Shown: piece by piece, positions 1 to 64,000 of the stretch
How the letters are laid out: every line of letters starts with the position of its first letter
Position numbering within the stretch: position 1 is the first letter of the stretch
Source of the DNA: Cyanidioschyzon merolae
Taxonomy: Eukaryota
Assembly: GCA_000091205.1 (NCBI GenBank)
Contig: AP006495.2
Strand: one strand, 5' to 3'
Length of the DNA: 64,000 bases
The notes under the pieces: model-generated
Told to the model about the DNA's origin: nothing
Database searches by the model: none
What the model saw: the letters and a program-made list of their open reading frames with translations, nothing else
Translations under genes and position numbers: made by a program

Positions 1-449
1 TACCACCGACGCGCTCGGTTAGCATGGCAAAACGACGTCTGGAGACCATGCCATGTGGCGGAGGCTCACCGTTGGCACACGCGCTGACTGTCGCGGCTCG
101 CGTAGGCGTTAACGCGATGAAAAGTGGAGATATCGGACGTTGTGTGCTAGTGCTCGTTTCCGACGGTCGGGCAAACATTCCCTTGAAAGTTTCTTTGGGC
201 GAAAAGCTTGAACAGAAACCCACAAAAGAGGAACTGAAGAATGAAGTACTGGACTTGGCGAAGAAGATACGCGGTATTAACGGTTTCAGCATTCTGGTCA
301 TTGATAGCGAGAACAAATTTGTGAGCACGGGTCTCGCAAAGGAACTGGCACAAGCAGCGGGAGGCACCTATCACTACATCCCACGAGCAACAGATGCTGC
401 TGTCGCTGGTGTCGCCGCAGACGCAATCAAACAGATGCGGCAGCTGTAG
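1..449 (+). CDS. chlD: Mg-protoporphyrin IX chelatase subunit D (ChlD), C-terminal vWA domain; 3' partial, gene starts upstream of window
   Basis: The frame is open from base 1 and the ATG at 24 is internal. The translation (GGGSPLAHAL...VLVLVSDGRANIPL...ILVIDSENKFVSTGLAKELAQAAGGTYHYIPRATD) matches the conserved ChlD C-terminal MIDAS/vWA region (GGGTPL, TDGRAN, IDTENKFVSTGFAKE, YYLP). Confidence 0.7.
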   Translation, partial: PPTRSVSMAKRRLETMPCGGGSPLAHALTVAARVGVNAMKSGDIGRCVLVLVSDGRANIPLKVSLGEKLEQKPTKEELKNEVLDLAKKIRGINGFSILVIDSENKFVSTGLAKELAQAAGGTYHYIPRATDAAVAGVAADAIKQMRQL

Positions 450-2318
450 CGCTTGTCAATCGTCTAACGAGCGGAACGCCTAGGAAGAGCTAAATGTGCA
501 GTGCACACAGGAATCCACCTTCAGAAATCGGGTGCTTTGCACCGGCTACAGTACTGTAAGCAATGTTCCTGTACATGCGATCATTAACGCCTGAGTCGAA
601 TCCCTATAAACCGCGTCAAAAACAAAGACTTGGCAAGATACGCTCGTCCAGAATTGATCCGCATCGCCGGTTGGGAAGCATTTGTTTCGGAATGCTAGGC
701 ATAGCCCAGTTTCTTTGAAGCACTGCACTTTAGGGCGGAGCGCTATCGAGAGAATAGATACATTTCGAGAGAAAGGTTCAAGAGTTTCTCGTTACCGGCT
801 TGGGAAGCTACAGGTAAGTGCGTGGTGAGTAAGAGCTGAATCATGCGTCAAAGATCCATCTGGTTGTTTGCTTTCATGAACAGATGCTCCAGTCAGCGCT
901 CTGTTTCTTCATAGAACCGTGAAACCCCTGAGCAAACGAGACCAGCACAAATAAGTGTTCGATGCAAGGAGGGCAGCTTGATGCATCTTGATCGTCCTGA
1001 TAGCGCCTTTTGACTAAACCATTTGTGCTGAAGCCATCCCGGCGCGCCAGATGAATTGTGCTCGAGTTCATTATCATTCTTCCTGGATCAGAGAGTTGTG
1101 GGTGGAAACCACCCCTGTAGGCTGCGGCTCAGCGGTGTAGTGGTAACTCGAGACCCTAGCGAGCTTACAGCTGTTGTTTATCAACCAAAGTTTCGCTAAG
1201 GGGGTGCATCACTGGGGCTATCAAGTAGCTAACTGGAGAAAGGCGAAGATCGGGTAAGTTATTTCCGCAAAAAAATTCTACACCCGTGTCGTAGTGAAAC
1301 GGAGCACCGAGTTGCTCGTAATGTTCGAGCAATTCGAGATTGTACGAACTTTTATAAACGCTCGAATTCGACATTCGAAATGCAGCAATTAGGGCTTACG
1401 GATTCAAACCTCTTTTAGGAATGTTCTCTCATCTTTAGAGAGCAACTACCACAATCCTTTAACGCTGGTATTCGTTACGTAGATGTCTTCGAGATGATTC
1501 GCGACGCCCTCTAACAATGGTACGTAAACTAACCGATACCATTGCTTAAATCGTAAGTACATGCCTCCACTCTTCACCTTTCCTTACATGTACGATGTTG
1601 TTATCTCGCATACTTCAGTTTTCCGATCTTTCTATTCCAAGCCAACTTGTTGGCTCAACGGTACGTCTATCTGGATTCAATGCGAAATCTATCAACGTTG
1701 TCGTTTGACAGCATTTTCACATGCTCAAGCCAAAAGTTTACTGAACGTACATATGAAGCAATATTTTCTATTCGAGAGATGAATCATCCTCTCTGTCCAG
1801 CCATTGACGAAATACCGCTCGAATGCAGCAGCATGATACCTCTTACGGGTATAACTCCAAGGGCTCCCATCTCTTCAGATTGCTTGGAAGCGTTTCGGAC
1901 CTTGACTTCACTCATTGCATAGATTCGTTTCCAGTGAAGAGTGCATCATCGCTTTGCAGTCCGGGAGCTTCGATGACCTGGTGTATCTCAAAAAATGTCC
2001 TCCATTCGGGTTTGCAATTCGGTACTCGTTTCACCATGCGCAACAATGTGTTACGCAAAATCTCCCATCGAATTTTTTTCAGATAACAAAACGATTACAT
2101 TGACCATGGATCCCAGAATTCGGAATGGATAATGGCTTTCGGGAAAGCGTCCATCATAAAGCACCCACAGTTAAGTTCCATTACTCATAATTCTTCTATG
2201 ATATACTGGTCGTTTCGAATGTTATATAGTGCACGAGTGCCTGTTTTGAGCACACGCCATAACGCTTATGCCACTGAAGCAGATGCTACACGTAGACAGA
2301 ACGGCTTTGGCATACCAG

Positions 2319-2587
2319 TGAGGGCGTCGGCTTGAGGCGTGGTTCATCGGACACGGAGTCGGAGTACTTAATCATCCTGGGAGCCTGCGATAGCGCGAAG
2401 CGATATACTAGGCGTCCACTGCGACCAGGGCGACGCCCAGGCGCAGAATCCTTCTCCTAGTCCCAGAATGAATTGCGGTGCGGACGAGTTGCACAGGTCT
2501 CGCCACAGCACCTGCCACTGGAGGAAACATGAAGCACTAGCCCGGCAGACTCGTCCGGCTAGCGGACCTTCCGCCTAGAAGGTAAAC
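2319..2587 (+). repeat. dispersed repeat family 2 / candidate structured ncRNA, copy A (about 270 nt)
   Basis: About 75-80% identical to 17460..17758. Both ends are conserved (gagggcgtcggcttgaggcgtggttca at 5', agcccggcagactcgtccgg...ccgcctagaaggtaaac at 3') and the middle varies, with indels. Confidence 0.5.
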
Positions 2588-3670
2588 TTTTGAAGATACG
2601 TAAACTTCCCGCTTTTGAATGATTACTATCAAGGTCGAAAGAAACTGTTATCGAGTTGCTAGCTAGTGGTTAGTTTCTGTTCTTTCATCCTCCAGCGAAT
2701 GGAACAGCATGCGGTTTCGTGCACAGCGGACGATGCTCACGTCGTGGGGATTGATCAGCAGAGGACCCATAGTCGTAGTTCAAGATACTGGGAGGGAAAA
2801 CGGAGAAGGACTTCAAGGGTAGCATTATATACTTGTCAAAGACGTGTACCATGCGAAGAAGAAAGTGTTTGCGCGAATAGTGCGGCGCTCTGATGGGGAA
2901 GTGCGGTGCGAGTTGGAGAACACCTAACCATAAAAAAGTCTCACCACCGGGAGGGGCACGGCGAGGCTGTATGCAAAGAGAACGAAGATAGAGCGTGAGA
3001 GTTAAGTAAGGACACCCGCTTGTGCTTGAAATGCGGGGAACGCAACGAGAAGCAGCGAAACCAGGACGTTGATGCGACCATGTTCAACCTTTGACTGCTG
3101 AAACGGAGCTGAGGGGACAGAATAGAACTCCATGTTTTAAAGCCGGAGAACGGGGGCAGTAGAATAGGAAGCGTTTGCTAAGAAAGCCAGCAAAGTATGA
3201 GGTTGGATTACTTCGGAAAGAGGCCCCGATACATGTACGCAGCCCGTGCTACGTTCGCGTACCCGTTCCATGTTATTCCCACGCAGGTATAGATAGCGGT
3301 GTCCAAGAGGAGTCCAGCATAGCTACACTATTTGAATATTCTGATGTTGTAGCGTGCATGGTGTACAATTTACAGGACTGTTTCATCAATGGATTTCAGT
3401 CAGTCGCATACAGCTTCAGATACGCAGTTTCTGGCCGCGGATGAACAGCCGCTCGGAAGCGCTTCACAAATGAAAGCGCAGAAGTCTCAAAGGAACAGGA
3501 TAATCTTTCAACAGCCGTAACTTCCACGCGAGGGGCCGTCTTTTCACATTGGATTAGTCCTTGAATGAGGAGGGGCTTCGGAAGCGCAACCTGCTTCCGC
3601 CTTGTGCAGTGACACATGCACACACGAAGACTACACCGATTGCATCGGCCGAAAGGGAGATCTTTCCCTA

Positions 3671-6328
3671 CTACGAGAGGTCGAATCCGAAATTTTGGGT
3701 AATAGCATACTTCAGCTTCTCCCGCATGGCCTCTCGAGTCGAATATGGGGGGAGTTTGAGCAGATTCATGCACGTGGAGGCCGTGGGATACCGTGATGCG
3801 TCGTCACCAGCTTTTTGAATGCAAAACGGGGGGTTCAGATACTGAAACCCGAGCAGGGGTGCTCTTGGCGAGCTTGTCACGAATTGGAGAAGGGCTGCTC
3901 GCTCTGAGTCCGATAGATCTTCTTGCACAACTTGCCAAAACAGTTCAACCGTTCCCGAGTTCTCGGAGTATCCACCTGAGTATGTTACGTTGCTGCGCAA
4001 GTTGTCAATGTCAATCTTGCCAGAGCAATCGCCTGAGATCAACTCACGAAGCTCCCATTCATTGAACATCTGAATCCATTCTCTCTCGATGACATCGAAG
4101 AAACCGCTCATAAAGGCTGTCGTCTGTGCTTTGATCTGCCGATTCAGCCTATAGTCAGCTACGCGATGCATGTACTCCAGCCGATTGTCCCAAGTCACTG
4201 GAATGGAACTCCCTCCAGGAATCAGCTCCTTCTCAACTGCTTCCCCGAATTCATTGTCGACAACAGTAAATGTCAGACAAAGGTCTCCAAACGAGTTAGG
4301 ATCAGCATGCCGAAGAAATTTCAGATTTCGATGCAGCTCCGGATCCAGAGAACGCAAATCGTTAAGATCATTACTTATACCCAACAGTTTGCGTAAGAAG
4401 AATGATGCTATCGGGAGATCTACCAAGATCGCATCGTAGAGCGCCTTGCCCAGAATACGCCCAAGAAAAGAAAACTGTTCCAAATGATTCGACGGTGCGA
4501 TGACACTCGAGGCCGGATTAGGGAAAAGCTCCCCACCATCTGTTGCCTTAAATAGACCATAATGGGTCGGCGAGAATGCGAATCGAATCAGTTGATGCAT
4601 GAACTCTTTGAAGACACCACCTCCATCAACACCGGCCTCCTCAAGGCCGTACTCGTCCACGAATTTAACTCGAATATTCTCACGAAGTCTGGATCCCAGA
4701 GAGTTCAGTTGCGCAAAAGCATCCTCGACGATAAAGTTACGCCGTATAGTGATCCAAATCCCATTCATACCGAAGAAAGACTGACCTCCGCCGGCTCGCG
4801 CCTTTTCCTGTGCTATGCATCCGTGGAAGATGCGCACGCGCGTCTCAAAAGAGATGGAGAAGGGAGCCATTCGCAGCAGCGGCATACCGCTATTTTTCCG
4901 AACAGATTCACGCACGAACAGCTCCGGTGCCTTGCGTGCAGCCTGAACTTCCCAGAGCGACTCACGTTGTACTGTAAAGGGTCGCCTTGCATCCCTTGCC
5001 CATAGCGCTAGCAACAAGCGACTAGACGCCTGTAGAACGTCAGCCGCGGCCAAGTCCCATTTGTTCCGGCCAGTCGGGCGGGCACCTGTGCTTGTTGTGT
5101 AGAGTCTCCAAAACAGCTGTTCTTTCAACTCATTGATTATCTCCAGAACAAAGGACAGATTGGTCGCAGAGTAAAAGTCATCGTCGTCCATCACTAAGGT
5201 TGATACGCGGAAGGACTCACAGAAGAGTCGAAGCAAGGCCCCCGATGAAGAAATCATGAGCGAATGCCACATTTGACGGAGGTAGTCTCGGGAATGAGAG
5301 AATGCAAGGACAGCGCATACGCGGTGGTTCATAGCATCGTGCTTCTCCAATAGTTCCGCAAAACGCCTCCAGTTTTCCGGATCCCATTCGAGTGCGTGCA
5401 TCAAACTTTTGAGGAAAACGTCGCTCTGAGTTAGTTTTGAAGCGAGCTCGTCCAACGGACCGACCCGATCGACGACAAAGCTCAGCAAGAAAACGTGGTG
5501 TTTCGAGGATGGAAGCGACAGAGTGAGATCGCATATTCTGCGTATTGCACTCTTGCTAAGCGTAACTCCATGTTCTGCAATCAGTTTCGCTAAGCTTTCG
5601 CTGAACAAGTGCGCAGTGGCTGGCATGTCTATGTCATCACTAGTCATCACCAGTGTCGGTGCATCTATGAGGAACCTCCCGAACTCAGCGGATGGTCCAC
5701 ATATACGGCATATTTCCTTTGCAGATTCGCCAGTTGTGCGGCCTCGCATAAGCGCAAGGATGGTATTAGCGAACCGCTGCACGGCTGTAGCACAGCGTCG
5801 AGCATTTTCAAGAAGGAAGGCTTCATCGCCGAGCGCAGCAGCCGATATGAAAATATGGCCTTTTAAAGCTATCGAAACATAAGTACTGCGCACGAGTTCG
5901 CCGATAAGGCCTCGGTGTTCGTACCAGTGTAGCCGTGCCTTGTCATGCTGAGCTTTCGAAAGCTGGACAAGGAAACAGAGCGCACGCACAAATCGTACCG
6001 CCGCGTGCGTGTCGTATGGCAGCGGCCCCTCACTCTGAGCAAGATTCGCGACGCGTTCCACCAACTCCGCTTCTATTATTTTAGAAAGCCGTCTGCACTC
6101 GAAGTACTGCCGTGCCAGTGATTGGATGGCCACAGCTGACCTCTCTTGAGCGCGCTGGGCAGCCCGACGTTCACGCTCCAGACGGGCCTTTAAAAGAATG
6201 CTCTCTCTCGAGGGAGCAACGTTAGATGCGCCACGGAGCGAGATAGCGCTTCTTCCCCCTGTGTCAAACAGCTTCGAAGCAGTGGCTCTCCTCGACGAGA
6301 ACTCACTCTGCATCATACAACACAGCAA
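3671..6328 (-). CDS. HECT-domain E3 ubiquitin ligase, UBE3B/UBE3C (Hul5)-like with N-terminal IQ motif
   Basis: 885-aa uninterrupted ORF. The C-terminal HECT domain ends ...RYPTASTCMNLLKLPPYSTREAMREKLKYAITQNFGFDLS, with the catalytic Cys in TCMNLL. An IQ-like motif AVAIQSLARQYFECRRLSKI lies near the N-terminus. Confidence 0.85.
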   Translation of the reverse strand: MLCCMMQSEFSSRRATASKLFDTGGRSAISLRGASNVAPSRESILLKARLERERRAAQRAQERSAVAIQSLARQYFECRRLSKIIEAELVERVANLAQSEGPLPYDTHAAVRFVRALCFLVQLSKAQHDKARLHWYEHRGLIGELVRSTYVSIALKGHIFISAAALGDEAFLLENARRCATAVQRFANTILALMRGRTTGESAKEICRICGPSAEFGRFLIDAPTLVMTSDDIDMPATAHLFSESLAKLIAEHGVTLSKSAIRRICDLTLSLPSSKHHVFLLSFVVDRVGPLDELASKLTQSDVFLKSLMHALEWDPENWRRFAELLEKHDAMNHRVCAVLAFSHSRDYLRQMWHSLMISSSGALLRLFCESFRVSTLVMDDDDFYSATNLSFVLEIINELKEQLFWRLYTTSTGARPTGRNKWDLAAADVLQASSRLLLALWARDARRPFTVQRESLWEVQAARKAPELFVRESVRKNSGMPLLRMAPFSISFETRVRIFHGCIAQEKARAGGGQSFFGMNGIWITIRRNFIVEDAFAQLNSLGSRLRENIRVKFVDEYGLEEAGVDGGGVFKEFMHQLIRFAFSPTHYGLFKATDGGELFPNPASSVIAPSNHLEQFSFLGRILGKALYDAILVDLPIASFFLRKLLGISNDLNDLRSLDPELHRNLKFLRHADPNSFGDLCLTFTVVDNEFGEAVEKELIPGGSSIPVTWDNRLEYMHRVADYRLNRQIKAQTTAFMSGFFDVIEREWIQMFNEWELRELISGDCSGKIDIDNLRSNVTYSGGYSENSGTVELFWQVVQEDLSDSERAALLQFVTSSPRAPLLGFQYLNPPFCIQKAGDDASRYPTASTCMNLLKLPPYSTREAMREKLKYAITQNFGFDLS

Positions 6329-7129
6329 ACAAAGCGTGTACGTTTACGAAAACGGTCGTTGAAATACAGAACGCAGGCAGAAAGATTGATGTCATTCGGC
6401 CGCAACGCCAGAGTTTTCCGGATCTATCTCGACACCGTAAAACTTGCAGACCTCACCGTAGGCTCCCCGAGAGCTGCATACTCGTCAGAGACAGCTCCGA
6501 GGACATGTAGACATAAGCCTGGTGTATAAGTCCACCTGCCGTAGCGCTTATTTTAAGTGATTTGAGAGCTTCACTCTCGTTTGGCAAGGCTTCGTTGACA
6601 AGTTAGCATAAACCTTTTGCTGACCACGACGTTTCAGAGCGAAAGCCCGGGCGGCTACAGGGTTGCAGCCTCTTTAGTGAATGCTTCGCTGACTTTTTGT
6701 CATAAAGCTCTTGATTTGAGCTGCTTTTCTGAGGACGCGGTTGAAGTAGGCAGCGGTTAAGCAGCAGCAGCAGCCCAGATGGGCCTTTACATCTAACTTA
6801 TGCTTCGAGCACGCTTTTTGAGTGCGTTATTCTAGCCACCAGCGGCGTTCTTCCGCAAAGTTTCCGCAAAACGAAGAAAATTTAGAGCTGCTGTTACTCG
6901 ACCAAGTGTTACCTCTCTTTTAAGCTACGATATTTGCGGCTTTCAGTGCACAGTGCACACTACATCAGTCTCAGACTGAAATGAAACACTGAACTGAACG
7001 CTCTGATCCTGCGTATCGATTTTCAGAACTTTGTTTAGGTGTCCAAACTCCATTTTCGAATTGCGGCAGTAAGTGCTTTTGTATTCACATGTAGTTTCAC
7101 AGTTCTCTGTCCTATTTTCGACTTTACTC

Positions 7130-7270
7130 GGTCGAGTCCTTGCTGTCGAAATTTGTTAGGTCACTGGTATCAAGAAGAGTCGCGACGCCCTCGAACACCT
7201 GGTTCGTAACGCGATCAGTATAGGTATTCAATTCTCACATATAGGCCTCGACTGTTCTTCTTTCCTTCTA
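7130..7270 (-). repeat. dispersed repeat family 1, partial inverted copy
   Basis: atcaagaagagtcgcgacgccctcgaacacctggttcgtaacgc...gtataggtattc is the reverse complement of the family-1 core gtgctcgagggcgtcgcgaaccatcgtcttgat. Related inverted fragments occur at about 1440..1560 and 47030..47110. Confidence 0.45.
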
Positions 7271-9790
7271 GCATACGTAAAAGTCTTAATCGTAATTTTT
7301 TTTCGATCCTTCTTCTCCATGTCGACTCGTGAGCTCGGCAACTCTCGCTGCTTGATTTAAAAGTAAAAGTACTTTAGACCGTCGGATTAAGATTGTTCAC
7401 AAACTCGTGCCTTACGCTCACAGAACTCGGCTTGCCAGTTGATCATTTCCATTCGAAAGGAAATCTTCCGCATTCTGTGGCCATCAGTCATACGCTATTC
7501 CACAGTACCACAATAACTCGTAAACGATGTGCTCCCAGAGGCTCCCTTTTCCCCTGTTTGCAAGGAAACGGGCAATGTCTTCGGGCTTTCACCATCGTAG
7601 AGATCGCTTCCAGTAGAGTGCGTCTCCGCATTTTCACGACGCGTGCGTACATCGACGGAAATTGCTCGACTTGTTCTGAAGCTTGGTTTTCCTTCCGGTG
7701 CATGTTGCATCATTGACTGCACCGCGTTCTACAGATTCTTTGTCGAATGGAACAGAACGCACAGGTGTGTGCAGCGGGCAGAGTAGGCGCCGAAGAGATC
7801 GCCCAGAACATGCCCCACGGCCGATAGGTCCGACATTACGGCCAAATATATTGGAGTGCATTGAGTGGAGCCTTCCGAGCCCGTCACAGTCATGTTCCGA
7901 GAGATGGTGCGATCTTTCAGACGCCATATGAGGGCGCCCGGAAGGGACTGCTTGATTGGTATATTCGAACAGCTAACCACAGTCAAGCATCACAGCAGCG
8001 AAAGGCGCACCGAGATCGTATGCGAAGGAGATGGAAACAGCACGCGAGGCGTCGAACGCGACTTCCGCATGCTCATGAAATGGGCAGAAAACACCATGAA
8101 GCGCTGGACTCTGGTATTCAACTCCGCCACTAGCATCCCTGAACTGCTACCGTGGAAGCTGAAGTGACTGGAGAAACCGTATCATTTGAAGCATGAGCAA
8201 AAATAGAGGAAAAGGAAGCACTCAAAGTTAATGTCTGCAAAGTGGGCGTCGATGACGGTGGGAAGACACCCAAACTTAAGACGCACGCCCATGTTAGGGG
8301 AACGCTGCCATTCAATCCGGAAACCGGTGTAAATGATATATTCGCCGTCAATTGAAGAAGACATATCATGAATGGCGCAAAACACTCTTTAGACAGTTTT
8401 CCGGATCTTGGCGCGCAATCCGCGTTTGTGACACAGAACAATAAATCGAAATTGCGAGATTAAATTGTTCAGATAATGGCAGTGAAATTCGGATGCCTAA
8501 TTTTAATTTTGAGATAGTTGCGCTCATTATCGAATACATTTTATGTTATTCACTGAATGAAGCGCATCTTCTTGACATCAAAGTGCAATTTATGCAGCGT
8601 TTTCAAGATGACCTTGCGGCGAAGTGTGCAACAAAGGGCACAGGGCTTTTAAATCATTCAGTAGAGATTTCCTTCTACGTTCGGTTTTAAAAGCGTCGTA
8701 GTCGGTTCAGTGTAGAAATCTTCAGCTGCGCTGCATATTATCGAACAAGTCCTTTCTAAGCTTCATTACATCTTCAGATAGCATCAGAGCGATCTTTCTT
8801 ACTTACAACATCTGCGCCTCGGAACTTTTCCCGGTTGGTGACGAAACAAACAAGTGAGTTTCCGAGTTTGCCTGATATTCACTTCGGCGGGAGACGGCTC
8901 TTCATTTACTTTTGGCTGTATAGGCAGATATCGCTGTCTTGGAAGTATCCTTTCCAAGATCGTGCACCGAACACTTCGACAGCTGAAGTTCGATTCAAGA
9001 ATATCTTTGAAAGGGGTGAAACATGTATTTCCCTAGCGCACTGATCGTATTTTGCCGGACTTCCATGCCCACGCTTATACGATCCCCTTGTCAAGAGAGC
9101 GTTGATCCTGTGAAGTGGTCCGAAGAGATAGCACTTGCCGTTTTACCCACAGGCGAATTTGCTAGGAAATTTCACATCTTCGGTCCACAGAAAATATCAA
9201 ACTCGCCTAAGGCTGCTTTCACCTTTCGGGACCACCTCGCTCTATCCGAGAGATATTGCACTCAGGAGATATTGGTCGCCATAAAACGTTGCTTCGAGTA
9301 CTGAAAGTCCCGTCATCCACGCTTTTCTAATCTTTGATTGAACGACATTTTTTTCTTTCTGTCTCTTATCGAAACGCAGAAAAACTGCTGTTTACAATGG
9401 TCACCTATGCAGGTTGGAGCTTTTTGGGAGCTTCTCTCTGTCTCAATACTGAGCCCTCCACGAAAGCTCTGCGTTTCAAACGGTCCTGGAGCTGTGCGGT
9501 GCCGTGCGCGAATCGTAGGCTCAAGCCGACGCCCTCTGTGGAACGGCAACGCGGTTCTGTCTCCGTTCAGCGACCGCACCGGCGCTACGGCGCAATTGCG
9601 GTCGCTCTCGGCAGGTTCGGCACACGATAGGACGTATCAAACGACCAGAATATCCGAGAAGAAGTATAGGAAATGTAAATTGGAGGTAGGGGTTTGATGG
9701 ATACTTCACCGCGCACTGAAAAAACACACAAAAAAAGTAAGCAAAGAAAAAGCGCACAGTCGGAGAATTCTTGCCTACCTAAACATTTTG

Positions 9791-10879
9791 TCACTTTAAA
9801 AATCTGCGCGAATCGCACGGCACCTTCGCACGGTCTAAAATTGGATGTATCGACTTTCGCCAGAGTGCAGGGAATAGCAACAAAATGATCATTGTTGGAT
9901 AGCCTGCAGGGAGTTGTGGACTTTCTACTGTTGAAACGAGTAAATGATACGGCCTATCGGCATGTCGATGATGGTCCGCATGACGCTGCAATTTGAACAA
10001 GATATAATTTGTTAGGCGATGTGAGGAATTCCAACTGTGACAGTTGGAAACAGGCTCATAAATCTTCTCACCATTCGGAAGGACGTTAATGACAGCTCTC
10101 TCGAGCCCGTAATGCTCAATGTAGTTGACCATTTCAAGAAGGGTTATAGCCGTGAAACAATGGAGCAAGAAAAGGCAACATGCTCGGAGGCCGTAGAGGA
10201 AAAATATTGTCAGAAACCAAAGAACAGAGCAAGCGAAATATCTAAGTATCCGATTCTCAACGCAGAAAGTTTGAAAGCCTCGCTTCGCTAATCTCTCTCT
10301 TTCTATTTTCCAAGCGCTGCGAAAGGATCCGACGACTGTACGGGGGAAGAACGCATAGAATGATTCGCCATAGCGGGCCGTTGCGGGATCCTCTGGCGTT
10401 GCAACTCGCCTGTGGTGTCCGTAAAGATGCTCAATATAAAAATGTCCATAACACACAGAAACCAAGATTGCCTTCCCAAGCGCTACTTCAGCAGCGTTTC
10501 GTTTGTGAAAAAGTTCGTGGCTCACATTCACCCCTTGCGCAGCCAAAAGGCCCGCAGTTAGACCAAGGCCAATAAAAGATGAAACGCTCAGATCCACTCC
10601 TTCGCTTGCTAGCCTTGCTGCCCAGAAGAGAAAGGACCATTGCACGGCCGGCCATACGTACAGCACAACCCTGTACGCCAACTTATGGCGTCCACTATGT
10701 AGTTCGGCATCACACGGGTTCTCTTCGTCGAGGCCAAGAACAGCATCTAAAGCCGGTATGAGCACAAAAGCGAGGAATATCGACGCGAACGCTGTTGACC
10801 ACTTCTTGAAAATGAAACTCGTAAAAGAAACAAGGGGCACAATGTAAGCAACACTATACACTAAGGCTGTTGCTGTCAT
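9791..10879 (-). CDS. AlkB-family integral-membrane alkane 1-monooxygenase homolog (fatty acid desaturase/hydroxylase superfamily)
   Basis: 362-aa ORF that is hydrophobic with several predicted TM segments. It carries all four AlkB signatures in order: HELFHK (His box 1), EHLYGHH (His box 2), NYIEHYGL (HYG motif) and LQRHADHH (His box 3). Confidence 0.8.
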   Translation of the reverse strand: MTATALVYSVAYIVPLVSFTSFIFKKWSTAFASIFLAFVLIPALDAVLGLDEENPCDAELHSGRHKLAYRVVLYVWPAVQWSFLFWAARLASEGVDLSVSSFIGLGLTAGLLAAQGVNVSHELFHKRNAAEVALGKAILVSVCYGHFYIEHLYGHHRRVATPEDPATARYGESFYAFFPRTVVGSFRSAWKIERERLAKRGFQTFCVENRILRYFACSVLWFLTIFFLYGLRACCLFLLHCFTAITLLEMVNYIEHYGLERAVINVLPNGEKIYEPVSNCHSWNSSHRLTNYILFKLQRHADHHRHADRPYHLLVSTVESPQLPAGYPTMIILLLFPALWRKSIHPILDRAKVPCDSRRFLK

Positions 10880-12439
10880 AGGAACGTCTGCCGAAAACTA
10901 CGCTTACAGCGGCGAACGCTTCGGCGTCCGTGACGTGTACAAATCGGTTCTGACGCTTTATTTTCTTTCATCTCAATTGTATTCCACCGCAGCAGGGTAA
11001 TGCATGTTTTTTCGTGGTTTATGGCAGATGTGTTCAATGTACTTTCATTTGGAGAGAAAAAATCAAAGTGTAAGTTATGGTCACGGAAGTCGGTGATCCT
11101 GGCGGACCGCCATCACCAGCTGCCGAAATGAAAACGAAAAATCTTCTTCTTACTCGCTACACAGCGGAGAAGAGCAAGTGGGGAGGCAGAAGAAGAGGAG
11201 ATAGATAAGAAAACTGTTTGCCCCACGTGACGAAAACGAGACTGAAGTAGTGCAGAGGGTGCTATTGCTAGGAATTCGTTAGAAGGTGAGCTCCACCTTC
11301 GTCAATGGACGCAAGGAGTCCTTGAACCGAGTCTTCAACGCTTCCATAAATATGCGACAGCGCTCGGTGCTGAATACGAGACCCGCGTAGCTGGTGCGAG
11401 CCATCTTTGTGGAGGCAGCCGCTCACGGTCGAATTTTACGAGAAGAAGCTGGAACCGATAGTAGGGAGCCAGCAAAAAGGCCGGGAGGCGGCCGTGATTG
11501 GCTATTATTTTACCCTACGACGTTGTGACGCTCTTTCGCTCCGTGAGCACTTGCAGGAACTTCAGCCAAGAGCCGCGATTCACACAGCCCGTAGCCACCC
11601 ACAAACCCTCTCTCAGAATAGAAAAGGAATGGGTCCCCGAACTTGGGGCGTAAAGCTCAAGTTTGGGGATTTCCAATACTATTAACATCATCTTTTGCTG
11701 GCTTTTTCGGCGACTGCTCCTCTTTCCTACGCTCTCCATTGTAAGCAGTCGAACGATGTTGAGAGCAGCGTAGAGTGCATACATGGCCTTTAGCGGCTGT
11801 TGTTCACGCATTTTATGTATGAGCAAATTTTACGATCTACGCTTCGTGTGTCATTGTCATTTGTTTATGTAACAGGTCTGTGCGGCCTTCGCATTGGTGA
11901 CATTTGGCCGTGGTCATATTTTTCCGCATGACCATAACACCCAATCGAACGCTGAGGGCCAGCCAGTGGCACATGAACGCATGCTGCATCGCTCGGCAGA
12001 TGCCCTTGACGAGTGCAGAAGGCTCGGCTCGATGTTCTCCTCCGATTCAGCGTGCGCTGCTGTACCCTACGTCCACGGGCCTCTTGTAGGCGATCCCCTG
12101 GTACATGCTCTGTTGGCTGCGCGCGCAAACGCACGCTGTTCCACTCGTTGAGGAGTTTGTCGAACGCGAGTTTTCTAGAATGAAACATTTTCGTGAAACA
12201 AAATCCAGGCTCGAGATCAAGTCGGGAAATTTCGATTCGTCGCCTTCCGCTTCGTGCACAGAAATGACGCCCTCTCTACGAGAGGCGATTGTTGCGGCAA
12301 CTAAAGTCCGAGTCCAAGGCACTTTTCGTTGCAAAAAAAGACGGAGAGCCGATGGGAACTAATTCCTTAGGGATATTATGACGCCGGCGAACGCCAGGTC
12401 GCCGATGACTGCGAAATGAGGAGAATATGTCTTTTGGAC

Positions 12440-12890
12440 GAAATCGACTATTTGGCGTGTTACATAGAGTGAACGTTGGGTATGGGCTTGTTAACAAGTT
12501 TTCAATCGTCGACGTCGTGTTTCTCTTGTCGGAAAGCCAGTAGCGTAAATGCTGCACCTACGAGTCGACATAAAGAAGAATGATCAAAGAACTGAAGCAT
12601 GCATAACGTGAATACGCTGTATATAAGGAATGCAGAAGACTGGAGGCTCGCACGTAAGCATTGAATAACGAAACTGGTTATTTTACGAATACCTCCTTGG
12701 GGGCGTCGGGAATTAGCATGGTGTCAGTGAAGTGACGGGTTCCACGGCAAAATTTTGGAACGGCCGCTCGGAAACGACAACCGAGAATCCTAGGCCTACC
12801 TAAGATTCTGTATACCCTTATTGCTGTGCTCTTAATGTCGAGACTGTACATCATAAAAATTCGATAAAGGAATAAGAAAAACGAACAGAC
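12440..12890 (+). repeat. dispersed repeat family 1, copy about 450 bp, just upstream of the LysRS start
   Basis: Shares with the other copies the blocks gactatttggcgtg, gcagaagactggaggct, cgctcggaaacgacaaccgagaatcc, cccttattgc and tgtcgagactgtacat..taaaaa. Confidence 0.6.
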
Positions 12891-13008
12891 CGTCCAGTCC
12901 AGTGTTCTATTTTAATTTGACACGCATGCGGCCGTCCCAAGCGCAGCGTAACCACGTTGCTAGACCTCGGGCAGTATTTTTGCACATAGTCATAACAAGA
13001 GGAACACT

Positions 13009-14841
13009 ATGGAACTGAGCTCAGGGAACACGATCGAAACGGTGACGAGTGATCAGGATCTCAGGAATGAGACAGTGGGCTCGGATGATGGATCTGTCTT
13101 GAGCAAAAACGAGCTAAAGCGGCGTATGAAGGCGCAGCGCCTTGCTGCAGAGCGCGAACTGCGGCAGTCGAGCCGAGTTCAGCAACATCAGGCGGCTGCA
13201 CGCGATGCTTCCTCAGGAAACCAGGAAGCGGACGAAGAACTGATGACGTCCCAGCAGTATTTTAGCCACCGATGTCGAGTTGTCGAGCACTTTCGCTCCA
13301 GCGGAGAGGATCCCTACCCCCATAAGTTCTACGTGACGTGCAGCGTACCGCAGTTCATCGCCAAGTACTCATACTTGGGTGTAGGTGAGCGCCTCGATGG
13401 GGAAGAGGCTTTGGCAGGTCGCATTCGCTCGCGGCGCTTGTCTGGTTCGCGATTATTTTTTTACGATATTTTCGCTGATGGAACTAAAGTGCAAGTCATG
13501 GCCGACGCACGGTTGGATACTGCAGGCAATTTTGCCACTGTGCACAGTGCACTTCGCCGCGGGGACATCATAGGTGTCCGCGGCTATCCAGGACGAACGA
13601 AAACAGGTGAACTTAGTATCTTTCCCGTCGAGACGAGGCTGCTGTCACCGTGTCTACACATGCTGCCGAAACCGCACCAGATGCTAAGCGATCCAGAAAC
13701 ACGCTATCGCCAACGTTATTTGGACCTCATCGTGAACCGCGAGGTTCGCCCGATATTTGAACTCAGAGCAAATGTCATTCGCTTCATCCGCAAATTCCTG
13801 GACGAACGTGGTTTTCTCGAAGTCGAGACGCCGATCATGAATGCTGTTGCAGGTGGCGCGAACGCGAGGCCGTTTGTGACCTTTCATAACGAGCTTGGGG
13901 TCAATATGTATCTTCGCGTTGCACCAGAGCTCTACCTGAAAGAGCTCGTGATCGGCGGCCTGGATCGAGTTTATGAGTTGGGCCGAAACTTTCGAAATGA
14001 GGGTATCGATATGACGCACAATCCGGAGTTTACAGCCTGTGAATTTTACGCTGCATATCTGGACTATAAGGATTTGATGGATCTGACAGAAGCGATGTTG
14101 AGCTTGTTAGTGAAGGAGCTGACTGGGCATCTGAAAATCAAGTATCATCCCGAAGGGAGGCATGCTCTGGAGAACGAGGTCGAGATCGATTTTACCCCAC
14201 CGTTCAAACGGATCTCCGTCATGGATGCTCTGCGCGAAGCGCTTCCGAGCGAGCTGCGACCGCTATTTCCCGAATCTGAGCAACTCGGTACAGACGAGTC
14301 GCGCTTCCGTTTGGAGACTATTTGCGAGCGAGTGGGTGTAGTTTGCCCGCCTCCGGTCACAGAAGCACGCCTGCTAGATAAGCTTTTCGGGGCGCTCGTG
14401 GAGCCGAAGTGCGTTTCGCCCACGTTCGTTTGCGACCATCCGGAAATCATGAGCCCACTCGCAAAATGGCACCGGAATCGACCCGGCCTCACGGAACGGT
14501 TTGAACTTTTCGTGAATGGGCGCGAACTCTGCAATGCATACACAGAACTTAACGATCCCTTTGTGCAGAGGGAACGATTCCTGAGCTCACAACGGGACGC
14601 GGACAAAGGCGACGCGGAAGCAATGGCGAAAGATGAAGATTTCTGTACGGCGCTGGAATATGCACTTCCGCCAACTGCTGGCTGGGGCATTGGTATCGAC
14701 AGACTCGTGATGCTGCTCGCCGATCAGAACAACATCAAGGAGGTCGTGCTTTTCCCGGCACTGCGACCGCGCCCTAACTCTGACGGCGACGAGGCAGCAG
14801 AACTGCGAGATCGCGTTCAAGACCTGAAAGTTAAAGAATAA
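13009..14841 (+). CDS. KARS: lysyl-tRNA synthetase, class II, eukaryotic type with Lys-rich N-terminal tRNA-binding extension
   Basis: 610-aa ORF containing the OB anticodon-binding region and class II motifs ([31 protein letters not shown]). The N-terminal [16 protein letters not shown] helix is typical of eukaryotic LysRS. Confidence 0.95.
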
Positions 14842-14928
14842 AGATCAACTTTTGGAATGCAGGTCAGTGAAGTAATTACTCCCAAATAAGAATAAAAAGG
14901 GACAGGTGCCATCTCACGGGCGCATAAT

Positions 14929-15376
14929 TTAAAGTTTGGGTCTTTTCCTTATCCCATCGGACTCAGAATTTGCGGACTCTTTCTGCAATTGCTTCCTTTT
15001 CCACTCACACATCTCAGGCTCTAGATACCAAGGTCGTTCCTGTCCGTCCAGCTCATTCGCCGACAATATAAAGATGTTAATGGAAGCTTTAAAGTCGTGA
15101 TTTCGTTGCTCCCAAATGTTTTCAACGTATTTCATGCATCGTTGGAAATAACGTTCTACGGTTCGCTTGGCAGTTTTCATCTTATTTGTATATGGCCTCG
15201 GTGCGCGCTTCGCAACAGTGACTCTTTACTCTGATCGGGTATTCCCATACATCCGTGAAATCTCCCCTGTCTCCGAAGGCTAACCAGTAGCGCGAGAAAG
15301 GTTGCTCCATCACTCGGTAGTTGCCTTTGACGGTCACGGAAGGCTTCAATCGATGACCTCTTCCATTTCTATACAA
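14929..15376 (-). pseudogene. possible cytochrome b-c1 complex subunit 7 (QCR7/UQCRB)-like small gene, split into two ORFs by a 1-nt frame offset
   Basis: Adjacent minus-strand ORFs 15182..15376 (RYWLAFGDRGDFTDVWEYPIRV) and 14929..15180 (TVERYFQRCMKYVEN...ERPWYLEPEMCEWKRKQ) loosely resemble QCR7 (RYGLRYDDL, FYLEPYL, KRER). The frame break could be a sequencing error, a short intron or decay. Confidence 0.25.
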
Positions 15377-15859
15377 AGTGCCGTACCGTGTGGTTACTGG
15401 CTCTCGCCCGGCAATCCCCTCGATCAGTATGCTATCCGCCTTACGCGAAAGCGCAAGCTGTTCGGTTCAAGAATTCACCAACTGCTTCTTTTCATGCCCT
15501 GGTGGCGTCCTTGATCGTGTTTAAACGCGAAGAATAAAATTAAAGTGTGCAAGTTAGCTCGTCCCCCGCCCTATGCTGTTTTCCGATCAGAACGCAAGAG
15601 GATTTATAAAATGCGACGTCATCCGTGATGTAACAAATGCCTTAGGGAAAATAGACATAGGAGAAAATCTCGAGAAATTTCGATCCGTAAATGATTCCTT
15701 CGTGGTAAGCGACATCGACTGTGAATCAAATCCGGATCTGAGGCCCTGTTCAATGTGAAACGATCAGACAAAAGCGAGTAGGGTGCATATCCGGGGAGAT
15801 ATCCTGTTGTTGTGGAATGTAGTTTCGGCGATGTTCACAAAGAGCAGCGGATTCGTCGT

Positions 15860-16300
15860 TCGGACGTATCTGACTATTTGGCGTGAGAATTTCGCTCATG
15901 TTTCAGCATGGTCTTGTGAGGAAGCCATCGTAAACCGACTTCGGATGCTTTTACTCGTCCGCGTGGTTGCGCGAGGCCCTACGTCCATAAGTTACCTTGA
16001 AACAGAAAAATCGAGAGCTTGAGGAATGCGTAATTTGAACATGCTACACGTCTGGAAAGGAGAAGACTGGAGGCTTGTTCGTTTGAATATGGATCATGAT
16101 ATCGGTTCTTTGCCGAATTTTGCTCGAGTGTGTCGCCAATCATTTTGATTACATTGATGGCAAGCATTCCAACTGCGCAGCATTGAAGAAGTCGATCCCA
16201 AAACGAGGCCCGAGAACCCCAATTTGCTAATGCATCAGGAATAACTTATCGCAGCAAATTGTATGCCACGTCTGTACATGTAAAAAAGTTTGAAAACGAG
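15860..16300 (+). repeat. dispersed repeat family 1, copy downstream of LysRS
   Basis: Contains gactatttggcgtg...ccttgaaacagaaaaatcgagagcttga...ggagaagactggaggcttgttcgtttgaatatggatcatgatatcggtt...gtctgtacatgtaaaaaag, which aligns with the copies at 12440, 29600 and 58270. Confidence 0.6.
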
Positions 16301-17459
16301 ATCGAAAGGTAGGAATAGATCGTGCAGCTCAAAGTCTTTCAATTCAGTTTTATTCAACATTCACTGCAGTGTGTGGCAGGGATTTGACGCCTGGAAGCAA
16401 GGTACCCTATAGACTGTTGACGAATTGCCTTTAGGATATACATTCTTTACTGAACAGTGAAAGGAGGACTGCATTCCCCCTTAAGGTCAGTCAAACCACA
16501 ATATTCAGATGGGTGAGGAATGCGGAATCAAAGGAATGAATGCTGTCCGCGCCAAAAACTGGTATTCTCGAAGACTGCTTGCAGTCAATAGTAGAAAACG
16601 ACACTTTGGACTCGCTACGGTAAGCAAAAGCGACGTTGGTAGCGGCAAATGGCTTTTCAGTTTCTCAACAACGCGTTCGTGTGGCCCTGAAAAAAACTGG
16701 ATACTGTCGCAAAAAGAAAGTCTTAGTTTATGCACGGCCATTTCCCACCGAGGTCGCAGCTAATTCAGCGTTCCAGGAACGTCGCTATCCGTATGAAGCA
16801 CAGGGACAAGGACGTCGGTTTGCTCTTTCAGTCGATGAGAATTGCTTCGGACGAAACGGTCAGAACGCATTCGGGTATTCGCGGAACGGGAGCCCGTTGT
16901 ACGAAAGACCGAACTGGAAGAGAACGACGACATACCACCTGGCCTAGCTGCAGGGGATGTATTTAACGGCCTCAGTTCGCTCGTAGGGAAGGTTCATACA
17001 ACAACACCGTATTTGCCAAATTATTGAAGTCTTTTCCTTGACGTCTGGTGACGTCCTTCTGTTCGACGACGTAGTGTTTCACCATTCCACTTGCAACTGA
17101 GCTTCTGCGGATTCTCTCTGGCCAGAACTGCTTTTCATTCCGCGGTGTACTTCGTGGTCGAACCCAGTCCAGCAAGTGTTTTCTGTTGTGAAACATAATG
17201 ATAGCTCCACTGGGCGAATGTTTTTGTTTGGAAAACCGTTTACATTGACGACGGATCCGAGGTTGCGGGACGAATACCGCCTTCCGGGAAAGCGTCCACC
17301 ATGCCGCACACTACCTCCAAGTGCCAATACCTGTACTCGGTTGTACCGGTCGTTTCGTAGGTACTAACGCTCGCCAACCCTGTCGTTATAATCAGCATCA
17401 AACGTCTATATCGCTTGTACAGATGCTGCACCGATACAGAAAGCCCTTGCCATATCTAT

Positions 17460-17758
17460 GAGCGCGTCGGCTCGAGACGTGGTTCACTCGACATGAGGTC
17501 GGGACTCTTCAACTTTCTGGGAGCCTGCAAACTGCGCAGACAGACCTACAACCTGCGGCAGCACGAAGCGATATCCTAGGAGCCCATCGCAACCAGAGCG
17601 ACGCCCGGATGCAACCTACACGCTCCATTTCGCATAATAAACTGTGTTGCGGACGAGTTGCTCAGACCTCGCTGTAGCACCCGGCACCGAAGAGACATAC
17701 GCTTCGCAAGCCCGGCAGACTCGTCCAGTTCGCCGGACCTCCCGCCTAGGAGGTAAAC
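17460..17758 (+). repeat. dispersed repeat family 2 / candidate structured ncRNA, copy B (about 300 nt)
   Basis: Homolog of 2319..2587. The terminal hairpin CCTCCcgcctaGGAGG corresponds to CCTTCcgcctaGAAGG in copy A, a double compensatory change in a 5-bp stem. Confidence 0.5.
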
Positions 17759-18066
17759 ATTCTAGAATACGACAGTGTTTTCCCGTCAACGCTGGCCGTA
17801 AAGAAAGAAAGATATTTTTCTATTTTGTTTGTTAAAGATTACTTGTGTTCCCTGATCAAGAAATTGCGATTGCGCGATACACATGAGTAGGACCGCACCT
17901 GCGACATGCGCTGGGTGCGTCGCATCGCTGGCAGTGCAAATTTGTCGCAAATAGTCCCCGAGATCGTTGCTCGTGTGTCGGCACCGCAGATGCATGGAGA
18001 AGCAATGGCGCTCCAGGCGCGCTTCGATGCTGGCGGCGGAATCCGAACGATCTGGACCATTCAATC

Positions 18067-19572
18067 ATGTATGGATGGTCATCGTGCGCCGTTGCACGAG
18101 CGACGGCACATCATATGGCACCTGCGGGTAGGCAGAAATGCAATTTTGACTGCATTGGTGCTCTTAAGCAAGCGCTCAAGCACGCAACCCTCAGGATAAA
18201 CGTCATGAACTCTGCGTTTATTCAACCCTCGGCACACTTATCGAGAACAACAAGTTCGGGTCAGCTAAACTTGCTGACTTCTCAAAGTCAGACGTTGGGT
18301 ACGAACTCTGGCTCACAGAGTGCGTGCCCAGCATCACCGAACTTGGGCACGGGGCCCAGCTATGCGCAGTGGACCCCTGGTTTGGTGACGCCGCCTCTGC
18401 AAGGACCCCCTAACCGAATTCACGCTGCATATTATCACGTGTACCATCATAGCAACCACTTGGCGAACAACATTGTCGCCCGATTGGGAACCCCGACGGC
18501 CACTGCGCTCAATTACTGGCAGCAACCGAGTTGTCCGTTTCTGAGCGGTCAGGAGCGACCGGCAGTACAGAGTGATCTCAGCTTTCTCAGCGGCAGCAAC
18601 TGCGAGGATGAGAACGGAGCGGGGTATCGATTGTTTGAGTCTGTTCTGGACCAGTTGGAAAACACGACTCAGCAAGCGCGAAACGCCTCAACGTTCTGGC
18701 TAACTAGTACCGACGCTGAGCATCCAGATCGAATGGACACTTTCGGAGCCGAAGAGCTCGAAGAACTGGAACAGCAACTTTATCAAGTACCACTAGCAGA
18801 GAGTGAGTACGGAGGGCTAGCTGCCCCAAGCGATAATTTCCTCAGTGCGAATCGTCGCGAGCTTTCACACCAAGAAAGGAGCGCCAGCGCGCCAGAGACG
18901 ATCCAGTGCTCCTCGGACATATACAGTTCAGATGAAGAAGCAACGAGCAGCGAGCATGACAGCGACATCTGCTATGCACAGTTTATGCCAGCTGGAGGCG
19001 CGACTGCAGCGCAAACGCTGAGCCCGCTCTCCGGGAGTAGTGCGGTCGGGACACTTGCCCAACAAGCTCTGCGTGAACACTCCACCGATAACCACCTGGG
19101 CGAGAGACATCTTTTCATAAGAGACAGTGATGTCGCTTTCTACATTGCTCTCACTTCACCGAATATTTCGAAGGCGAGATACACGGATATAATTGCTAAC
19201 ATGAAACGTCGAGGGGTTATCGACACGGGGAACACTGACTGGGAGAAAAAGCTAGTTCAAGTGCGTGCCTCCCGGCCAGTTCCAAAGCACCTGGCACGCG
19301 CAATGAGCGGGGAAAACGCCATCGCATGCGCAGAGCGTGCTGTTTTGGTGGCGAGCGCGCGAGAGAAGGATATTGAAGGGAAATCTGTTGTAACCGAGTG
19401 TGAGAAACTGAGCGCATGCATGACCGTTCCAACGGAGTGGATCGTGCCAGTGGACGCGTCTCGACGAAGAAAAAGTATATCGCTTGATCAGCTGCTGCCG
19501 AGTTTGAACCGAAAGGTCCATCAGTCTAATAACGTGTTGCTCTTCGTGCTACTGAAGAAGCAAGATGCCTAA
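18067..19572 (+). CDS. hypothetical protein, Ser/Thr/Gln-rich low-complexity, no recognisable domain
   Basis: 501-aa uninterrupted ORF in a coding-dense genome. The composition is biased and no known motif is visible; upstream in-frame or overlapping ORFs make the true start uncertain. Confidence 0.35.
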   Translation: MYGWSSCAVARATAHHMAPAGRQKCNFDCIGALKQALKHATLRINVMNSAFIQPSAHLSRTTSSGQLNLLTSQSQTLGTNSGSQSACPASPNLGTGPSYAQWTPGLVTPPLQGPPNRIHAAYYHVYHHSNHLANNIVARLGTPTATALNYWQQPSCPFLSGQERPAVQSDLSFLSGSNCEDENGAGYRLFESVLDQLENTTQQARNASTFWLTSTDAEHPDRMDTFGAEELEELEQQLYQVPLAESEYGGLAAPSDNFLSANRRELSHQERSASAPETIQCSSDIYSSDEEATSSEHDSDICYAQFMPAGGATAAQTLSPLSGSSAVGTLAQQALREHSTDNHLGERHLFIRDSDVAFYIALTSPNISKARYTDIIANMKRRGVIDTGNTDWEKKLVQVRASRPVPKHLARAMSGENAIACAERAVLVASAREKDIEGKSVVTECEKLSACMTVPTEWIVPVDASRRRKSISLDQLLPSLNRKVHQSNNVLLFVLLKKQDA

Positions 19573-20717
19573 AAATCGTGTAAATTCTACCGAACGGAGT
19601 CTAACCGCATGAATCCTCTGTGATTTCCATATACAATCCGAGCTGCGGGCTCCGGAGGCCAGCAGCTAAGAAGCGGACACCGGAGCGGGTACACTGGCAG
19701 ATTGAATCGTTCCGGGCAAAGCATACCGCGCTCTGACATAGACGCTCTTTACAAATGTAGGCTGCACGGTTGACGCGAATGCTTTAAAGACCGCAGACGT
19801 AAGCGGGTCGATTGTTGCTCATCTTCGCCGGATGCAAAGCAAGTCACTTTTTCAGAGCGAAGATATACGCTGGAAACGGAGACGCGGAGATATCATGACT
19901 ATGCTCGAATCAGTTTACTGCAGCCTGATCTCCGGTGGTGAACGTGAGTGTGAAATACTCATGGGAGCTGGTTGGGCGCAGCGAACGCGGCACACAGTCG
20001 CAGCTTGCTGAAATACTCGGCGCTCTGCACGGTTTGAATTGATGCGTGCCGCGCCCCGGTGTTTCGTCGAAATCGCTGTGCTGCATACAGAAAGATCAGC
20101 AGATTTGGTTGACAGGTTCACTGGGAAGAATGCGTTCGTCTCCAACATATGCTGTCGAGCACTGAATGTCGCGGCTGCCTTGTCGAAGCGGAAATGGAAA
20201 GATGGGAAACCCCCAAAATGGCACTCGCAGTTCGATGATCTACTCAATCCAGAGAGGGGGATCATCTTTTGCAGGGCCGCCTGCTCTGGAGCTTGCGTTC
20301 TGCGATCCGCAACATACAAATGTTGTGAAACGAGGTCGGCATGCCGGTTTTGGAGACTGCTGGCAGACTTGTGCATGAAAGCGCTGCATTTTGTGGCATT
20401 CTCTGCATTCCCTTGAGCGTCGCCGCGATTCATCGGTTCAACAAGAGAACAGGTCGCTCGCCTGACCCTTTTCAAGAAACATCTTGGAGAAGAACATACA
20501 TTAGACGTTGTCATTCGTCAGTTCTGGATGCGGCAGGCGGGCACTACTGCATATTTGCTCGGTGCACCAGTGGCCAGCAGCCCCACCAACTGATTTAGGG
20601 CAAGTTTGCCAGGTCATATAGTGATCCTCGCGCGAAGGCAAGAGTGCCGCCGCCGCGTGGGACTCTGCAGTTCCCAACTCGTTTTCCAGCAGCGTCTGAA
20701 AAAAATCCGTATTCTTC

Positions 20718-21437
20718 TCAGTCATCTTTCTTTCCTCGCATGGATTTTTGCTCATCATCGCTCGCACTGTCCTGGGCAATTGCCTCATCTGCGCTCGAGT
20801 CGCTGACGTTGCCCACGTCGCCGACGGGAGTCACATGCTGCGTCTCACCAGGCTGACTCCGGCTCTGAACTGCGGTGTCATCGATATGAGAGTCAGATCC
20901 TTGTCTCGCTGATGCCTGGTTTCGACTCGGGTCGAGCCCTAGAAGCTTGAGGAGAGGGTTCGGCTCCGATTTGAACGGCCGCTCCAGGGCACCGGTATCA
21001 CGATGCCCAAGAAGATGTATCTTGATGAGAGGGTCATCCAGCTGTCGAACAAAGCCCATAATAGCCTGAAGAATGAGCGGTGCAACAGAGCCCATCTTCC
21101 AGTGAAGAAAAACCAGCAACGCCGTCTGGAGGAACAGCTGCGAGCGCGTAGCGTCCAACAACGAAATGTCATATTCTTGTACCGTCAACCGTTGACGCAC
21201 ATTCGGGTCTGGAGTCGGGTTCTGCAACGTCGGCTTCAACGGAACCTCCAGCAGCCTACCATCTGCCTTCTTGATGACAAGTCTTCGTACAAAAGCGTTC
21301 AGCAGCAGCGCTGTGAGCAGAAAAGTTGCGTAGGCTGTTCGTGCGCCCAGAATAACGCGTTCATCTTTTTGATCAAGCTTATTCACCAGATGCATCACGA
21401 CGAAAAGCAACGCTATGTTTCGTATTTGTGCGTTCAT
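20718..21437 (-). CDS. Pho88/SND2 (TMEM208-like) family ER membrane protein with acidic Ser/Asp-rich C-terminal tail
   Basis: The N-terminus MNAQIRNIALLFVVMHLVNKLDQKDERVILGARTAYATFLL...TVQEYDISLLDATRSQLF...KIHLLGHRDTGALERPFKS aligns with yeast Pho88 (MNPQVSNIIIMLVMMQLSRRID...TVRDYDLKEI...KIHLFGKPATGDLKRPFKA). Confidence 0.7.
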   Translation of the reverse strand: MNAQIRNIALLFVVMHLVNKLDQKDERVILGARTAYATFLLTALLLNAFVRRLVIKKADGRLLEVPLKPTLQNPTPDPNVRQRLTVQEYDISLLDATRSQLFLQTALLVFLHWKMGSVAPLILQAIMGFVRQLDDPLIKIHLLGHRDTGALERPFKSEPNPLLKLLGLDPSRNQASARQGSDSHIDDTAVQSRSQPGETQHVTPVGDVGNVSDSSADEAIAQDSASDDEQKSMRGKKDD

Positions 21438-24400
21438 CTTGCCAGGGAATAAAGTTCGGTGACAGGAGTACAGTATACAAATGTTTAACTTATATTCGTC
21501 CCCGCCCGCTGATCAACACCGGGACGGCGATGATGCTGCGGGTGGCGGCGCGTGTGGTGCGCGGGGCTGCATATGCGGCTGCTGTAAAAGCGCAAGCTTG
21601 ATGCTCCGGCACCGTGCTCCACGTGCTTCTGCAAACGTTTTCTTCTCATGTGTGCGTGTGAATCATTCAGCGAACGCGTGGATGCGTAGAAGCGTCTTGC
21701 TATCGGGGCGGTGTCTTCTGGCATACCTTTGCCAGCAGATACGCTTTTTTTGTTCTGCCTCGGAATCACGAGCCAAAGGAATAAATCTCGCAAATTGGGG
21801 ACAGACTATGAAGGAACTTGATGCTGTCCGTACTAGATTGCGAACATGTGGCTTTGCTCGTAGAAATCAGTTACCCTACAGTGATCAAGTGAATGAACTA
21901 CCTGTCTCGTTGTCTTAATGATGGACGTTGTGTACTTAAACCTGAACTTATCAAACTCTGTCTACACCAGTGCCTTCTCGTCAGCGCATTTCCCACTATA
22001 GGTTCTCTAAGAGTTACCACCAAAGAGGCCACAGGATGCGAAGATTCCCCATCTTTGACATGAGCGGTGAGAAAGAGACACGGATCGGCCAGGGGCAAAG
22101 CTTGCATCGATGGGAGACCGCTGCGCGTTGAGCGTTGCGCTACGGATTTCGTTGTAAAAAGCGTACGCTTTTCTTTAAAGGGAAGCACGTTCGTCTTACT
22201 TGATGGGAGGTCATGCGAGGGAAATCGTAGAAGCGCATACGGATACTCAAAGGGAAGTAAACGGGTATTGATAAAGAACAGATATGCGAGAATTACGAAG
22301 ACTGCAGCCGCAGCGCCGATGCTGTCGATTTGCCAACGAAAACATCGCCAGACGGACAGAGTCGTTCAAAAAAACAGCCGTCGAAAGAGCACTTTGTAGC
22401 TTCTAAATCCCATTTTTTGTCCTGCTGTCAGACGATATCGCTCTGATTATTCAAAAGCGGTCACGGAGTATGCGGCTGAGACAAGCTTTCAGCTGCACTT
22501 TGTGCCAGCGTACTACCCCTGGTTCAATCCATTCGAAGTCGTCTTCTCTGTTGTCACACGCAAATTTTGTTACACGCTTCCATGAAAGAGCCGTTGGCGT
22601 CTTGACGCTGTTCTTCGGTAATAAGTTGTTCAACGAGACTTTCTTTACCTAAACACGTTTTGAAATGCCCTAGTGCCTCCCTGTTTGTGCACGGGATGGA
22701 GCGGCAAATTGCATCTCGGTACAAGGGCGTGACCATAGCCGAATAAGTAACCAAGACGCTCTTATGGAATAGTCTATGTATGTACGGCTCGAGGATTTTC
22801 ATTCCCATTGTTCACCCATTATGTCCAGTTTCCGATGCAACAACGTGTGCATTATATAAAGAAAACATCCATGCGAATGTGCCTACTAAAAGAGAAACAG
22901 AAGATACCAAATGAAATAGGAGAGAAAGTCCCTTATGAAAAGAGGACGAACATGGAACGGAAGCGGAATCTCTAGGAGCGGAAGCATCAGTCTAAAATCA
23001 TTGTCAATGCCTCCTTACGAAAACACAGCGGTGAGAATATGCGGAAAGTATGTTGGAGAACCCCATTAAGGATCGCGTGGGTTTTTCAAAGAGAAATTCT
23101 CGCCCAGTTCTCATCTTCTTGGCGCATTTTATCAACTTGCTGTTTGCGAGAGTTCCGGATGCAGTGTTACCAGCCGTCCACATTTCTCTGGAAATTTCGA
23201 TCGTACCCTGGAGCGACAATACAGCTGATGCCTGGGACAAAGGGTTCAATACGGCCTGATCGCATGATAGGAGATTACACACAGGCTTCCCGAAATACCT
23301 CGACAAGACGGCGAGCCACGTTGGCGAGAGCGACATCTACAGCGCAATTTCAAAAGCATGCCAGACCAGTCTCAAAACCCATACGCGGATCTGCCTAGAG
23401 CGCTTCATGAGGCGCCCCTTTAGGCATTGTAACTGTTGCAACTTCACCTTACCTACCCAGAAAACTGGAGACTGATCGAAGAAGTTCTTCGGGTGTCGAT
23501 GGAGGCAAGCAATGAGGTGGAGATAACGGAAGAGATCGGAATGGCAGCAAGTCCGGAAGCAATGTTGAACCCAGAACGAGACGTGCTTCACTTCGTACCA
23601 GTCAATCTTGTTGCTCTAGGTCTCGAACAGACGTTCGTCATAACCAAAGAATGGTTGCAAAGTGATGTCTTCTTTTCCTCCATCTGGCGCGACAATCCTC
23701 AGCAGCGCCCTCGAGTGCAGAGCAGAATCCCTCCCAGAGTCCGAGCGCCATCGCTGTCTCAAGCCTCTATTGGATGTAGTGCCCGTAGACCAGATCAGGA
23801 CGGATTATATCGCCTTAGACACTATTGGATTGTATGGCCTCCTTAGTGTGCTACATATGGTCTCTGCGCGCACGTGCGAAGCATTCGGAAAACGCTGCAA
23901 TGGGCATTGACTTGTTCGATCAAGATATCTCGTTCACTGGGATGAAATGGAGTGAAGTTTATAGGTACGCTTGAGGCCCGCGGAATATCATTCTTCGTGC
24001 AGTTTGAGAAACTTATACCTTAACCGAGAAACGAGTATCGTTCCCAAACTTTTGAGGTCGATAGAGAGAAAAATCTCTTGATGAGTTTGGATCCCGGATT
24101 AACGAACAGTGTGGCTGTCGACGTACTTCTAAACCAAGAGGACGGAGCGAGAGTTTTGAACGATATGCAGATGAAGCTGGCCAAGTATTTTGAGGGCTCG
24201 CTATCACCGGAAGTCATGCATGGCAGGCACGAGGAGGCACACCAACGGACGGATTGAAGGCACCAGTACCAATCATGACGCTCCGAGTACCTTATTGAAC
24301 AGAACAAGATGATTTGCACGCTTCATCAAGAGCGTGCGTGTGCGTCCCAACGGTTGATGCGGACGACTCTGGAGGGCGCACGTGAGAGTGCGCTGGGGTC

Positions 24401-26218
24401 AGCAACACTTCGCGTTCAATGGAAGCAAGAAGCGTGCGTTCACCAACGTGTTCAATCGTTTGGAATTGTGGTTACCAGTCCGCTGTGTCGTGTAGTTGTA
24501 GAATGTGGCGCTGGAAGTGCTGTAACGTTCATATTCTGTACTCCTGCTCCTTTTGACGAGCGCGTAAAACAATTGCATCAATCGGTTCTGTACGATTCCT
24601 GTCGAAGCGTTCGGGGCGACATGTGCGCATCACGGGTTGGGATTCGGGTACAGAGTAAACGAGGTATAGAAGCAGGTGACGATCAGCAGTAAGACGCACG
24701 AGATGGTGCATGGTAAGAAGACCGAACGCCGGATGCCGAAGCAATCGACAATGAGAGGCTTCCTCCGACGTGACCGTACCATCAAGAATTCGTTCATGCA
24801 CTTTCTAAAATAGGACTTGAGCGCCTCAATCAATATACCGCAATGTCTCCTGCATCCGGAGCGTCCAGAGGCTTGCTGTTGAACGAGCTTTCGAGCGAGT
24901 TGCTTAGTACACAGCTTGGACATCAATCTGTAGTGATGAACAGCTCGCACCGGAAGAAATCAGCAGCAAGGAGAGAGGGTTGAACTTCCTCTGGAGCAGG
25001 GCTTTGGTATGTCGTGGTCAACAATCCGACAAGGCTGGAGCACAGCATCTATGCGCCCGGTATGATTTTCCCAGGAAACTGGTGAGCCATAAGGGCATCC
25101 AATGGGTCTATATTGCTCTATTTATCGCAGCATGAACGTAACCATTTCCGTGAATGCTTCCGCGCAGCACAAAGGCGGGCAGCGTCGCCGATGCTTCTCG
25201 CACTTCTGTGCGGACAGTGATCCCGATATCGCCGAATGCGCTGCTCGAAGCTTCCGGACTGGGACCAGTGCTTCCAGTTGCGAAAGCACGCTCATCTGTG
25301 CCTTCTGGGTCTACTCCGGGACCGTAGATTCCGGCGTTAAACTATTTGCCTCATAAATGCGTAGCATTTCGAGTGGCAATAAAATGACAAGCCAGTTGTA
25401 GCTTTTTCCACACTTTCAACGTCCTCCTCGCACGCGAGGACGGTTGCCTTCTGCTGCACCTCCTGCCAAGGTGCACGCTTGCGAGTGCGTCGCTTGTTTT
25501 AACGTCGTCGGAACAAAGTCGAGCAGGATTTTCATCAGACCAGCACCGAAAGAATACAGGGCTATTTAAGAACAATTCCGGGAACTGGTCTTTTGGCAAA
25601 CCGTGGTCGGAATGCCCGCCAGCTGCAAAAGTGTCCCGTGTTGAGGAAAGGATGGCACGCAGAATGCCACTTCGCCTTGACAGTGCGTTGTTTCGTTGTG
25701 CCAGGTGGATGCATTTTATTGGATACCACTGGATATACGACTGTTGTCGGAAGTTGGCCAAAATAATACCCCACTTCTTCTCCAAATATGATAACTTTCA
25801 GGCGCCGGAGACACATCTTCGTATTCCTTATACGGGTTTTACCCAACGACACAGGTTCTCTGGATGTCGAAGCTACACTGGATGCTGCTGGCGACGCCGG
25901 ACGCCCTGTCGCGTTCGTTGCACGTCGACATAATAGGCTACAATCATGTCTTAGGGATGCCCGAAAGACGTTCGCTCTTCGCGCCTCGCTGCGAAGGCCG
26001 TTTCAGCATCAGTGCGGATCGAGTCCGCATTGGTGAAAGGCACGAACAAGTATTGTCCAGTTTTGGCCCAAGCTTTCCCTGCGCTCGATTCCCCGTCGAG
26101 CGGTGGACAGCGAATGCGCGCATACTACGCTCTGAGTGGCCGCAATTTGGAAAACGTGTGTCGCTTCTGCATCGCTGAGTTTCCCTAGTTGCCTTCTTGA
26201 ACAGTTTGAAGTGAATCA

Positions 26219-27097
26219 ATGTGGCTCTACGCATGGTTTGAACGATTTTGGCTCCACTTTACGACGTCTTTCTCGCCGTTCACGCTTCACACTCTCTTTA
26301 CGTTCGCGATTCATGAGTTTGCGTACTGGGGCGTGTACCTGCCGTACGCGCTCATGGACAGAAGCAAGTTTTTCCGCCGCTGGAAGTTGCAGGAAAATAC
26401 TTACGGGTATTCTAGCTCAAGCAAACAGTCACAGAAGCTACCGAAAGAAGACGCGCAGAAGTTTTGGCGCTGTGTATTGTACGTAGCTGCGAACCACGTG
26501 TTCCTTGTGTTGCCGCTGATTCTGGTAACGCACCCATTGTTCGAGAAGCTCGGCACAACGCACGGTTTGCCGCTGCCGTCTCTAAGGGAGTTTATCGTGC
26601 AGATTCTCTTTTGCCTCTTTGTTGAGGATATGTGCTTCTACTGGGGTCATCGCGCGTTACATACTCCTTGGCTTTATCGATACATTCATGCTATTCATCA
26701 CCAGTACACAGCACCGTTCGGTGCGGTCGCGGAATTCGCCCATCCCATCGAAGTTATATTCCTCGGTATGTCCACTGTCGCCGGACCGCTCATTATAGGC
26801 CCGCACCTGCTCACGCTATGGGGCTATCTAATGGTGCGTTGCTGGCAGACGGTAGACTGCCACTCTGGGTACGATCTTCCATGGTCGCTGAATCGATGGT
26901 TTCCGCTGTACGGCGGTGCGCGTCAGCACGACCATCACCATAAGACTTATTCTGGCAATTATGCTTCAATGTTTATCCACATGGACTGGTTATTCGGAAC
27001 TGATAAGGCATGGAGGCTCTCGTTACAGAAGGCGAAAGCGAAACACGTTCGAGCTGTCGCTCAGGAGTTGGCTGTGAGTTTCAGTGCTGAGCGATAA
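26219..27097 (+). CDS. fatty acid hydroxylase superfamily enzyme, methylsterol monooxygenase (ERG25/SMO)-like sterol desaturase family
   Basis: 292-aa membrane protein with histidine boxes HRALH, HAIHHQY and HDHHH in the order and spacing typical of the ERG3/ERG25 family. Confidence 0.8.
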   Translation: MWLYAWFERFWLHFTTSFSPFTLHTLFTFAIHEFAYWGVYLPYALMDRSKFFRRWKLQENTYGYSSSSKQSQKLPKEDAQKFWRCVLYVAANHVFLVLPLILVTHPLFEKLGTTHGLPLPSLREFIVQILFCLFVEDMCFYWGHRALHTPWLYRYIHAIHHQYTAPFGAVAEFAHPIEVIFLGMSTVAGPLIIGPHLLTLWGYLMVRCWQTVDCHSGYDLPWSLNRWFPLYGGARQHDHHHKTYSGNYASMFIHMDWLFGTDKAWRLSLQKAKAKHVRAVAQELAVSFSAER

Positions 27098-28604
27098 CTA
27101 TAGGAGAGCAGACGAGTGATTGGTACGCAAGGCACTCGCATGAATGCGGTTGGAGGTTGGTCTTCTTGTACATTATATTGGAGCGAACAACTCTGCCGAG
27201 GTGACACCAAGCATCAAATATGAAAGTATCACCGATGAGCTTCCGGGCAGATACTGCTGAATCGGAAGATTGCATAAAGTAGGGACTCGTATCCAAGTGC
27301 ACCCAGACAGGTGATCAGCGTTACTGCCCAAGCGCCAACACGACCCAGCAACGAAAGCAGGAGCCCTCATTACGGGCCACTGGGGAAACGAATGTCAGCG
27401 AGGCACCGGTCCGCGCTTTCCAGACGCCTTGCGTGAACAATATCGACGGCATCCATCGCTTCGCGACGAGCGCCGACGTAGGCCCGGTGCGGTTAAGCAT
27501 GCAGCGCGGATACCCAGGGGCCAGCCCAGCACGCGTGATCAGTTCGTAAACTATATCTTTGCACCTGGAAATGTAACGTGCATTTGACCTGAAGTCGATT
27601 TATCGACAGTCTCTGCACCACGCGTCCAATGATCTTCGAATAGTATGCAAACGGAGCTTCTGAGATAGTTCTCCAACGCCAGAGCCTGGAGAGTGGTGCA
27701 TTGGCATTAGAAGCAGGATCGCATTTGCTTGGCTTCGAGAGAGAAGTAGCCGTTTAGCTTCGCTGTTGTGCACAGGTTTGTGTGGTTAAACCTTTCCACG
27801 TAAGAGCGTAGTGTCCAGCAATAAGGTTACGTTTCCTCGCGCAGTCCTAGTGCGGTGGAAGCTGGGGTATCTGCGTGTAAATTAGACACCGAGTTAAGGA
27901 CCCAACAGTCGTATGCGGAGCGCTAGCTTCACCATGCCTCCGCGAAGGCTTTCCGAACCTTTCTTGCACAAAGAATTGTAAGGTTCAGCGTGAACTGTCG
28001 TAAAATGCAGCGATTGGCAGGAAAGCGAAAGCGGTTCACGCTTTGATGTTGTCTGCTGCTCGTCGCCAGAGCAGAGAGCGCTATAATTTGCATTAGCGCG
28101 CACTGACAAACTCTGCTCGAAATATCAAACAAGTATGTGCTCCGGTTTAAGGTACAGCGCTCTGTTGCGAGACGCAAGACGCAAATTATAGGCTGCTTGT
28201 TGCAGCATGGTCACTGAATAGCGCGCTTTGGTGGTGGCCTCCCTCGTGAAAGCCGGCTCTGTTGTACAGGCGCGGCGTCAGTGCATTGGCGTTAGACAGC
28301 GCTCGGGGAGTGTCAGAGTGATATCGAGTGCTCGCCAACGGTTCTCCTCGGATGCATCAAGGTAACTGCATGAGCCAGGCGAAGCGACTTGCACTTCTCG
28401 CTACAGGCTCATACCTAGATCGACTTCTGGGACGCGATGTGGTAGGCGTACGCGACGTACCACAGGTTCGAGAAGGAATCCCGCCAAGCGAGGCACATAT
28501 AGCCACGTCTATCGTGCCGCTGTCGCACCTCAGCCCCATACTTGCAACACTTACAGGTAAGTAAAGATGCAGCCTCCTTCAGCATACCGCGGCGAATTCC
28601 ACCA

Positions 28605-30106
28605 ACGTGCGACAATAATGGAACTGTTTCCGCCAAGCTTGCTCGACATACAAAGTCAATGTTCGGGTCGTTTCCGACTATCATGACCACTAGTCCTCGC
28701 ATGATCTTGCAGCGACTGCTTGATTCTTTCTCTCTTCTTTACGCTCATAAGCACGTCCGTCCCTCAATGCCCTCATGTTTCGTTACCAGCAGCTGAGGAT
28801 GTTCGTCGCAGCTTGCAAGCCCCGATTCCGCTGCTCGCAGCGGTTGTCAACGTATTCCATGCACACGCTGAGGTTGCCATGGACGCTCCGCTTGCCCCAA
28901 GGATCGTCTTGGCCCTCGGCCTCGGCGCACCTCTCGCAGCGGCGACACGTTACTATGGGTAGGTGTTCCCCAGCGTCCGCGATACCTCCTCCAGCTCCGA
29001 ACGCCGCACATTTGCGTACGGAGACTCGCCTCGTCGCGCGGCACACAACCATGACATGTACAGAAGGCTCTTCTCGATGCTATGCGACGTTTTCGCACCC
29101 GGTGCCGTACTCCGTGATCAGGGACTTTGTCTGAACTTTCTCCTCGACATGTGCGTTGGCCGCTGCACGCGCAATCGCACGCTGCCTTGTTCGAGAACTC
29201 ACCAGGTGATACGCGTCACGGCCTTGGTGACGTTCCAAATCGGTTTGCCCCGAGGAGAAGACGTTCGAATGTATCACAAGACTCCTCCACCGTTCTCCGC
29301 TGCTTCCGGCAAAGAGGCGGTTTTGTGCAACCGATGGTGTCCATGGAAGAAAACCAGTGCGGGAAGGAAGGGCCAGGCTGGCGATCGCGTCGAGCGATAC
29401 CGACTCCGCTGCGCTGCGGTTGTTCAAAGCGCTGCCGGAGTCTCGGCTCTGACAGACCACTGCCACGACTCAGGTTCGAGTCCAAGACCGTTTTCCGTGC
29501 AAGCAGAAGAGATGGGAGCCTTGGCGGGCCCCCGCCCAGGGTGGCTGCACGCGGCTGCTATTGAATGCCGTTTCGTCGATGGCGCCAAAGCGAGGACGCT
29601 TTATCTGTTGGACGGGATCGACCTTGTAAGGTGACGAGTGCAGGGAGCTCTCGGCGCGAGCCCGTGGAGAGGCTGACAACAAGCGGCGTCGCATTTCTCC
29701 TTGTCAACCCAGCTGTGCAGAACGCTGCGCCCTCCAGTCGTCCCGAAACACAAAGATGAGATATGTGAAGCACGCGTGATTTGAGCTTTCCATACGTAAG
29801 GACGGAGAAGAGTGGAAGCTGGTTCGTATGAGCTGGCTCGTGATGTCGGTTCCTATACGATGCCGTGCTCGAGGGCGTCGCGAACCATCGTCTTGATTCT
29901 CGTGATGCAACGAGCACTAGCGACAAAAGGTTGGCGGAGCCGCTCCGAAGCGACAACCGAGCATCCAAAACCTGGTCATGAATCCATACGCGCCCATTGC
30001 TACATTTAGGATGTCGAGTCTGTACATGTAGAGAAAGTCCAGGGAGAATCGAAATGTAAACAGAGCAGGTAGGTCAGTGTTCTTTTTTGTTATGATACGG
30101 ATATTG
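28605..30106. repeat. segmental direct duplication, copy 1 (about 1.5 kb, >99% identical to 32412..33913)
   Basis: The ORF track lists identical ORFs at a constant offset of 3807 bp (e.g. 28963..29634 = 32770..33441). Both junctions can be read directly in the sequence, and only a few substitutions separate the copies. Confidence 0.9.
29600..30070 (+). repeat. dispersed repeat family 1 copy forming the 3' end of segmental-duplication copy 1 (an identical copy at 33407..33877 lies in copy 2)
   Basis: Contains gaaacacaaagatgag...ggagaagagtggaagctggttcgtatgag...cgtgctcgagggcgtcgcgaacc...cgctccgaagcgacaaccgagcatcc...gatgtcgagtctgtacatgtagagaaag. Confidence 0.6.
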
Positions 30107-30640
30107 GCGGCGTTTCCAGAAAGACTCAGAGACCAAACGTTCAGGCACGCTGGAAACCATCAGTACATGCATCTCATCCCAGAACTTGGCACCTAGGGTG
30201 TGCTGAGGCCCGCCTATTATCTTTCCTTGCAGGTCTGAACCCGCGATCGGCGAACTACTCGGTTTCGGAATGCAGGATACGATTATGCGTGGCGCCAGGT
30301 TGGCATTTTGTCCCGCTCGCGAAAGCACTGTATCCTCCTCGACGAGTTTCGAGCTAGTATCGCACAAATGCTGTCCAATTTCATCCCGAATCTTCATCAA
30401 AAGCGCCATGGTCCCTGGCGAGGCGTCGACCAGCGATTCCTTGGTTCGGTGCAGCGGGCATTGATGAGTGGCGAGCACGCGTGCCCTTCCCTCCCAACAG
30501 GCACGCGTGTAGTTTGCTCGTACGGCGGGTTCGCTGAACACCCAGCGGTACCTTCGAGCAGACTCGAGCTCTGTTTTAAGGACCACGAAGTCTCGGAAAT
30601 GCTTCAATGATACAAATGAAAAAGTTAAAACATTTCGCAA
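30074..30640 (-). CDS. hypothetical protein (188 aa), unknown function
   Basis: ORF lying between duplication copy 1 and the TerC gene. It is moderately protein-like with no recognised motif, and its 3' end overlaps the duplicated segment. Confidence 0.25.
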   Translation of the reverse strand: MRNVLTFSFVSLKHFRDFVVLKTELESARRYRWVFSEPAVRANYTRACWEGRARVLATHQCPLHRTKESLVDASPGTMALLMKIRDEIGQHLCDTSSKLVEEDTVLSRAGQNANLAPRIIVSCIPKPSSSPIAGSDLQGKIIGGPQHTLGAKFWDEMHVLMVSSVPERLVSESFWKRRQYPYHNKKEH

Positions 30641-31142
30641 CCATGATCAGTTACTTGCCCGAAGCGGCCTTGCTGGGAAAGGGAAAGCACGTCGATTTGG
30701 AAGCGGTTCCACTCGGTACGACATTCGCAGAAACCAGCGCTGTCTCGAAACGATGCCGCTGATGAACACTGCGTTCTATTGGCCGCATTCGTTCATGTCA
30801 TCGAGGCGCAGCTCTTCTTTTCCCAAGCAGATCGTAGGAACGCTATGAGTAGTCCAGTGCGTTACTCTCACGCTGGAATCCTCAGCAACCGTTGCTGCAT
30901 TCAAGTCACTGGTGTGCGCCGATCGTTAGTACTTCATCTATATGAAACCTAGCACACAAGCAAAATGCAGCACTACGAGGAACGAACATAACGCAAAACG
31001 CTCCACGAAATCCTTGGGTCGCGCAGCACCGACAAACGCTAGCTGCTCGCGCCCGACTCATGTCAGTAGCGCGACTCGCGTTCGCGTGCCCTGTTCTAAG
31101 CCATGCTCCTGAGACAGAACGACGTTGCTTCACCATGAGCCC

Positions 31143-32291
31143 TCATGATTTTTCATTTGTTCCTGAGAAAACAAAACCCGCAGAGTATCCGACTGCAAGG
31201 GTTCCCAGAATCACGGACAGCGAGATTGTCGTGCTAGCCTCGTACCCAAAGTATCCCAAGGCTAGTTTGGACCCAATGAAACCCAGTACCACAGCTAGGG
31301 TCTGTTCAATGTATCGGAAATTGCGGATGGCTTCCTGTATCACAAAGTACCAGCTTCTCAGGCCCACAATCGCCATCAAATTCGAAACATACACAACAAG
31401 CGGATCCCGTGAGATACCCAGGCACGCAGGTACCGAGTCCAGGGCGAATATGACATCCGTTAGCTCAACGCAGACCAGAACCAGCAAGAGCGGTGTCGCA
31501 GTGGTGGCACCATTCTTCAAACTAGTAAAAAATCGATCACCATCGTAGTCGTCTGAAACTGGAAGCAGTGCGGTCACTGCGCGGACGATGAAATTCTCGC
31601 GAATGCCCTCCTCGTTAGATTCATCGTCGGCCTCGGAGTCCTGGAAGCTGGACCAGAGCATACGTCCCGAAGAAATGAGCAAAATTGCAGCAAAAACGAG
31701 ACTGATTGTCCGAAAACGCTCCATCAGCGCAACACCTGTGAACACGAATATCGCTCGAAACACGGCCGCTCCGAGAATTCCATAGCTTAGAACTTTCTCC
31801 TGCAGGTTTTTCGGTACACGGAAGAAACGAAACAAGAGTAGAAATACGAACAGATTGTCGACTGATAGACTTTGTTCGACAACATATGCTGCCACGTATT
31901 CCATTCCTCGATCAGTGCCCTTCGTTCCGAAAAAAATGAGGCCAACAAGCAGACCTGCTGCCACAGAGATCGCGGTGCGCTGACGATCCCAGCTGGTCAC
32001 TTGGCGCTCTGAGGAACTGAGTTCATCTTTGAATTCTCCCCCTAGTGTCTTTTCATTCGGTGCTGTATGTTTGCTATTTTCACCGGAGCTAGATCGTCCA
32101 AGTGAGCCCCCGCGGTGCCTCTCCTTTTGCCTTACAAGCTGCAGCGCGGCGAGCCCCCTTCGTCGCATAGTTCCCGGTACACGCCCAGAGGTGCACAGCG
32201 TTCGCAAATTGCTTTTGTACGTCTGCGTCCATGTGAAGCATTTACAACCCACAGGCACGAAGCATTGACGTTCACCTGCTTGATAAGGCAT
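31143..32291 (-). CDS. terC: TerC-family integral membrane protein (plant/algal thylakoid TerC-like)
   Basis: 382-aa ORF. The core MEYVAAYVVEQSLSVDNLFVFLLLF and repeated LSVDN/ALDSVPA-type segments match the TerC family. Confidence 0.8.
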   Translation of the reverse strand: MPYQAGERQCFVPVGCKCFTWTQTYKSNLRTLCTSGRVPGTMRRRGLAALQLVRQKERHRGGSLGRSSSGENSKHTAPNEKTLGGEFKDELSSSERQVTSWDRQRTAISVAAGLLVGLIFFGTKGTDRGMEYVAAYVVEQSLSVDNLFVFLLLFRFFRVPKNLQEKVLSYGILGAAVFRAIFVFTGVALMERFRTISLVFAAILLISSGRMLWSSFQDSEADDESNEEGIRENFIVRAVTALLPVSDDYDGDRFFTSLKNGATTATPLLLVLVCVELTDVIFALDSVPACLGISRDPLVVYVSNLMAIVGLRSWYFVIQEAIRNFRYIEQTLAVVLGFIGSKLALGYFGYEASTTISLSVILGTLAVGYSAGFVFSGTNEKS

Positions 32292-32411
32292 TCACGAGTC
32301 CGCACCGTGGAGACCGTATTAAACGTGCATCTTACGACGCCCATCGTGAATGAGACGCACGCCCTGAATTTGAAATGGGATATTCTGGACATGGTATGTG
32401 TTGGATATCCC

Positions 32412-33913
32412 ATGTGCGACTATAATGGAACTGTTTCCGCCAAGCTTGCTCGACATACAAAGTCAATGTTCGGGTCGTTTCCGACTATCATGACCACTAG
32501 TCCTCGCATGATCTTGCAGCGACTGCTTGATTCTTTCTCTCTTCTTTACGCTCATAAGCACGTCCGTCCCTCAATGCCCTCATGTTTCGTTACCAGCAGC
32601 TGAGGATGTTCGTCGCAGCTTGCAAGCCCCGATTCCGCTGCTCGCAGCGGTTGTCAACGTATTCCATGCACACGCTGAGGTTGCCATGGACGCTCCGCTT
32701 GCCCCAAGGATCGTCTTGGCCCTCGGCCTCGGCGCACCTCTCGCAGCGGCGACACGTTACTATGGGTAGGTGTTCCCCAGCGTCCGCGATACCTCCTCCA
32801 GCTCCGAACGCCGCACATTTGCGTACGGAGACTCGCCTCGTCGCGCGGCACACAACCATGACATGTACAGAAGGCTCTTCTCGATGCTATGCGACGTTTT
32901 CGCACCCGGTGCCGTACTCCGTGATCAGGGACTTTGTCTGAACTTTCTCCTCGACATGTGCGTTGGCCGCTGCACGCGCAATCGCACGCTGCCTTGTTCG
33001 AGAACTCACCAGGTGATACGCGTCACGGCCTTGGTGACGTTCCAAATCGGTTTGCCCCGAGGAGAAGACGTTCGAATGTATCACAAGACTCCTCCACCGT
33101 TCTCCGCTGCTTCCGGCAAAGAGGCGGTTTTGTGCAACCGATGGTGTCCATGGAAGAAAACCAGTGCGGGAAGGAAGGGCCAGGCTGGCGATCGCGTCGA
33201 GCGATACCGACTCCGCTGCGCTGCGGTTGTTCAAAGCGCTGCCGGAGTCTCGGCTCTGACAGACCACTGCCACGACTCAGGTTCGAGTCCAAGACCGTTT
33301 TCCGTGCAAGCAGAAGAGATGGGAGCCTTGGCGGGCCCCCGCCCAGGGTGGCTGCACGCGGCTGCTATTGAATGCCGTTTCGTCGATGGCGCCAAAGCGA
33401 GGACGCTTTATCTGTTGGACGGGATCGACCTTGTAAGGTGACGAGTGCAGGGAGCTCTCGGCGCGAGCCCGTGGAGAGGCTGACAACAAGCGGCGTCGCA
33501 TTTCTCCTTGTCAACCCAGCTGTGCAGAACGCTGCGCCCTCCAGTCGTCCCGAAACACAAAGATGAGATATGTGAAGCACGCGTGATTTGAGCTTTCCAC
33601 ACGTAAGGACGGGGAAGAGCGGAGGCTGGTTCGTATGAGCTGGCTCGTGATGTCGGTTCCTATACGATGCCGTGCTCGAGGGCGTCGCGAACCATCGTCT
33701 TGATTCTCGTGATGCAACGAGCGCTAGCGACAAAAGGTTTGCGGAGCCGCTCCGAAGCGACAACCGAGCATCCAAAACCTGGTCATGAATCCATACGCGC
33801 CCATTGCTACATTTAGGATGTCGAGTCTGTACATGTAGAGAAAGTCCAGGGAGAATCGAAATGTAAACAGAGCAGGTAGGTCAGTGTTCTTTTTTGTTAT
33901 GATACGGATATTG
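32412..33913. repeat. segmental direct duplication, copy 2 (immediately upstream of the TerC start)
   Basis: Same sequence as 28605..30106 shifted by 3807 bp. It diverges after gatacggatattg at 33913. Confidence 0.9.
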
Positions 33914-33989
33914 ACACATAAAAACTTTCTACGACTATGGAGGGGAAATGAATGCACTTGTGCAGACGCCTCCAAACCTTTTTAAGTGG

Positions 33990-34270
33990 CCCCTGCCATC
34001 GGCTTCAGCCTCTCCCCGTCTACTTTGACCCTCAGGGCGCTGCCTCAAGAAATTCTCTTGTGTCAGATCCTAGGGTCTCATCTTTAGCACCACACATCTC
34101 CTGATATTGATAGCAGCGTCAAAGTCTAGGTTCACCAACTCCATACTTTTCTTGCCGCTGGTTCAGCGCACCAGTGCCAGGAGTTGTCGAGCGCGCGCCC
34201 TCTGTGCGAACACCCGTATACCATCCGACCGTTTCGTCCGGAAGAAGTCCCACCGTCTGAGAAAAGAAAC
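33990..34270 (+). repeat. dispersed repeat family 3, copy adjacent to the end of duplication copy 2
   Basis: ctgcctcaagaaattctcttgtgtcagatcctagggtctcatctttagcaccacacatctcctgatattgatagcagcgtcaaagtctaggttcaccaactccatacttttcttgccgctggtt aligns with 41100..41390. Confidence 0.5.
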
Positions 34271-34890
34271 CGGTGTTCCTGTGCCTCAGACTGATTGCGA
34301 GGTTCCAGGAACGTTGTCGTTGCGATAACGGTGGAAGATGGCCGTGTGTGGACTAGAACTCTTTTTTCGCGGCTGTATCCAGCTTTTTCAAGTTCAAACG
34401 AGTGAACTGGTGGGAAAAGAGACGCCCCTGGAGGCTGCTATCGCCGCTTTTGCTTCCCGTACGGTAATCAACGCGTCGTATCCTAAGATTTTCCTCAAGA
34501 AGTTTTTAAGAATATAGGTTTATGGCGCGGATTGCATGTTCTTGGTTTCTTTTGCGTTCCTCATCCATCAGAGTACTGTGGAATGACTGACCCGAAAAGG
34601 GGATGCAGCCCTCCTTGCACAGTTCAGTAAAGAATATATCCTACATTCAATTGGTCTACGATATATACAGTACATTCCATTCTGAAGTCCTTCTCCTAGT
34701 ATACACCGCTGCGGGATGGAACAGATGTGAGTTGGAAGAATACACCACAACGTTGGTGTAGTGCCCTTGGCGGCAGTGCGAACCCTCTGCGAATAACAAG
34801 GTGGCGTGGAAACGCGTCTGCCTGCGTTCAAAGATTCAAGTCTTTCTCAGGTGTTCTGGTTAGAGTCTGCAACTTGTTTCCAACACAGCT

Positions 34891-35919
34891 GTGATCCCTT
34901 TCGTGCACCGGTACAGGTGCTGCTGGCCTCCGGGTGGCATGGCGGTGGACCGAACAGCAGAGCTTCGAGCACTTTGCCGCGAGCGAGACACTCGTTTTTC
35001 CAAAATTGGAGGTGCACAAGCTGACAAACAGCTCTCACCAAAGGTTCGCTTCAAGAGCGGGACTGGCGAGGCCTTCCGCTTGCTCTCTGAGCAGCTGCTC
35101 GAGAACCTGAGACACTTTGCGCTCTTGTTACACGCAAACACTGGCTGGCTTCTTGACGCTCGCAACTACGACTATTCGCCGAAGCAGCGTGTCGAGTTTG
35201 AGGCTTCCTGCACAAAACTACTCCAGGGACTTCTCGCGAACTTGGTTGCTCTACGAGATCTGGCCGAGTGGCCTCGGGGCAGCCATCATTCGGCGCAGCG
35301 CGTCCAGCACCGTCTCGTAGTGGTAGAGACTCTCTCTAGCCAGATCGAGACGCTCAACCAGTACCTGCGTACGCTCCTCAGCACGAGCAGCGAGCGCAAG
35401 TGCAGCGCCAAAAGCCACCCCTGCATTACGAAACACGCTCAACGTGGCACGAGCAGTGAAAGCGTCCACGCATGCAATCACGCATCCATTCCGTTAAGAG
35501 AAATCGCTGCCTCAAATGTTTCTCTCGAAAAGAAATTCCAGGAGGAGACACCACGTGAGCCCAGCGAGCCGGAAGGCATCCCAGCCGAGGCCCGTGGTGC
35601 ACAGGCGATGCTGTTAATGCAGCCTCCAATTTTCACGTGGGAGCAGGAACTCACCGAACGGGACCGAATCGTGCGAGATGTTGAACGGAATTTAATACAA
35701 GTCTCTGAGCTCTTGCATGACTTCAGCGTGCAGGTAGCCCAACAGGATCACGTCGTTGAAAGCCTACTCGAGGATGCGTTCCGCTCTACGGAGTTTGCGG
35801 AACGCGCGAATCGAGAGCTGGATCGGATGCGCGGCGCCGATCACTCGTGGCACATCGTCTTGACCGTCATCTTTCTAGTTATGGCGTTGAGCCTCTTAGC
35901 ATTGGACAGGCTTCGATAA
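34891..35919 (+). CDS. syntaxin 5 / Sed5-type Qa-SNARE
   Basis: An N-terminal DRTAELRALC motif corresponds to the Sly1-binding DRTQEF motif of syntaxin 5. The C-terminal SNARE heptads (ELLHDFSVQVAQQDHVVESLLEDAFRSTEFAERANRELDRM) are followed by the TM anchor IVLTVIFLVMALSLLAL. The true start is probably the Met at about 34939 (MAVDRT). Confidence 0.8.
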   Translation: MIPFVHRYRCCWPPGGMAVDRTAELRALCRERDTRFSKIGGAQADKQLSPKVRFKSGTGEAFRLLSEQLLENLRHFALLLHANTGWLLDARNYDYSPKQRVEFEASCTKLLQGLLANLVALRDLAEWPRGSHHSAQRVQHRLVVVETLSSQIETLNQYLRTLLSTSSERKCSAKSHPCITKHAQRGTSSESVHACNHASIPLREIAASNVSLEKKFQEETPREPSEPEGIPAEARGAQAMLLMQPPIFTWEQELTERDRIVRDVERNLIQVSELLHDFSVQVAQQDHVVESLLEDAFRSTEFAERANRELDRMRGADHSWHIVLTVIFLVMALSLLALDRLR

Positions 35920-35932
35920 ACTTTTCTGGAAC

Positions 35933-37075
35933 ATGATTGGTCAGCGGCACTCGAGGACATTTTCCTTTGTTTATTTGACGTTACCGAGTTGGACCATGCT
36001 TAGCCATAGTAGAGAGCTCGTTGGGTCAGGTCGCTGTAGTTTGCGGTGTGTGCGAACTCGGCCTCTTCACGTCTTAGAGACGACGTGGGCGCGAAAACGA
36101 AAGCAAAAGGCTGGCACATCGGGACAGGGCGGAGATAATGAGGCAGGGGAAGATGCTTCCCCCAACCGCAGGTTTAGTCGTAAAATGTCTCTGAAGCAGC
36201 AGCTGCTGTTGCTGCGAGAACGAGCGGCCCAGGAAAAGCGAGCCGCTGGTGCTGCGGCGTCTGCAGCGCCCGCGCGAACCTCCTACCGCCGGCGTTTGGT
36301 CCGAACTCCGCCCGAAGAGGACAACCAGGAGGAAACTGAAACCGCTGAGTCGCTAGAAGCTCAGAAGCCTGAAGTCGCTGCAAGCGAAGGACTGCCCAAG
36401 GTGAACGCTACGAAAGAGCGGGCGCGACAAAAATGGTTTATCGTTGACGGCTATAACGTTATCGGCGCCGCGCCAGAGCTCAATGCATACGTTCGGGATG
36501 GTGACCTCGAGACTGCCCGCCGACTACTTATCGAAGACGTAACGAATTTGTCGGCAATTCGCGGATGGCACTTTAGCATCGTGTTCGATGCGACCACGAA
36601 TCCACAGGATGGTTACCCGCGTACGAAGGATACCACCGAAAAGATCACAACAGCCCTGATACATCCGGATGTGAACGCGAAGGCTGCATCTGGAACCCAG
36701 CATCAGTCTCGAGCGAGAAAGTCTGCCAAAGGCGAGGAGGCGTCAACAGAGTCGGTTGAAATAATCTATCCAGCCTGCAAGAGTGCTGACTCATATATTA
36801 TCTCACGCGTGCGCGGGGCTGCTCGAGACCACAACATGGAAGTTTGGGCAGCAACTGGTGATAGTATAGTGCAGAGTCTTGTTCGTGCGAGCGGAGCCTT
36901 TGTTATCAGCTCAGAACTGTTTCTGCGCGAGGTCGAGAACGCCAAAACTGAAATGCGAGTCATCCATCGTCTCGCTACCAACGAGCCAGGCCTGGCGCTG
37001 ATCGATTGTCTGGACCAGGAATCGCGCGATAGACTGCTTAGCTTGAAAGAGAGCAACGTTGAGAACACTTCCTGA
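35933..37075 (+). CDS. YacP/Rae1-like NYN-domain (predicted RNase) protein with basic/Ala-rich N-terminal region
   Basis: The motif KWFIVDGYNVIGAAPEL...SIVFDATTNPQ...ADSYIISRV...EVWAATGDSIVQ matches the YacP-like NYN fold. The annotated ATG lies only 13 nt after the syntaxin stop, so the real start may be a downstream Met near 36185. Confidence 0.6.
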   Translation: MIGQRHSRTFSFVYLTLPSWTMLSHSRELVGSGRCSLRCVRTRPLHVLETTWARKRKQKAGTSGQGGDNEAGEDASPNRRFSRKMSLKQQLLLLRERAAQEKRAAGAAASAAPARTSYRRRLVRTPPEEDNQEETETAESLEAQKPEVAASEGLPKVNATKERARQKWFIVDGYNVIGAAPELNAYVRDGDLETARRLLIEDVTNLSAIRGWHFSIVFDATTNPQDGYPRTKDTTEKITTALIHPDVNAKAASGTQHQSRARKSAKGEEASTESVEIIYPACKSADSYIISRVRGAARDHNMEVWAATGDSIVQSLVRASGAFVISSELFLREVENAKTEMRVIHRLATNEPGLALIDCLDQESRDRLLSLKESNVENTS

Positions 37076-38256
37076 TGCTGTCGATTGGGCCTCGTCGTCG
37101 AGCGGCCTTGTGCGCGTGGCCGCTTTTCGAAGATGCACTTCCCCAGTTAGCGGGCAGCGACTCGTCGTGCCGTCCCGTACACGTTGCCAACTCCCGGGGA
37201 CACTCGCAAATAGGACAGACACGAGCAGACCCAGCAGCAGGAAGATTGCACAGGGCAATAGACCATCCAATGGGCATCTTACTCGGCTGACGCCATCAGT
37301 TCTTTAATGGTTTAGGATTGTCGAATCGAATCGGCGATCCCAAAGTGTGGAATTTTGATCGGCATTTGGGCGACTCTGTCGTTGCCGCTTGCACGCAGAG
37401 CCGCCAAGCTGATGCTCCTCTCCGAGTGCACCGATGGTGTCGCACATATTCTGTGCGAGAGCGCGCCCAAGCGGGTAGATGCAGCTCGTCATTTTGTATG
37501 CAAACATCGCAGGGAGCGATTGCACCCCAAACACTTTTCGCTCAAGTTTCTTGATTTCGACTGTGCATCGTGTACGCGTCTTCGGGAAAGCCGCACCAGC
37601 GACGCATCTAGTCCAGTTGCATCTGCGCCATCGATGGGGCAAGGTGTAGGCTCTCTACATGAAAACTGCTAGGTCTCTGGATAACACACTGAACTGCATA
37701 GAGCATTCTCCCGTTATCGTACGCCAGGAAAGAGAGCTTGTAAAAGGCGGCGCTTCCGCCGTGAACGCTTGCTTACAGTTCGCACACGCACGTGCACGCC
37801 GGCACGTGCTGCGACGCCCTGAAACGACGGCGCTTCGGTCAAGCGCGACTCGAACGTTTCACACCAGTGAATAAGAGACATCACTGGTGATCTATATGAA
37901 CAGAGCCAGGCACCGCTTAAACCGTCAGAAACGAACGTTGCACTGTCGTGGGCAGCGCCAGCGTCTTGCGCCAAAAATCTTCTATGCACCTTGGCTCTTT
38001 TTTGAGGCAGAAGTCCTACAACCAAAAAGTGTTTTTGGAATAAGTCCGGAACCGATTCCGTCGCACTGGGTTTCAGTTGTCTCGCTGCACACCATTACTG
38101 TGGTGGTCGTAGGGACGCCGTGCGGGAGCAGGGCATCATGACGCAACGCGTTGCGGGGGACGCACTCGCATGCTTTGTTTTCGGGCGTAGTGGTCGATGC
38201 TGCTCTCGAATGGAGATTCAGGCGCTCGCCTTGCGCTCTCACGACGCATCAGCTCG

Positions 38257-39636
38257 TTAGGTGAGAAACAAATGCAACGTCTTGCAGGTTCGAGTGTCGG
38301 TATCTGTTACGGATAGCACGACTTGATCGGGAACTTTCGGATGACTGTCAGAAATGAAGATATCGCTCAACGGCCGCTCGAGATTCGGGCTTGTTGCTGC
38401 TTTGAGGCTTTGAGGTACGCTCATGTATACGGGTCGATAATCCCAGACAATTGTGGGACTGCGACAGTGGAGCACAGGATGCCTTTCTAGGAGTTCTATG
38501 AGCTCCTTGACAAGCATGTTTTTCGATACGCTTATGGCAACAGCGGAACCTGGACCACATACAGGACACGATAGTCGTCTCTCGATGAAAATCGAGTCGA
38601 TGTAGAGGCCATCGCTTCCATGAAAACTTGTCCAGGGGCACTGTGCATGAGAGCCGCCCCATACGAGCCTCGTCACTGCGAGTGCACAGGCGGCACCGGT
38701 AACTGCACTCGTTGTCGCCAATGCCGGCACACTGCGGTGCAGGACAGCTTTCACGAGAGCCGTGGTCACACCTTCGATACCGAACGCTGCAGCACGCTCC
38801 TGTGCTCTGGTATAAATCCATTCAAGATGCTCCGGGTTCTCCGGGTCTATGGACCGCACCGCCTGGTCGTCACGTGCAGGCCAAAGAACCGCCTGTGCGT
38901 AATGAATACAGTGCTCTGGCCGCAATGGTGTACCGGCGATCGTGCAAAGCGGTTGCCGACCTGCTTCATCTGGAAACAGATCAAGTATGCACTCGATGCA
39001 GGGCGTTTCATACGGGCGAATCGTTCGGACTTGGCCTGCGAGACCCTCCAGGCCCCCGTCGATGAGCACGGGCAAGTATTTCGACTGAACTGCACAGTTG
39101 GGAGAGGTAACAGGACGTACCACGTGGAACACGACTGTGTTTAACCAGCGGCGAGCCTCAACGGTATCCACACCCGACACGATGACATCAAACGCACGGT
39201 AGAAGGCAACAGGCATCTGTTCCGCGCTCGCCCAATATCCGCGTATTGTGCAGCCTGGAAAGCGCTCTTTAATTGCCTGGGCAGCTCTCAGCGCTTTGCT
39301 GGCACCAACGTCGGCGGAGCTGTAGAGCGTCTGGCGGTTGAGGTTGCTCTCGGCGACCGTGTCCCGGTCGAGCACCACCAGGTTTCGGAAACCACACAAG
39401 GCAAGCGCCCTCAGCGCTTCGCAACCGATCGCCCCCGCACCAACCACCAGAATTTGTAGGTTTGACTTGGCATGCTTCATTCGTACGTCAGTGGTGCATC
39501 GAGTCAGTGCTTCCGGTGCAAGAGCCGCTGGACCGGCGTCATCGGCGTGCGCCAAGAGCTCCGGGGCCGAGTGAGCTGAGCTTGCGTGCATGAAACGACA
39601 ACCCACGCTGGTGCATAGTTGGAAGTATAGGCGCAC
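38257..39636 (-). CDS. UBA3: NEDD8-activating enzyme E1 catalytic subunit (UBA3)
   Basis: ThiF fold starting ILVVGAGAIGCEALRALALCGF...DRDTVAESNLNRQ. The regions LIDGGLEGLAGQVRTIRPYETPCIECILDLFP and CTIAGTPLRPEHCIHYAQ align with the human UBA3 catalytic cysteine domain, and a C-terminal ubiquitin-fold E2-binding region is present. Confidence 0.85.
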   Translation of the reverse strand: MRLYFQLCTSVGCRFMHASSAHSAPELLAHADDAGPAALAPEALTRCTTDVRMKHAKSNLQILVVGAGAIGCEALRALALCGFRNLVVLDRDTVAESNLNRQTLYSSADVGASKALRAAQAIKERFPGCTIRGYWASAEQMPVAFYRAFDVIVSGVDTVEARRWLNTVVFHVVRPVTSPNCAVQSKYLPVLIDGGLEGLAGQVRTIRPYETPCIECILDLFPDEAGRQPLCTIAGTPLRPEHCIHYAQAVLWPARDDQAVRSIDPENPEHLEWIYTRAQERAAAFGIEGVTTALVKAVLHRSVPALATTSAVTGAACALAVTRLVWGGSHAQCPWTSFHGSDGLYIDSIFIERRLSCPVCGPGSAVAISVSKNMLVKELIELLERHPVLHCRSPTIVWDYRPVYMSVPQSLKAATSPNLERPLSDIFISDSHPKVPDQVVLSVTDTDTRTCKTLHLFLT

Positions 39637-41099
39637 TAGCCTAATACTTTCATATGCATATAACGGCCTGAACTTGGTATGAAGACGTCACTTGGTAAGC
39701 AACGCCAGGAAGAGAGCACTTGAGACTTTCTTGGACCGCGGTTCAGCCTCAGCGGTCAATGACTGGGCAATTACTCGAACGGCATACATCGCCCAGCGTT
39801 CTGTGCTGCAAGAGCGGTTAGGCCGGGCCCATCGCCGGTTGTTTTACAGAGAGCATGCGAATTTTTCATTCACAAGGGTCTCTTCTGCTTCGGTTTCGTA
39901 AGTTATATACGAGCATTCTCTGCTTGAATTTTGGACGGGTTGTTCTCCGTAAAACGACTGCCTTCGCTGCTCTTCGACCCGATCACGAAAAAGCCATCCA
40001 GAGTGCGAAGCAATCAGCGTTTGCGTTTGCTTCCATCGTGGACCGCCCTTACAAAGCACTTCTACGTCGGAACTGCTCACCGTCTCGATTCCCATTGAGC
40101 AATCGCATCCTTGAAGCATACTTCGCAGCGCGTTAGCACCGACGTGTTCCAGACATCGCAAAGGAATGGGGGAGACATTTTTCCGCCGTGAAGCACCAGT
40201 CGCTTGCTTGTCGGAAGTTTTCCCCGATCATGCTGGGAATGTCGCCATGCTGATTTCCGTCTGGACGGCAACTCGCCACCGGCGAGTCCAAAATCCCGCG
40301 TTTCAGCCAACCTGAGCCTCATGCGCAAAGAGCTGGAGGCGAATTCCGGCTAAATGCAGATGCGCCTCTCGAATTGGCCCAAGGCAAGAGGAGCCCAAAC
40401 CGACTGGCGAGCGTATGTCAAGCCCTGTTCAGCGGGTATTCTCCGTCGATCCCATGGCTGCGCATGAGGCGGTGTCGCCACAGTCGCTCTGTAGCAGAGC
40501 AGCGTAAATCGAATCGTACTAGTGTAAACTAGCGACAGCGCTGAAAGCATGCCGCACAATTTTGGATCCTTTTCCATATACCAATGCGTATTCGTCGAAA
40601 TCGATTGAAACGCTATCGTCTAAATGCCCCGTTCGAGACCGGATACCGGGGCCAGCGGCTTTACGCAACAATCGCATGGAACTGAGCACACGAGAATTGA
40701 ATCGCCAGCCCCAGCATACAGTCTGAGGCCTCGAGCCTCCTACCAGACAGACTGTCATGTTCGAGAGCCTCTATAAGGGCGTGCCTGTCAGCCTAAGCGC
40801 TAGACGCCAGCGGACAACATCTCAATGCAGCATGCACGCCATTTCGCATCACATCTGTGCTGGATGCGATCGCTTCGAAGCGGCATCTATCCGTGCACCG
40901 TATTTTATACACAATCCGTGGCCTCCATTTCCAGATTCCGCTCCCAGATCATACTCTGTTCGCGTATGTGTTCAAGCATGCACACACACAAAACGCCGTT
41001 CTAAAGTTGAGCGTCGCCGGCAGTGCACAGTCGTGGCGGTGAACACGCCCTAGACATAGCGTCTTCAACTGACGTGCAGACGCCTCGCAGCCGTTCTGG

Positions 41100-41390
41100 A
41101 CCGGCCATCTAGTACTGCCTTCAACTTTCTCTCATATAATTCCACCTTGAGAGGCTGCCCCAGTAAATGCGCTCTTGTAAACTCTTAAGGTCTTCTTTCC
41201 ATCACCGCACATCTTCTTATATTGATAGCGGCATTAAAGTTCGGTTCACTAATCCCATCCGTTTCTTGCCGTCGGTAGTTGTACTCACCAGCGCAAGTAG
41301 TCCTCGAACTTTCGCTCTCCTTTCCATTTGCTCTTCTGTCAACGCTCCGTACTTTGCTATATCCTCAGGGCTCCGCTGGCACTTTTCCAT
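41100..41390 (+). repeat. dispersed repeat family 3, copy immediately 3' of the broken ORF pair at 41682..42988
   Basis: ctgccccagtaaatgcgctcttgtaaactcttaaggtcttctttccatcaccgcacatcttcttatattgatagcggcattaaagttcggttcactaatcccatccgtttcttgccgtcggtag aligns with 33990..34270. Confidence 0.5.
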
Positions 41391-41681
41391 CTCGACCCTC
41401 TGAGGTGTGCCCCCCAACTCGTAAGGCGTATAGGACGTTCAGATCCCATCTATCGGTATCGTAACAAAACGCTTTGCACACTCCTTGTACGTTCTTGTCG
41501 TTGGAGCTGGCTTAGTCCCTTTTTTGGTCATCCAGCGACCTGCTCCGTATGCTACTACGAGCCTCTGAATCTCGTCCTCTTTGAGTGCGCTCAACTAATT
41601 GAAAATTTTCGCAAACGCGCGCTTTTTCCCACTGTACAAGTTCATACGCAGACGTGCCCACTGGGGCTTTGTATATTCTTT

Positions 41682-42988
41682 CTACAGCGCCTCCCAATGA
41701 GCAACGCGAACTTTCATGAATTTCAGAAAAGCTTGAAAGTCCGTTCCTCGGCTCGTCACCTCGCTCAAAGCTTCCACGTGCTCTTTCACTCCTGCATTCC
41801 ATCTCTCAATTTTCTTCCTTGCATTCATGATTCCCGATTCTCGGTAGTATCTCGCTCTCGAGAACCTCAACAGACGCATGTCTTTCTGACGTAATTTGCC
41901 GTCAGTACCATCTTCAGCACGCTTCGGTACAGCGATGATTATGATATTCGTGATTCCGGGGTCAGCGCTAACGATAAAGTCGTTCTCATGCACTTTCTGC
42001 GTCATAGGAACCGCCTTCTTCTTATCTTCATGCTCCGCTGAAGGCAATTTCGAAGATGAAACAGGACGATCTGCCTCCAACCGACGAGAATGAACACACT
42101 TGGGTACCCCATCGGTTTCGAACATCCACGCAAATACCTTTTGCTTGCTCACTCTCAGACGTTTGAAATCGAAGATATTCTTCCAGTGCGTCTCCCGGTT
42201 TTAACCGGTGAACTCCTCCCTGCTGACATTGAACTCAGGACTGATCTCCTTAATGATGCCATGAAGGACTCTGGAGTCGATAGTCACAGATGTGACTCAA
42301 TGTTGTACATTGCAACCGCTTTGAAGCGCTTCCCCATTAGGGCGGCCTTCCGTCTCTCCCAGTCTTCATTTTTTTCCTCACTCAGCCTCATGTCTGCTTT
42401 GCATTCGAGCTCTCGATCCAGGAATACGAAATACTGCAGGAGAAGCCGATAGTATCTTTCCTTATCTTTTTTCAACTCTGATTTCTTTTCTGCAGGATTC
42501 GCCAGCCCCAAGACTGCACGATGCTCTTGTATAGCTGCGCGGATGACGGAATCCTCATTTGTGCTCCTGCGTGACGCCTTCTTGTCGAAGAATTCGATCT
42601 CACCTTCATACTGTCGATTGTTCGTAATGGCATTGATAATCGTCCATATCCCTTTGCGAGAGAAGCCCCGATAGAGTGCAAAGACAGAGCGTATTATGGA
42701 GCGTTCGAGTTTCACGATCACGTGGTTCTTCAAGTTCGTCAGGTACATCTTCGCCCCGTCCAAATTTATTCTGAGACTAGAAGCGGGTGTGCTGTGTCCG
42801 GGCATAGCCCTGGTCGGGTTGGAATCCCAGTATATGGCTTCACGTTGCCGCAGGCAGTGCGTCTGTATGCACAGCTGGAGGCTCCCAGGTTGATTATGCG
42901 CTACGGCCCCGTGTTGAATGAACCACGGCTCGAAAAGACGCCCCCACTGGTATGGCAAAGCTTCTCTGTCTCCGTCCTGCATCCGCAC
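41682..42988 (-). pseudogene. unknown Lys/Arg/Glu-rich ORF pair (234 aa + 156 aa) broken by stop/frameshift; possible decayed mobile-element gene
   Basis: Two adjacent minus-strand ORFs, 42284..42988 then 41682..42152, of similar basic composition. The second contains IVSADPGITNIIIIAV, which weakly resembles a TnpB/Fanzor RuvC-I (DPG) motif. A family-3 repeat lies just 3' of them, and non-protein-like overlapping ORFs occur on the other strand. Confidence 0.3.
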
Positions 42989-43511
42989 CGGCGGTTTAGG
43001 CTCTATTGCGCATGCTCACTCCGGGCTCGGCGCACGATAGAACATATGAAACGACCACTAGTCCCGAAAGAAAGTTTATGAAACGGAACTTGAAAGTAGG
43101 TGCATCGTGATGGACGCTTTTTCGTTTACCGTTACCCTTCCATCCCGAAATCCGGTATCGATGGTCCATGGAAACGTTTTCTCATCGGAAAAATCATCGG
43201 TGCCAAGTCCATTTGAAAAGTTTTGAATGGAGCCGCGGTTCCGCTGCATATCGAAGCGAAGGCCGCACGTGATCTGGAGGCGCTCATACTTTTCTCAACT
43301 TTTTCTTGTCGAGACAACGGACCAGAGAAGTGAAGGATCCACGTTTGTTCGTCCTTTGCTTCGCGGTCGTGGTTCTGAAAGGCACCTGTTGTTGCCTCGT
43401 TCCGAGTGCGCTGGGTAGGAGCCAAAGCTTGTGCACAGTTCGCTAGACTGAGGGAGCACGCTACTCGTTGTTCTCGGTTAAAAAGCGGATTGGATTCGGT
43501 TTCTAGGTGCA

Positions 43512-45062
43512 ATGGCAGCGGTTACCGATACTTTGGGCTCACGACTCGAACTTGAGCGGCGTATTGTGGTTCATATAGATATGGACTGCTTCTACGCTCA
43601 GGTCGAACGGAAACGCCTCGATTTAGCTGAGGACGTCCCGCTTTGTGTCGTCCAGTGGAACAGCATTCTTGCTGTGAGCTACGCAGCTCGAGCAGCAGGG
43701 ATCAAGCGAGGTGCAACACCGCAGGAGGCCAAATCCAAGTGCCCCGAGTGTGTGCTTGTACACGTAGAAACCGTTGATGCTGCCGGAAGGAAACCACAAG
43801 TCTCTGAACTTGACCTGTCTGAGGAAGCCTCTATAGTGCGAGCCGCGAACACCGTCTGCTTAGATCGATATCGGTTGGAGTCCGAGAAGATTTTTGGGAT
43901 TCTCTCCCGCTTTAGTGACGCCGTTGAGCGCTGCTCAATTGACGAAGCTTTCATAGAGCTTACGGACGTGGTCGATGATTTCGACGAGGCAGTCCGTTTG
44001 GTACAGCGCATGCGAGACGCTATCCTTGATGAGCTTAGATACACCTGCAGCGCTGGGGTTGCCTGCAACAAAATGCTCGCTAAGTTCGCTAGCTCTACGA
44101 ACAAACCGAACAAACTGACCGCCATACCTTGGAGCGAGACGAACTCCATTCTCGCCAGGATTCCGCTTTCACGGGTTCGCGGGCTTGGTGGCAAATTCGG
44201 AGCTGAGCTGCAGCGGAACTTTAAGGCCGAAACGCTCGCTGACTTGTCGCAGCTGTCGATGGCAGCGCTGCAGGCCGCATACGAGCCCTGCACAGCGGAA
44301 TGGCTCTTCTGGCTGGCTCGGGGTTATGATCCCAGTCGAGTGGAGCCACGTGATCGTCCGCGGAGTCTGCTAGCGGCGAAATCCTTTGCCCCGGTAGATA
44401 CCTGGCAGGATGCGCGCCGCATCCTCTTCCTGCTGGCAACTCGCCTAGAGCAGCGTATTGAACGCGATACCAGTATGCATCATCGTCGACCGAGAACATT
44501 GTGCGTATCTTTTACTTCTGCGCAAGCGGGACTCCAAGGTCAACGGCATCATCATGCAAGTCGTTCTGGGCCATTTCCAACCTGCGCGAAAGAGGACGCA
44601 GCCGCAAGCATTGCAGAAGGTGCTGAGAAGCTGCTGCGGTCGATACGGTCTGGTTTTCGATTCCCATGCAAGCGCTTTATGCTGGAAGCGACGAACTTTC
44701 AACCCATCGCAAGCGGCGCCTATTCCATACGTTCTTACATGGGCAAACCGGGTAAGCGCGCGCTCAAAGCTGACGTGCCCTCGGGCGGCATCGCAGAATG
44801 CGAGCGCGAGCAGAACCCCATATCTGGGTACGCACCGGCAGCGAGAAATGAATGCAGTTTCGCGGGTGCCACGCCGACACCCGAGCGCGAGCACCAAGGC
44901 ATCGCAAATGCGAAACTAGTTCTTCGGGCTGGCAGTAGCGTTAGCGGTAACGAGGCGCTCGTGAGTCACTGGAAGCGTCACTGCGGAGGTGCGACCAGAC
45001 GCATTCATGACGGCTGTATTACTTGCTACTTTTCGCAGCCGAAGCGCTCTGAAACTCGTTGA
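43512..45062 (+). CDS. POLH: DNA polymerase eta (Y-family translesion polymerase, RAD30/POLH)
   Basis: Opens with IVVHIDMDCFYAQVERKRL...PLCVVQWNSILAVSYAARAAGIKRG, then SIDEAFIELTD, VACNKMLAKFASSTNKPNKLT and LSRVRGLGGKFG, which are the classic Y-family palm, fingers and little-finger motifs. Confidence 0.9.
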   Translation: MAAVTDTLGSRLELERRIVVHIDMDCFYAQVERKRLDLAEDVPLCVVQWNSILAVSYAARAAGIKRGATPQEAKSKCPECVLVHVETVDAAGRKPQVSELDLSEEASIVRAANTVCLDRYRLESEKIFGILSRFSDAVERCSIDEAFIELTDVVDDFDEAVRLVQRMRDAILDELRYTCSAGVACNKMLAKFASSTNKPNKLTAIPWSETNSILARIPLSRVRGLGGKFGAELQRNFKAETLADLSQLSMAALQAAYEPCTAEWLFWLARGYDPSRVEPRDRPRSLLAAKSFAPVDTWQDARRILFLLATRLEQRIERDTSMHHRRPRTLCVSFTSAQAGLQGQRHHHASRSGPFPTCAKEDAAASIAEGAEKLLRSIRSGFRFPCKRFMLEATNFQPIASGAYSIRSYMGKPGKRALKADVPSGGIAECEREQNPISGYAPAARNECSFAGATPTPEREHQGIANAKLVLRAGSSVSGNEALVSHWKRHCGGATRRIHDGCITCYFSQPKRSETR

Positions 45063-45304
45063 ACATTCGCATAGATCTTGATTCTTGCAAATCTAAACTT
45101 TTTTGTATGTAGTTGAGTAGCGATACGAGATGCTGCATGGATCGCGCGGGGGCGAGCGTTTCAGTGAATTCCGTCGTGGGCATTGCCAAATGAGCAGCTA
45201 AAAACCAACGATATGGCGATAGGTGCAGACTTAGCGCCCATGATAGAGCCGGCGCCACAGAAACTAGACTGGAACGCTAGTGAAGCACGAGGTTGTCGGC
45301 GGGG

Positions 45305-46660
45305 CTACGGACGAAGAACGAACAGCGCTCCGCGCGGGTATAGCTCGGCATCTTGCAATGTCATCTGATCCAACTCGTGCTCCAGAAATTTCCGCCTAGG
45401 ATAGGTACGCATCAGCGAGATCCGCTCTCCCAAGCTCGGGTAATTGTTGAGTACGTAATTTGCCACATCACGAAGGCGTGTTTCATTGGTGAAGTCCGCT
45501 TCAACATTCGTACCGTCGGGCAACCGCAATTGCAGACGTGTGGGTCTGGTTTCCAATTCTGATTTTTCTACCGCCTTTGGTTGGTTTGTGTTCGGATCGG
45601 GTGGCTGTTCCACGAGGCGTACCGGAGTCGGACCCCGCTGGAGCTCGAGTCGACGCTGACGATCGTCTTCAAGCAGCCTCCGGAGCCGCTCTCGTTCCAT
45701 TTGCTGCTCTCGTTGTTCACGGAGACGTTCTCGAATGTCCCGCTTACGACGCTCTTCTTCCGCTTTGCGCTTGGCCTCCGCTATCTCCTTCCCACTTCGA
45801 ATCCGATTCTTTTCCTGTTCAATAGCGAGTTTCTTCTCTTCGGCCTCTCGCCGTTTCCGCGCTTCCTCTTGGAGCCGTTTCAACATAAGCTGCTTCTCCT
45901 CTTTGGATTTAGAAAGGAGATCTTCGGCGCCAGTGACTCGGACATCCAGCGCTGGGTCCAGCTTATCGATATTTGGATCCTCGTCGTGCGCGAAAATCCA
46001 CTCCATCGCCTTCTCCAAGGATTCATTGTCAGTTGCAATGCAAGCGTTCAAAGCGCGAGTGCGGGGAAATCCCATTGCTTGAAGCTCCTCAAGTATTTTT
46101 TCGGATACAAAGGTCGGCATCGTCTCGCTTGCTGATACAGGAAGCTGTCCCTCGCCCTGGCTCGCCCTGGCTCCAGCGGAACCAGCGGATCCCGTCGTGG
46201 TCTGCAAGCCGTCGGCAACTGCATTCGGACGCGCTATTGGTGTACCCGACGGCGTGCTGTTTGTCGTTGTGGCGGCTTTCGTGTCCTCACTCGTTGCTCT
46301 GGTGCCCAGCGTATGACCCGGCCCAGCAAACGCCACTGGCTGCGCCTGAGCGGCTACTGAACGCTCGAGCGCTGCAACATCCGCTCCCACAATTTCGTCC
46401 ACCTTGTTCCCGTTGAGAAAGAGCTGAAAAGTTGGCATAGCATGCACCCGGCAGAGCTGCGCAACATCTTGAACCTCATCAACGTTCACTTTCACAAAGA
46501 GAACCTGGTGAAACTTCGTTGCGAGCGAGTCTATGAACGGAGCCACCATTCGGCAGGGGCCACACCAGTCGGCGTAAAAGTCCACAACAACCAGTTGCTC
46601 TCTGGAACCATCAATGACGACGCGTCGAAATTCAGTCGCACTATAGATCTGTAACACCAT
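45305..46660 (-). CDS. thioredoxin-UBA-coiled coil-UBX multidomain protein (putative redox-active Cdc48/p97 adaptor)
   Basis: Canonical thioredoxin at the N-terminus (VVDFYADWCGPCRMVAPF...AMPTFQLF). A UBA-like helix bundle (ILEELQAMGFPRTRALNACIATDNESLEKAMEWIF) is followed by a long E/R/K coiled coil and a C-terminal UBX/ubiquitin-like fold (RLQLRLPDGTNVEADFTNETRLRDVANYV...FVLRP). Confidence 0.8.
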   Translation of the reverse strand: MVLQIYSATEFRRVVIDGSREQLVVVDFYADWCGPCRMVAPFIDSLATKFHQVLFVKVNVDEVQDVAQLCRVHAMPTFQLFLNGNKVDEIVGADVAALERSVAAQAQPVAFAGPGHTLGTRATSEDTKAATTTNSTPSGTPIARPNAVADGLQTTTGSAGSAGARASQGEGQLPVSASETMPTFVSEKILEELQAMGFPRTRALNACIATDNESLEKAMEWIFAHDEDPNIDKLDPALDVRVTGAEDLLSKSKEEKQLMLKRLQEEARKRREAEEKKLAIEQEKNRIRSGKEIAEAKRKAEEERRKRDIRERLREQREQQMERERLRRLLEDDRQRRLELQRGPTPVRLVEQPPDPNTNQPKAVEKSELETRPTRLQLRLPDGTNVEADFTNETRLRDVANYVLNNYPSLGERISLMRTYPRRKFLEHELDQMTLQDAELYPRGALFVLRP

Positions 46661-48619
46661 CCTCGGGGCAGCACGTCACAAGGCAGAGCACAGCGCACGA
46701 GGTAGAGGTCTTGCGTTCGATGAACGAACATCGTTCTTCGCTGCCATGCCCACGCTGGGATGATGCAGACGCGATACCGCCAGGCGGCACAAGCCCCGGT
46801 TTCTCGCCAGGCACCTCAGGTCTCTATCTTTATCCGAGTAAGATAGAACCCTGAACCGCTTGCTCTGTTTATGTATTTCTACTTCTTTTGGAACTTTTTT
46901 AGATATACAGCATCGAAACTGCGAGTGACGCATAGAGGGCTCGCGAGTTCATTCGCAGTTTTAAGATGATCTTGCGTGTTTTCGTCTTGCTTCCATCGAT
47001 TCTCTGCCGCTGGAATGTTTAACGTCACCCTCATCAAGAACATTCGCGACGTTCTCGAACACGAGTTCGTGAAATAGACGATATCATGATCCAATGTACA
47101 TGTGAAAGCCTCGGCGCTTTTCGTTTTCTTACGTGAAGAGTGCTCGGGTCATGCATGCTCAAAGTTTTCCGAATTTCTCTTTTGAGGCAACTCCTGGACG
47201 CTGCAAGTTGCGACACTGGATTGCTGACGATAAATACATAGCATCCTCTCATGATAACTTTTGCATAAGCTCATGCCGAAGTTTCACTGAACATTTCACG
47301 TCAAATAACCGTTTCTGATTGGAAGAAAAATTCTCCTCGCTTTGAGACCATCAGCGACACGGCATATAACCGTAGTATGCCACCTCACATGGTATATGCC
47401 CCAAGGGGCTCCCGTCTCTTCTGTTTCCATGGAAGAAGGCCTTGGACTCGGATTTCAGTTATCCAAGGAATCGTTTCCGGAGGGACGCGTGTCCCCGGCT
47501 CGCAAGCATGGAGCGTAGACGGATCGAAATTTCTCGCATTGTTCTCCGGCCAGGATTTTCCTTCCAGCACTTTTCCATCATGAAGAACATCGCAATCGAC
47601 AAATGCGCTACCGAGTGGTACAACATGTGCTTGCGGGTGGAGCAGACATATTACGCACCGAGAGATTCTCCCATTAGAACCTCCTGATCGCCGGGTACGG
47701 TACCAGGCACGAAAGCGGAGGATGGCATCGAGAGGTGCTTTCTGGATATGTCTAGGGCACGAACCGAACGATGAAGTAGGAGTGCACGCGTCACAGCGTG
47801 GAGCTCGGAAGAAAATGAGGAACTGTTGTAGTCGTGTGGCAATACGTGATCAAAGCCAATTGTTACCGCTGCAAAAGGCGCACCGAGCATAGACAAAGAG
47901 CAGATTCAAAAATTGCGACCTCCGCCTGTGCATGCAATGCGTAGAAAACAGCCGGAAGCAGCGGAATCGGGATTTGAACGCTGGCTTCAACCTCTATCGA
48001 CTGCGGACAACAGATCAGGAGGGAAAGGAGCGACTAGCGTTTTTAAAACCGGATATAAGAAAAAAAGAACGTTGTGGAAGAAATAACCCGCAAAGACTGA
48101 TATTGGTAATAGAGGGAAGCGACCCAAACGTGAGTATATATGCCCGTGTCAAAAAACCTGCTCCACATCAGTAGGAAACGCCCGTCCCATGCTGCCCAGC
48201 ACTGTTGTCTTTGAATCGCTCATCACCATCGTCAAGCTTCCTGGTGTTGCATAACTGAATCGAATCCAGTTTTTCGATCTAGAATCACAGCATCGAACTA
48301 CATGAACCCCCGTACGCAGGCGCTACATTGTGGCATCCAGGGGAGCTACCAAGGCTTCCGCCCAGATCCCCACAATCCCGTGTACCACAAACCAGATTCC
48401 CCTTCAATGCGAAGGGTTCGTTTAAAAGATCCCATACACGCCGAGCCAACTGCGGACCTCGTTCGTAGACAGAACAGGTTTGCTTCACCGATGCGGGGAG
48501 CAGGTTAAAGGCCGACTCTTCCACCCGAAGATGCGTCAGCGCTTCAGAGGACTAGACAATCGTCGACCACCGTAACTTTTTGGTCGCTTCCCTGGAAGTA
48601 GCTCCTGGGTCAGACTCGT

Positions 48620-50239
48620 GTGTGGCCTGAGCGCCCAAGCGTACGCCGCTGCGGCCTCTGCGCCCGCGGCGTCTTATCGACGACGCCGCATCGGCTGCAG
48701 GGACGGTTTCCCGCTTCCGAGTTCTGCTTCTTGCACGTCATCCAACGGGTAAAACATTCTGTGGAGATGTTTGCGGGCGCACCTGTTTACTCTGATATAA
48801 GTTCGAGCAGTTTCTTAGGAATCAGGGGCGCAGAGAAGAGACGTTTTCGCCTCGATGAAAAACCGTACGCGGCACCAGGTAGCGCCTCGGCGCGTCGGGT
48901 GCAGCGACTGTCTCCGCTGACAGTGCAACTGGCAATAGCCGCCGGCACCAAAGGCCTCTACCGAGACATGCCGGACAACACAAGCAGAAAGCGTGTTGTC
49001 GTAACTGGAGTAGGTATCGTGTCCTGTTTCGGCAGTGACGTGGACCTCTTTTACCAGAAGCTACTTAAAGGAGAAAGCGGCGTTCGTCCCATTGACAAGT
49101 TCGAGTGCTCGAACTGGGAGACGCGCATTGCTGCCTGGATCGCTCCGGAACAGTTCCAAACCGAGGGTTATATCGCACCGAAACTTGCTAGGAGACTGGA
49201 CAGCGTGCTGAAGTACACAATCGTTGCGGGAAAGAGGGCCTTGGAACACGCCGGCCTCGGCATCGGCTCCGATCCATACAATGCACTGCGGAAGGATCGC
49301 GTCGGGGTCATTGTCGGGAGTGGCATGGGCGGCCTCGAGACCTTCGCAGAAGGTTGTGAAAAGCTTTCCACGGGTGGTGTTCGGAGGATGTCCCCGTTTT
49401 TCATCCCGTATTCGATCACCAACATGGGCTCAGCTTTGCTTGCGATAGAAACTGACTTCCACGGACCGAACTACTCCTTGTCAACAGCTTGTGCGACCAG
49501 CAACTACGCGATTCATAACGCTTACATGCATATCGCACGGGGAGACGCCGACATGATGCTCTGTGGCGGTAGCGAGGCTGCAGTGCTTCCGATCGGGCTC
49601 GGTGGCTTCATTGCTTGTCGGGCGCTCAGCAAGCGCAACGATGAGCCGCACCGCGCCAGCCGCCCCTGGGACAAGCACCGTGATGGTTTTGTCATGGGCG
49701 AGGGATCTGGTGTTCTAGTTCTCGAGTCGCTCGAGCACGCCAGGGCACGCGGAGCGCCCATTCTCTGCGAATATCTCGGTGGTGCCTACACCAATGACGC
49801 TTTCAGTGTGACGGAGCCCGTTCCCGAAGGTACTGAAGTGGCGAGATGCATTCGACTGGCGCTGGCTGATGCCAGTGTCGAGCCTGCCCAGGTCAGTTAT
49901 GTCAACGCTCATGCAACGTCAACGCCCCTTGGTGATATTGCAGAGTATCGTGCCATGTCTTCTGTTCTGGATATGAAGCGGATAACGATGAATTCAACCA
50001 AGTCACTCATTGGACATGCGCTGGGAGCGGCTGGCGCTCTCGAAGCAACGGCAACCATCATGGCTATTCGCACCGGGGAGGTGCACCCTACCGCCAACGT
50101 CGAGGAACCGGAGCCCGAGATTGAAGCGGACCTCGTTCGTAACCAGAAGAAAAGCCTCAACATAGAGGTAGCGATTTCGACTAGTTTCGGTTTCGGGGGG
50201 CACAATAGTGTCTGTGTATTTGCTCCGTTCGTCGAGTAG
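48620..50239 (+). CDS. 3-oxoacyl-[acyl-carrier-protein] synthase I/II (KAS, FabF/FabB type) with about 110-aa N-terminal presequence
   Basis: The mature part begins KRVVVTGVGIVSCFG. It has the active-site Cys in LSTACATSNYAIHNA, His in NAHATSTPLGD and KSLIGHALGAAGA, and the C-terminal GFGGHNS. The long non-conserved N-terminus suggests organelle targeting, and the real start may be the Met near 48767. Confidence 0.9.
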   Translation: MWPERPSVRRCGLCARGVLSTTPHRLQGRFPASEFCFLHVIQRVKHSVEMFAGAPVYSDISSSSFLGIRGAEKRRFRLDEKPYAAPGSASARRVQRLSPLTVQLAIAAGTKGLYRDMPDNTSRKRVVVTGVGIVSCFGSDVDLFYQKLLKGESGVRPIDKFECSNWETRIAAWIAPEQFQTEGYIAPKLARRLDSVLKYTIVAGKRALEHAGLGIGSDPYNALRKDRVGVIVGSGMGGLETFAEGCEKLSTGGVRRMSPFFIPYSITNMGSALLAIETDFHGPNYSLSTACATSNYAIHNAYMHIARGDADMMLCGGSEAAVLPIGLGGFIACRALSKRNDEPHRASRPWDKHRDGFVMGEGSGVLVLESLEHARARGAPILCEYLGGAYTNDAFSVTEPVPEGTEVARCIRLALADASVEPAQVSYVNAHATSTPLGDIAEYRAMSSVLDMKRITMNSTKSLIGHALGAAGALEATATIMAIRTGEVHPTANVEEPEPEIEADLVRNQKKSLNIEVAISTSFGFGGHNSVCVFAPFVE

Positions 50240-51510
50240 GACTGGAGGATTGCGAGAGCGGGGTACTCTTGGGACGCCATTGGATCTCGCTCTGGGCAGC
50301 GATCTTTAAAAGCATAGGTTTCGTTTTGGAAGCACTTTGGTTGAGGTATCGAGTCAAAAATTGTGAAAAAGTCGTGGGGCGGGTAATCTGCCGCCTGAAA
50401 GCCTACATCGCCGAGCAACCACGACCCTTCTGCCCCGGCTCTGTTTTCCCGCAAAGTTTACGGCTTTTGCGCCCAGAGGCCCTGCAAGTCAAAGTGCAGC
50501 GCGCGCCTTCGACAGTCTCCAGGCGTTGCGGGTATATCGCCGATCGACTCAGAAAAGGTTCGTCTTGATCGTTCATAGCGTGGTCACCGGGGAAGCGCGA
50601 CGGACGCTAGCAGCGGCAATGAGGTACGCGGTTGAAGGTTGCGGACAACTTGTGACGCGAACCATACGGATTTGAGCCGATGCCTCAGTTTAGTGTATTC
50701 CTTGGGCCAGGCTGTGACACCATCCAAGGAGACCGGTTTGTCCTCGCCAGCGGGCAGTCCAGTTAGAATCTACCCGTGGATCAGAATCCACGCTTGCCGA
50801 GGGACCATACTCGCTGCTAATCGATCCGCACTGAGGAGGTATCCAGTGTCAGCGCCTCCATCGATTGCATGACGCGCTCTAGAGCCCGTACGCAAACGAT
50901 ACATAGAATCATCCAGGTCCTGCCTCAAGTCGCAGAGTTATGCAGCATCAGGCTTTCTGGATACGCTGAGAAACGCTCACATGGGATAGAAGAACCGCGC
51001 CAGTACCTGGGAATGCGGATATGAAGCATCGGCCCACCCCCCAGAATAAACAACGCGTGCTTGGTGTTCAGAAGACGCGCTGAGCAGGCATGGTGCATCC
51101 TGAGCATCCACGGAACGCAGCATGCGCTCGTGTGATGCATGCCGTGCATGTACGGCATGCATCTTACAAACGCACTTGGTCGAGAATTTTATGAAAATAT
51201 GCGGGTTCAGGCGATTTGCATCTTGAATGAGGACCTCTTTTGACTACGTTTGTTGATCGCGTCGACTTTCTCTCGACGACATAACCTGATCGAAGAGAAT
51301 ACGTACGCAAACTGGTGATACCTGCGATAACAATGTCTTTTCAGGAATGAGGCGATCGTCGAAGTGTACGCCCCGACTTGAACCTGCATGCCCCGATCAA
51401 TTGTCTACGACGCGAGGAAGAGCGTGATGCGTCCCTCGTTTCCAAGCTAATACGTGTGGCCAATGACGACCGTTGCATGGCTGAACTGAGGTGGACCTCG
51501 TGTGCTTTGC

Positions 51511-53235
51511 TCACGAATGGTTGGATGGATGCTTTGCGACCGGCCAAGAAGGCGCAGGTCGTTTTCTCCAGGAAAGTACTCCAAATAGGAGTCCCTTTCT
51601 CGAAAGAAAAATCACAAAACATCCAAGAAAGACCGTTGCCAGCGCCGTCGTGCCGAGAACAGTCCCCAGCCAAGGCGCCAACGAGTCTGTAATATTGTAC
51701 CAGGGACAATTCAGGTTCATGCCGAAGATATCTGCGATGAAGTTCATCGCAAAAAACATTGCTGTACACAAGTGCTGCAGTAAGTTGAATGCGAGCATGC
51801 GGTTCTGCACGGCGTCTAGCTTGATATCCATTGTTGCCTCCGAGTCGTTGACTTTTTCATCCAGAAGCTCAGCGCGATTTGAAAGCGCCTGAAACAGCTG
51901 GTAATAGCTTTCCAGTAGCGTTTCTACGTATTCATGATCTAGTGGATGGCGCGGTGTTTCCGGATGGTAGTACTTGTCAGTCAAATACATGTTGGACATA
52001 TCATCGTCTTCACCGAGGACGCGATCGAATAGCTGCGAGAGTCGTCTGATGCGCGACAAGAACAACGTCAAGTGGCGCATATGCAGACGCATGTTCTCGA
52101 TTCGGCTCGAGCTCAAGGTCCGATTCAAGTCACGCAAGTCTCGATCTATCTGCTGCTCGATCACGAAATAGAATTCCTCGAGTTCAAAGTAGGCTGCGAT
52201 GAACATGCTTTCTAGCACGATAAATTCGAATGCATTGTAGATGTCCAGGCTCGCACTCTGCAATCTTTCCGTGATAATACGGATAGCACGCTGCACCCTT
52301 TCGGCCTCGTGGTTAAAAAGCAACAAACGATGTGATTGGATGACTGCGCGGAGGTAATCATCAAGCACCAGGATTATGGCATTGTCGCGCACAAGTAGCA
52401 CCTGCTCTGAACGAAAAGTTGGATCCACAAGGCGAAGGTCACGCAGCTGTACCGGTTCGCATTTGCTTATGATTCCATCCCTCTCTCTGTGAGTCAATCC
52501 GGTGTTCACCGGGTGAATATCGAGGTCCAGCGCATCCGCCAGCGGAGTTTCCTGTTCAACCAGTACCTTCGAACGACGGCGCGGTGAGGATGCCTCTGCA
52601 GCCGGATATACGGGGCGTCGCAGCTCATCGATGAGATCCTCTTTGGACATCGCTCGCAAGACGCTTCGACCGAAAGTGTCGAATTCGAGGAACTGGATAA
52701 GACTATCCCGCCGCCACATTTTTTCTTTCACGTTTCTCGTGATTGATGTTCGTCGCGACGTCACCATCTCCAGATACTCATGCGCGACGGCAGCCGCAAA
52801 AGTAAGGCCATTCCGACGCAATGTCTGCTCATCGAGCCGAAGATCGGGGCCAAACTTTGCATCCGCTATTTTGTTGACTAGTCTATTACTTGCAAAGGCT
52901 GCAGCTGATGTCAGGACTTTGCCCAGGGTTCCCGGACGTTCCGGTCTCTTCCCTGCGAGCGGGGTGTTGCTGGTTAGCTTCGGTGTCCAGTCGCCAGCTG
53001 CGAGCGTGTCCGGGCCATCACGAGTAGTGCTGCCTCCCGAGAAGGTCCCAACCGCTGGCAACACCGGCAGCGTTCTTTGTCCAGACGCGATTCGTCTCGC
53101 TTGGTGAGAGACACTCTCAGGTGCGGCTGTAAGCGGCGGTGTCGCGCTCCTTGGGCGCTGAAGTTGTTCGAGTTCCGCTGCCGAGACCCTGTGAGGCGCG
53201 TTACGCCTTGTCGTGCTCAGACTGCCCCTACGCAT
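51511..53235 (-). CDS. Mrs2/CorA-family Mg2+ channel, paralog 1 (574 aa)
   Basis: C-terminal two-TM region with a GMN motif (FFAMNFIADIFGMNL) preceded by long coiled-coil helices. It is clearly paralogous to 55896..57200 (EDDDMSNMYLTD...PLDHEYVETLLES versus EDEDMSRMYLTD...PLDHEDVEQLLES). Confidence 0.8.
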   Translation of the reverse strand: MRRGSLSTTRRNAPHRVSAAELEQLQRPRSATPPLTAAPESVSHQARRIASGQRTLPVLPAVGTFSGGSTTRDGPDTLAAGDWTPKLTSNTPLAGKRPERPGTLGKVLTSAAAFASNRLVNKIADAKFGPDLRLDEQTLRRNGLTFAAAVAHEYLEMVTSRRTSITRNVKEKMWRRDSLIQFLEFDTFGRSVLRAMSKEDLIDELRRPVYPAAEASSPRRRSKVLVEQETPLADALDLDIHPVNTGLTHRERDGIISKCEPVQLRDLRLVDPTFRSEQVLLVRDNAIILVLDDYLRAVIQSHRLLLFNHEAERVQRAIRIITERLQSASLDIYNAFEFIVLESMFIAAYFELEEFYFVIEQQIDRDLRDLNRTLSSSRIENMRLHMRHLTLFLSRIRRLSQLFDRVLGEDDDMSNMYLTDKYYHPETPRHPLDHEYVETLLESYYQLFQALSNRAELLDEKVNDSEATMDIKLDAVQNRMLAFNLLQHLCTAMFFAMNFIADIFGMNLNCPWYNITDSLAPWLGTVLGTTALATVFLGCFVIFLSRKGLLFGVLSWRKRPAPSWPVAKHPSNHS

Positions 53236-53720
53236 GGCGAGAGCCTGTCAAACAAAAAGCGGCCTGTAATCTTTGGAGAGCAACAGCACCAAATACCATT
53301 ACCTTTCACGAAGAATAAACCACGAAGCGTGTTGCAGGCCTCGTATACACAAGTATCCGAGTATACGCCAAGAAATGCACCTGACGATAAAATGAGCCAC
53401 GAGTTGACCCGATGCGCTTTTTCTTCTCTCTCCGTCAGTTTACCACGAGCAGCAGTCTGTTTTTCACTCGGTCCGCAAACGTTACCGTCAGAGGCCCACA
53501 AGTCAGTCACACACAAACACCGACACACCTATCCGCACCAACGTCACCGAATATTGTAATCTAAAATGTGTTCAGTGTCACGAGGCGCCGAAGCGACGAC
53601 GGCTCGGGTGGCGTTCAAGACGTCCGGTCCGGTGCCTTCAGGTCCGCCTCCGGGGCGTATCAAGCGAATCCGCGGCGGGCGCCTTGCGCGCAGCGAATCG
53701 CTGCAGGCGCAGATTAACCC

Positions 53721-54610
53721 GGATGCATGCTCGTCGATCGAGCGCTCTTCAGCGTGTACCCGGGATACTCCATTGCGTATGAATGAGATGCGCAAGCCCC
53801 GGATGCATGCTCGTCGATCGAGCGCTCTTCAGCGTGTACCCGGGATACTCCATTGCGTATGAATGAGATGCGCAAGCCCCGGATGCATGCTCGTCGATCG
53901 AGCGCTCTTCAGCGTGTACCCGGGATACTCCATTGCGTATGAATGAGATGCGCAAGCGTCGAATGCATGCTCGTCGATCGAGCGCTCTTCAGCGTGTACC
54001 CGGGATACTCCATTGCGTATGAATGAGATGCGCAAGCGTCGAATGCATGCTCGTCGATCGAGCGCTCTTCAGCGTGTACCCGGGATACTCCATTGCGTAT
54101 GAATGAGATGCGCAAGCCCCGGATGCATGCTCGTCGATCGAGCGCTCTTCAGCGTGTACCCGGGATACTCCATTGCGTATGAATGAGATGCGCAAGCCCC
54201 GGATGCATGCTCGTCGATCGAGCGCTCTTCAGCGTGTACCCGGGATACTCCATTGCGTATGAATGAGATGCGCAAGCGTCGAATGCATGCTCGTCGATCG
54301 AGCGCTCTTCAGCGTGTACCCGGGATACTCCATTGCGTATGAATGAGATGCGCAAGCGTCGAATGCATGCTCGTCGATCGAGCGCTCTTCAGCGTGTACC
54401 CGGGATACTCCATTGCGTATGAATGAGATGCGCAAGCGTCGAATGCATGCTCGTCGATCGAGCGCTCTTCAGCGTGTACCCGGGATACTCCATTGCGTAT
54501 GAATGAGATGCGCAAGCGTCGAATGCATGCTCGTCGATCGAGCGCTCTTCAGCGTGTACCCGGGATACTCCATTGCGTATGAATGAGATGCGCAAGCGTC
54601 GAATGCATGC
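53721..54610. repeat. 80-bp minisatellite, 11 complete tandem copies plus a partial 12th; two unit variants in blocks
   Basis: The unit ggatgcatgctcgtcgatcgagcgctcttcagcgtgtacccgggatactccattgcgtatgaatgagatgcgcaagcccc starts at 53721, 53801, 53881 and so on. Variant B (gcgtc|gaat junction) replaces variant A (gcccc|ggat) in the order A A A B B A A B B B B B. The overlapping 68-aa minus-strand ORFs are a periodic artefact of the array. Confidence 0.95.
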
Positions 54611-55895
54611 CGCCCTGCCCAGCGTATGACGAGACGAATCATTCACGGTAGTGGTGCTGCATCCGCCGGAGATGCGTGGAATGTATGCACACCCCAATGC
54701 TAGGGTGGCTGACTATGCGCTGGTCTAGTGGGAACCCAACTTTGTCGATTGTGTGATCTCATCAGGCAAGGATCAACGTCCGGTAGCGAGATTCAGCCAA
54801 CTGTGTAGCAGACTGGCGACATTCGCACGCCGTGTGTTCGTTCCAGTGTGATGCATCCAAGGATTCCATGTCTATCCGAATTACTGGGCCGGATACGTGC
54901 AGGTCCCGGCGGAACGAAACTCGTAGTGAACTTGCCAACAGCGTCCAATATATTCTGGAACTAGCTCATGAAACGATTTTTCGAAACACCCCTTGGCGGT
55001 CGCAATCGCGCTCGTTTCATCGCCGATGTTCATAACAGCGCACGGTTGGTGCCCTGTATTTCGCTTGTCGGACATGCGATTTCGGGAAAAGATTCCGTTC
55101 GCTTTGCTGCACAATATTGCGATACCTTTGGCATTGGCGTCGAGCAAGCAGCTGTTGCGTCTCTCTCCCGAGAGCATTGTGGTACAAAAAAGTCCCAGCG
55201 GCACTTGTGAAACGTCCTATAGTAATCGAGGGAGCCTGGGCTCACTCGAAGCAGCAGCGACTGCGTTTGGGACTGCAGCGACGCGACGAGCGATCAACCA
55301 CAAACGCTGCAAAGCACATCATACGCCTTGCATTGTGTACGAGACTAGCCTCGTGCCGTAACAGACCACAAATGGGTGTATCGCTTTTTTATAACTGCAC
55401 ACTGGCATTTGTACTGAAGAACGATTTAGCGCTCATTCGTGTTTTCGCTGGAATCTTCTTCGACTTGTTGCGTATGGAACGCGTGCAATAAACTAGAATT
55501 GAAAACATACACGTACTTCAACGACCAGTCTGGCGAGAACGCTGGCGAGAGCAGCATGCCATGAACCCAGATGAACACGCTCGCAAACTGTCGCAGAATT
55601 ACCGGCGATACTGTTAGGTTTTATTGGTTCTCTCGTGCTGTCAATTCGAAGCGTCGGACCATGTGTCCACTAGTCCAGCAGCAAACATCGATAGCGTATC
55701 GCATCAGCGAGTCATCCAGATCGATACGTTAACGCATTCTGGATTGATTGCAGCAGCGCTGCGTACAACGCACTGCTAGTCTTTACGCTGTGCTGCGTAC
55801 TTCTCCGGTAGTCAGCACGATACCCTTGGGTGAAAGTTTACCTGTACTGCGGGACGTGAACGCTGTCCTAGCTTGGATTTTTCCTCTGGATTGCA

Positions 55896-57200
55896 ATGAG
55901 TGTGGCGGGAACGCCTCAGTTCAGCGAACTGAGCGAGGAGAACCAGAACAGCGGTGATGGTTTGGCAAAAAAGTCGCCGAATGGTCTAGAAATGACCAAA
56001 ACGAGCTTTGCGTCAGAGAAGGATACCGGAGCGAGTTGGATGAGCAGCACTGGCTCGCGGGCAACAACCCACCTTGAGTGTTTCGAGTTTTTCGTTGACG
56101 GAAATAGGAAACTTCGAAGCATAAGCCGCTTAGAGCTTCTCCGACGGGCGCGGGAGGCGAGCGCTGACCAACAAGTGGTCGCTGACGTCACTGGTCTATC
56201 CGGAATGTCTGAAGCAGCAGTGCTGGCTGCTGTCGGTATTGATGCTCAGCGGCCGGGCGAGGAGCCTCTCGGCAAGAAGGAGCGGAAGCGCATCCGCCGC
56301 TATTTGAAGGGGTTTCTACAACCACGCGACATCCGCCAGGTCGATCCCGCGTTTGATGCGAAACCAGCGATCTGGGTGCGGCGAAACGTCATCGTCTTTA
56401 GTTTGGAACATCTGCGGGCGTTGATATTTGCGGATGGGCTTCTCTTGTTCAATCCCTCGGAGCAGCGAGTTCAAGCAGCAGCGGAGTCACTGGAGAAGCG
56501 GCTGACTCTGAGCATCAGAAACGAGGACGCAGATCAGGAACCGTTCGAGTTCTGCGCTCTAGATGCGTTGTTGAGTCTCGTTCATGAATACATCGAGAGC
56601 GACCTGAGTGATTTCGAACCCAGCATGTACACGCTGCTGAACGAGCTCACCCATAAGCTGAGCGCGAAACGTCTCGAGCGCCTACGTGTCCTGAAACAGG
56701 ACCTCATGGCTCTTGTTACCCGAATGGATGGTGTGCGTGACGTGCTGCAGGCATTGCTTGAAGAAGACGAAGACATGTCCAGAATGTATCTGACGGATAT
56801 TGCCAGACATCCGAGCGTCACCCGATCACCACTTGATCACGAAGATGTCGAGCAACTGCTGGAATCCCATCTCTATCAGATCGAGGACGCACTGCGACGA
56901 ACGGATTTACTGGCTGCAGCGGTGGACCACACCGAGGATCTGGTGAATATCCAACTGGGGACTTTGCGAAACCGCTTACTCATGGTTGACGTGACACTAA
57001 ATATCATGGAGGCAGTGTTCACGGCAGTCGGTTTTCTGACCGGGCTCTTCACGATGAATCTACAGGCCCCATTTTTCAAGCTGGATAACGGAGGGACGCG
57101 CTGGTTTATCGTTGTGGTTGTGCTGAACTCCTCGTTTGCAATCGTAGCCGTGTTTCTGCTCATTCAATGGGCCCGCAGAGCGCGCTACCTAAATGGTTGA
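55896..57200 (+). CDS. Mrs2/CorA-family Mg2+ channel, paralog 2 (434 aa)
   Basis: GMN motif in FTAVGFLTGLFTMNLQAPFF followed by a second TM segment (WFIVVVVLNSSFAIVAVFLLI). Shares the upstream helices with paralog 1. Confidence 0.8.
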   Translation: MSVAGTPQFSELSEENQNSGDGLAKKSPNGLEMTKTSFASEKDTGASWMSSTGSRATTHLECFEFFVDGNRKLRSISRLELLRRAREASADQQVVADVTGLSGMSEAAVLAAVGIDAQRPGEEPLGKKERKRIRRYLKGFLQPRDIRQVDPAFDAKPAIWVRRNVIVFSLEHLRALIFADGLLLFNPSEQRVQAAAESLEKRLTLSIRNEDADQEPFEFCALDALLSLVHEYIESDLSDFEPSMYTLLNELTHKLSAKRLERLRVLKQDLMALVTRMDGVRDVLQALLEEDEDMSRMYLTDIARHPSVTRSPLDHEDVEQLLESHLYQIEDALRRTDLLAAAVDHTEDLVNIQLGTLRNRLLMVDVTLNIMEAVFTAVGFLTGLFTMNLQAPFFKLDNGGTRWFIVVVVLNSSFAIVAVFLLIQWARRARYLNG

Positions 57201-58269
57201 AGCGGCTCGTTGGCTACCAACTGCACCTTGGATCTGTCCTTGCGTGCTCTTTCATGCGCCACCGAACGACGTGTCAACTGTTTTTCGTGGAACCAGTGCG
57301 GTTTCTGCATGGCTCGCCCATGTGTACTGCTGTGAACTCCGGAAGGCGGCGCGAACGCTCCTGCGTCGAGGCCAGGCCAGAACATAGCCATGCCAAAATA
57401 AAAATGAACGGATCCTCTAACCAGGGCGCACTTACTGAAGTTTACGTCTCTGCTGAAAATCATCAGAACCAGCATTTGCGGGCTTCTGCCGCACCTGCTT
57501 TCTTTTCCGTTCGCATATCTGGGGCTCTCAATATACCGATGTCGATGACTGCTCTCCGTATAGCTCGCTTGTTGGTAGGCAAAGAATGTGTGACGGTGGC
57601 AACGTGCAAGTCGAGATTCGGTAGCCTTCGGCTGTTGTTGACACATTACATGCGAAGACGGAAATTTTCTACAGCTACGCTTCTCGTTCCATTTTCAGCT
57701 TCTTTACATTCGGCCTCGGTGCGGCGTTCGCTGCGGTGAAACCTGACCTTGGTCAGAGGTTCCCATAAATGTCAAGGACATTCCCTCCACCGAGCGCCTC
57801 CATATCGCCTGTGAACGCGTGCTCTATCGCTCGACATATACCTCTTATGGAGACAGAAGGCTCCCGTTGGTGCCCATCTTCGTTTCTGGCTTCGGCAGCG
57901 TTTCCTTGGATCACGAGCTCGTTCCTGAGACTCCCTGGGCGAGTGCCCTTTCCGTTGCACACGAAAGCAGACGTTGTTCCCATTCATCTGCGGATTTCTA
58001 GAACGCGATATTCCCCATGATGAAGCGAGTACCGGAAAGAGAATCCAGGGTGGAATTCGATATGAGCAATTTCGCTCCGTCTACGTGCCGTTCGTGCAAA
58101 GCGCTACGTACGCATCAATGGAAGGTATCGGTGGGATTATTGGCGTGCGGGTCCAGGACCCTTTTACATGCACACATTAGAGAGAAAAGCCTCTCAGAGC
58201 AGATTGCGTAAGCGGTATCATGTTGCTGCCGAATGCAACTCCGTCGATTGCCACATGGAGGCGATGATT

Positions 58270-58720
58270 TTTCTTTCAGAGAGAAATGAATAGTGGACGT
58301 GACAACTTCAGTGAACTTCAAGCATGAGCTTTTCAACAAGTCGTCAAGGGACGATCTCGAGTTTCTTGCTTCTTCATCAATCCAGCGGTGCGTATTGCTG
58401 CGCCCACGGTTTGCCTTGAAACAGAAACATCGAAAGCTTGAATTATGCATGGACTAGGCTCGCCATGCCTAAGGCTCAGAGCAGAATGGATGCTGATACA
58501 TATGCATTGGATCATGATATCGGTTATTTTAGGAAATCTTGTTCGAGAATAGCAAGAATCATCATGATTCCCGTTCCCTAACGAATTCCAGCGCTAAGTA
58601 TTCGAAGGCGCCACACGGCAAACACCATCGAGAATCCTGATTTTTTTGTGGAATCATAAACCCTTATTGATACATTCCAATGCTAGATGCTGTACAATTA
58701 AAAAATTGTGAAAAACTCGA
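58270..58720 (+). repeat. dispersed repeat family 1, copy between Mrs2 paralog 2 and MOCS3
   Basis: The stretch ccttgaaacagaaacatcgaaagcttga...ggatcatgatatcggttattttagg...atcgagaatcct...cccttattgatac...gctgtacaattaaaaaatt is colinear with the copy at 15860. Confidence 0.6.
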
Positions 58721-59183
58721 AAGACAGGAACAGAAAGAGCGGTTCAAGTTTCCATTTTTGTCTGTTGCAGTAGAGCACGGAACGCGCACCGCATGCTTCC
58801 ACGCGCAACACACGCCAGCTTCATGCAAAGAGCATTGCGCTTTATCAGCCGTTTATGATGTACGCGCTTCCAAATTACAAGGAAAATCCAGAGGTGTAGC
58901 TCAGAAGAGCGCTTGGCCGTCAGACTGGTATATTTCTGGATAGAAAGTTTCCGCAAGGCACCAAAATTTCCAGTATCCATGCGTCTATCCATGAGTATTC
59001 CTGGCACGCATACCAGCACCGTTGGTAACGGATCTCGTTTGATGGCACTCGAACAAGGCTTTCCACTGGGATCAGGTTTTCGATACCGATGACCCGCTTC
59101 TCCATGAGAGATCAGCAACACGGCGCGTCCACTAAACAGCTATCATCGGGGCGTTCGGCGCCGCTCTTCGAGACACTGGTCGG

Positions 59184-60803
59184 TTAGGTACTTCCGCCAG
59201 GAGGCTCACATTGGGCGAGCTGGGACGGCACTGCCGCATCACCTCGAGTCTGCGAGGTGACGTTCGCCCGGGAGCCGTCAGCGCTCTGCTGGAGCCGGAC
59301 AAGTGCCTCCATACCACCGGGAATATCTTCGACGTGCGTGTCAGGCCAGCTCAGGGCCTCGAGCATCCGCACCGCCCGGCGAGATTGAATACCCCTTCTG
59401 CAAACGATTCGAATCCGCTGACCCTGCAACTTCTCTCGTTGGTTCTCAATTGCTTCGGGCCATGAATGCATGGGAAAGTTCAGTGCACCGCGAATATGAC
59501 AGAGAGCGAACTGGTTAGCAGGACGAACGTCCACAACGACTGTTTCAGTCACGGACTGCTTGGACTGGGGTTCGCGTGCATCCCAACTCGGCCCCGAATG
59601 ATTGCTCGTTTCGTTTCTTTGATGCCGATGCCGGTACTCTAGTCTCGAATCAGCGGCTTCTCCAACGCTCTTTGTTCCTGTTTCGGCCGTCGCGCTGCGG
59701 CACAGCTCACATGCGCCTCGGTCGCCATGAAACGTATTGCGCTGCTGTGGAGTCGTTCGGCAAGCGTTTGACTCCAGCGTTTCGGATATGGAATGCGGCG
59801 CCGTGTTCAGCGGCGTCTCTGGCGAAACCATTTCGCTCTTCGTTCCGTGTTGCGCTAGCCATATTTCATCTCGCGTATGCGGGGAAGACTCGCTGGTGTC
59901 GTCTCCACGCAAGGCATCGATAGATGAAGAAGTTTTCGAGCGCATACCTGTATCATGCACCATTCGCGAGAGTTTCGGCGCAAATGTCGCACATACAGAA
60001 CATTTAGCAGTCTGCCTCGGACGAAGCTGCACAAGCCGAAAGCGGTAGCTCAGAGCGTCAAATAGCAGCATCCGACCAGCGAGCGGAAGACCTAGCGCGC
60101 CTATCTGTGACTGTACCAAAAGTACCCGAACGGCCTCTAGCGCTTGCAAGGTTCCGATCATCCCTGGCACCATGCCTAGCACGCCGTCTGTATCACAACT
60201 TCCCTGACACTCTGGTGGCGGGCATTCCGGAAAAATACAGCGGTAACACGGCCCATCGAGCCCGTAGTTTAATAGTGCAAGTTGTGCTTCGAGACCAACC
60301 GCTGCTGCACTGACCAAAGGTCGCTGTTCAGCAACGCAAGCATCGCTCACGGTATAACGCGTTTCGGCATTGTCTGAGCAGTCTAAGACAACGTCGTATT
60401 GTCTCACAACTTGCCTCGCGTTTTCGGTATCAATGCCGCAATCATGGAGCTGCACGTTCACGAGTGGATTCAGAGCTGCGATTGTCTTTGCCAGTGACGC
60501 TGTCTTTCGCTCCCCGACACGTTCTGTTGTATGCCCAATCTGACGGTGAAGGTTCGTGACATCCACAGTGTCTCGATCTGCAAGGCCAAGCGTGCCAATG
60601 CCGGCACCCGCGAGATAGAGCGCCGCTGGGCACCCGAGTCCTCCACAACCGACCACAAGCACCCTGGCGTCCTGCAACCGACGTTGTGCGAGCGGTCCAC
60701 CGAACTCGGGTAGGATGAGCTGCCTCGCGTACCGAGACACGGTTGCCTCGTCGGGATGAAAGACCAGAGGAGGCACCCCAAAAGATTCGATGAAGGCGTT
60801 CAT
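59184..60803 (-). CDS. MOCS3: adenylyltransferase and sulfurtransferase MOCS3/Uba4 (MoeB domain + C-terminal rhodanese domain)
   Basis: MoeB/ThiF region YARQLILPEFGGPLAQRRLQDARVLVVGCGGLGCPAALYLAGAGIG...DTVDVTNLHRQ with the zinc motif CYRCIFPECPPPEC...GVLG. The rhodanese domain VVVDVRPANQFALCHIRGALNFP carries the active-site loop CRRGIQSRRA. A low-complexity insertion sits in the linker. Confidence 0.9.
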   Translation of the reverse strand: MNAFIESFGVPPLVFHPDEATVSRYARQLILPEFGGPLAQRRLQDARVLVVGCGGLGCPAALYLAGAGIGTLGLADRDTVDVTNLHRQIGHTTERVGERKTASLAKTIAALNPLVNVQLHDCGIDTENARQVVRQYDVVLDCSDNAETRYTVSDACVAEQRPLVSAAAVGLEAQLALLNYGLDGPCYRCIFPECPPPECQGSCDTDGVLGMVPGMIGTLQALEAVRVLLVQSQIGALGLPLAGRMLLFDALSYRFRLVQLRPRQTAKCSVCATFAPKLSRMVHDTGMRSKTSSSIDALRGDDTSESSPHTRDEIWLAQHGTKSEMVSPETPLNTAPHSISETLESNACRTTPQQRNTFHGDRGACELCRSATAETGTKSVGEAADSRLEYRHRHQRNETSNHSGPSWDAREPQSKQSVTETVVVDVRPANQFALCHIRGALNFPMHSWPEAIENQREKLQGQRIRIVCRRGIQSRRAVRMLEALSWPDTHVEDIPGGMEALVRLQQSADGSRANVTSQTRGDAAVPSQLAQCEPPGGST

Positions 60804-62522
60804 TCCGCAAACCTCCCACCTATTCCGGACGTCTTCGTCTCAGAGCTCGTCCCTGTGCTTGAGCAATGGCAAGGTCGCGTTCCTGTAAGCGGTAGAGCGT
60901 CGGTGCGACTGGCGCCGTTTGCGCAGTTGCGGGCTCTGCAGGCGACAATGCGGTGCCTCGCACTGTATCGGTTTCTCTGGACCGCATCTATGTCTCGTGG
61001 CTCGCTAGGTTGCATGATTGACCGATACCCGAGTCTGACTTGAGCACCAACTATGTATAGAATACATAATTCAGCAACAGGATGTGCCGTACGGGCCACA
61101 TTTCATGGTACACGCGAACATTAAGTCGGCAGAGATCTGTGGATAAGCACCCGCGGCTACGCATAGAGCGATCGTCTCTTGAAGCGTGCATCGCTGGGGT
61201 CCGGAGTCAGCGCATAGCAAGTCGAGAGCGCACAGCGCAGCAGCTTCGACCGCCACGAAAGCCGGCAGGTACACGAAGCGACTCCATGGTGCACGGGCTC
61301 GATGGCAGGCTCCCAGGCTCAACCGGTTAGCTGCCCAACTCGGACCTCATGAGAGCAACGGATAGGTTGGGCGTAGGTTAGTTGTGAGCGCATGCGCAGA
61401 GTACGGTACCCGCAAGAGCAGGGGAAACCAGCACCACTTGTATCCGTTCTGCACCCGGTCGGGAGCGATGGACCGCTGCGGATAGCGCTCGCTCTGATGC
61501 CGACGCTCTGCAACGGAGCATATGCTTCGCAGCGAGCTGCGGAGTACAGACGGGTTTCGCTGCGGGTGCACTGTGGTGGCGGTTCAGTTGCGGATGCATG
61601 CATCCGGTAAGCAGGCGACATGTAGCCACTGGAGTATGCATTAATGGACTGGCTAGTCTTTAACCTGATTTTTGAGAGGACTGGTATGTTCTAGAAAGGT
61701 CTTCGAATGCTCACAGACACGCATTGATTGAATTCAGTTCATAAACCTGGTACCTCGAAAAAATTGACCCAAACAGAATACCGACATAGTGCGTGCGGGC
61801 GTGTTCCAAGAATGGTTATGGAATAGGCCGGCGCTCTTCCGTGAGATGACAATCACCACTGGGCCTAAGACAGGCTTCCGTTTCTTTCCGGTTGCAGAGG
61901 GACACGTGGCTGGATTCCCCTGGCTCCATACCGACATCCGCTCTCCGTCTGTTCTTTGGTGCACAGCGCGTGAGCCGCTACACAACGCGCGCCGTCGTTC
62001 ACTTGCGGTCGATGCATGCTTCGGCGCTGCTGCTGTGGATCCTCTGAGCTCTGGCCTGGACTCGTCATGCTGCGTAGAGCTGCCTTGAAGCATAAGCCTG
62101 ACGAATGAAGTCCATTGCGGTTGCAGACGCTTGCAGGCGCTTTTGCTGTGAAACTATCGGGTCTCGTTCACACGGAACATCGACGCAAGCTTGCCCGACT
62201 GTCACAGGCGTCCGGAATAGCGTCCATTATTCCGCACCGCACCACACCGCACCACACTGCATTGCACTTTGGAGATCCTCCTACTCACTAAAGCTGGCTG
62301 GACGCTTCTACATCCAGTCAGCGACTTGGGTGCAGATCACGCATGCTGATAGACGAGCACATCGTGCGCACGAGGTGTGGCTTCTCGGGATCCAAACCGC
62401 CAGACGATTGAAACATCTCCAAGTATCAGCGAAACACAGCACGACATCACGTTGCTTTACGTCATCATCTACGTCATAGCAATATACATGTCTGGAACAC
62501 AGGCGCTGGAAAGCGGCTGCTG

Positions 62523-63203
62523 ATGCCGCCCGGTGCTGTGCAGAGGCGCTGCGGGCGCCTCTCAGGCACCTCAAGGTGCAGGCGGCGACACGGGACTGAC
62601 GCACAGCAACTCGCCACGCGTCAACGGTGCTCGTGCGCTCGGAGGCCGTTGCGGCTCGTATGGTATAGAGCAGCGTCTATGCCGCGGCCGGGTAGCAAGC
62701 GAACTCACGGTAGACACTTGACAGCTAAACAAGAGTCCTTGTCGCATGATTATGAGCCAGTTCAGGTTCAAGCACAGCTAGAGGAGCGATACCGGGAACT
62801 AGACGCTTACGAAGCCGCGGAGTCGACGAGCCACGGCCTGCTCGCGTCCGCGGTGGCGACGTGTACGCTTTCCGACGACAGTGACGACGTTGCCGAACAA
62901 CAGGAGTTTCGACTCACGGAGGATGAAGTTGTAGAACAAGGTTTGGAGGAGCCCTCTGTCCAGAACTTTGACTACTGGTGGTGGTTGGCGGGGCTGCTTC
63001 CCTTGTTGGCGGAGGCTGGGCACCAGCCCCAGACGCCCGGCAACGTAAACTTCCGGCACCTCGGCGAGCGAGCCTGTCATGTCCTCAGCACACTGGCCGC
63101 AGATGAAGAGATAGAGAACTGTACGCTTTCACGTATTCTCGCACAGAGAACTGCCCGCGGGGCTGAGGAATCCTCCTCGCTGGATGCGTGGCTCGGAATC
63201 TGA
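62523..63203 (+). CDS. hypothetical acidic protein (226 aa), low confidence
   Basis: The ORF is convergent with the cullin gene, its stop lying 24 bp from the cullin stop. The C-terminal half is protein-like (acidic, with Trp residues) but no motif is recognised. Confidence 0.25.
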   Translation: MPPGAVQRRCGRLSGTSRCRRRHGTDAQQLATRQRCSCARRPLRLVWYRAASMPRPGSKRTHGRHLTAKQESLSHDYEPVQVQAQLEERYRELDAYEAAESTSHGLLASAVATCTLSDDSDDVAEQQEFRLTEDEVVEQGLEEPSVQNFDYWWWLAGLLPLLAEAGHQPQTPGNVNFRHLGERACHVLSTLAADEEIENCTLSRILAQRTARGAEESSSLDAWLGI

Positions 63204-63226
63204 CCAAAGCAACACACTGGGTACAC

Positions 63227-64000
63227 TCAGGGAATGTAGCGATAGACGGTGAGTTCGTCACTCTCTCGCGCAATGTACTCCCGTTCGAGAAGAGCTTCGA
63301 TCTCCCTCTTGACCTCGGCAACCGTCGGTACGAATCGGTTGTGCAACTCATCGATAACTTGGGCGACCAGCTGACTGTGCTCAAGTTCCTGTCGACGCTT
63401 GAGGATGCGCATGACGCATGCGGTGATCTCGGGACGGCGATCCCGCTCCAGCAGCTCCGATGAGCGCGCTGCTCGCTCGACGCCCGCATTCTCATCGACA
63501 TGGTCGGTGTCGGTGAGGTCTATGTCAAGCGTCGTACTTTGGAATGCTTTGTTCACTCGAAATACGTCGCGGTTGCAGATAACTGGACCGTTTGCAGCCC
63601 TTACCAAGATTGCATGTCTACTGTCGCAAAGTGCCCTCAAAGCTCGCATTAACTCTGGGGATAGGCCCGGGAACTGCAGCAGTCGGAGCATCTCTTGTAC
63701 AGTCAATGCCTCTGCATTGTTAAATAGGAGTAGAATGAGCATCTGCAACGAGGTCACTTTCAGTGAGAGCGCTGGACCCTCGTCGCTGAGCCGCATGCAG
63801 AGCTCGGCGCTCCCCTGATGGAGGAGCCACTGGAGCCGACGTTTCGCATGCCGCTCATGGTAGAATTTCTCGTATTCTTGCGTAATCTCGACCAACTCGG
63901 GATGACAAGCGGGTATCTGGGCAGTGGGTGCCTCAGCCACGGGCCAAATACCGTTCGTAATGACGCATACTTGGAGCATGGGTCGCGCGCGCGAACCATA
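63227..64000 (-). CDS. cullin, C-terminal cullin-homology/neddylation (winged-helix) region; 5' part of gene lies beyond window end
   Basis: ...LQMLILLLFNNAEALTVQEM...ITACVMRILKRRQELEHSQLVAQVIDELHNRFVPTVAEVKREIEALLEREYIARESDELTVYRYIP matches the cullin C-terminus (IDAAIVRIMKxRK...L...V...RF.P....IKKRIExLIxREYxxR......Y.Y.A). Confidence 0.85.
   Translation of the reverse strand, partial: YGSRARPMLQVCVITNGIWPVAEAPTAQIPACHPELVEITQEYEKFYHERHAKRRLQWLLHQGSAELCMRLSDEGPALSLKVTSLQMLILLLFNNAEALTVQEMLRLLQFPGLSPELMRALRALCDSRHAILVRAANGPVICNRDVFRVNKAFQSTTLDIDLTDTDHVDENAGVERAARSSELLERDRRPEITACVMRILKRRQELEHSQLVAQVIDELHNRFVPTVAEVKREIEALLEREYIARESDELTVYRYIP

Follow-up and report, generated by a model that had tools for sequence, protein, structure and literature searches.

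A nuclear AlkB-family gene of bacterial type in the red alga Cyanidioschyzon merolae

Aerobic alkane degradation in bacteria relies mainly on AlkB, which is normally taken as a prokaryotic marker, including in environmental alkB surveys. Its archetype, from Pseudomonas putida GPo1, is a C5-C12 alkane omega-hydroxylase that works with AlkG and AlkT; it is encoded in a plasmid-borne operon and serves growth on alkanes. Haem P450s, the fungal CYP52 and the plant CYP86 and CYP96 enzymes, likewise hydroxylate long aliphatic chains, at the terminus or within the chain. The closest described structures are those of Fontimonas thermophila AlkB (FtAlkB), in the AlkB-AlkG fusion 8F6T and in 8SBB. Substrate-positioning leucines of 8SBB (L274, L315 and L318) line a hydrophobic tunnel (PMC10110569), and a small residue at the chain-length position of AlkB goes with substrates of C12 or longer. 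Here we describe an AlkB-family gene of the red alga Cyanidioschyzon merolae, located in a 64-kb window, by which we mean the whole stretch of DNA that was analysed. We consider it probable that this gene is an ancient bacterial AlkB, intact, constrained, nuclear and inherited in red algae, and that its product is a membrane diiron hydroxylase.

An intact AlkB gene among eukaryotic genes

The ORF listing of the window contains a frame of 362 aa plus stop that opens with an ATG (Table 1). The encoded protein is 100% identical to BAM81102.1 of C. merolae 10D, so the gene is already in the public annotation, and has been for years, under the product name ‘similar to alkane hydroxylase’ (BAM81102.1/XP_005537138.1). 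In-frame stop codons lie at most 10 codons 5′ of the ATG, and the N-terminus is therefore as read, barring an intron. The ORF is a real, intact nuclear gene of C. merolae. Literature searches brought up no paper dealing with a red-algal AlkB, whether of Cyanidioschyzon or of another genus; what they retrieved concerned plant MAH1 (a P450), chance co-occurrence in reference lists or reviews on bioremediation.

The gene is flanked by a HECT-domain protein gene (3671-6328, minus strand) and by a gene for a class II tRNA synthetase of the Lys/Asp/Asn type (13009-14841, plus strand). A sequence-only reading of this DNA had placed it between eukaryotic HECT and LysRS genes, and both neighbours were recovered by their domains. 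Apart from AlkB, the window holds 20 ORFs of 200 aa or more; fifteen match Pfam at E<=0.001, in each case a family that is typical of nuclear genes in eukaryotes, and the remaining five have no match at this threshold. The eukaryotic nuclear context proposed in that reading is thus borne out, as all annotatable ORFs in the window are of eukaryotic type and the contig carrying BAM81102.1 measures 866,983 bp. A search around the gene for repeats, tRNAs and mobile-element scars returned only short repeats at chance level and no tRNA.

Base composition is the evidence that could speak for a recent horizontal transfer confined to C. merolae, or for contamination or a chimeric assembly at this locus. 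The AlkB ORF ranks last of the window's 21 long ORFs in GC (0.473) and in GC3 (0.466, z ~ -3.3, compared with 0.517-0.648 in the others) and shows the largest codon-usage distance (1.07); the surrounding region, roughly 7-12 kb of the window, is itself lower in GC (0.46-0.48). The proposed match of the gene to its neighbours thus stands for the intron-free CDS but not for GC. However, AlkB GC3 is also at the low end among its neighbours in other Cyanidiophyceae, which makes the low value look like a property of the gene (e.g. low expression) rather than a foreign signature, and AlkB GC3 tracks the host (0.47, 0.48, 0.74 and 0.68). Orthologs with 53-71% identity are present in three other Cyanidiophyceae, two of which are syntenic with each other, no bacterial match listed exceeds 49% identity, and the Pfam matches of the other long ORFs are all of eukaryotic type. 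Finally, the identical protein and the gene order LysRS-AlkB-HECT are found on four metagenome contigs, 19-104 kb long and independently assembled, which excludes the chimera with bacterial DNA that the sequence-only reading had allowed for. A recent transfer, contamination or chimera is refuted as far as present data go, and we regard it as barely credible. The metagenome AlkB alleles differ at 2 synonymous and 0 non-synonymous sites, while their flanks carry 6-22 mismatches per 2 kb; the C. merolae gene is under purifying constraint.

Family membership, active site and fold

The protein matches the Pfam family FA_desaturase (5.6e-33). In a phmmer search of PDB sequences, two AlkB chains were its only matches at E<=0.01 (8f6t_A, 4.1e-72, and 8sbb_A, 8e-64, over ~320 residues), whilst an NCBIfam scan gave no match at E<=0.01 and is uninformative. 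By these PDB matches the protein is closer to characterised AlkBs than to other FADS-like families. Its relatives carry the source name ‘alkane 1-monooxygenase’. The AlphaFold2 (AF2) model, with a pLDDT of 95.1 and a pTM of 0.93, superimposes in Foldseek onto the FtAlkB-AlkG complex 8F6T with a TM score of 0.90 (RMSD 1.8 Å) and onto 8SBB with a TM score of 0.88 (RMSD 2.5 Å), and the next-best match has a TM score of 0.44. The model shows the AlkB-specific fold, six transmembrane (TM) helices and a cytosolic catalytic domain, unlike SCD1 and Scs7p.

Table 1. Features of the C. merolae AlkB gene and its product, with positions in the 64-kb window.
Feature	Position	Strand	Remarks
Complete intron-free CDS, C. 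merolae AlkB-family integral-membrane diiron hydroxylase (BAM81102.1)	9791..10879	-	Pfam, PDB phmmer, AF2, Foldseek
Predicted TM1 (aa 5-23) and TM2 (aa 27-48)	10736..10867	-	Protein begins with TM1, without N-terminal presequence
Ala37, chain-length-determining position	10769..10771	-	Equivalent to Ft Ile54 and P. putida GPo1 Trp55
Predicted TM3 (aa 67-92) and TM4 (aa 99-123)	10511..10681	-	AF2 model
His box 1, HELFHK (aa 121-126)	10502..10519	-	H121, H125 equivalent to FtAlkB His137, His141; invariant in 217/217
His box 2, EHLYGHH (aa 150-156)	10412..10432	-	H151, H155, H156 equivalent to Ft His167, His171, His172
Predicted TM5 (aa 210-229) and TM6 (aa 231-256)	10112..10252	-	AF2 model
AlkB-type third motif, NYIEHYGL (aa 252-259)	10103..10126	-	E255, H256 equivalent to Ft Glu271, His272
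His box 4, LQRHADHH (aa 297-304)	9968..9991	-	H300, H303, H304 equivalent to Ft His311, His314, His315

All four AlkB motifs claimed in the sequence-only reading are present in the ORF, in the order given there. The nine iron-ligating histidines, which AlkBs carry in four ordered motifs (HExxH, ExxxxHH, NYxEHYG and LQRHxDHH), correspond one-to-one with those of FtAlkB and are invariant in 217 aligned homologs, and the position of Glu255 (next to Fe2 in FtAlkB) is Glu in 216 of these. The full set of ten metal-site residues (PMC10113152) is kept in the C. merolae protein and does not vary among the 18 sequences that form the red-algal clade in our first tree, of 217 sequences; across the other 199 homologs it is near-invariant, the sole exception being one Gln at the Glu position. 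The substrate-positioning Leu just N-terminal of NYIEHYGL (L248) and the leucines of the LxxL motif that precedes and enters box 4 (L294 and L297) are the counterparts of the functionally tested L274, L315 and L318 of 8SBB (PMC10110569). They lie at the same offsets from E255 and H300 and are invariant or nearly so in a 66-sequence alignment. The protein is thus a member of the AlkB family, not a generic desaturase, as the sequence-only reading had held: its PDB matches are AlkBs only, the metal site is conserved, and the AF2 model has the AlkB fold.

By homology, a diiron centre would be held by the nine histidines and the one glutamate, in a cytosol-facing catalytic domain carried by the six helices. 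A small acidic redox protein would deliver two electrons to AlkB for the activation of O2, and the terminal methyl group of a long aliphatic chain, entering sideways from the membrane through the hydrophobic tunnel, would be hydroxylated. Judged by its sequence, the protein is probably catalytically active, and the Ala at its chain-length gate leads one to expect substrates from about C12 upwards.

Red-algal homologs and the origin of the gene

Homologs of the C. merolae protein were found in Cyanidiococcus (KAK4531831.1, 71% identity), Cyanidium (KAK4536080.1, 53%), Porphyridium (KAA8496337.1, 41%) and Pyropia vietnamensis (MMPV_006138, 43%), and like it they are intron-free and nuclear and have the same active site. 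The homologs of Cyanidium, of the Cyanidiophyceae assembly GCA_041825655.1 and of Porphyridium have eukaryotic genes around them. The immediate surroundings differ from the LysRS-AlkB-HECT arrangement of C. merolae, since a PRPP synthetase gene adjoins AlkB in Cyanidium and lies two genes from it in GCA_041825655.1. A Cyanidium EukProt model (P0008, 564 aa) proved to be a mis-modelled fusion and was left out of later alignments.

Phylogeny was calculated by neighbour-joining (NJ) only. The Cyanidiophyceae proteins form a clade with 92.5-99% bootstrap support, and the wider clade with Porphyridium and Pyropia receives 77.5% with 217 sequences and 85-87% with 263 sequences under three distance corrections. 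The best named matches of the Porphyridium protein are Cyanidiophyceae proteins. Metagenome or SRA sequences make up 10 of the 20 members of the wider clade, and for the six whose contigs were examined the surroundings are eukaryote-like or uninformative. A search for clade-specific residues and indels yielded one diagnostic residue, R232, and therefore no independent support for the clade; with this and with NJ trees only, long-branch attraction between eukaryotic sequences may have contributed to the grouping. The homolog from Rhodelphis marinus falls outside the red-algal clade, and no Galdieria or florideophyte protein is among the named matches listed in three homology searches. The distribution within red algae is patchy.

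The named AlkB relatives are bacterial apart from a small eukaryotic set, in agreement with the sequence-only description of a bacterial-type enzyme with rare eukaryotic homologs. The best bacterial relatives are 36-49% identical to the C. merolae protein. A donor scan of 185,579 bacterial and archaeal genomes reached 47% identity at best, with scan patterns biased towards Actinomycetota, and thus no donor can be named.

Among bacterial sources, the cyanobacterial ancestor of the plastid would be the one expected under endosymbiotic gene transfer, with a product that works in the plastid with the conserved plastid rubredoxin RubA/RBD1 or with ferredoxin. The age of the gene and its being common to red algae would suit such an origin, as would two of the named bacterial matches, at ~44% identity, to Sericytochromatia and ‘Blackallbacteria’, non-photosynthetic relatives of Cyanobacteria. 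However, the Sericytochromatia matches are no closer than those from Verrucomicrobia, Proteobacteria or Actinomycetota, the bacterial sister group of the red-algal clade has less than 10% support in the NJ trees, and the best 120 matches of each of three homology searches include no named protein from an oxygenic cyanobacterium, the green lineage (green alga or plant) or a glaucophyte. Neither these matches nor the trees place Cyanobacteria as the nearest relatives of a gene shared with other Archaeplastida, and the endosymbiont-derived option offered by the sequence-only reading finds no backing here.

A role in the plastid would be consistent with the N-terminal extensions carried by Porphyridium, Pyropia and further clade members outside the Cyanidiophyceae; in several such members they measure 35-110 residues (e.g. 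MVFLPR..., MFFNSG...) and could be targeting peptides. It would also agree with the thylakoid association of fatty acid photodecarboxylase (FAP) and its hydrocarbon products in algae (bioRxiv 10.1101/2020.06.23.166330). These extensions are absent from the Cyanidiophyceae, in which all four proteins start at TM1 without any presequence; in C. merolae TM1 begins at about residue 5, and in the alignment the N-terminus is ~17 residues shorter than that of FtAlkB, residue 31 aligning to Ft residue 48. There is no room for a transit peptide, and the coupling to a plastid rubredoxin proposed in the sequence-only reading is thus unsupported. In addition, RubA is a membrane-anchored photosystem II assembly factor and not a known AlkB donor. 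We consider an endosymbiotic origin with a plastid role very unlikely, and the C. merolae protein is probably inserted into a non-plastid membrane, presumably the ER, with TM1 as signal anchor.

That the gene is common to other red algae points to an old acquisition. Sequence comparison speaks more for an ancient transfer from bacteria to red algae than for a recent one or for descent from the plastid: a gene of bacterial origin would have entered the red-algal lineage long ago and been inherited in Cyanidiophyceae, Porphyridium and Pyropia, its base composition drifting towards that of each host. The horizontal transfer of the sequence-only reading thus keeps its bacterial source but not a recent or lineage-specific event, as the C. 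merolae protein forms one clade with those of Cyanidiococcus, Cyanidium, Porphyridium and Pyropia. The transfer was probably ancient.

Electron donor, substrate and comparison with described enzymes

No rubredoxin is fused to the C. merolae protein, and a six-frame translation of the window contains no rubredoxin motif; the one CxxC...CxxC match lies within the HECT ORF, in a different frame, and was rejected as spurious. Two of the six rubredoxin-docking Arg positions of FtAlkB are kept as Arg or Lys. Across the red-algal clade two docking positions are mostly Glu and Pro/Ala, with FtR284 replaced by Glu in 11 of the 18 members. With the docking arginines mostly replaced, a classical rubredoxin partner may not apply. 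The net charge of the catalytic domain is nevertheless +6, like that of bacterial AlkBs (mean +5.95), and an acidic rubredoxin-like partner is still compatible with it. Since the charge of the red-algal clade does not differ significantly from that of the other sequences (p = 0.12), we rejected the docking-Arg changes as evidence for a changed partner.

The altered docking positions enter into the possibility that the AlkB fold was recruited in the red-algal clade to oxidise another lipid (an acyl lipid, a fatty acid or alcohol, the side chain of a sterol, or a chain of the isoprenoid or phytol type), with a eukaryotic donor such as cytochrome b5. Catalysis in the FADS-like superfamily is plastic (PMC9485055), and the true substrate may therefore not be an alkane. 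The lack of a presequence would fit insertion into the ER, where cytochrome b5 is the usual donor, and no alk-type pathway genes lie beside AlkB within the window. Against this, the protein shares its active site and its substrate-positioning leucines with true AlkBs, rubredoxin docking in FtAlkBG is described as non-specific electrostatics, for which the domain charge is suitable, and nothing positive points to any particular alternative substrate. We consider such a recruitment unlikely.

For an AlkB acting on alkanes, one candidate substrate is at hand by analogy: red-algal FAPs produce C15-C17 alkanes and alkenes (bioRxiv 10.1101/2020.06.23.166330). A more specific scenario, in which a bacterial AlkB was kept for perhaps a billion years and rewired to a eukaryotic setting, with no presequence, with most of the docking arginines lost and possibly with a non-rubredoxin donor, to omega-hydroxylate the alga's own membrane hydrocarbons, the C15-C17 FAP products, seems to us quite unlikely. 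If true, a eukaryote would for the first time be seen to turn over hydrocarbons by means of AlkB, and a missing ‘sink’ for algal alkanes would have been found. More generally, the gene is a concrete candidate for the fate of the hydrocarbons made by FAP, and an environmental ‘alkB’ signal, for instance from acidic hot springs, can partly be eukaryotic. C. merolae supports homologous recombination and offers a tractable eukaryote in which to ask for the redox partner of AlkB and its role outside alkane catabolism. The family assignment is unchanged by these consequences.

Compared with described systems, the algal protein is most like FtAlkB, with a Foldseek identity of 36% to 8F6T and 34% to 8SBB and with the nine histidines, the glutamate, the LxxL leucines and the six-TM topology in common. 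It differs in lacking a fused rubredoxin, in the replacement of four of the six docking arginines, in its shorter N-terminus and in extra residues (3 + 2) in the loop after NYIEHYGL, and its gene is eukaryotic nuclear without an alk operon. With GPo1 AlkB it shares the four signature motifs and the family (general knowledge and PMC10113152), whereas at the chain-length gate GPo1 has Trp55 and the algal Ala37 is like that of long-chain AlkBs; the growth on alkanes served by GPo1 AlkB is of no obvious need to an acidophilic photoautotroph. Eukaryotic FADS-like enzymes (ER and plastid desaturases and sphingolipid hydroxylases) have the Pfam family PF00487 and a His-rich diiron site in common with AlkB (PMC10110569), but AlkB is set apart by a distinct fold and by a ninth His, in the NYxEHYG motif, and none of these enzymes is among the PDB sequence matches at E<=0.01. 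The likeness to CYP52, CYP86 and CYP96 is a functional analogy in the predicted chemistry, as these are unrelated haem enzymes whereas the algal protein is a non-haem diiron protein of the bacterial type.

Sequence, active site and fold

The four AlkB motifs listed in the sequence-only reading are all present, in the order given there, in a single 362-aa reading frame. In-frame stop codons lie no more than 10 codons upstream of the ATG, which fixes the N-terminus, barring an intron. The encoded protein shows 100% identity to BAM81102.1 / XP_005537138.1 ([quoted passage not shown]), and JGI names the identical protein, carried on an 866,983-bp contig, "alkane 1-monooxygenase". The gene is therefore not new: it is an annotated AlkB-family member in public databases. 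A full-text literature search, which had most subscription journals outside its reach, found no paper discussing an AlkB from C. merolae or any other red alga.

Features of the window and motifs of the AlkB ORF
Feature	Position	Strand	Remark
HECT-domain protein	3671-6328	-	Pfam; neighbor of AlkB
HECT-AlkB interval	6329-9790		3.4 kb; no ORF >=200 aa, no tRNA; GC ~0.46
AlkB ORF, ATG start, 362 aa	9791-10879	-	ORF listing of window
HELFHK motif	aa 121-126	-	first in order within AlkB ORF
EHLYGHH motif	aa 150-156	-	second in order within AlkB ORF
NYIEHYGL motif	aa 252-259	-	third in order within AlkB ORF
LQRHADHH motif	aa 297-304	-	fourth in order within AlkB ORF
Class II Lys-type tRNA synthetase (LysRS)	13009-14841	+	Pfam; neighbor of AlkB
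FA_hydroxylase gene	26219-27097	+	PF04116, 1.7e-27; ~15 kb from AlkB
Direct repeat, copy 1	28601-30111		1,511 nt; 99.1% identical to copy 2
223-aa ORF in copy 1	28963-29634		no Pfam match
TerC-family gene	31143-32291	-	flanked by the repeat copies
Direct repeat, copy 2	32408-33918		start-to-start 3,807 nt
223-aa ORF in copy 2	32770-33441		no Pfam match
MRS2-like magnesium transporter	51511-53235	-	divergent pair, ~2.7 kb apart
MRS2-like magnesium transporter	55896-57200	+	divergent pair

The protein matches Pfam FA_desaturase (5.6e-33), and an NCBIfam scan gave no match. A sequence search of the PDB at E<=0.01 returned the two solved AlkB chains only, 8f6t_A (4.1e-72) and 8sbb_A (8e-64), with about 320 residues aligned, a match to the family far beyond chance. 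Residues were mapped by HMMER alignment to the PDB chain and transferred onto the numbering of the Fontimonas thermophila AlkB-AlkG (FtAlkB) study (PMC10113152). All nine iron-ligating histidines (H121, H125, H151, H155, H156, H256, H300, H303 and H304) and the active-site glutamate (E255) are kept; in an alignment of 217 homologues the histidines are invariant and the glutamate occurs in 216. Mutagenesis has shown that L274, L315 and L318 position the substrate (PMC10110569); their counterparts L248, L294 and L297 show little or no variation across 66 aligned sequences. That alignment was the input for an AlphaFold2 model (mean pLDDT 95.1, pTM 0.93), which superimposes on 8F6T with a TM-score of 0.90 and an RMSD of 1.8 Å and on 8SBB with 0.88, compared with 0.44 for the next PDB match in Foldseek. 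These results bear out the proposed identity, the ORF agreeing with AlkB in every sequence and structure comparison examined. Judged from sequence and model, the protein belongs to the AlkB family, with catalysis itself a prediction.

The Foldseek matches ranking after the two AlkBs, 8xks_K and 8xqw_M (probability 1.00, TM 0.44, 12% identity), are subunits of the Chlamydomonas chloroplast Orf2971/Ycf2-FtsHi import-motor complexes. They are presumably FADS-like membrane subunits with only remote similarity to AlkB.

Genomic setting and composition

The proposed nuclear context was upheld, since both the HECT and LysRS neighbors were confirmed and the remaining Pfam matches are of eukaryotic type. 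The products of the other long ORFs with a match include Pho88, FA_hydroxylase, TerC, NYN-domain, UBA3-like E1, DNA polymerase eta, Trx-UBA-UBX, ketoacyl synthase, two MRS2-like, MOCS3-like and cullin proteins, a set typical of a eukaryotic nuclear genome; 5 of the 20 long ORFs other than AlkB in the window have no Pfam match. Four metagenome contigs of 19-104 kb, each assembled independently, carry the identical AlkB protein in the same LysRS-AlkB-HECT order. Compared with the window, these alleles show two synonymous substitutions and no non-synonymous ones in 1089 nt, as against 6-22 mismatches in every 2 kb of their flanks. Both contamination and a chimeric assembly with bacterial DNA at this locus are excluded. 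For a genome as compact as that of C. merolae, the HECT-AlkB interval is a long intergenic stretch, and gene callers placed only ORFs of 65-107 aa in it on the metagenome contigs.

The gene had also been described as matching its neighbors in GC, which it does not. With a GC of 0.473 and a GC3 of 0.466 (0.517-0.648 in the other long ORFs; z about -3.3), it has the lowest GC3 and the largest codon-usage distance (1.07) in the window, and lies within a lower-GC stretch. Since AlkB GC3 is also lowest or nearly lowest among its neighbors in the two other Cyanidiophyceae examined, and the gene appears to be old, we infer that low GC3 is a property of the gene (weak codon selection, low expression) and not a mark of recent import.

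Elsewhere in the window, the 1,511-nt direct repeat looks like a recent segmental duplication. The product of the FA_hydroxylase gene, like AlkB a membrane diiron enzyme, is of the type found among sterol or sphingolipid hydroxylases or methyl oxidases; the gene is probably unrelated to AlkB function.

Homologues and origin

We searched the databases three times, using as queries the AlkB proteins of C. merolae and Porphyridium and a profile built from 16 sequences of the red-algal clade, and considered the best 120 matches of each search. Homologues were found in Cyanidiococcus yangmingshanensis (71% identity), the Cyanidiophyceae assembly GCA_041825655.1 (66%), Cyanidium caldarium (53%), Pyropia vietnamensis (43% over 79% of the query) and Porphyridium purpureum (41%). 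Among the matches listed, those with names beyond a small eukaryotic set were bacterial "alkane 1-monooxygenases" at no more than 49% identity, and neither a Galdieria nor a florideophyte protein was named. When 185,579 prokaryotic genomes were scanned with sequence patterns, which were biased towards Actinomycetota, the best identity was 47%.

In neighbor-joining trees (100-200 bootstrap replicates), the Cyanidiophyceae proteins form a clade with 92.5-99% support. The wider clade including Porphyridium and Pyropia received 77.5% with 217 sequences and 85-87% with 263 sequences under each of three distance corrections; its bacterial sister group has less than 10%. All organism-assigned members are red algae. 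Ten further members are metagenome or SRA sequences; the contigs of the six examined carry few called genes, and La- or GT61-domain neighbors on two of them look eukaryotic. Only one residue, R232, is specific to the clade, and long-branch attraction is a possible cause of the grouping. AlkB-like sequences also occur in transcriptomes of heterotrophic protists, namely Rhodelphis marinus (P0139), a member of the sister lineage of red algae, Colponema vietnamica (P0165), Gefionella okellyi (P0033), Cafeteria (P0047) and Amoeba proteus (P0131). All five fall outside the red-algal clade at poorly supported positions, and may stem from separate transfers or from contamination by prey or symbionts.

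AlkB lies among eukaryotic genes in Cyanidium, GCA_041825655.1 and Porphyridium. The first two share a block of RETICULATA-like, ribosomal L3, CRT-like, glutaredoxin and PRPP synthetase genes with AlkB at its end (homologue loci L001/L002, from GCA_041825655.1 and a JGI metagenome, and L003, from Cyanidium caldarium, around 8001-9116). The neighborhood in C. merolae is different, so the gene was relocated in one lineage. Its GC3 follows that of the host (C. merolae 0.47, GCA_041825655.1 0.48, Cyanidium 0.74, Porphyridium 0.68), which argues for long residence in red algae.

Taken together, the tree, search, neighborhood and GC3 results favor a single ancient transfer from a bacterial donor to the red-algal lineage, probably followed by vertical descent and losses. 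The integrated horizontal transfer proposed earlier thus holds in that the gene is nuclear and of bacterial type, but it would be an old acquisition common to red algae and not an isolated event. There is no sign of the alternative, an endosymbiont (plastid) origin: no oxygenic cyanobacterium, green alga, plant or glaucophyte is named among the best 120 matches of any search, and MAGs of Sericytochromatia and "Blackallbacteria" are no closer than Verrucomicrobia, Proteobacteria or Actinomycetota.

Membrane location, redox partner and substrate

By homology with FtAlkB, the protein would be membrane-embedded with its catalytic domain towards the cytosol. TM1 stands directly at the start of all four Cyanidiophyceae proteins, and residue 31 of the C. 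merolae protein pairs with residue 48 of FtAlkB, so the bacterial N-terminus exceeds the algal one by about 17 residues. This leaves no space for an N-terminal targeting sequence, plastid or mitochondrial. The simplest inference is that TM1 acts as a signal anchor for insertion into a non-plastid membrane, the ER or another, so that the suggested pairing with a plastid rubredoxin is unlikely in C. merolae. Seven clade members outside the Cyanidiophyceae (P0038, P0133, P0161, P0148, P0021, P0134 and P0136) have extensions of 35-110 residues before TM1, as delimited by start codons that gene callers chose. Some have Phe-containing starts that resemble transit peptides of red algae (MVFLPR..., MFFNSG...), and the extension of Pyropia is Ala/Thr/Pro-rich. 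Targeting may differ among red-algal lineages, or these start codons may be miscalled.

Of the six rubredoxin-docking arginines of FtAlkB, one is retained in C. merolae (R127) and one is a lysine (K199); V, Y, E and P occupy the remaining four positions. In the red-algal clade, 11 of 18 members have Glu at the FtR284 position and 15 of 18 have Pro or Ala at the FtR287 position; both positions are Arg in all 11 rubredoxin-fused AlkBs of the alignment. The net charge of the catalytic domain, +6, is nevertheless indistinguishable from that of bacterial AlkBs (mean +5.95; red-algal clade versus others, p = 0.12), and rubredoxin docking on FtAlkB is described as non-specific electrostatics (PMC10113152). 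The acidic proteins rubredoxin, ferredoxin and cytochrome b5 are all candidate partners. A search of the 64-kb window gave no rubredoxin motif.

By the same homology, the diiron centre would be reduced and then activate O2, and the terminal methyl group of an aliphatic chain entering laterally from the bilayer would be hydroxylated (PMC10113152, PMC10110569). The chain-length-determining position is Trp55 in P. putida GPo1, Ile54 in FtAlkBG and Ala37 in C. merolae; a small residue there accompanies substrates of C12 or longer (PMC10113152, PMC10110569). A plausible, hypothetical endogenous substrate would be the C15-C17 alkanes/alkenes made by algal fatty acid photodecarboxylase (FAP), chain lengths with which Ala37 is compatible. 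The candidate draws on FAP of the red algae Galdieria and Chondrus, for which this production has been demonstrated (bioRxiv 10.1101/2020.06.23.166330), and not on a C. merolae FAP. Another lipid is a serious alternative, the superfamily being catalytically plastic (PMC9485055).

Compared with textbook AlkBs, that of C. merolae is a eukaryotic nuclear gene with neither an alk operon nor a fused or adjacent rubredoxin, and its rubredoxin-docking arginines are mostly replaced. It also differs in having no obvious catabolic role; growth on alkanes is of no obvious use to an acidophilic photoautotroph.

Follow-up and report, generated by a model that had tools for sequence, protein, structure and literature searches.

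The LysRS gene of Cyanidioschyzon merolae lies between two related intergenic sequences in the same orientation, and more of their relatives are scattered over the surrounding 64 kb of contig AP006495.2 (the window, meaning the whole stretch that was analysed). What are these sequences: mobile elements, or signals that belong to the neighbouring genes? The original prediction, made without database searches, described a unit of about 450 bp and left the choice between a SINE, a MITE-like family and a boundary or terminator element. Based on our analysis, the family (family 1) most probably consists of dead copies of a cut-and-paste IS630/Tc1-mariner DNA transposon carrying a Fanzor tail, a reading to which we give a probability of about 0.88.

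Copies, ends and two length forms

We found eight related copies, A to H, in the window. A profile built from seven copies recovers exactly these eight with nhmmer, all at full length and with E reported as 0; copy A is returned as two pieces (1274-2071 and 2684-3264, E 1e-190 and 7e-130). Sensitive blastn with family-1 queries of about 500 bp gives E values of 1e-8 to 1e-45, which places the eight predicted positions far beyond chance. As predicted, every copy is intergenic, positioned between long ORFs, and the conserved blocks that first drew attention to the repeat are real. The unit is much longer than proposed: similarity spans 1.3-1.5 kb per copy (1325-1504 bp), and the 450 bp correspond to one end only. 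Together, family 1 occupies about 11.3 kb (18%) of the window.

Three copies lie on the plus strand: A (1281..3289, limits from the nhmmer pieces and the ends and flanks), B (6963..8329, 1367 bp) and G (46825..48186, 1362 bp), the last being the best preserved of the eight. These had been listed as inverted fragments at about 1440, 7130 and 47030; all three are complete inverted copies. Copy A is split at profile position 787/788 by a nested TE-N2_CMe element (2082-2685, 604 bp, 80% identity). The other five copies are on the minus strand. Copy C (11604..12928, 1325 bp) has its 5′ end 81 bp upstream of the LysRS ATG, and copy D (14879..16360, 1482 bp) begins 38 bp past the LysRS stop codon, so that the gene (13009-14841) is indeed bracketed by two copies of the same orientation. 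Similarly, copies E (28600..30103, 1504 bp) and F (32407..33910) bracket the TerC gene (31143-32291) at a distance of 3807 bp, with F lying 116 bp upstream of the TerC ATG. Copy H (57385..58773, 1389 bp) sits between two convergent genes.

At the limits of similarity we found terminal inverted repeats of 25-27 bp, a feature that one of the proposed checks was to look for. The two repeats match at 22 of 27 positions, a score reached by none of 2000 shuffles. On the strand opposite to the one originally called forward, the consensus reads: inverted repeat, ATG, transposase, Fanzor-like C-terminus, second inverted repeat. The consensus ATG is the conserved block tgtcgag.ctgtacatg read in reverse. 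Evidence for a target-site duplication is partial. TA is found at 5 of 16 flanks (about 1 expected by chance, by our estimate): A and B have it at both ends and D at one, and the flanks are intact in only a minority of copies. The TA flanks of the remaining copies are decayed.

The copies come in two forms. The long form (D and the E/F pair) encodes the third catalytic region of the transposase, while the short form (A, B, C, G and H) lacks a further ~155 bp and with it this region. As an example of the short form, copy C carries, all on the minus strand, the 5′ terminal inverted repeat (12904..12928), a transposase remnant (12099..12851, ATG at 12851-12849, located by tblastn of the consensus transposase) whose frame is broken by stops and frameshifts, and a Fanzor/TnpB-like C-terminus (11793..12146) containing AKCHQCEGRT, where the consensus matches the Pfam family Cas12f1-like_TNB. 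The segment 12440-12900, from which the family was first described, comprises the 5′ inverted repeat of this copy and the first ~135 codons of its transposase.

Coding remains of a transposase and, probably, of a Fanzor-like protein

All eight copies contain stops and frameshifts, and the window holds no open transposase frame. Three-frame translations of single window copies gave no Pfam match, and tblastx of the window against itself returned similarity in all frames at once with no coding frame to be seen. When each family ORF was searched, the sole Pfam match was a weak one to HTH_Tnp_Tc3_2 (E 0.031). The coding frame emerged only in the consensus. No single copy matches Pfam alone; consensus sequences, profiles and relatives are the basis of the domain assignments.

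The seven-copy consensus, on the opposite strand, has an open frame of about 260 aa that matches Pfam DDE_3 (E 1.8e-5); with the long-form segment added, the score is 33.1 bits for a cut-off of 28.6. The consensus also matches the NCBIfam IS630 transposase model NF033545 at E 6.6e-14 (52 bits against a cut-off of 100); the alignment covers positions 33-265 of the model's 299. Word-indexed protein searches with the two consensus proteins returned only ORFs of other decayed copies, and profile searches of solved structures gave nothing relevant. A profile of the family ORFs run against 1.84 billion proteins found 298 matches, some of them intact at 286-338 aa. Six intact relatives (P0167 at E 4e-18, P0177, P0202, P0217, P0245 and P0250) each have DDE_3 (E 1e-23 to 3e-29) together with Tc3-type helix-turn-helix domains, their N-termini matching HTH_Tnp_Tc3_2, HTH_33 and HTH_23. 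The three checked against the NCBIfam IS630 cut-off (P0167, P0202 and P0250) pass it.

The consensus aligns with the intact relatives from residue 1-2 onwards and shares 37% of residues with P0167 in an alignment of 233 aa (blastp, E 6e-47). In the reverse direction, tblastn of the intact proteins matches the single copies G, H, E/F, A and D (E 4e-18 to 3e-5), copy G giving the direct match to an intact IS630-type transposase at 4e-18. The third catalytic region of copy D (~155 bp; FYSSRLNTIKD, matching PPYSPWFNPIKN) scores 56 compared to a shuffle mean of 25.7 ± 3.6. Further features of the IS630/Tc1-mariner (ITm) group are the motifs AIDET and MDN.AFH, YS..N.I in the long form, and a probable TA target. 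Accordingly, we assign the predicted transposase to the IS630/Tc1-mariner type, with a DDE_3 core and an N-terminal helix-turn-helix region.

Of the Fanzor-like gene only ~140-160 C-terminal codons are left, bounded by the transposase remnant on one side and the 3′ inverted repeat on the other; RuvC-I and the N-terminal WED/REC parts of a complete protein are absent. These codons cover the region of the RuvC-II glutamate, the zinc ribbon and the RuvC-III motif RD.NAA.NI (RD.NAAINI). The Pfam matches of this tail all fall under the gathering score: Cas12f1-like_TNB (PF07282) matches the consensus at E 6.8e-5 (23.4 bits, cut-off 26.3) and two open relatives, P0271 and P0272, at about 2e-3. With hhalign, the tail aligns at the expected motifs to the C-terminus of the PUl-1 Fanzor1 (P 5.7e-5) and to the CMe-1 Fanzor1 (P 5.4e-4). 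In P0272 the motifs are intact (GYGTG...DIWEHLTT.KCYKC...RNRDFNAAINIL); the AlphaFold model of this relative is poor (pLDDT 62). By homology, the tail is the putative C-terminal quarter of a TnpB/Fanzor-like protein.

Could the two coding parts have come together by accident? An older Fanzor element may have received an IS630-like insertion within or beside its 3′ end, the pair later spreading by other means. An intact two-gene parent was not recovered, the Fanzor part is only a tail, and another C. merolae Fanzor element, CMe-1A, is without inverted repeats (PMC3627910), all of which such an origin would accommodate. Nonetheless we consider it improbable. In every copy, both parts lie within one pair of matching inverted repeats; a single common junction is found in all eight window copies, in a further full copy on another C. 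merolae-like contig (L010) and in ORFs of other copies (P0124, P0143, P0152 and P0271 read across it); the two parts are equally diverged; and Mariner elements such as PUl-1 are documented to carry Fanzor1 downstream of the transposase gene and on its strand (PMC3627910).

The reading we prefer, a decayed IS630/Tc1-mariner transposon with a Fanzor tail, suggests the following history. No autonomous copy with transposase and complete Fanzor was found, and we therefore infer the ancestor. No neighbouring genes are visible around P0167, P0202 and P0177 because their contigs are only ~1 kb. The ancestor would have had inverted repeats of ~27 bp, a transposase of ~310-320 aa with two helix-turn-helix motifs and a DDE_3 core, and, downstream on the same strand, a Fanzor1/TnpB-like gene, in the layout of oomycete Mariner-Fanzor1 elements such as PUl-1. 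The form that was amplified would be an internally deleted, non-autonomous derivative in which the two inverted repeats, the larger part of the transposase gene and the last ~140-160 Fanzor codons were preserved, and the short form may have arisen by the further loss of ~155 bp. A transposase supplied in trans could have bound the inverted repeats and inserted such derivatives at TA sites in intergenic DNA.

Decay, distribution and the question of function

Compared in pairs along their full length, the copies are 53-59% identical; within the part described originally the figure is 59-64%. Both are clearly below the 70-80% first proposed. The exception is the E/F pair, with 99.4% identity across the whole element, inverted repeats included, and an unbroken stretch of 1.18 kb. 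Given this near-identity, the window contains seven independent old copies and one recent duplicate. Identity to the consensus is 70-75% for every copy, and the matrix of pairwise identities is star-like. Identity is the same at the three codon positions (0.563, 0.560 and 0.559), and conservation is flat along the element, ranging from 0.45 to 0.64 per 30 nt without a protected block. This lack of codon periodicity, together with the even and star-like divergence, points to one old burst followed by neutral decay, which would have taken place in the Cyanidioschyzon lineage and brought pairwise identity down to ~55%.

The distribution of the family is consistent with such a lineage-specific burst. 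Neither 22 kb of DNA from the syntenic Cyanidiococcus region nor a deeper relative gave a match to the family-1 profile. The absence from Cyanidiococcus fits the expansion of repeats published for C. merolae (repeat content 12.7% vs 0.59%; PMC9812998).

These observations bear on the boundary or terminator function suggested originally, that is, on the view that the copies are intergenic boundary, terminator or promoter modules kept by selection. The copies do lie very near genes, as described above for LysRS and TerC, and C. merolae repeats have been reported to be transcribed (PMC1955436). Their closeness to genes also means that some host regulatory signals must lie in or beside copies. Against selection on the copies themselves, they are placed and oriented without any rule with respect to gene ends (5′ ends, 3′ ends or both are faced), conservation is flat, the divergence pattern is the star-like one of neutral decay, the element is missing from the corresponding Cyanidiococcus spacers, and the 3′ end of the consensus (223 nt) shows no unusual RNA structure, folding no better than shuffles (z = +0.68). 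We regard a selected function as very unlikely. Family 1 is a set of non-autonomous transposon fossils, ordinary junk DNA rather than regulatory sequence.

Still less likely is an assignment to the SINEs or to the classical MITEs. The copies are dispersed, intergenic, non-coding today and of moderate number, as would be expected of either class, and inverted repeats with TA flanks are MITE features. For a SINE we looked for a Pol III head (tRNA, 7SL or 5S-like), an A-rich or simple-repeat tail and no inverted repeats; ARAGORN and Rfam gave no tRNA-like or RNA-family match in the window, family 1 has no poly(A) or simple-repeat tail, and it possesses inverted repeats and the remains of a DDE transposase. 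For a MITE we took a length under ~800 bp, no coding remains, and inverted repeats with a target duplication. The MITE-like label is apt in that family 1 is non-autonomous with terminal inverted repeats, and fails in that the unit is 1.3-1.5 kb long and made up almost wholly of transposase and Fanzor coding remains; moreover, P-MITE reports no MITE in C. merolae (PMC3964958).

Under the transposon reading, the E/F pair would be a recent local copy homogenised by gene conversion. As a long shot, the pair may instead mean that a dead copy moved very recently to a new site at 3.8 kb distance; a step further, the retained Fanzor tail and right end may still work as a guide-RNA module that is served in trans. 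The 223 nt at the 3′ end of the consensus, where an omega RNA would be encoded, fold no better than shuffles, as given above. If the recent mobilisation were true, C. merolae 10D would have, or would lately have had, a working IS630-type transposase for family 1.

Relation to described elements

The closest described counterparts of family 1 are PUl-1 and PUl-2 from Pythium ultimum (Bao and Jurka 2013, PMC3627910). They share its layout of inverted repeat, IS630/mariner-type transposase, same-strand Fanzor1 and inverted repeat, and their inverted repeats are of comparable length (24-33 bp); they also have TA duplications, as family 1 probably does. PUl-1 is 3.6 kb long with both genes intact and ~8 copies, whereas the family-1 unit, a deletion derivative of 1.3-1.5 kb, retains just the tail of the Fanzor gene, and all its copies are dead. 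Alignment of the PUl-1 mariner transposase with our consensus (tblastn, hhalign) was collinear and not significant, the two transposases being too distant.

Within C. merolae, family 1 could in principle be part of a repeat that is already known, either the 'WSV486' repeat of Nozaki 2007 or CMe-1A/TE-N2_CMe of Bao and Jurka 2013. CMe-1A is probably the same as Nozaki's 253-copy 'WSV486' repeat, since WSSV is listed as carrying one Fanzor1. Using CMe-1A as a query, blastn finds seven pieces elsewhere in the window; CMe-1A/TE-N2_CMe copies lie at 40994-43187, 2082-2685 and 17233-17868. Both these elements and family 1 occur in the same genome, interspersed in the same spacers, with Fanzor-type C-termini, similar divergence from consensus and a comparable age, and one TE-N2_CMe copy is found inside copy A. 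That copy is a clean nested insertion, however, and blastn of the 3169 bp CMe-1A consensus against the family-1 consensus yields chance matches only. At the protein level the match to CMe-1A is confined to 12 residues over the NAAINI motif, and CMe-1A/TE-N2_CMe has no transposase and is described as lacking inverted repeats. An identity of the two repeats is thus scarcely credible.

Nozaki et al. 2007 also described eight C. merolae 'class II elements' whose transposases have their nearest counterparts in bacterial transposons. They may represent family 1 at its best preserved, or a sister family, and they are far fewer, eight genome-wide compared to eight family-1 copies in this 64 kb alone. 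An IS630-like transposase would appear 'bacterial' in BLASTX. Of the other repeat surveys, Rudenko and Korotkov 2024 report 20 "families" that make up 72% of the genome, none of which can be mapped to family 1, and the supplement of Cho 2023 gives no repeat classes. Family 1 may already be present, unclassified, in Repbase.

In kind, family 1 is unsurprising. C. merolae, though, has been cited as nearly transposon-free, with 0.7% plus one odd 5% repeat (PMC1955436), compared to ~19.8 kb (31%) of recognisable transposon debris of four kinds in this window. Repeat expansion has made intergenic regions in C. merolae twice as long as in Cyanidiococcus (PMC9812998), and part of that expansion can now be named as family 1. 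The family suggests, too, that this alga was formerly host to a second Fanzor lineage, borne by an IS630/mariner element whose inverted repeats are clear; CMe-1A, the only Fanzor element previously described in this species, could not be classified. Finally, "neutral sites" and promoters used in C. merolae engineering may be transposon fossils, as illustrated by the LysRS start codon and its neighbouring copy C.

Extent and number of the family-1 copies

Using queries of ~500 bp from the five sites originally called "forward", a sensitive blastn search of the window matched all eight sites (E 1e-8 to 1e-45). Accordingly, family 1 is a real dispersed family and not a compositional similarity. 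An nhmmer profile of seven copies found exactly eight full-length copies in the window and no other match, which agrees with the sites of the original prediction and shows that its "inverted fragments" are whole copies. The unit is also longer than the ~450 bp proposed, with similarity extending over 1.2-1.4 kb in a whole-window self-comparison.

Copy ends were set by alignment of the terminal repeats and strand by the coding remains, opposite to the earlier "forward". Thereby, copies A (1281-3289), B (6963-8329) and G (46825-48186) lie on the + strand, and C (11604-12928), D (14879-16360), E (28600-30103), F (32407-33910) and H (57385-58773) on the - strand. Apart from E/F, pairwise identity over the whole unit is 53-59%, lower than the 70-80% first suggested; each copy is 70-75% identical to the consensus.

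Transposase remnant and terminal repeats

No single family-1 copy holds a long open frame, and tblastx showed no preferred frame in the family. On the opposite strand of the majority consensus, a frame of about 260 aa opens, and a segment of 84 aa further along contains CxxC...CxxC as well as RNLDLNAAINI. The consensus matches Pfam DDE_3 (E 1.8e-5; 33.1 bits, exceeding the gathering score, when the extra long-form segment is added) and NCBIfam "IS630 family transposase" (E 6.6e-14, positions 33-265 of 299).

A profile (A2) was aligned from P0121-P0126, which are ORFs of decayed copies in public assemblies, together with stop-free window segments. Against 1.84 billion proteins it gave 298 matches at E<=1e-3 (107 at <=1e-10), mostly short ORFs from further decayed copies. 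Six matches are full-length relatives of 286-338 aa (P0167, P0177, P0202, P0217, P0245 and P0250), all with DDE_3 (E 1e-23 to 3e-29) and Tc3-type helix-turn-helix domains; the three checked (P0167, P0202, P0250) all pass the IS630 NCBIfam cut-off. P0167 is 37% identical to the consensus over 233 aa (E 6e-47), and the intact proteins match the window copies directly (G 4e-18, H 1.6e-9, A 1.6e-7, E/F 4e-7, D 3e-5). About 155 bp present in D and E/F and absent from the remaining copies encode the third catalytic region (FYSSRLNTIKD and YIRTSSPRGKPIWN vs PPYSPWFNPIKN/IEN), with alignment scores of 56 and 53, where shuffled sequences average 26-30 (sd ~4).

The conserved blocks were assigned to this frame by direct reading of the reverse-complemented consensus. 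Block tgtcgag.ctgtacatg gives ATG TAC AGx CTC GAC, so that the protein begins MYRLD (in copy C the ATG is at 12851-12849), while cgctcggaa.cgacaaccgagaatcc encodes RILGRVFGAA, ggatcatgatatcggtt KITDIMIQF, gagaagactggaggct TSLHSSPF and ccttgaaacagaaa.atcga.agcttga LQFFDLSVSRQL. Since the blocks fall on the transposase frame, the "450 bp element" comprises the 5′ inverted repeat and a short leader together with the third of the transposase gene that encodes DNA binding. Antisense to the remnant in E and F are GTG-start ORFs of 223 aa (28963-29634 and 32770-33441, both +), for which no Pfam match was found; they are probably chance frames, these two copies being more GC-rich (56% G+C).

The terminal inverted repeats sought as a check are present: the consensus 5′ end TACATCCGTATCAGACTAAAATGGAAC agrees with the reverse-complemented 3′ end TACACCCGCGTCCGAATAAAATGGAAC at 22/27 positions, a match equalled by none of 2000 shuffles, and between-copy similarity ends at these repeats. 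A putative target-site duplication is seen in part. The leading TA would be the expected duplication; A and B retain it at both flanks and D at one, and elsewhere it has mutated.

Repeat binding, cutting and TA insertion are established for the IS630/Tc1-mariner superfamily. By homology, the transposase would bind the inverted repeats through its helix-turn-helix region, excise the element and insert it at TA. The window copies would have been moved in trans, since they are unable to encode a transposase.

A Fanzor-like tail and the known C. merolae repeats

Fanzors, which are nucleases guided by RNA, may help the transposons that carry them to persist. About 150 codons separate the transposase remnant from the 3′ repeat, with the consensus reading ...KKPVIAGYGTG...PSVPVKG...VVDVWEHLTIVKCHRCEGR...RLCMKC...RNLDLNAAINILR. 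This tail matches Pfam Cas12f1-like_TNB (formerly OrfB_Zn_ribbon) at E 6.8e-5, under that domain's cut-off, as do the open-frame relatives P0271 and P0272 at 2e-3. Using hhalign, the family aligns with the Fanzor1 C-terminus of PUl-1, a Pythium ultimum Mariner element, across the YG...PVKG...DE..T..C..C block (P 5.7e-5) and with C. merolae CMe-1 Fanzor1 across NRDFNAAINI (P 5.4e-4). The block order is that defined for TnpB/Fanzor (PMC3627910). Based on these similarities, we put the probability that the tail is a TnpB/Fanzor C-terminus at roughly three in four.

RuvC-I and all parts upstream of it are missing, and the remnant is a non-functional tail. ORFs from other copies (P0124, P0143, P0152, P0271) read through the same transposase-tail junction, so what multiplied was the truncated form. 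That both the inverted repeats and this junction are common to the copies makes it very improbable that family 1 is a composite of two adjacent fossils, even though no intact parent was found. No unusual RNA fold was shown at the 3′ end of family 1.

Besides 26 non-LTR and 8 "class II" elements, Nozaki et al. found a 3.2 kb repeat in 253 copies, whose truncated ORF is weakly similar to WSSV WSV486 (PMC1955436). The work of Bao and Jurka covers CMe-1A, a Fanzor1 element (3169 bp, ~150 copies, unclassified, without inverted repeats), and TE-N2_CMe, which is 635 bp long and corresponds to the CMe-1A 5′ end; they also list a Fanzor1 in WSSV (PMC3627910), and we infer that the 3.2 kb repeat is CMe-1A.

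Comparing the published CMe-1A consensus with the whole window revealed one copy at 40994-43187 (-) with 85% identity. It has lost consensus positions 421-1398 internally, and stops and frameshifts interrupt its Fanzor1 frame (ORFs 42284-42988 and 41682-42152). TE-N2_CMe copies lie at 2082-2685 (+), inside copy A, and 17233-17868 (+), and TE-N2_CMe/CMe-1A fragments at 9520-9711 (-), 10959-11141 (+), 11255-11490 (+) and 33960-34202 (-). The listed window repeat families D3, D5, D7 and D12 are TE-N2_CMe/CMe-1A.

Family 1 shows no DNA similarity to the CMe-1A consensus, which rules it out as part of that element, and TE-N2_CMe is cleanly nested in copy A at profile position 787/788. Judged from sequence, family 1 is thus distinct from CMe-1A/TE-N2_CMe.

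Decay of the copies and their setting

Between-copy identity is equal across codon positions (0.563, 0.560, 0.559) and flat along the element, and the distance matrix is star-like (K2P to consensus 0.30-0.39). This result fits a single old burst, from a master that was by then defective, with neutral decay of the copies afterwards. The family-1 profile matched neither 22 kb of syntenic Cyanidiococcus yangmingshanensis DNA nor a deeper cyanidiophyte. The same gene pairs are far closer in Cyanidiococcus (472 bp from LysRS to the next gene vs 3.2 kb in the window), consistent with repeats forming 12.7% of C. merolae vs 0.59% of Cyanidiococcus (PMC9812998).

Copies E and F are the exception to this old divergence. 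Compared over 28602-30106 vs 32409-33913, the two match across the whole unit, inverted repeats included, and an uninterrupted 1178 bp shows no difference at all. Six differences cluster within 140 bp (29793-29933), and the outermost 12 bp of one inverted repeat hold three more. Such patchiness suggests a local copy of younger age that gene conversion has homogenised over the 3.8 kb separation; less probably, the pair reflects recent transposition.

The proposed boundary or terminator element is ruled out by position, neutral decay and absence from the sister genus. A SINE is excluded by the lack of any tRNA-like or RNA-family match and by the inverted repeats, and a classical MITE because the unit is too long and holds coding remains; for C. 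merolae, P-MITE reported no MITEs (PMC3964958).

The copies today are inert spacer DNA. The window genes are eukaryotic, intron-less and on both strands, and include a HECT ligase, fatty-acid desaturase, LysRS, TerC, E1 enzymes and DNA polymerase eta. LysRS (610 aa, 13009-14841) matches C. merolae 10D cytoplasmic lysine-tRNA ligase at 100% identity; copy ends lie 81 bp from its ATG (12928-13009) and 38 bp from its stop (14841-14879). Because the copies abut genes so closely, parts of them are probably within untranslated regions, and LysRS must either have a very compact promoter and terminator or have these signals inside transposon fossils.

Recognisable transposon debris of four kinds covers about 19.8 kb (31%) of the window, compared with genome-wide figures of 0.7% and 5% (2007, PMC1955436) and 12.7% (2023, PMC9812998); the window may be enriched, or those figures too low. 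Dead Tc1-mariner/IS630 copies are ordinary, and both Fanzor1-bearing Mariner elements and the repeat expansion of C. merolae are already on record. Apparently new in the searchable literature are the identification of family 1, its inverted repeats and the evidence that C. merolae has a second Fanzor lineage; the family may already be in Repbase, unclassified.

We also found a different IS630-like fossil family at 16335-17196 (+) and 34192-34739 (-), with 69% mutual identity; 16438-17196 is 24% identical to intact transposases over 261 aa (E 3e-12). Within a 4.8 kb gap at 21437-26219, whose counterpart spacer in Cyanidiococcus measures 1.2 kb, traces of a heavily decayed transposase (22115-22573, +) precede a Fanzor1-like remnant (23275-24867, +; 26% identity to the CMe-1 protein, motif SLDPGLTN), and 22115-24867 looks like an older full-length mariner-plus-Fanzor fossil. 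Finally, an intergenic tandem array at 53723-54610 (80 bp unit, 11.1 copies, 98% matching) lies between ORFs 51511-53235 (-) and 55896-57200 (+).

Follow-up and report, generated by a model that had tools for sequence, protein, structure and literature searches.

Two near-identical segments around the TerC gene

Two near-identical 1.5-kb segments, R1 and R2, enclose the single-copy host gene TerC on chromosome 13 of the red alga Cyanidioschyzon merolae 10D, and the evidence moderately favours their being two old, separate insertions of a dispersed transposon-derived family, named E in this analysis, that have been homogenised by recurrent GC-biased gene conversion. Self-comparison of the window, the 64,000-nucleotide stretch of DNA that was analysed, places R1 at 28607-30106 and R2 at 32414-33913 as a direct repeat of 1500 nt with a period of 3807 bp. 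The self-match at offset 3807 is 50/50 in the 50-nt bins from ~28607 to 30106 and is at chance level (~10-15/50 per bin) outside the repeat on both sides. By BLAST the two copies are 99.53% identical across 1500 nt, with seven substitutions (28614, 29793, 29806, 29813, 29817, 29916 and 29933) and no indels. Offset comparison and BLAST therefore bear out the near-identical direct duplication of the initial annotation, including its period and ends, and only its start (28605/32412) lay 2 nt too far out. BLAST finds no third near-identical copy in the window, and an exact-ORF look-up in public assemblies returns the R1 and R2 contexts only, with no further young copy. The features of the locus are as follows.

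26219-27097, plus strand: fatty-acid hydroxylase gene
28600-30103, minus strand (ancestral gene sense): R1, E element 3′ of TerC; profile match 28610-30105, left terminus CACCAAC at 28600-28606
29793-29933 (33600-33740 in R2): cluster holding six of the seven R1/R2 differences, 141 nt
30074-30640, minus strand: small ORF, probably spurious, of 188 aa (170 aa from the ATG at 30586), its final 33 nt inside R1
31143-32291, minus strand: TerC gene (BAM81107), thylakoid TERC-type membrane protein (Pfam PF03741, E=2.7e-46)
32408-33910, minus strand: R2, E element upstream of TerC; left terminus TCCCAT at 32408-32413, preceded by TA at 32406-32407

The TerC product matches a C. merolae 10D protein exactly, and the gene has orthologues in Cyanidiococcus and two further relatives, where synteny is conserved. 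R2 starts 116-122 nt upstream of the TerC ATG and R1 occupies the convergent 3′-3′ spacer between TerC and the fatty-acid hydroxylase gene, with no minus-strand gene downstream of it; as only TerC has the unit on its 5′ side, the suggestion that two genes share an identical 5′ flank finds no support. The small ORF has no Pfam match, is absent from the reference protein set and shows no tblastx conservation in relatives. In the sister genus, where gene order is the same, the spacers measure 297 bp upstream and 2.0 kb downstream of TerC and neither holds any E homology, so that each spacer gained its own insertion in the C. merolae lineage. Repeat-driven intergenic expansion has been published, and the gains in the TerC spacers agree with it (PMC9812998). 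A simple tandem duplication, one of the origins first proposed, does not fit the locus: the repeat length of 1500 nt does not equal the period of 3807 nt, the sequences following R2 and R1 are unrelated, and the relatives show two separate expansions.

Near-identical 1.5-kb repeats are a classic source of misassembly, and R1 and R2 are 100% identical inside each metagenome contig, as graph collapse produces, yet a collapsed or expanded repeat in the reference assembly, also raised in the initial annotation, is scarcely credible here. The C. merolae reference was finished from telomere to telomere by Sanger sequencing of a haploid clone (PMC1955436), and it resolves the seven copy-specific differences. 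The arrangement is also present in wild strains: five independent JGI metagenome contigs (L001-L005) span flank, R1, TerC, R2 and flank with the same period of 3807, and the four junctions (flank|R1, R1|U, U|R2 and R2|flank) are sequence-identical in all five, which come from different samples. Shorter metagenome contigs end at the repeat edges, as a true two-copy repeat would give. The 100% identity within contigs may merely reflect short-read graph collapse and divergence between strains in the unique flanks is low (0.0-0.6%), so the population data neither prove nor exclude concerted evolution.

The duplicated unit is a member of a dispersed family

The R unit is a full-length member of the ~1.4-kb E family. 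With R as nhmmer query, six more full-length copies are found (E=1e-22 to 1e-77), and homology ends at the ends of R. Including R1 and R2, the window holds eight E copies, which make up ~18% of it, and a metagenome scan raises the number of distinct elements to at least 31. The six old copies in the window are the following.

1278-3280, plus strand: E copy (profile nhmmer) split by a nested TE-N2_CMe / CMe-1A-5′ insertion at 2082-2685
6960-8312, plus strand: E copy with TA at both flanks
11616-12929, minus strand: E copy 80 nt upstream of the lysyl-tRNA synthetase gene
14888-16356, minus strand: E copy 47 nt downstream of the lysyl-tRNA synthetase gene
46822-48165, plus strand: E copy
57395-58773, minus strand: E copy

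By BLAST, the nested insertion in the first of these is 80% identical over 639 nt to the published CMe-1A consensus. The initial annotation had the segment end with a family-1 dispersed repeat; the repeat is there, but the whole 1.5 kb belongs to one dispersed-family member. It had also held that many copies would make the segment simply another dispersed repeat. Many copies do exist, but those other than R1 and R2 share just 52-59% pairwise identity, and the near-identity of R1 and R2 needs an explanation of its own.

The ancestry of E is read from a consensus of 24 copies; single decayed copies yield no match. The consensus matches Pfam DDE_3 (E=3.1e-10, 40.5 bits, cut-off 28.6) and the NCBIfam IS630 transposase model over positions 20-260 of 299 (E=3.5e-18, 66 bits, under the strict equivalog cut-off of 100), with weak Tc3/HTH matches in its N-terminal part. 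Its 3′ part matches Pfam Cas12f1-like_TNB / OrfB_Zn_ribbon PF07282 (E=1.1e-7, 32.4 bits, cut-off 26.3) and the last 60 positions of the NCBIfam guided_TnpB model (E=1.1e-3), and the zinc-ribbon tail reads EHLTTVKCHRCE...FRLCMKC...RNRDFNAAINI, with the motifs TTxxC, CxxC...CxxC and RDFNAAINI. The layout of the gene is that of an IS630/Tc1-mariner DDE transposase over the first ~260 residues followed by the last ~130-165 residues of a TnpB/Fanzor-type nuclease. The view that the segment lacks convincing coding potential is thus right for the present sequence and misses the decayed minus-strand transposase/Fanzor-like gene that the consensus brings out.

The ancestral element is ~1.37 kb long with 25-bp terminal inverted repeats, the left end CACCCATGTCAGAATAAAATGGAAC matching the reverse complement of the right end CACCCGTGTCAGATNAAAATGGAAC at 23 of 25 positions, and these repeats are recognisable in most of the 24 copies. 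Of the 12 left ends that can be read, ~7 have TA directly next to the terminus, as do ~6 of 20 right ends, and two copies have it on both sides; the ends are decayed, and the target duplications are probably TA. E is a non-autonomous, dead relic of the Tc1/mariner-IS630 superfamily: the transposase match stops at about model position 260 of 299, only a degenerate YSPxxxP is found, a complete catalytic triad is lacking, and every copy carries stops and frameshifts. It is likewise a relic holding a Fanzor fragment rather than a Fanzor gene, as E has no complete RuvC domain (RuvC-I aspartate with the WED/REC N-terminal half) and its N-terminal two-thirds are transposase-like; Rfam gives no match for a guide RNA in the window. 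The chimeric gene was probably already defective in the ancestral element.

Two other identities of the duplicated unit were rejected. A structured RNA was considered, a 16S-sized rRNA being suspected first, and the whole window gives no Rfam match at gathering thresholds and no tRNA. An LTR retrotransposon does not fit ends of the form GTGCG...ATTG without a target duplication, and the internal DNA is host TerC, syntenic in relatives that lack the repeats; LTR elements have not been reported in the C. merolae genome (PMC1955436).

Termini of R1 and R2

R is as old and dead as the other E copies, from whose consensus it has drifted equally far: identity to the consensus is 68-71%, with differences spread evenly over codon positions, and the single-frame translation contains 4-5 stops as well as frameshifts. 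At the left, the outermost 7 nt of the inverted repeat lie outside the tract of identity between R1 and R2; at the right, this tract continues for 3 nt beyond the element. The outer 7 nt read CACCAAC in R1 and ATCCCAT in R2, each matching the consensus CACCCAT at five of seven positions and the other copy at three of seven. The inverted repeats themselves have decayed in R, where the core GTTCCATTTT reads GTTCTTTTTT.

These ends bear on whether one copy arose from the other by recent transposition, with an old copy mobilised in trans by an active transposase, hopping 2.3 kb and leaving a donor site that was then repaired. The duplicated unit corresponds to one E element to within 7 nt, and its inverted repeats and TA flanks are those usual for Tc1/mariner/IS630 elements, which move by cut-and-paste and often reinsert close to the donor site. 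The termini should have travelled along, yet four of the seven outer left nucleotides differ against an interior that is 99.5% identical, and on the right the identity takes in the flanking TT and one further base. Given also the decayed inverted repeats, the lack of an intact autonomous copy among the 31 elements or in protein searches, and the lack of another young R copy in public assemblies by exact-ORF look-up, this origin is improbable, being contradicted by the differing termini.

A segmental duplication unrelated to the element, copying a 1.5-kb stretch that happened to coincide with one E copy, would account for boundaries that miss the element ends by 7 nt on the left (inside) and by 3 nt on the right (outside). 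That both boundaries should fall within 7 nt of those ends by chance is very unlikely, and the flank of the new copy would have to mimic the family terminus at 5/7 positions, or ~7/9 with the TA (~1% or less). Since the GC bias described below would also be left unexplained, little credence attaches to such an event.

Proposed GC-biased conversion and its alternatives

The R pair stands apart from its relatives in composition. Its GC content is 56%, compared with 45.5-54.6% in 23 other E copies (z=3.0), and its flanks are not GC-rich (49-54%). R has 177 AT-to-GC and 118 GC-to-AT substitutions, and the pooled others have 2642 and 3145, respectively (Fisher p=1.5e-6); R ranks first of 24 in AT-to-GC bias (z=3.7). 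A point against the conversion reading is the E copy at 17429-18816 of L057, which has a GC bias nearly as strong but no visible partner in the DNA examined. The differences between R1 and R2 are also patchy: six of the seven fall within 141 nt, a clustering with P=2.2e-4 in simulations of seven random sites, and the haplotypes ATA and GCG at 29806/29813/29817 are both present among the metagenome contigs. The pair therefore shows the marks of concerted evolution, namely 99.5% identity as against 52-59%, near-identity confined to the homologous block, differences that occur in patches and an AT-to-GC bias.

Under recurrent GC-biased conversion, separate E insertions in the same orientation, one per spacer beside TerC, would have undergone repeated non-reciprocal recombination across 3.8 kb since soon after insertion. 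Conversion would be confined to the homologous block, so that identity stops near the element ends, and its patchiness would give rise to the 141-nt cluster, 29793-29933 being the stretch that the latest homogenisation may have left out; a GC bias of the process would have raised the GC content of the pair. Long-term recurrence is suggested by how much of the divergence from the consensus carries the bias. A crossover between R1 and R2 would delete TerC, and if TerC is essential, non-crossover outcomes alone would survive, which may have protected the pair. Conversion had been among the possibilities raised in the initial annotation, between promoter-like segments; conversion is favoured here as well, but its partners are transposon relics. 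Two details, the identity 3 nt beyond the right end of the element and the absence of differences in the final 173 nt of R1/R2, are not predicted by a simple rule that edges diverge first.

A one-off recent overwrite is unlikely, although it is a rival with several points in its favour. Here a break in one diverged E copy would have been repaired from its neighbour shortly before the present strains split, through ectopic conversion or microhomology-primed synthesis, replacing the interior once and without long-term exchange. Each site would then have kept its own terminus, all strains would share identical junctions, as a single event predicts, and the 0.47% by which R1 and R2 differ is comparable in magnitude to the divergence between strains. 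The other neighbouring pairs fit as well: the co-oriented copies at 11616-12929 and 14888-16356, around the lysyl-tRNA synthetase gene, and those at 1278-3280 and 6960-8312, around a HECT gene, are 54-55% identical and not GC-enriched, so proximity alone is no guarantee of homogenisation, a point that also counts against recurrent conversion. Homologous repair at ~55% identity is not expected to work, however, and a single overwrite leaves unexplained an AT-to-GC bias over ~30% divergence that is lacking in 22 of 23 other E copies, while the 141-nt cluster would require a second event.

Comparison with known systems

The closest counterparts of E are the mariner-type Fanzor1 transposons, such as PUl-1 of Pythium ultimum and PGv-1 of Phaeocystis globosa virus (Bao & Jurka 2013, PMC3627910). 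They share with E the order of inverted repeat, Tc1/mariner-IS630-like transposase, TnpB-like Fanzor in the same orientation and inverted repeat, together with inverted repeats of ~24-33 bp and, probably, a TA target duplication. The E consensus and PUl-1 have collinear motifs in the transposase (AxDExAF ... GSVDxxxF ... DNxAxH) and in the Fanzor C-terminus (YG ... GHxxxP ... VKG ... DExxT[ST]xxCxxC ... NRDxNAAxN); pairwise, the proteins match weakly (9-12 bits), and significant support comes from the Pfam and NCBIfam profiles. Unlike these transposons, E is ~1.4 kb long, fuses a truncated transposase to the last ~130-165 residues of the nuclease and is dead in all copies. An internal deletion of such a two-gene element could have produced this layout; no full-length or intact autonomous parent is present among the 31 elements or in protein searches. 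E also resembles non-autonomous deletion derivatives of IS630/Tc1-mariner elements (Ds-like, MITE-like) in its inverted repeats, TA flanks, apparent internal deletion and amplification followed by neutral decay, and differs from MITEs in exceeding their typical length at ~1.4 kb and in a deletion that apparently joins two genes into a transposase-nuclease chimera.

CMe-1A, or "WSV486-like", is an interspersed repeat of C. merolae (Nozaki 2007, PMC1955436; Bao & Jurka 2013). Like E it is dispersed in the intergenic DNA of this genome and has a TnpB/Fanzor-type C-terminus, NRDFNAAINI being identical in CMe-1 and the E consensus; unlike E, it is 3.2 kb long, is reported to have no inverted repeats, and codes for a Fanzor1 of 734 aa but for no transposase. 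Searches of the window with the CMe-1 protein (tblastn) and the first 905 nt of CMe-1A (blastn) recover a copy at 41053-43187, pieces at 2082-2685, 9520-9690 and 17233-17771, and a CMe-1 C-terminal fragment at 33989-34201. Neither search matches any E copy, and the E profile scores CMe-1 at 2.7 bits in hmmsearch. As judged from these comparisons, E and CMe-1A are different families.

GC-biased conversion between nearby duplicates is familiar from palindrome arms and from tandem paralogues in yeast, mammals and plants. R1 and R2 resemble such cases in their block-limited near-identity, their patchy differences, and a GC content and AT-to-GC substitution bias above those of unpaired relatives of the same age. 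They differ in being remnants of a dead transposon that lie in the same direction on either side of one single-copy host gene, and in belonging to a very compact genome.

Significance for the C. merolae genome

The commonest repeat of the window can now be identified as a dead chimera of mariner/IS630 and Fanzor parts whose inverted repeats are defined. An earlier survey of C. merolae detected just eight transposase-related elements (PMC1955436), other repeat work has relied on automatic sorting as Mutator, Helitron, CACTA or unknown, and the genome and repeat literature examined does not describe a Tc1/mariner-Fanzor family in this alga. It may tentatively be proposed that E is a previously unclassified, heavily decayed deletion derivative of a Tc1/mariner(IS630)-Fanzor1 element and a major contributor to the intergenic expansion that sets C. 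merolae (16.5 Mb) apart from its sister genus (12 Mb), with R1/R2 as a natural reporter of long-acting GC-biased conversion.

C. merolae is a model alga with a very simple, fully finished genome and efficient homologous recombination, and its sexual cycle has been described only recently. The R1/R2 pair around TerC could serve as a ready-made assay of intrachromosomal conversion, pop-out deletion and GC-biased repair. For TerC engineering and read mapping, it matters that the entire upstream region from -122 outwards has a second copy at a distance of 3.8 kb.

Extent and reality of the duplication around TerC

The gene for TerC (BAM81107), which matches the Pfam TerC family at E=2.7e-46, lies between two near-identical segments, R1 on its 3′ side and R2 on its 5′ side:

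28607-30106, identity tract of R1
31143-32291, minus strand, TerC
32414-33913, identity tract of R2

R1 and R2 are direct copies at an offset of 3807 nt, and in the self-comparison of the window the match falls to chance level just beyond them. Alignment at this offset gives a tract of 1500 nt with seven substitutions (28614, 29793, 29806, 29813, 29817, 29916 and 29933) and no indels, and BLAST gives an identity of 99.53% and no third near-identical copy within the window. An exact ORF look-up with the R1/R2 unit (R) returns the known R1 and R2 as its sole contexts. Self-comparison and BLAST thus bear out the 1.5 kb direct duplication of period 3807 reported in the initial annotation, the coordinates of which are correct to within 2 nt.

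Two of the origins first proposed for the duplication do not stand. A tandem duplication conflicts with a repeat length of 1500 nt that differs from the period of 3807 nt, and with the unrelated sequences found beyond R1 and beyond R2. A collapsed or expanded assembly is contradicted by five JGI metagenome contigs (L001-L005), each of which spans the whole R1-TerC-R2 structure with both copies, the 3807-nt period and four identical junction sequences. Shorter metagenome contigs end at the repeat edges, as expected of a true two-copy repeat. Together, the shared junctions and the breaks at repeat edges exclude an assembly artefact, the probability of which we regard as negligible. The TerC protein is recorded in 63 assembly blocks, and the C. 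merolae 10D genome, that of a haploid clone, has been finished from telomere to telomere (PMC1955436). In every metagenome contig R1 is 100% identical to R2, and the contigs differ among themselves at 28 sites; as short-read assembly graphs collapse such repeats, the within-contig identity counts neither for nor against homogenisation. The R1/R2 duplication is a real feature that is by now largely explained, as a new case of processes already known: transposon decay and, probably, concerted evolution.

R1 and R2 as members of a dispersed family

Six further full-length copies resembling R are detected in the window by nhmmer with R as the query (E=1e-22 to 1e-77), and the family profile finds exactly eight copies of this dispersed family (E), which occupy about 18% of the window. 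In addition to R1 and R2, these are:

1278-3280, E copy
6960-8312, E copy
11616-12929, E copy
14888-16356, E copy
46822-48165, E copy
57395-58773, E copy

Homology among the copies begins and ends at the boundaries of R, which is thus a whole unit. The old copies are 52-59% identical in pairwise comparison, with a star-like relationship and no period-3 conservation across copies. A single scan with the consensus protein yields 52 loci (659 kb) from JGI metagenome contigs and brings the number of distinct E elements to at least 31, among which no near-identical pair other than R1/R2 shares a contig.

The unit has no convincing coding potential today, as initially proposed: it shows no period-3 signal, and its ORFs, which resemble noise, and single-copy three-frame translations give zero Pfam matches. 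The long plus-strand ORF of R (223 aa) is antisense noise. An rRNA or other structured RNA, considered for a 1.5 kb unit without an ORF, was rejected on zero Rfam or tRNA matches in the whole window. An LTR retrotransposon would have the host TerC gene as its internal region, and both this identity and a Campbell-type integration of a TerC-bearing circle were rejected on the conserved synteny of TerC in relatives and the inverted repeats of the family. A candidate target duplication of 12-13 nt at R1 (GCGGCGAATTCCA at 28589-28601 and GCGGCGTTTCCA at 30107-30118) was also rejected, as it is imperfect, overlaps the R1 terminus at 28600-28606 and is unlike the TA of the family.

Transposase and TnpB/Fanzor ancestry of the family

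The long ORFs of the E consensus run opposite to the plus orientation of R, on the strand of TerC. With 24 copies from the window and the metagenome contigs, the consensus matches a transposase in its N-terminal part and an RNA-guided nuclease in its C-terminal part.

Domain matches of the 24-copy E consensus
N-terminal ~260 residues: Pfam DDE_3, 40.5 bits (cut-off 28.6), E=3.1e-10
N-terminal ~260 residues: NCBIfam IS630-family transposase, E=3.5e-18, model positions 20-260 of 299
C-terminal ~165 residues: Pfam Cas12f1-like_TNB (formerly OrfB_Zn_ribbon), 32.4 bits (cut-off 26.3), E=1.1e-7
C-terminal ~165 residues: NCBIfam RNA-guided TnpB, C-terminal end of the model, E=1.1e-3

The curated Pfam cut-offs are passed only with the 24 copies available after the metagenome scan; the earlier 7-copy consensus gives only sub-threshold Pfam matches and already reaches E=1.7e-11 with the NCBIfam IS630 model. 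A search of 5.8 billion proteins with the 7-copy consensus gives zero matches (E<=1e-3), and no PDB entry matches E by sequence or profile. The C-terminal part carries the TnpB/Fanzor signature (...EHLTTVKCHRCE...FRLCMKC...RNRDFNAAINI), a motif published in PMC3627910. The termini are 25-bp inverted repeats (left, CACCCATGTCAGAATAAAATGGAAC; reverse complement of the right, CACCCGTGTCAGATNAAAATGGAAC) that match at 23 of 25 positions, and many of them adjoin TA.

Mariner-type Fanzor1 transposons of oomycetes and algal viruses consist of an inverted repeat, a transposase, Fanzor1 and a second inverted repeat, with TA duplications (PMC3627910). E has a like layout but lacks the middle, and its transposase/nuclease junction falls in a variable central region (R coordinates ~29207-29350). 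From this arrangement we infer that E is a non-autonomous derivative of a mariner-type Fanzor1 transposon, probably formed by internal deletion; no full-length parent was found by protein search, among metagenome elements or among viral contigs. Viral contigs yield no relatives, and the E profile has no significant match to published Fanzor1 sequences (<=5 bits). E is also distinct from the published CMe-1A or WSV486-like repeat of C. merolae, as neither the published CMe-1 protein nor the CMe-1A consensus (first 905 nt) matches any E copy, both matching other sites in the window. As a useful by-product, the analysis classifies a major repeat family of C. merolae. Nozaki et al. (PMC1955436) describe in this alga eight elements of class II that are related to bacterial transposases, and we would guess that these may be the best-preserved E copies.

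Probable homogenisation of R1 and R2

R is 68-71% identical to the family consensus, the same as other copies, with differences distributed evenly among the codon positions, four stops and several frameshifts; R is thus as old and dead as its relatives. R1 and R2 become identical 7 nt into the left inverted repeat. Outside this point R1 has the 7-nt terminus CACCAAC and R2 has ATCCCAT; each agrees with the family terminus CACCCAT at five of seven positions and with the other at three, and TA is retained at R2. All strains share these R1 and R2 junctions. A recent transposition of one copy would have carried identical termini, so that the unlike termini contradict this improbable origin and indicate an old insertion of its own at each site.

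Six of the seven R1/R2 differences lie inside 141 nt (P=2.2e-4, simulation), patchiness of the kind that conversion tracts leave. The GC content of R (56.2%; ~56-58% for the unit) is the highest of 24 full-length copies (mean 49.9%, z=3.0), and relative to the consensus R has 177 AT-to-GC and 118 GC-to-AT changes, whereas the other 23 copies have 2642 and 3145 (Fisher p=1.5e-6). The per-site AT-to-GC bias ratio is 1.59 for R and 0.90 on average (z=3.7); R is the top outlier and the only pair. As the unique flanks have 49-54% GC, the excess in R is not regional. Second to R is a copy at 17429-18816 of a metagenome locus (L057, Ga0078972_1002423), with 54.6% GC and an AT-to-GC bias of 162:117; no partner of this copy is visible in the available DNA, the locus stopping 0.9 kb further on.

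The reading that we favour, with some reservation, is that two old insertions were homogenised by recurrent GC-biased gene conversion. Conversion across much of the history of the pair would account for its age, its termini, the clustering of differences and the GC bias. A single recent overwrite of one copy by the other is considerably less likely: it accounts for the site-specific termini but leaves the GC bias unexplained and needs recombination between sequences only ~55% identical. A chance segmental duplication, less probable even than recent transposition, explains neither the coincidence of boundaries with element ends nor the GC bias. A caveat to the favoured reading is the right-hand identity boundary, 3 nt beyond the element.

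Co-oriented neighbouring E pairs also bracket the LysRS gene (11616-16356) and the HECT ubiquitin-ligase gene (1278-8312), as at TerC. These pairs are fully diverged (54-55% identity), indicating that proximity is insufficient for homogenisation; they may differ in insertion time or may have escaped homogenisation early. In their unique flanking sequence the strains diverge by just 0.0-0.6%, so that population data alone cannot show concerted evolution and the argument for it is weakened to that extent.

The TerC locus and its relatives

Cyanidiococcus yangmingshanensis (L021) and two related metagenome contigs (L022 and L023) retain the NYN gene, a 325-aa gene, TerC and the fatty-acid hydroxylase in this order. 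The spacers on either side of TerC differ in length.

Spacers flanking TerC
Upstream: 297 bp in L021, 158 bp in L023, 2.6 kb in C. merolae
Downstream: 2.0-2.2 kb in L021 and L022, 0.12 kb in L023, 4.0 kb in C. merolae

Nucleotide, translated and profile searches find no trace of R in these relatives, including the Cyanidiococcus spacers. The short, R-free spacers imply that the two TerC spacers were enlarged separately in the C. merolae lineage, which fits the published enlargement of its intergenic DNA by repeats, these making up 2.09 Mb or 12.7% of the genome versus 0.59% in the sister genus (PMC9812998).

With respect to TerC, R2 starts 122 nt upstream of the ATG and R1 occupies a convergent spacer on the 3′ side, so that the suggestion of two genes with a common identical 5′ flank or promoter is unsupported and the unit is the 5′ flank of TerC only. 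Exact protein look-ups place the window on chromosome 13 (866,983 bp) of C. merolae 10D and return no annotated protein between TerC and the fatty-acid hydroxylase (BAM81106). The small ORF initially marked there (30074-30640) is unannotated, matches no family, is not conserved and is probably spurious.

TerC is of the thylakoid TERC type, and Arabidopsis without TerC is seedling-lethal. A crossover between R1 and R2 would cut out TerC as a 3807-bp circle; if TerC is essential in C. merolae, such deletions would be selected against and conversion products alone would persist.

In one metagenome contig, unrelated AT-rich DNA (L006 1-1781) that encodes the C-terminal part of an Hsp90 is fused to window position 32298, 7 nt 5′ of the TerC start codon. 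Three contigs from different samples start at almost this position, L007 and L010 at 32298 and L009 at 32296. The L006 junction could be a chimeric assembly through a k-mer in common with, for instance, co-occurring Galdieria, or genuine structural variation on the 5′ side of TerC.

Other repeats in the window

Fanzor-related and other repeats occur at several further sites:

41053-43187, minus strand, fairly well preserved CMe-1A Fanzor1 copy (77-80% protein identity to CMe-1 residues 166-734), with a TE-N2-like 5′ part at 42765-43187
23275-24867, plus strand, second Fanzor1-like relic, far more diverged (26% identical to CMe-1 over residues 142-689, E=1.7e-15), in the otherwise gene-free gap at 21.4-26.2 kb
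2082-2685, 9520-9690 and 17233-17771, copies or fragments of the 635-bp TE-N2_CMe or CMe-1A 5′ module (77-80% to the published consensus)
33989-34201, beside R2, CMe-1 Fanzor C-terminus fragment (57% identity, E=2e-14)
34192-34739, unclassified repeat shared with 16335-16896, which adjoins the E copy at 14888-16356
53718-54610, tandem array of ~11 units of 80 bp (96-99% identity)

The module at 2082-2685 is nested in the E copy at 1278-3280 and was thus inserted later than that copy. The DNA at ~33960-34202 resembles 41074-41319 and 11285-11490, and E copies seem to adjoin CMe-1-type fragments and repeat modules more often than expected by chance. The tandem array occupies the spacer between a 574-aa ORF (51511-53235, minus strand) and a 434-aa ORF (55896-57200, plus strand), which contain a repeated 219-nt stretch (51793-52011 and 56763-56981) that may be a protein domain common to the two ORFs or a short segment of paralogous origin.

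Follow-up and report, generated by a model that had tools for sequence, protein, structure and literature searches.

Fanzor1 proteins are eukaryotic relatives of bacterial TnpB and Cas12. The Fanzor1 mechanism has been described (PMC11423790), and about 150 Fanzor1 elements of the CMe-1A type have been reported from the genome of Cyanidioschyzon merolae (Bao & Jurka 2013, Mobile DNA 4:12; PMC3627910). According to that description, CMe-1A elements are ~80% identical to their consensus, ~3 kb long and without TIRs, their TSDs are undetermined, and their 5' 635 bp correspond to the repeat TE-N2_CMe. The window analyzed here, the whole stretch of 64,000 nucleotides, was assigned to C. merolae 10D by exact protein matches, including that to polymerase eta (BAM81111). 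A sequence-only reading had proposed that a broken pair of open reading frames (ORFs) in this window might derive from a decayed mobile element with a TnpB/Fanzor-type nuclease. This proposal is borne out by identity to relatives, by profile, by fold and by dispersed copies, and none of the counter-evidence it had listed was encountered. We estimate with roughly 93% probability that the locus is one dead copy of a non-autonomous C. merolae DNA transposon family whose only gene encodes Fanzor1. The element matches the CMe-1A/TE-N2_CMe family, as judged against the published description rather than the Repbase consensus sequence. The finding is already known, being a CMe-1A-type Fanzor1 copy in a described family, and the earlier proposal was correct but ordinary.

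The two minus-strand ORFs of 234 and 156 aa are present between UBA3 and POLH, and the suspected stop or frame break between them proved to be a 1-nt frameshift near 42290 together with an in-frame stop at 42203-42201. Both derive from a single Fanzor1 RNA-guided nuclease gene that has decayed. Three-frame reading recovers this gene as a continuous decayed ORF with RuvC-I, II and III, broken up by five in-frame stops and two 1-nt frameshifts. Of the 234-aa ORF, the initial ~75 codons are read-through of the 5' non-coding segment and not Fanzor sequence; its Fanzor1 part corresponds to the REC/WED region (profile positions 142-272, E=8.8e-16), and the ORF shows 69% identity to residues 28-184 of P0001, the first sequence of a 39-member family profile. 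The 156-aa stretch alone carries a signal far above chance against the protein-family profile (Table 1). It contains SADPGITNIIIIAV, where a RuvC-I DxG-like block had been noticed, and the Asp of this motif, which does not vary across the family alignment, lines up with the DPG of Fanzor1 proteins of solved structure. The acidic 25-aa repeat, present here as a single unit, occurs in 1 to 5 units in other copies, with repeats visible in P0014 and P0018, and the region is predicted to be disordered (pLDDT below 50 at P0001 residues 259-302).

The RuvC-II, zinc-finger and RuvC-III parts had been considered missing, but decayed forms lie downstream in the three-frame reading: the RuvC-II remnant, RGLLALVSTT (41306-41277) and, after a 1-nt deletion, NFNAAINIRRC (41241-41209). 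In RuvC-II, the catalytic Glu has become Gly (41447-41445) and the Arg codon a stop (41441-41439). In RuvC-III, the window reads GTGAACCGA-ACTTTAATGCC where the consensus reads GTGAACCGAGACTTTAATGCC. The family triad of D318, E490 and D559/N561 is invariant or nearly so, whereas in the window copy the RuvC-I Asp alone survives of D...E...D(N). Given the loss of the RuvC-II Glu and RuvC-III Asp codons, the window copy is a pseudogene of the family and not a working member. Truncated and mutated beyond function, it cannot perform RNA-guided cutting.

Table 1. Features of the Fanzor1 element and its neighbors, in window coordinates
Feature	Position	Strand	Remarks
ThiF/E2_bind gene, UBA3-like	38257-39636		one neighbor of the broken ORF pair
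Whole Fanzor1 element, CMe-1A type, internally deleted	40983..43195	(-)	5' end 43195; 3' end about 40983-40991
3' untranslated region, conserved among copies	40983..41187	(-)	alignment of 31 copies
RuvC-III NFNAAINIRRC	41209..41247	(-)	1-nt deletion in catalytic Asp codon (GAC), frameshift ~41241
Decayed RuvC-II IPIDGI*TSYT	41427..41459	(-)	IPVDEFRTSYT in the family
156-aa ORF	41682..42152	(-)	profile positions 303-451, E=9.7e-41
RuvC-I motif SADPGITN	41969-41946	(-)	in 156-aa ORF; catalytic Asp codon 41963-41961
75-bp (25-aa, acidic) tandem repeat, single unit	41965..42038	(-)	just upstream of RuvC-I; repeated HSPs in many loci
234-aa ORF	42284..42988	(-)	Fanzor1 only from 42763 down; ends at 1-nt deletion/frameshift near 42290
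Junction of 988-bp internal deletion (relative to full-length copies)	42757..42765	(-)	
5' terminal non-coding segment, TE-N2_CMe-like	42764..43195	(-)	starts GATTTTTCCGATGAGAAAACGTTTC
DNA polymerase eta	43512-45062		other neighbor of the broken ORF pair

Homology searches identified 222 related proteins (best E=3e-178), and the less broken relatives, of 558-593 aa, carry ADPGNTN, VDEFRTS and NRDFNAAIN. The joined window translation is 62-70% identical to these relatives (62-69% by tblastn) and covers positions 142-596 of the family profile. At E<=0.001, the wider family comprises 1200 representatives, including proteins of Tetrabaena and Haematococcus, and the Asp, the Glu and the NAAxN motif are invariant in its alignment. 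The sequence-only reading had suggested a profile search, and the diverse 39-member profile matches solved Fanzor1 structures in the PDB, namely PpFz1 (9cf0, E=1.1e-20), SpuFz1 (8gkh, 2.2e-12) and GtFz1 (9cer, 1.8e-6); the catalytic motifs are aligned with these structures and no other nuclease was matched. The fold was assessed on P0001, a less broken relative, rather than on the window copy. Its AlphaFold model (predicted with pLDDT 82.5 and pTM 0.76) retrieved Fanzor1 structures as all of the top seven Foldseek matches in the PDB (E 1.7e-12 to 2.7e-9, TM up to 0.60), aligned over their full length in 614-741 columns, whereas TnpB and Cas12 followed at E about 1e-2.

Pfam scans of the ORFs, the joined translation and five near-intact homologs gave nothing meaningful, and PDB searches by phmmer of the joined translation and with a shallow 19-sequence profile returned chance matches only. 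The Fanzor1 link needs the deeper 39-sequence profile or the fold; neither Pfam nor single-sequence searches pick up this clade at all. A precomputed domain match to PF26935/DUF8286 is on record. The paired CxxC of the zinc-binding TNB module, which lies between RuvC-II and RuvC-III, was also sought, and the 39-member alignment holds no conserved cysteine pairs, its one Cys lying in RGLLWC. The TNB region is still modeled, and 6 of the 39 members match PF07282. The absence of the CxxC pairs is a peculiarity of the clade and no ground for excluding it from Fanzor1.

The sequence-only reading had also placed a "family 3" repeat immediately 3' of the gene and compared it to a terminal repeat. The repeat is real, but it is neither 3' of the gene nor terminal: family 3 is the C-terminal coding region of the Fanzor1 gene itself together with its 3' untranslated part. 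By blastn, 41154-41271 matches 34039-34157 at 75%, and nhmmer places that copy at 34144-33959 (E=5e-27). This was thought to be the only other copy in the window (33990..34270), but nhmmer detects a third at 11314-11492. As had been noted, the copy near 34 kb abuts a segmental duplication, lying ~46 bp from the 1.5-kb pair 28607-30106 / 32414-33913. The repeat 16399-16882 / 34206-34676 beside this fragment was considered and assigned to a different dispersed family outside the Fanzor gene.

The boundaries of the element were defined by comparison with its other copies. At the 3' side, the ~80% DNA similarity shared with 80 paralogous loci breaks off sharply at 40981-40996; at the 5' side, similarity begins about 43190-43208. 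The 5' segment resembles solo repeats at 2075-2523, 17233-17692 and 9528-9690 as well as sequence upstream of other Fanzor copies. The internal deletion took out what remained of the 5' region along with ~165 codons of the N-terminus, among them the basic NLS-like start (window 43196-42765 corresponds to 2156-2581 of locus L032, and 42757-42500 to 3570-3827), consistent with the profile coverage, in which the window match starts at position 142 of 629. The missing N-terminal ORF is visible in locus L001 (3659-4069), where the upstream in-frame ORF has the basic N-terminus MKKKVHDPGG...ARKKQKT...KKEKRNRRG, a candidate NLS. Since the same deletion endpoints recur in at least two other copies, L049 and L042, at different loci, the window copy belongs to a deletion-derivative subfamily.

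Metagenomes containing C. merolae yielded 277 related stretches, and the copies are ~80% identical to each other, with sharp common ends and unrelated flanks. The ends read GATTTTTTC... and ...GCGTTT(GGTGTTGG), with a loose GA(T) ahead of the 5' T-run; the G/T-rich 8-mer that follows GCGTTT could still be part of the element. A search for TIRs, TSDs and a TAM across the aligned termini of 22-39 non-redundant copies found none. Among the 80 loci, no fully intact Fanzor1 ORF is present; the longest stop-free stretch, of 772 aa in L008, is frameshifted at the N-terminus. No transposase gene is encoded in the element.

It is conceivable, if unlikely, that this cis anatomy marks an undescribed mobilization of Fanzor-carrying DNA in a eukaryote, with the window copy still a dead relic. 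The features that would fit such a process are the lack of TIRs and TSDs, the conserved hairpin lying within a few bases of the 3' terminus, the sharing of the 5' end with a solo repeat of 635 bp, and the spread of a deletion subfamily that no longer had the nuclease N-terminus. Mobilization might then proceed by single-strand "peel-and-paste" or rolling-circle transposition with a transposase encoded elsewhere in the genome, or by homing in trans driven by a few intact Fanzor1 copies. As for known carriers, a Helitron was rejected, as the ends GATTTTTTC... / ...GCGTTT are not 5'-TC / CTRR-3' and no Rep/Hel gene turned up in the loci examined; a Replitron carrier was set aside as well, none having been reported in red algae.

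The ~200-nt 3' untranslated region with its hairpin may represent an omega-RNA scaffold and/or a cis end signal. The hairpin (41018-40991) adjoins the element end, and folding of 39 non-redundant copies predicts it in the majority (mean z=-1.8, with 15 below -2). In the window copy, it carries three mismatches in ten pairs and is not predicted, its fold energy being no better than that of shuffles. A hand-drawn three-hairpin covariance model found all copies, matching 65 sites. Pairing in the candidate 3' structure holds in 82.8% of cells versus 33-50% with slid partners, and covariation is weak, barely above shuffles (score 0.109 versus 0.099, with 31 of 500 shuffles as high). RNAalifold gave no convincing consensus structure for the 3' alignment, and an Rfam scan of the whole window at the gathering threshold gave no matches. 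The many G/T-rich helices from a naive helix scan were discarded as spurious.

That the protein-dead copy is still functional, through an omega-RNA acting in trans or as promoter or regulatory DNA for polymerase eta or UBA3, appears distinctly improbable. Its 3' 200 bp remain 80% like the family consensus and score 103.5 bits with the covariance model, just 316 bp separate its 5' end from the start codon of polymerase eta, and the insertion is fixed across the strains observed. However, the terminal hairpin is degraded, with 3 of 10 pairs broken (z=+0.2), and the 3' part is conserved no more than the dead coding part, as expected for neutral decay.

Less probable still is that the element is of the Fanzor2/IS607 type or carries a TnpB of prokaryotic type (IS200/IS605), taken up for instance from a bacterium or giant virus, and not Fanzor1. 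The RuvC architecture is the same, PF07282 (the Cas12f1-like/OrfB TNB domain) is touched by 6 of the 39 relatives, TnpB and Cas12f are among the structures listed by the fold search, and the hairpin adjoins the 3' end as in IS200/IS605. Nevertheless, Fanzor1 structures match 9-10 orders of magnitude better and over the full ~600 residues versus ~270, and the sequence profile matches Fanzor1 entries only. The reconstructed protein of ~720 aa with a basic N-terminus also contrasts with ~400 aa for TnpB, no TnpA (Y1 HUH) or serine-recombinase ORF occurs in the element or in fuller copies, and the named relatives are nuclear genes of green algae.

A lineage-specific host gene decayed in place as an ordinary pseudogene outside any mobile element can practically be dismissed: the locus is fixed (in six of six environmental C. 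merolae contigs the site is occupied by this sequence at 99.5% identity, and no empty orthologous site was found among them) and the C. merolae 10D protein set has no annotated gene in the 2.2-kb UBA3/polymerase eta interval, but dozens of paralogous copies share sharp 5' and 3' ends amid unrelated flanks, the window itself holds further Fanzor1-family fragments and a second, divergent copy, and the family has been published as a transposon (PMC3627910).

For the favored reading, a dead copy of a Fanzor1 transposon, the following course can be envisaged. An intact protein, reconstructed at ~720 aa, comprises a basic N-terminus, a REC/WED region and a split RuvC with the D-E-D triad. By analogy with biochemically characterized Fanzor1, it would have bound an omega-RNA from the 3' end of the element, whose 3' guide would read into flanking DNA, so that matching double-stranded DNA would be cut beside a short motif. 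Such cutting presumably favors retention or spread of the element. The window copy descends from a subfamily in which the 988 bp, with some 165 codons at the start of the gene, were already gone; it went on to accumulate the two frameshifts and five in-frame stops, its RuvC-II Glu and RuvC-III Asp codons are lost, and its terminal hairpin is mismatched. The analysis thereby shows the homology, the fold, the structure and ends of the copies and the disabling lesions, while RNA guidance, the function of the 3' hairpin and the mode of mobilization are inferences.

The significance of the locus beyond annotation is small: the 2.2-kb stretch is a dead, internally deleted Fanzor1 element of the CMe-1A type. 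It does illustrate that a DxG-type motif standing alone in a broken ORF proved a valid lead. To the 2013 description, the analysis makes minor additions: the 5' and 3' boundaries at base level, the conserved hairpin beside the 3' end, the subfamily that propagated with the 988-bp deletion, the 25-aa repeat of variable number ahead of RuvC-I and the lack of the usual zinc-finger cysteines. Should an intact copy exist, which the window locus itself does not offer, a Fanzor1 from an alga of about 45 °C and pH 2 could be of interest for genome editing.

Among known systems, Helitron, IS200/IS605 and IS91 elements resemble this family in lacking TIRs and TSDs and in carrying a conserved hairpin within a few bases of the 3' end; unlike in such hairpin-ended single-strand transposons, no Rep/HUH or helicase gene occurs here, and the resemblance serves as a lead only. 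Bacterial TnpB (ISDra2, 8H1J) and Cas12f share the D-E-D RuvC core, a gene in a mobile element and structured non-coding sequence up to the element's 3' end, but match at E about 1e-2 over about 270 columns. The TnpB protein is about half the size and is partnered with the TnpA Y1 transposase, which is absent here. SpuFz1 (8GKH), PpFz1 (9CF0) and GtFz1 (9CER) agree with the family in full-length fold, in the aligned DPG, DEFRT and NRDxNAAxN motifs and in having the nuclease gene inside a transposon. They differ in that identity is 13-16%, the TNB CxxC pairs are absent in the C. merolae family, a variable acidic 25-aa tandem repeat precedes RuvC-I, and the window copy is non-functional. The closest system is CMe-1A itself: the window copy departs from it in its length of about 2.2 kb versus about 3 kb and in the 988-bp internal deletion, and shares with it the same genome, the Fanzor1 protein, copies ~80% alike and mostly decayed, no TIRs or detectable TSDs, and a 5' end in common with a short solo repeat.

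The object in the window is a dead, internally deleted member of a C. merolae Fanzor1 transposon family that has been published before. Exact matches of four window ORFs to the GenBank proteins BAM81103, BAM81109, BAM81111 and BAM81115 place the window on an 866,983-bp chromosome of the red alga C. merolae 10D. Between the UBA3-like and polymerase eta genes, where protein accessions run consecutively from BAM81110 to BAM81111, the two minus-strand ORFs of 234 and 156 aa described in the sequence-only reading, the second with SADPGITNIIIIAV, were found as stated; the stop or frame break said to part them proved to be a 1-nt deletion followed by an in-frame stop. When the minus strand was read in three frames, every expected motif was found along the rebuilt path. 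The downstream catalytic parts, previously reported as absent, are therefore broken rather than missing, with RuvC-II and RuvC-III remnants both recovered. The ORF pair is a single decayed gene that extends beyond the limits first drawn for it.

Features of the decayed Fanzor1 copy, its neighbours and related repeats in the window
Feature	Coordinates	Strand	Remarks
UBA3-like gene (ThiF/E2_bind)	38257-39636	minus	One neighbour of ORF pair
DNA polymerase eta	43512-45062	plus	Other neighbour
5' segment, TE-N2-like	43195-42764	minus
234-aa ORF	42284-42988	minus
988-bp jump	42765/42757	minus	Versus full-length copies such as locus L032
1-nt deletion ending 234-aa frame	near 42290	minus	Three-frame reading
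In-frame stops in next frame	42203, 41684, 41597, 41441	minus	Three-frame reading
156-aa ORF	41682-42152	minus	Includes SADPGITNIIIIAV
75-bp unit	42038-41965	minus	Acidic 25-aa stretch, predicted disordered
RuvC-I motif ADPGITN	41969-41946	minus	Three-frame reading
VVAYGAGRW	41558-41532	minus	Three-frame reading
IPIDGI*TSYT, ruined RuvC-II	41459-41427	minus	From IPVDEFRTSYT; three-frame reading
RGLLALVSTT	41306-41277	minus	Three-frame reading
Second 1-nt deletion, new frame change	~41241	minus	Three-frame reading
NFNAAINIRRC, ruined RuvC-III	41241-41209	minus	From NRDFNAAINIRRC; three-frame reading
Fifth stop	41187	minus	Three-frame reading
Non-coding last ~200 nt	41187-40983	minus
Isolated Fanzor fragment	11314-11492	plus	RuvC-III coding and proximal 3' UTR only; nhmmer E=9e-23
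Isolated Fanzor fragment	34144-33959	minus	RuvC-III coding and proximal 3' UTR only; nhmmer E=5e-27
Solo TE-N2_CMe-like repeat	2075-2523	plus	Type of Fanzor 5' end
Solo TE-N2_CMe-like repeat	17233-17692	plus
Solo TE-N2_CMe-like repeat	9528-9690	minus

The window protein was not recognized in Pfam or in direct PDB sequence searches. A search of a 5.8-billion-protein collection yielded 222 homologs, the best of which (558-593 aa, E about 1e-178) are 62-69% identical to it and retain ADPGNTN, VDEFRTS and NRDFNAAIN undamaged. Starting from P0001, a less broken homologous protein, an exhaustive HMMER search with a cut-off of E<=0.001 returned 1200 representatives, some of them from the green algae Tetrabaena socialis and Haematococcus lacustris; they are typically 600-700 aa long and 30-41% identical. 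Thirty-nine of these were aligned, and the RuvC-I Asp, RuvC-II Glu and RuvC-III NAAxN are invariant among them; six match PF07282. Run against solved structures, the resulting profile matched only Fanzor1, namely PpFz1 (Parasitella, E=1.1e-20), SpuFz1 (Spizellomyces, E=2.2e-12) and GtFz1 (Guillardia, E=1.8e-6), with the three RuvC motifs in register. Additionally, the best seven PDB matches of the P0001 AlphaFold model (pLDDT 82.5, pTM 0.76) were all Fanzor1 (E 1.7e-12 to 2.7e-9; >600 aligned columns, TM <=0.60), whereas Cas12 and TnpB reached E about 1e-2 over ~270 columns. The earlier guess at a TnpB/Fanzor-type nuclease is thus borne out by both profile and model. The window pieces cover positions 142-596 of the 629 in the family profile, to which the 156-aa ORF region alone aligns at E=9.7e-41.

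The suspicion of a decayed mobile element was likewise correct, given many ~80%-identical copies with sharp ends and unrelated flanks. A metagenome scan gave 277 related stretches, from which 80 loci were retained; their identity to the window copy is about 80%. The JGI hot-spring metagenomes concerned (contig series Ga0078972 and Ga0080006) contain C. merolae itself, so most of these loci are probably paralogous genomic copies; the orthologous UBA3-POLH interval is also present there, at 99.5% identity and with the insertion. Similarity among copies starts at ~43195 (GATTTTTYCGATGACAAAACGTTTA) and stops sharply at 40981-40996, at ...CGAACGGCGTTT, after which a G/T-rich 8-mer possibly still belongs to the element. 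Neither terminal inverted repeats nor target-site duplications were seen at the ends of the aligned copies. The element matches the published description of CMe-1A, of which C. merolae has about 150 copies of about 3 kb, ~80% identical to consensus, without TIRs and with undeterminable TSDs; their 5' 635 bp form a separate repeat, TE-N2_CMe, with about 70 copies (Bao & Jurka 2013, PMC3627910). The same authors reported some intact Fanzor1 ORFs; none of our retained loci has a fully intact one. Near one copy (L001/L002), an RVT_1 ORF pair at 814-2710 (-), ~1 kb upstream, points to an adjacent retroelement and to transposon clustering. Two Fanzor elements in L043/L062 (1-5347) stand head-to-head, 5' ends facing with ~750 bp between, an arrangement consistent with nested or clustered insertion of family members.

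In the 234-aa ORF, codons 1-75 read through the 5' segment by chance. The adjoining 988-bp deletion takes away what would remain of the 5' region along with some 165 N-terminal codons, including a basic, NLS-like start (MKKKVHDPGG...ARKKQKT in L001). The identical junction occurs in L049 and L042, with different flanks and only ~75% identity, so the deletion predates amplification of this subfamily; its copies were already nuclease-defective at insertion. The 75-bp unit, single here, occurs one to five times in other copies, and the non-coding last ~200 nt are as conserved as the gene.

The ~290-bp "family 3" repeat (41100..41390) is real. Rather than a terminal repeat 3' of the gene, it is the gene's own RuvC-III coding region and proximal 3' UTR, and instead of one further copy there are two fragments, which are isolated internal pieces of other elements. 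Both fragments end at GGAGGCGTCTGCAC, ~85 nt before the true 3' end of the family. As had been noted, the copy at 34144-33959 abuts a segmental duplication, lying ~46 bp from a direct 1.5-kb pair (28607-30106 / 32414-33913; 99.5% identity, 3807 bp apart). Each duplicate holds a 72-nt stretch (28809-28880, 32616-32687) matching 47912-47983 in inverted orientation; the latter overlaps a stretch (47941-48012) whose resemblance to the family's RuvC-III region is very weak (E=0.53). A dispersed inverted repeat, 16399-16882 (+) / 34206-34676 (-), ~70% identical and found also in L056, L068 and L014, directly adjoins the 34-kb fragment; it was rejected as a Fanzor part, being unrelated to the gene.

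Furthermore, a second, more decayed Fanzor1-like pseudogene at 23272-24876 (+), with 26-28% aa identity to P0001 and its homolog P0014, probably represents a different, older subfamily. It covers profile positions 118-599, with SLDPGLTNSVAV (RuvC-I), KKRAFTNVFNRLE and remnants of RuvC-II (FCTIPVEAFGATCAHHGLG) and RuvC-III (RDLSASINIPQC). Two of the solo TE-N2_CMe-like repeats, A and B, remain alike for ~100 bp beyond the deletion junction and end close to a small hairpin; between CCTTCCGCCTAGAAGG of A and CCTCCCGCCTAGGAGG of B, the stem has changed on both sides with pairing kept. Elsewhere, two Mrs2-like magnesium-transporter genes flank a tandem array of ~13 80-bp units (53638-54737), 97-99% identical in the middle and degenerating towards the edges.

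In TnpB and Fanzor systems, the 3' end of the element encodes the omega-RNA, whose guide extends into the flank. In most of 39 non-redundant copies, a 9-12-bp hairpin can form that ends 2-3 nt short of the boundary (mean z -1.8 against shuffles), with at least two stem versions, CGUCGUUCGA/UCGAACGGCG and ACGUUUUUC/GAAAAGCGU. In a 65-site covariance-model alignment, 82.8% of cells pair, against 33-50% with slid partners; covariation is barely above shuffles, and only one clean double change separates the two stem types. The hairpin is consistent with a 3'-end omega-RNA on thin statistical support. A DNA signal recognised by a transposase encoded elsewhere is an equally good reading, because the element itself carries no transposase gene. 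Three mismatches disrupt the hairpin of the window copy, whose fold is no better than that of shuffled controls.

Fanzor1 proteins that have been characterised act as dsDNA endonucleases with a RuvC D-E-D(N) site; they are guided by an omega-RNA and require a TAM (PMC11423790). By analogy with that family, rather than from the window locus, the C. merolae protein would perform omega-RNA-guided cutting. The clade of the window protein differs from the characterised members: the cysteine pairs of the zinc-binding TNB module are absent, and a variable acidic repeat precedes RuvC-I.
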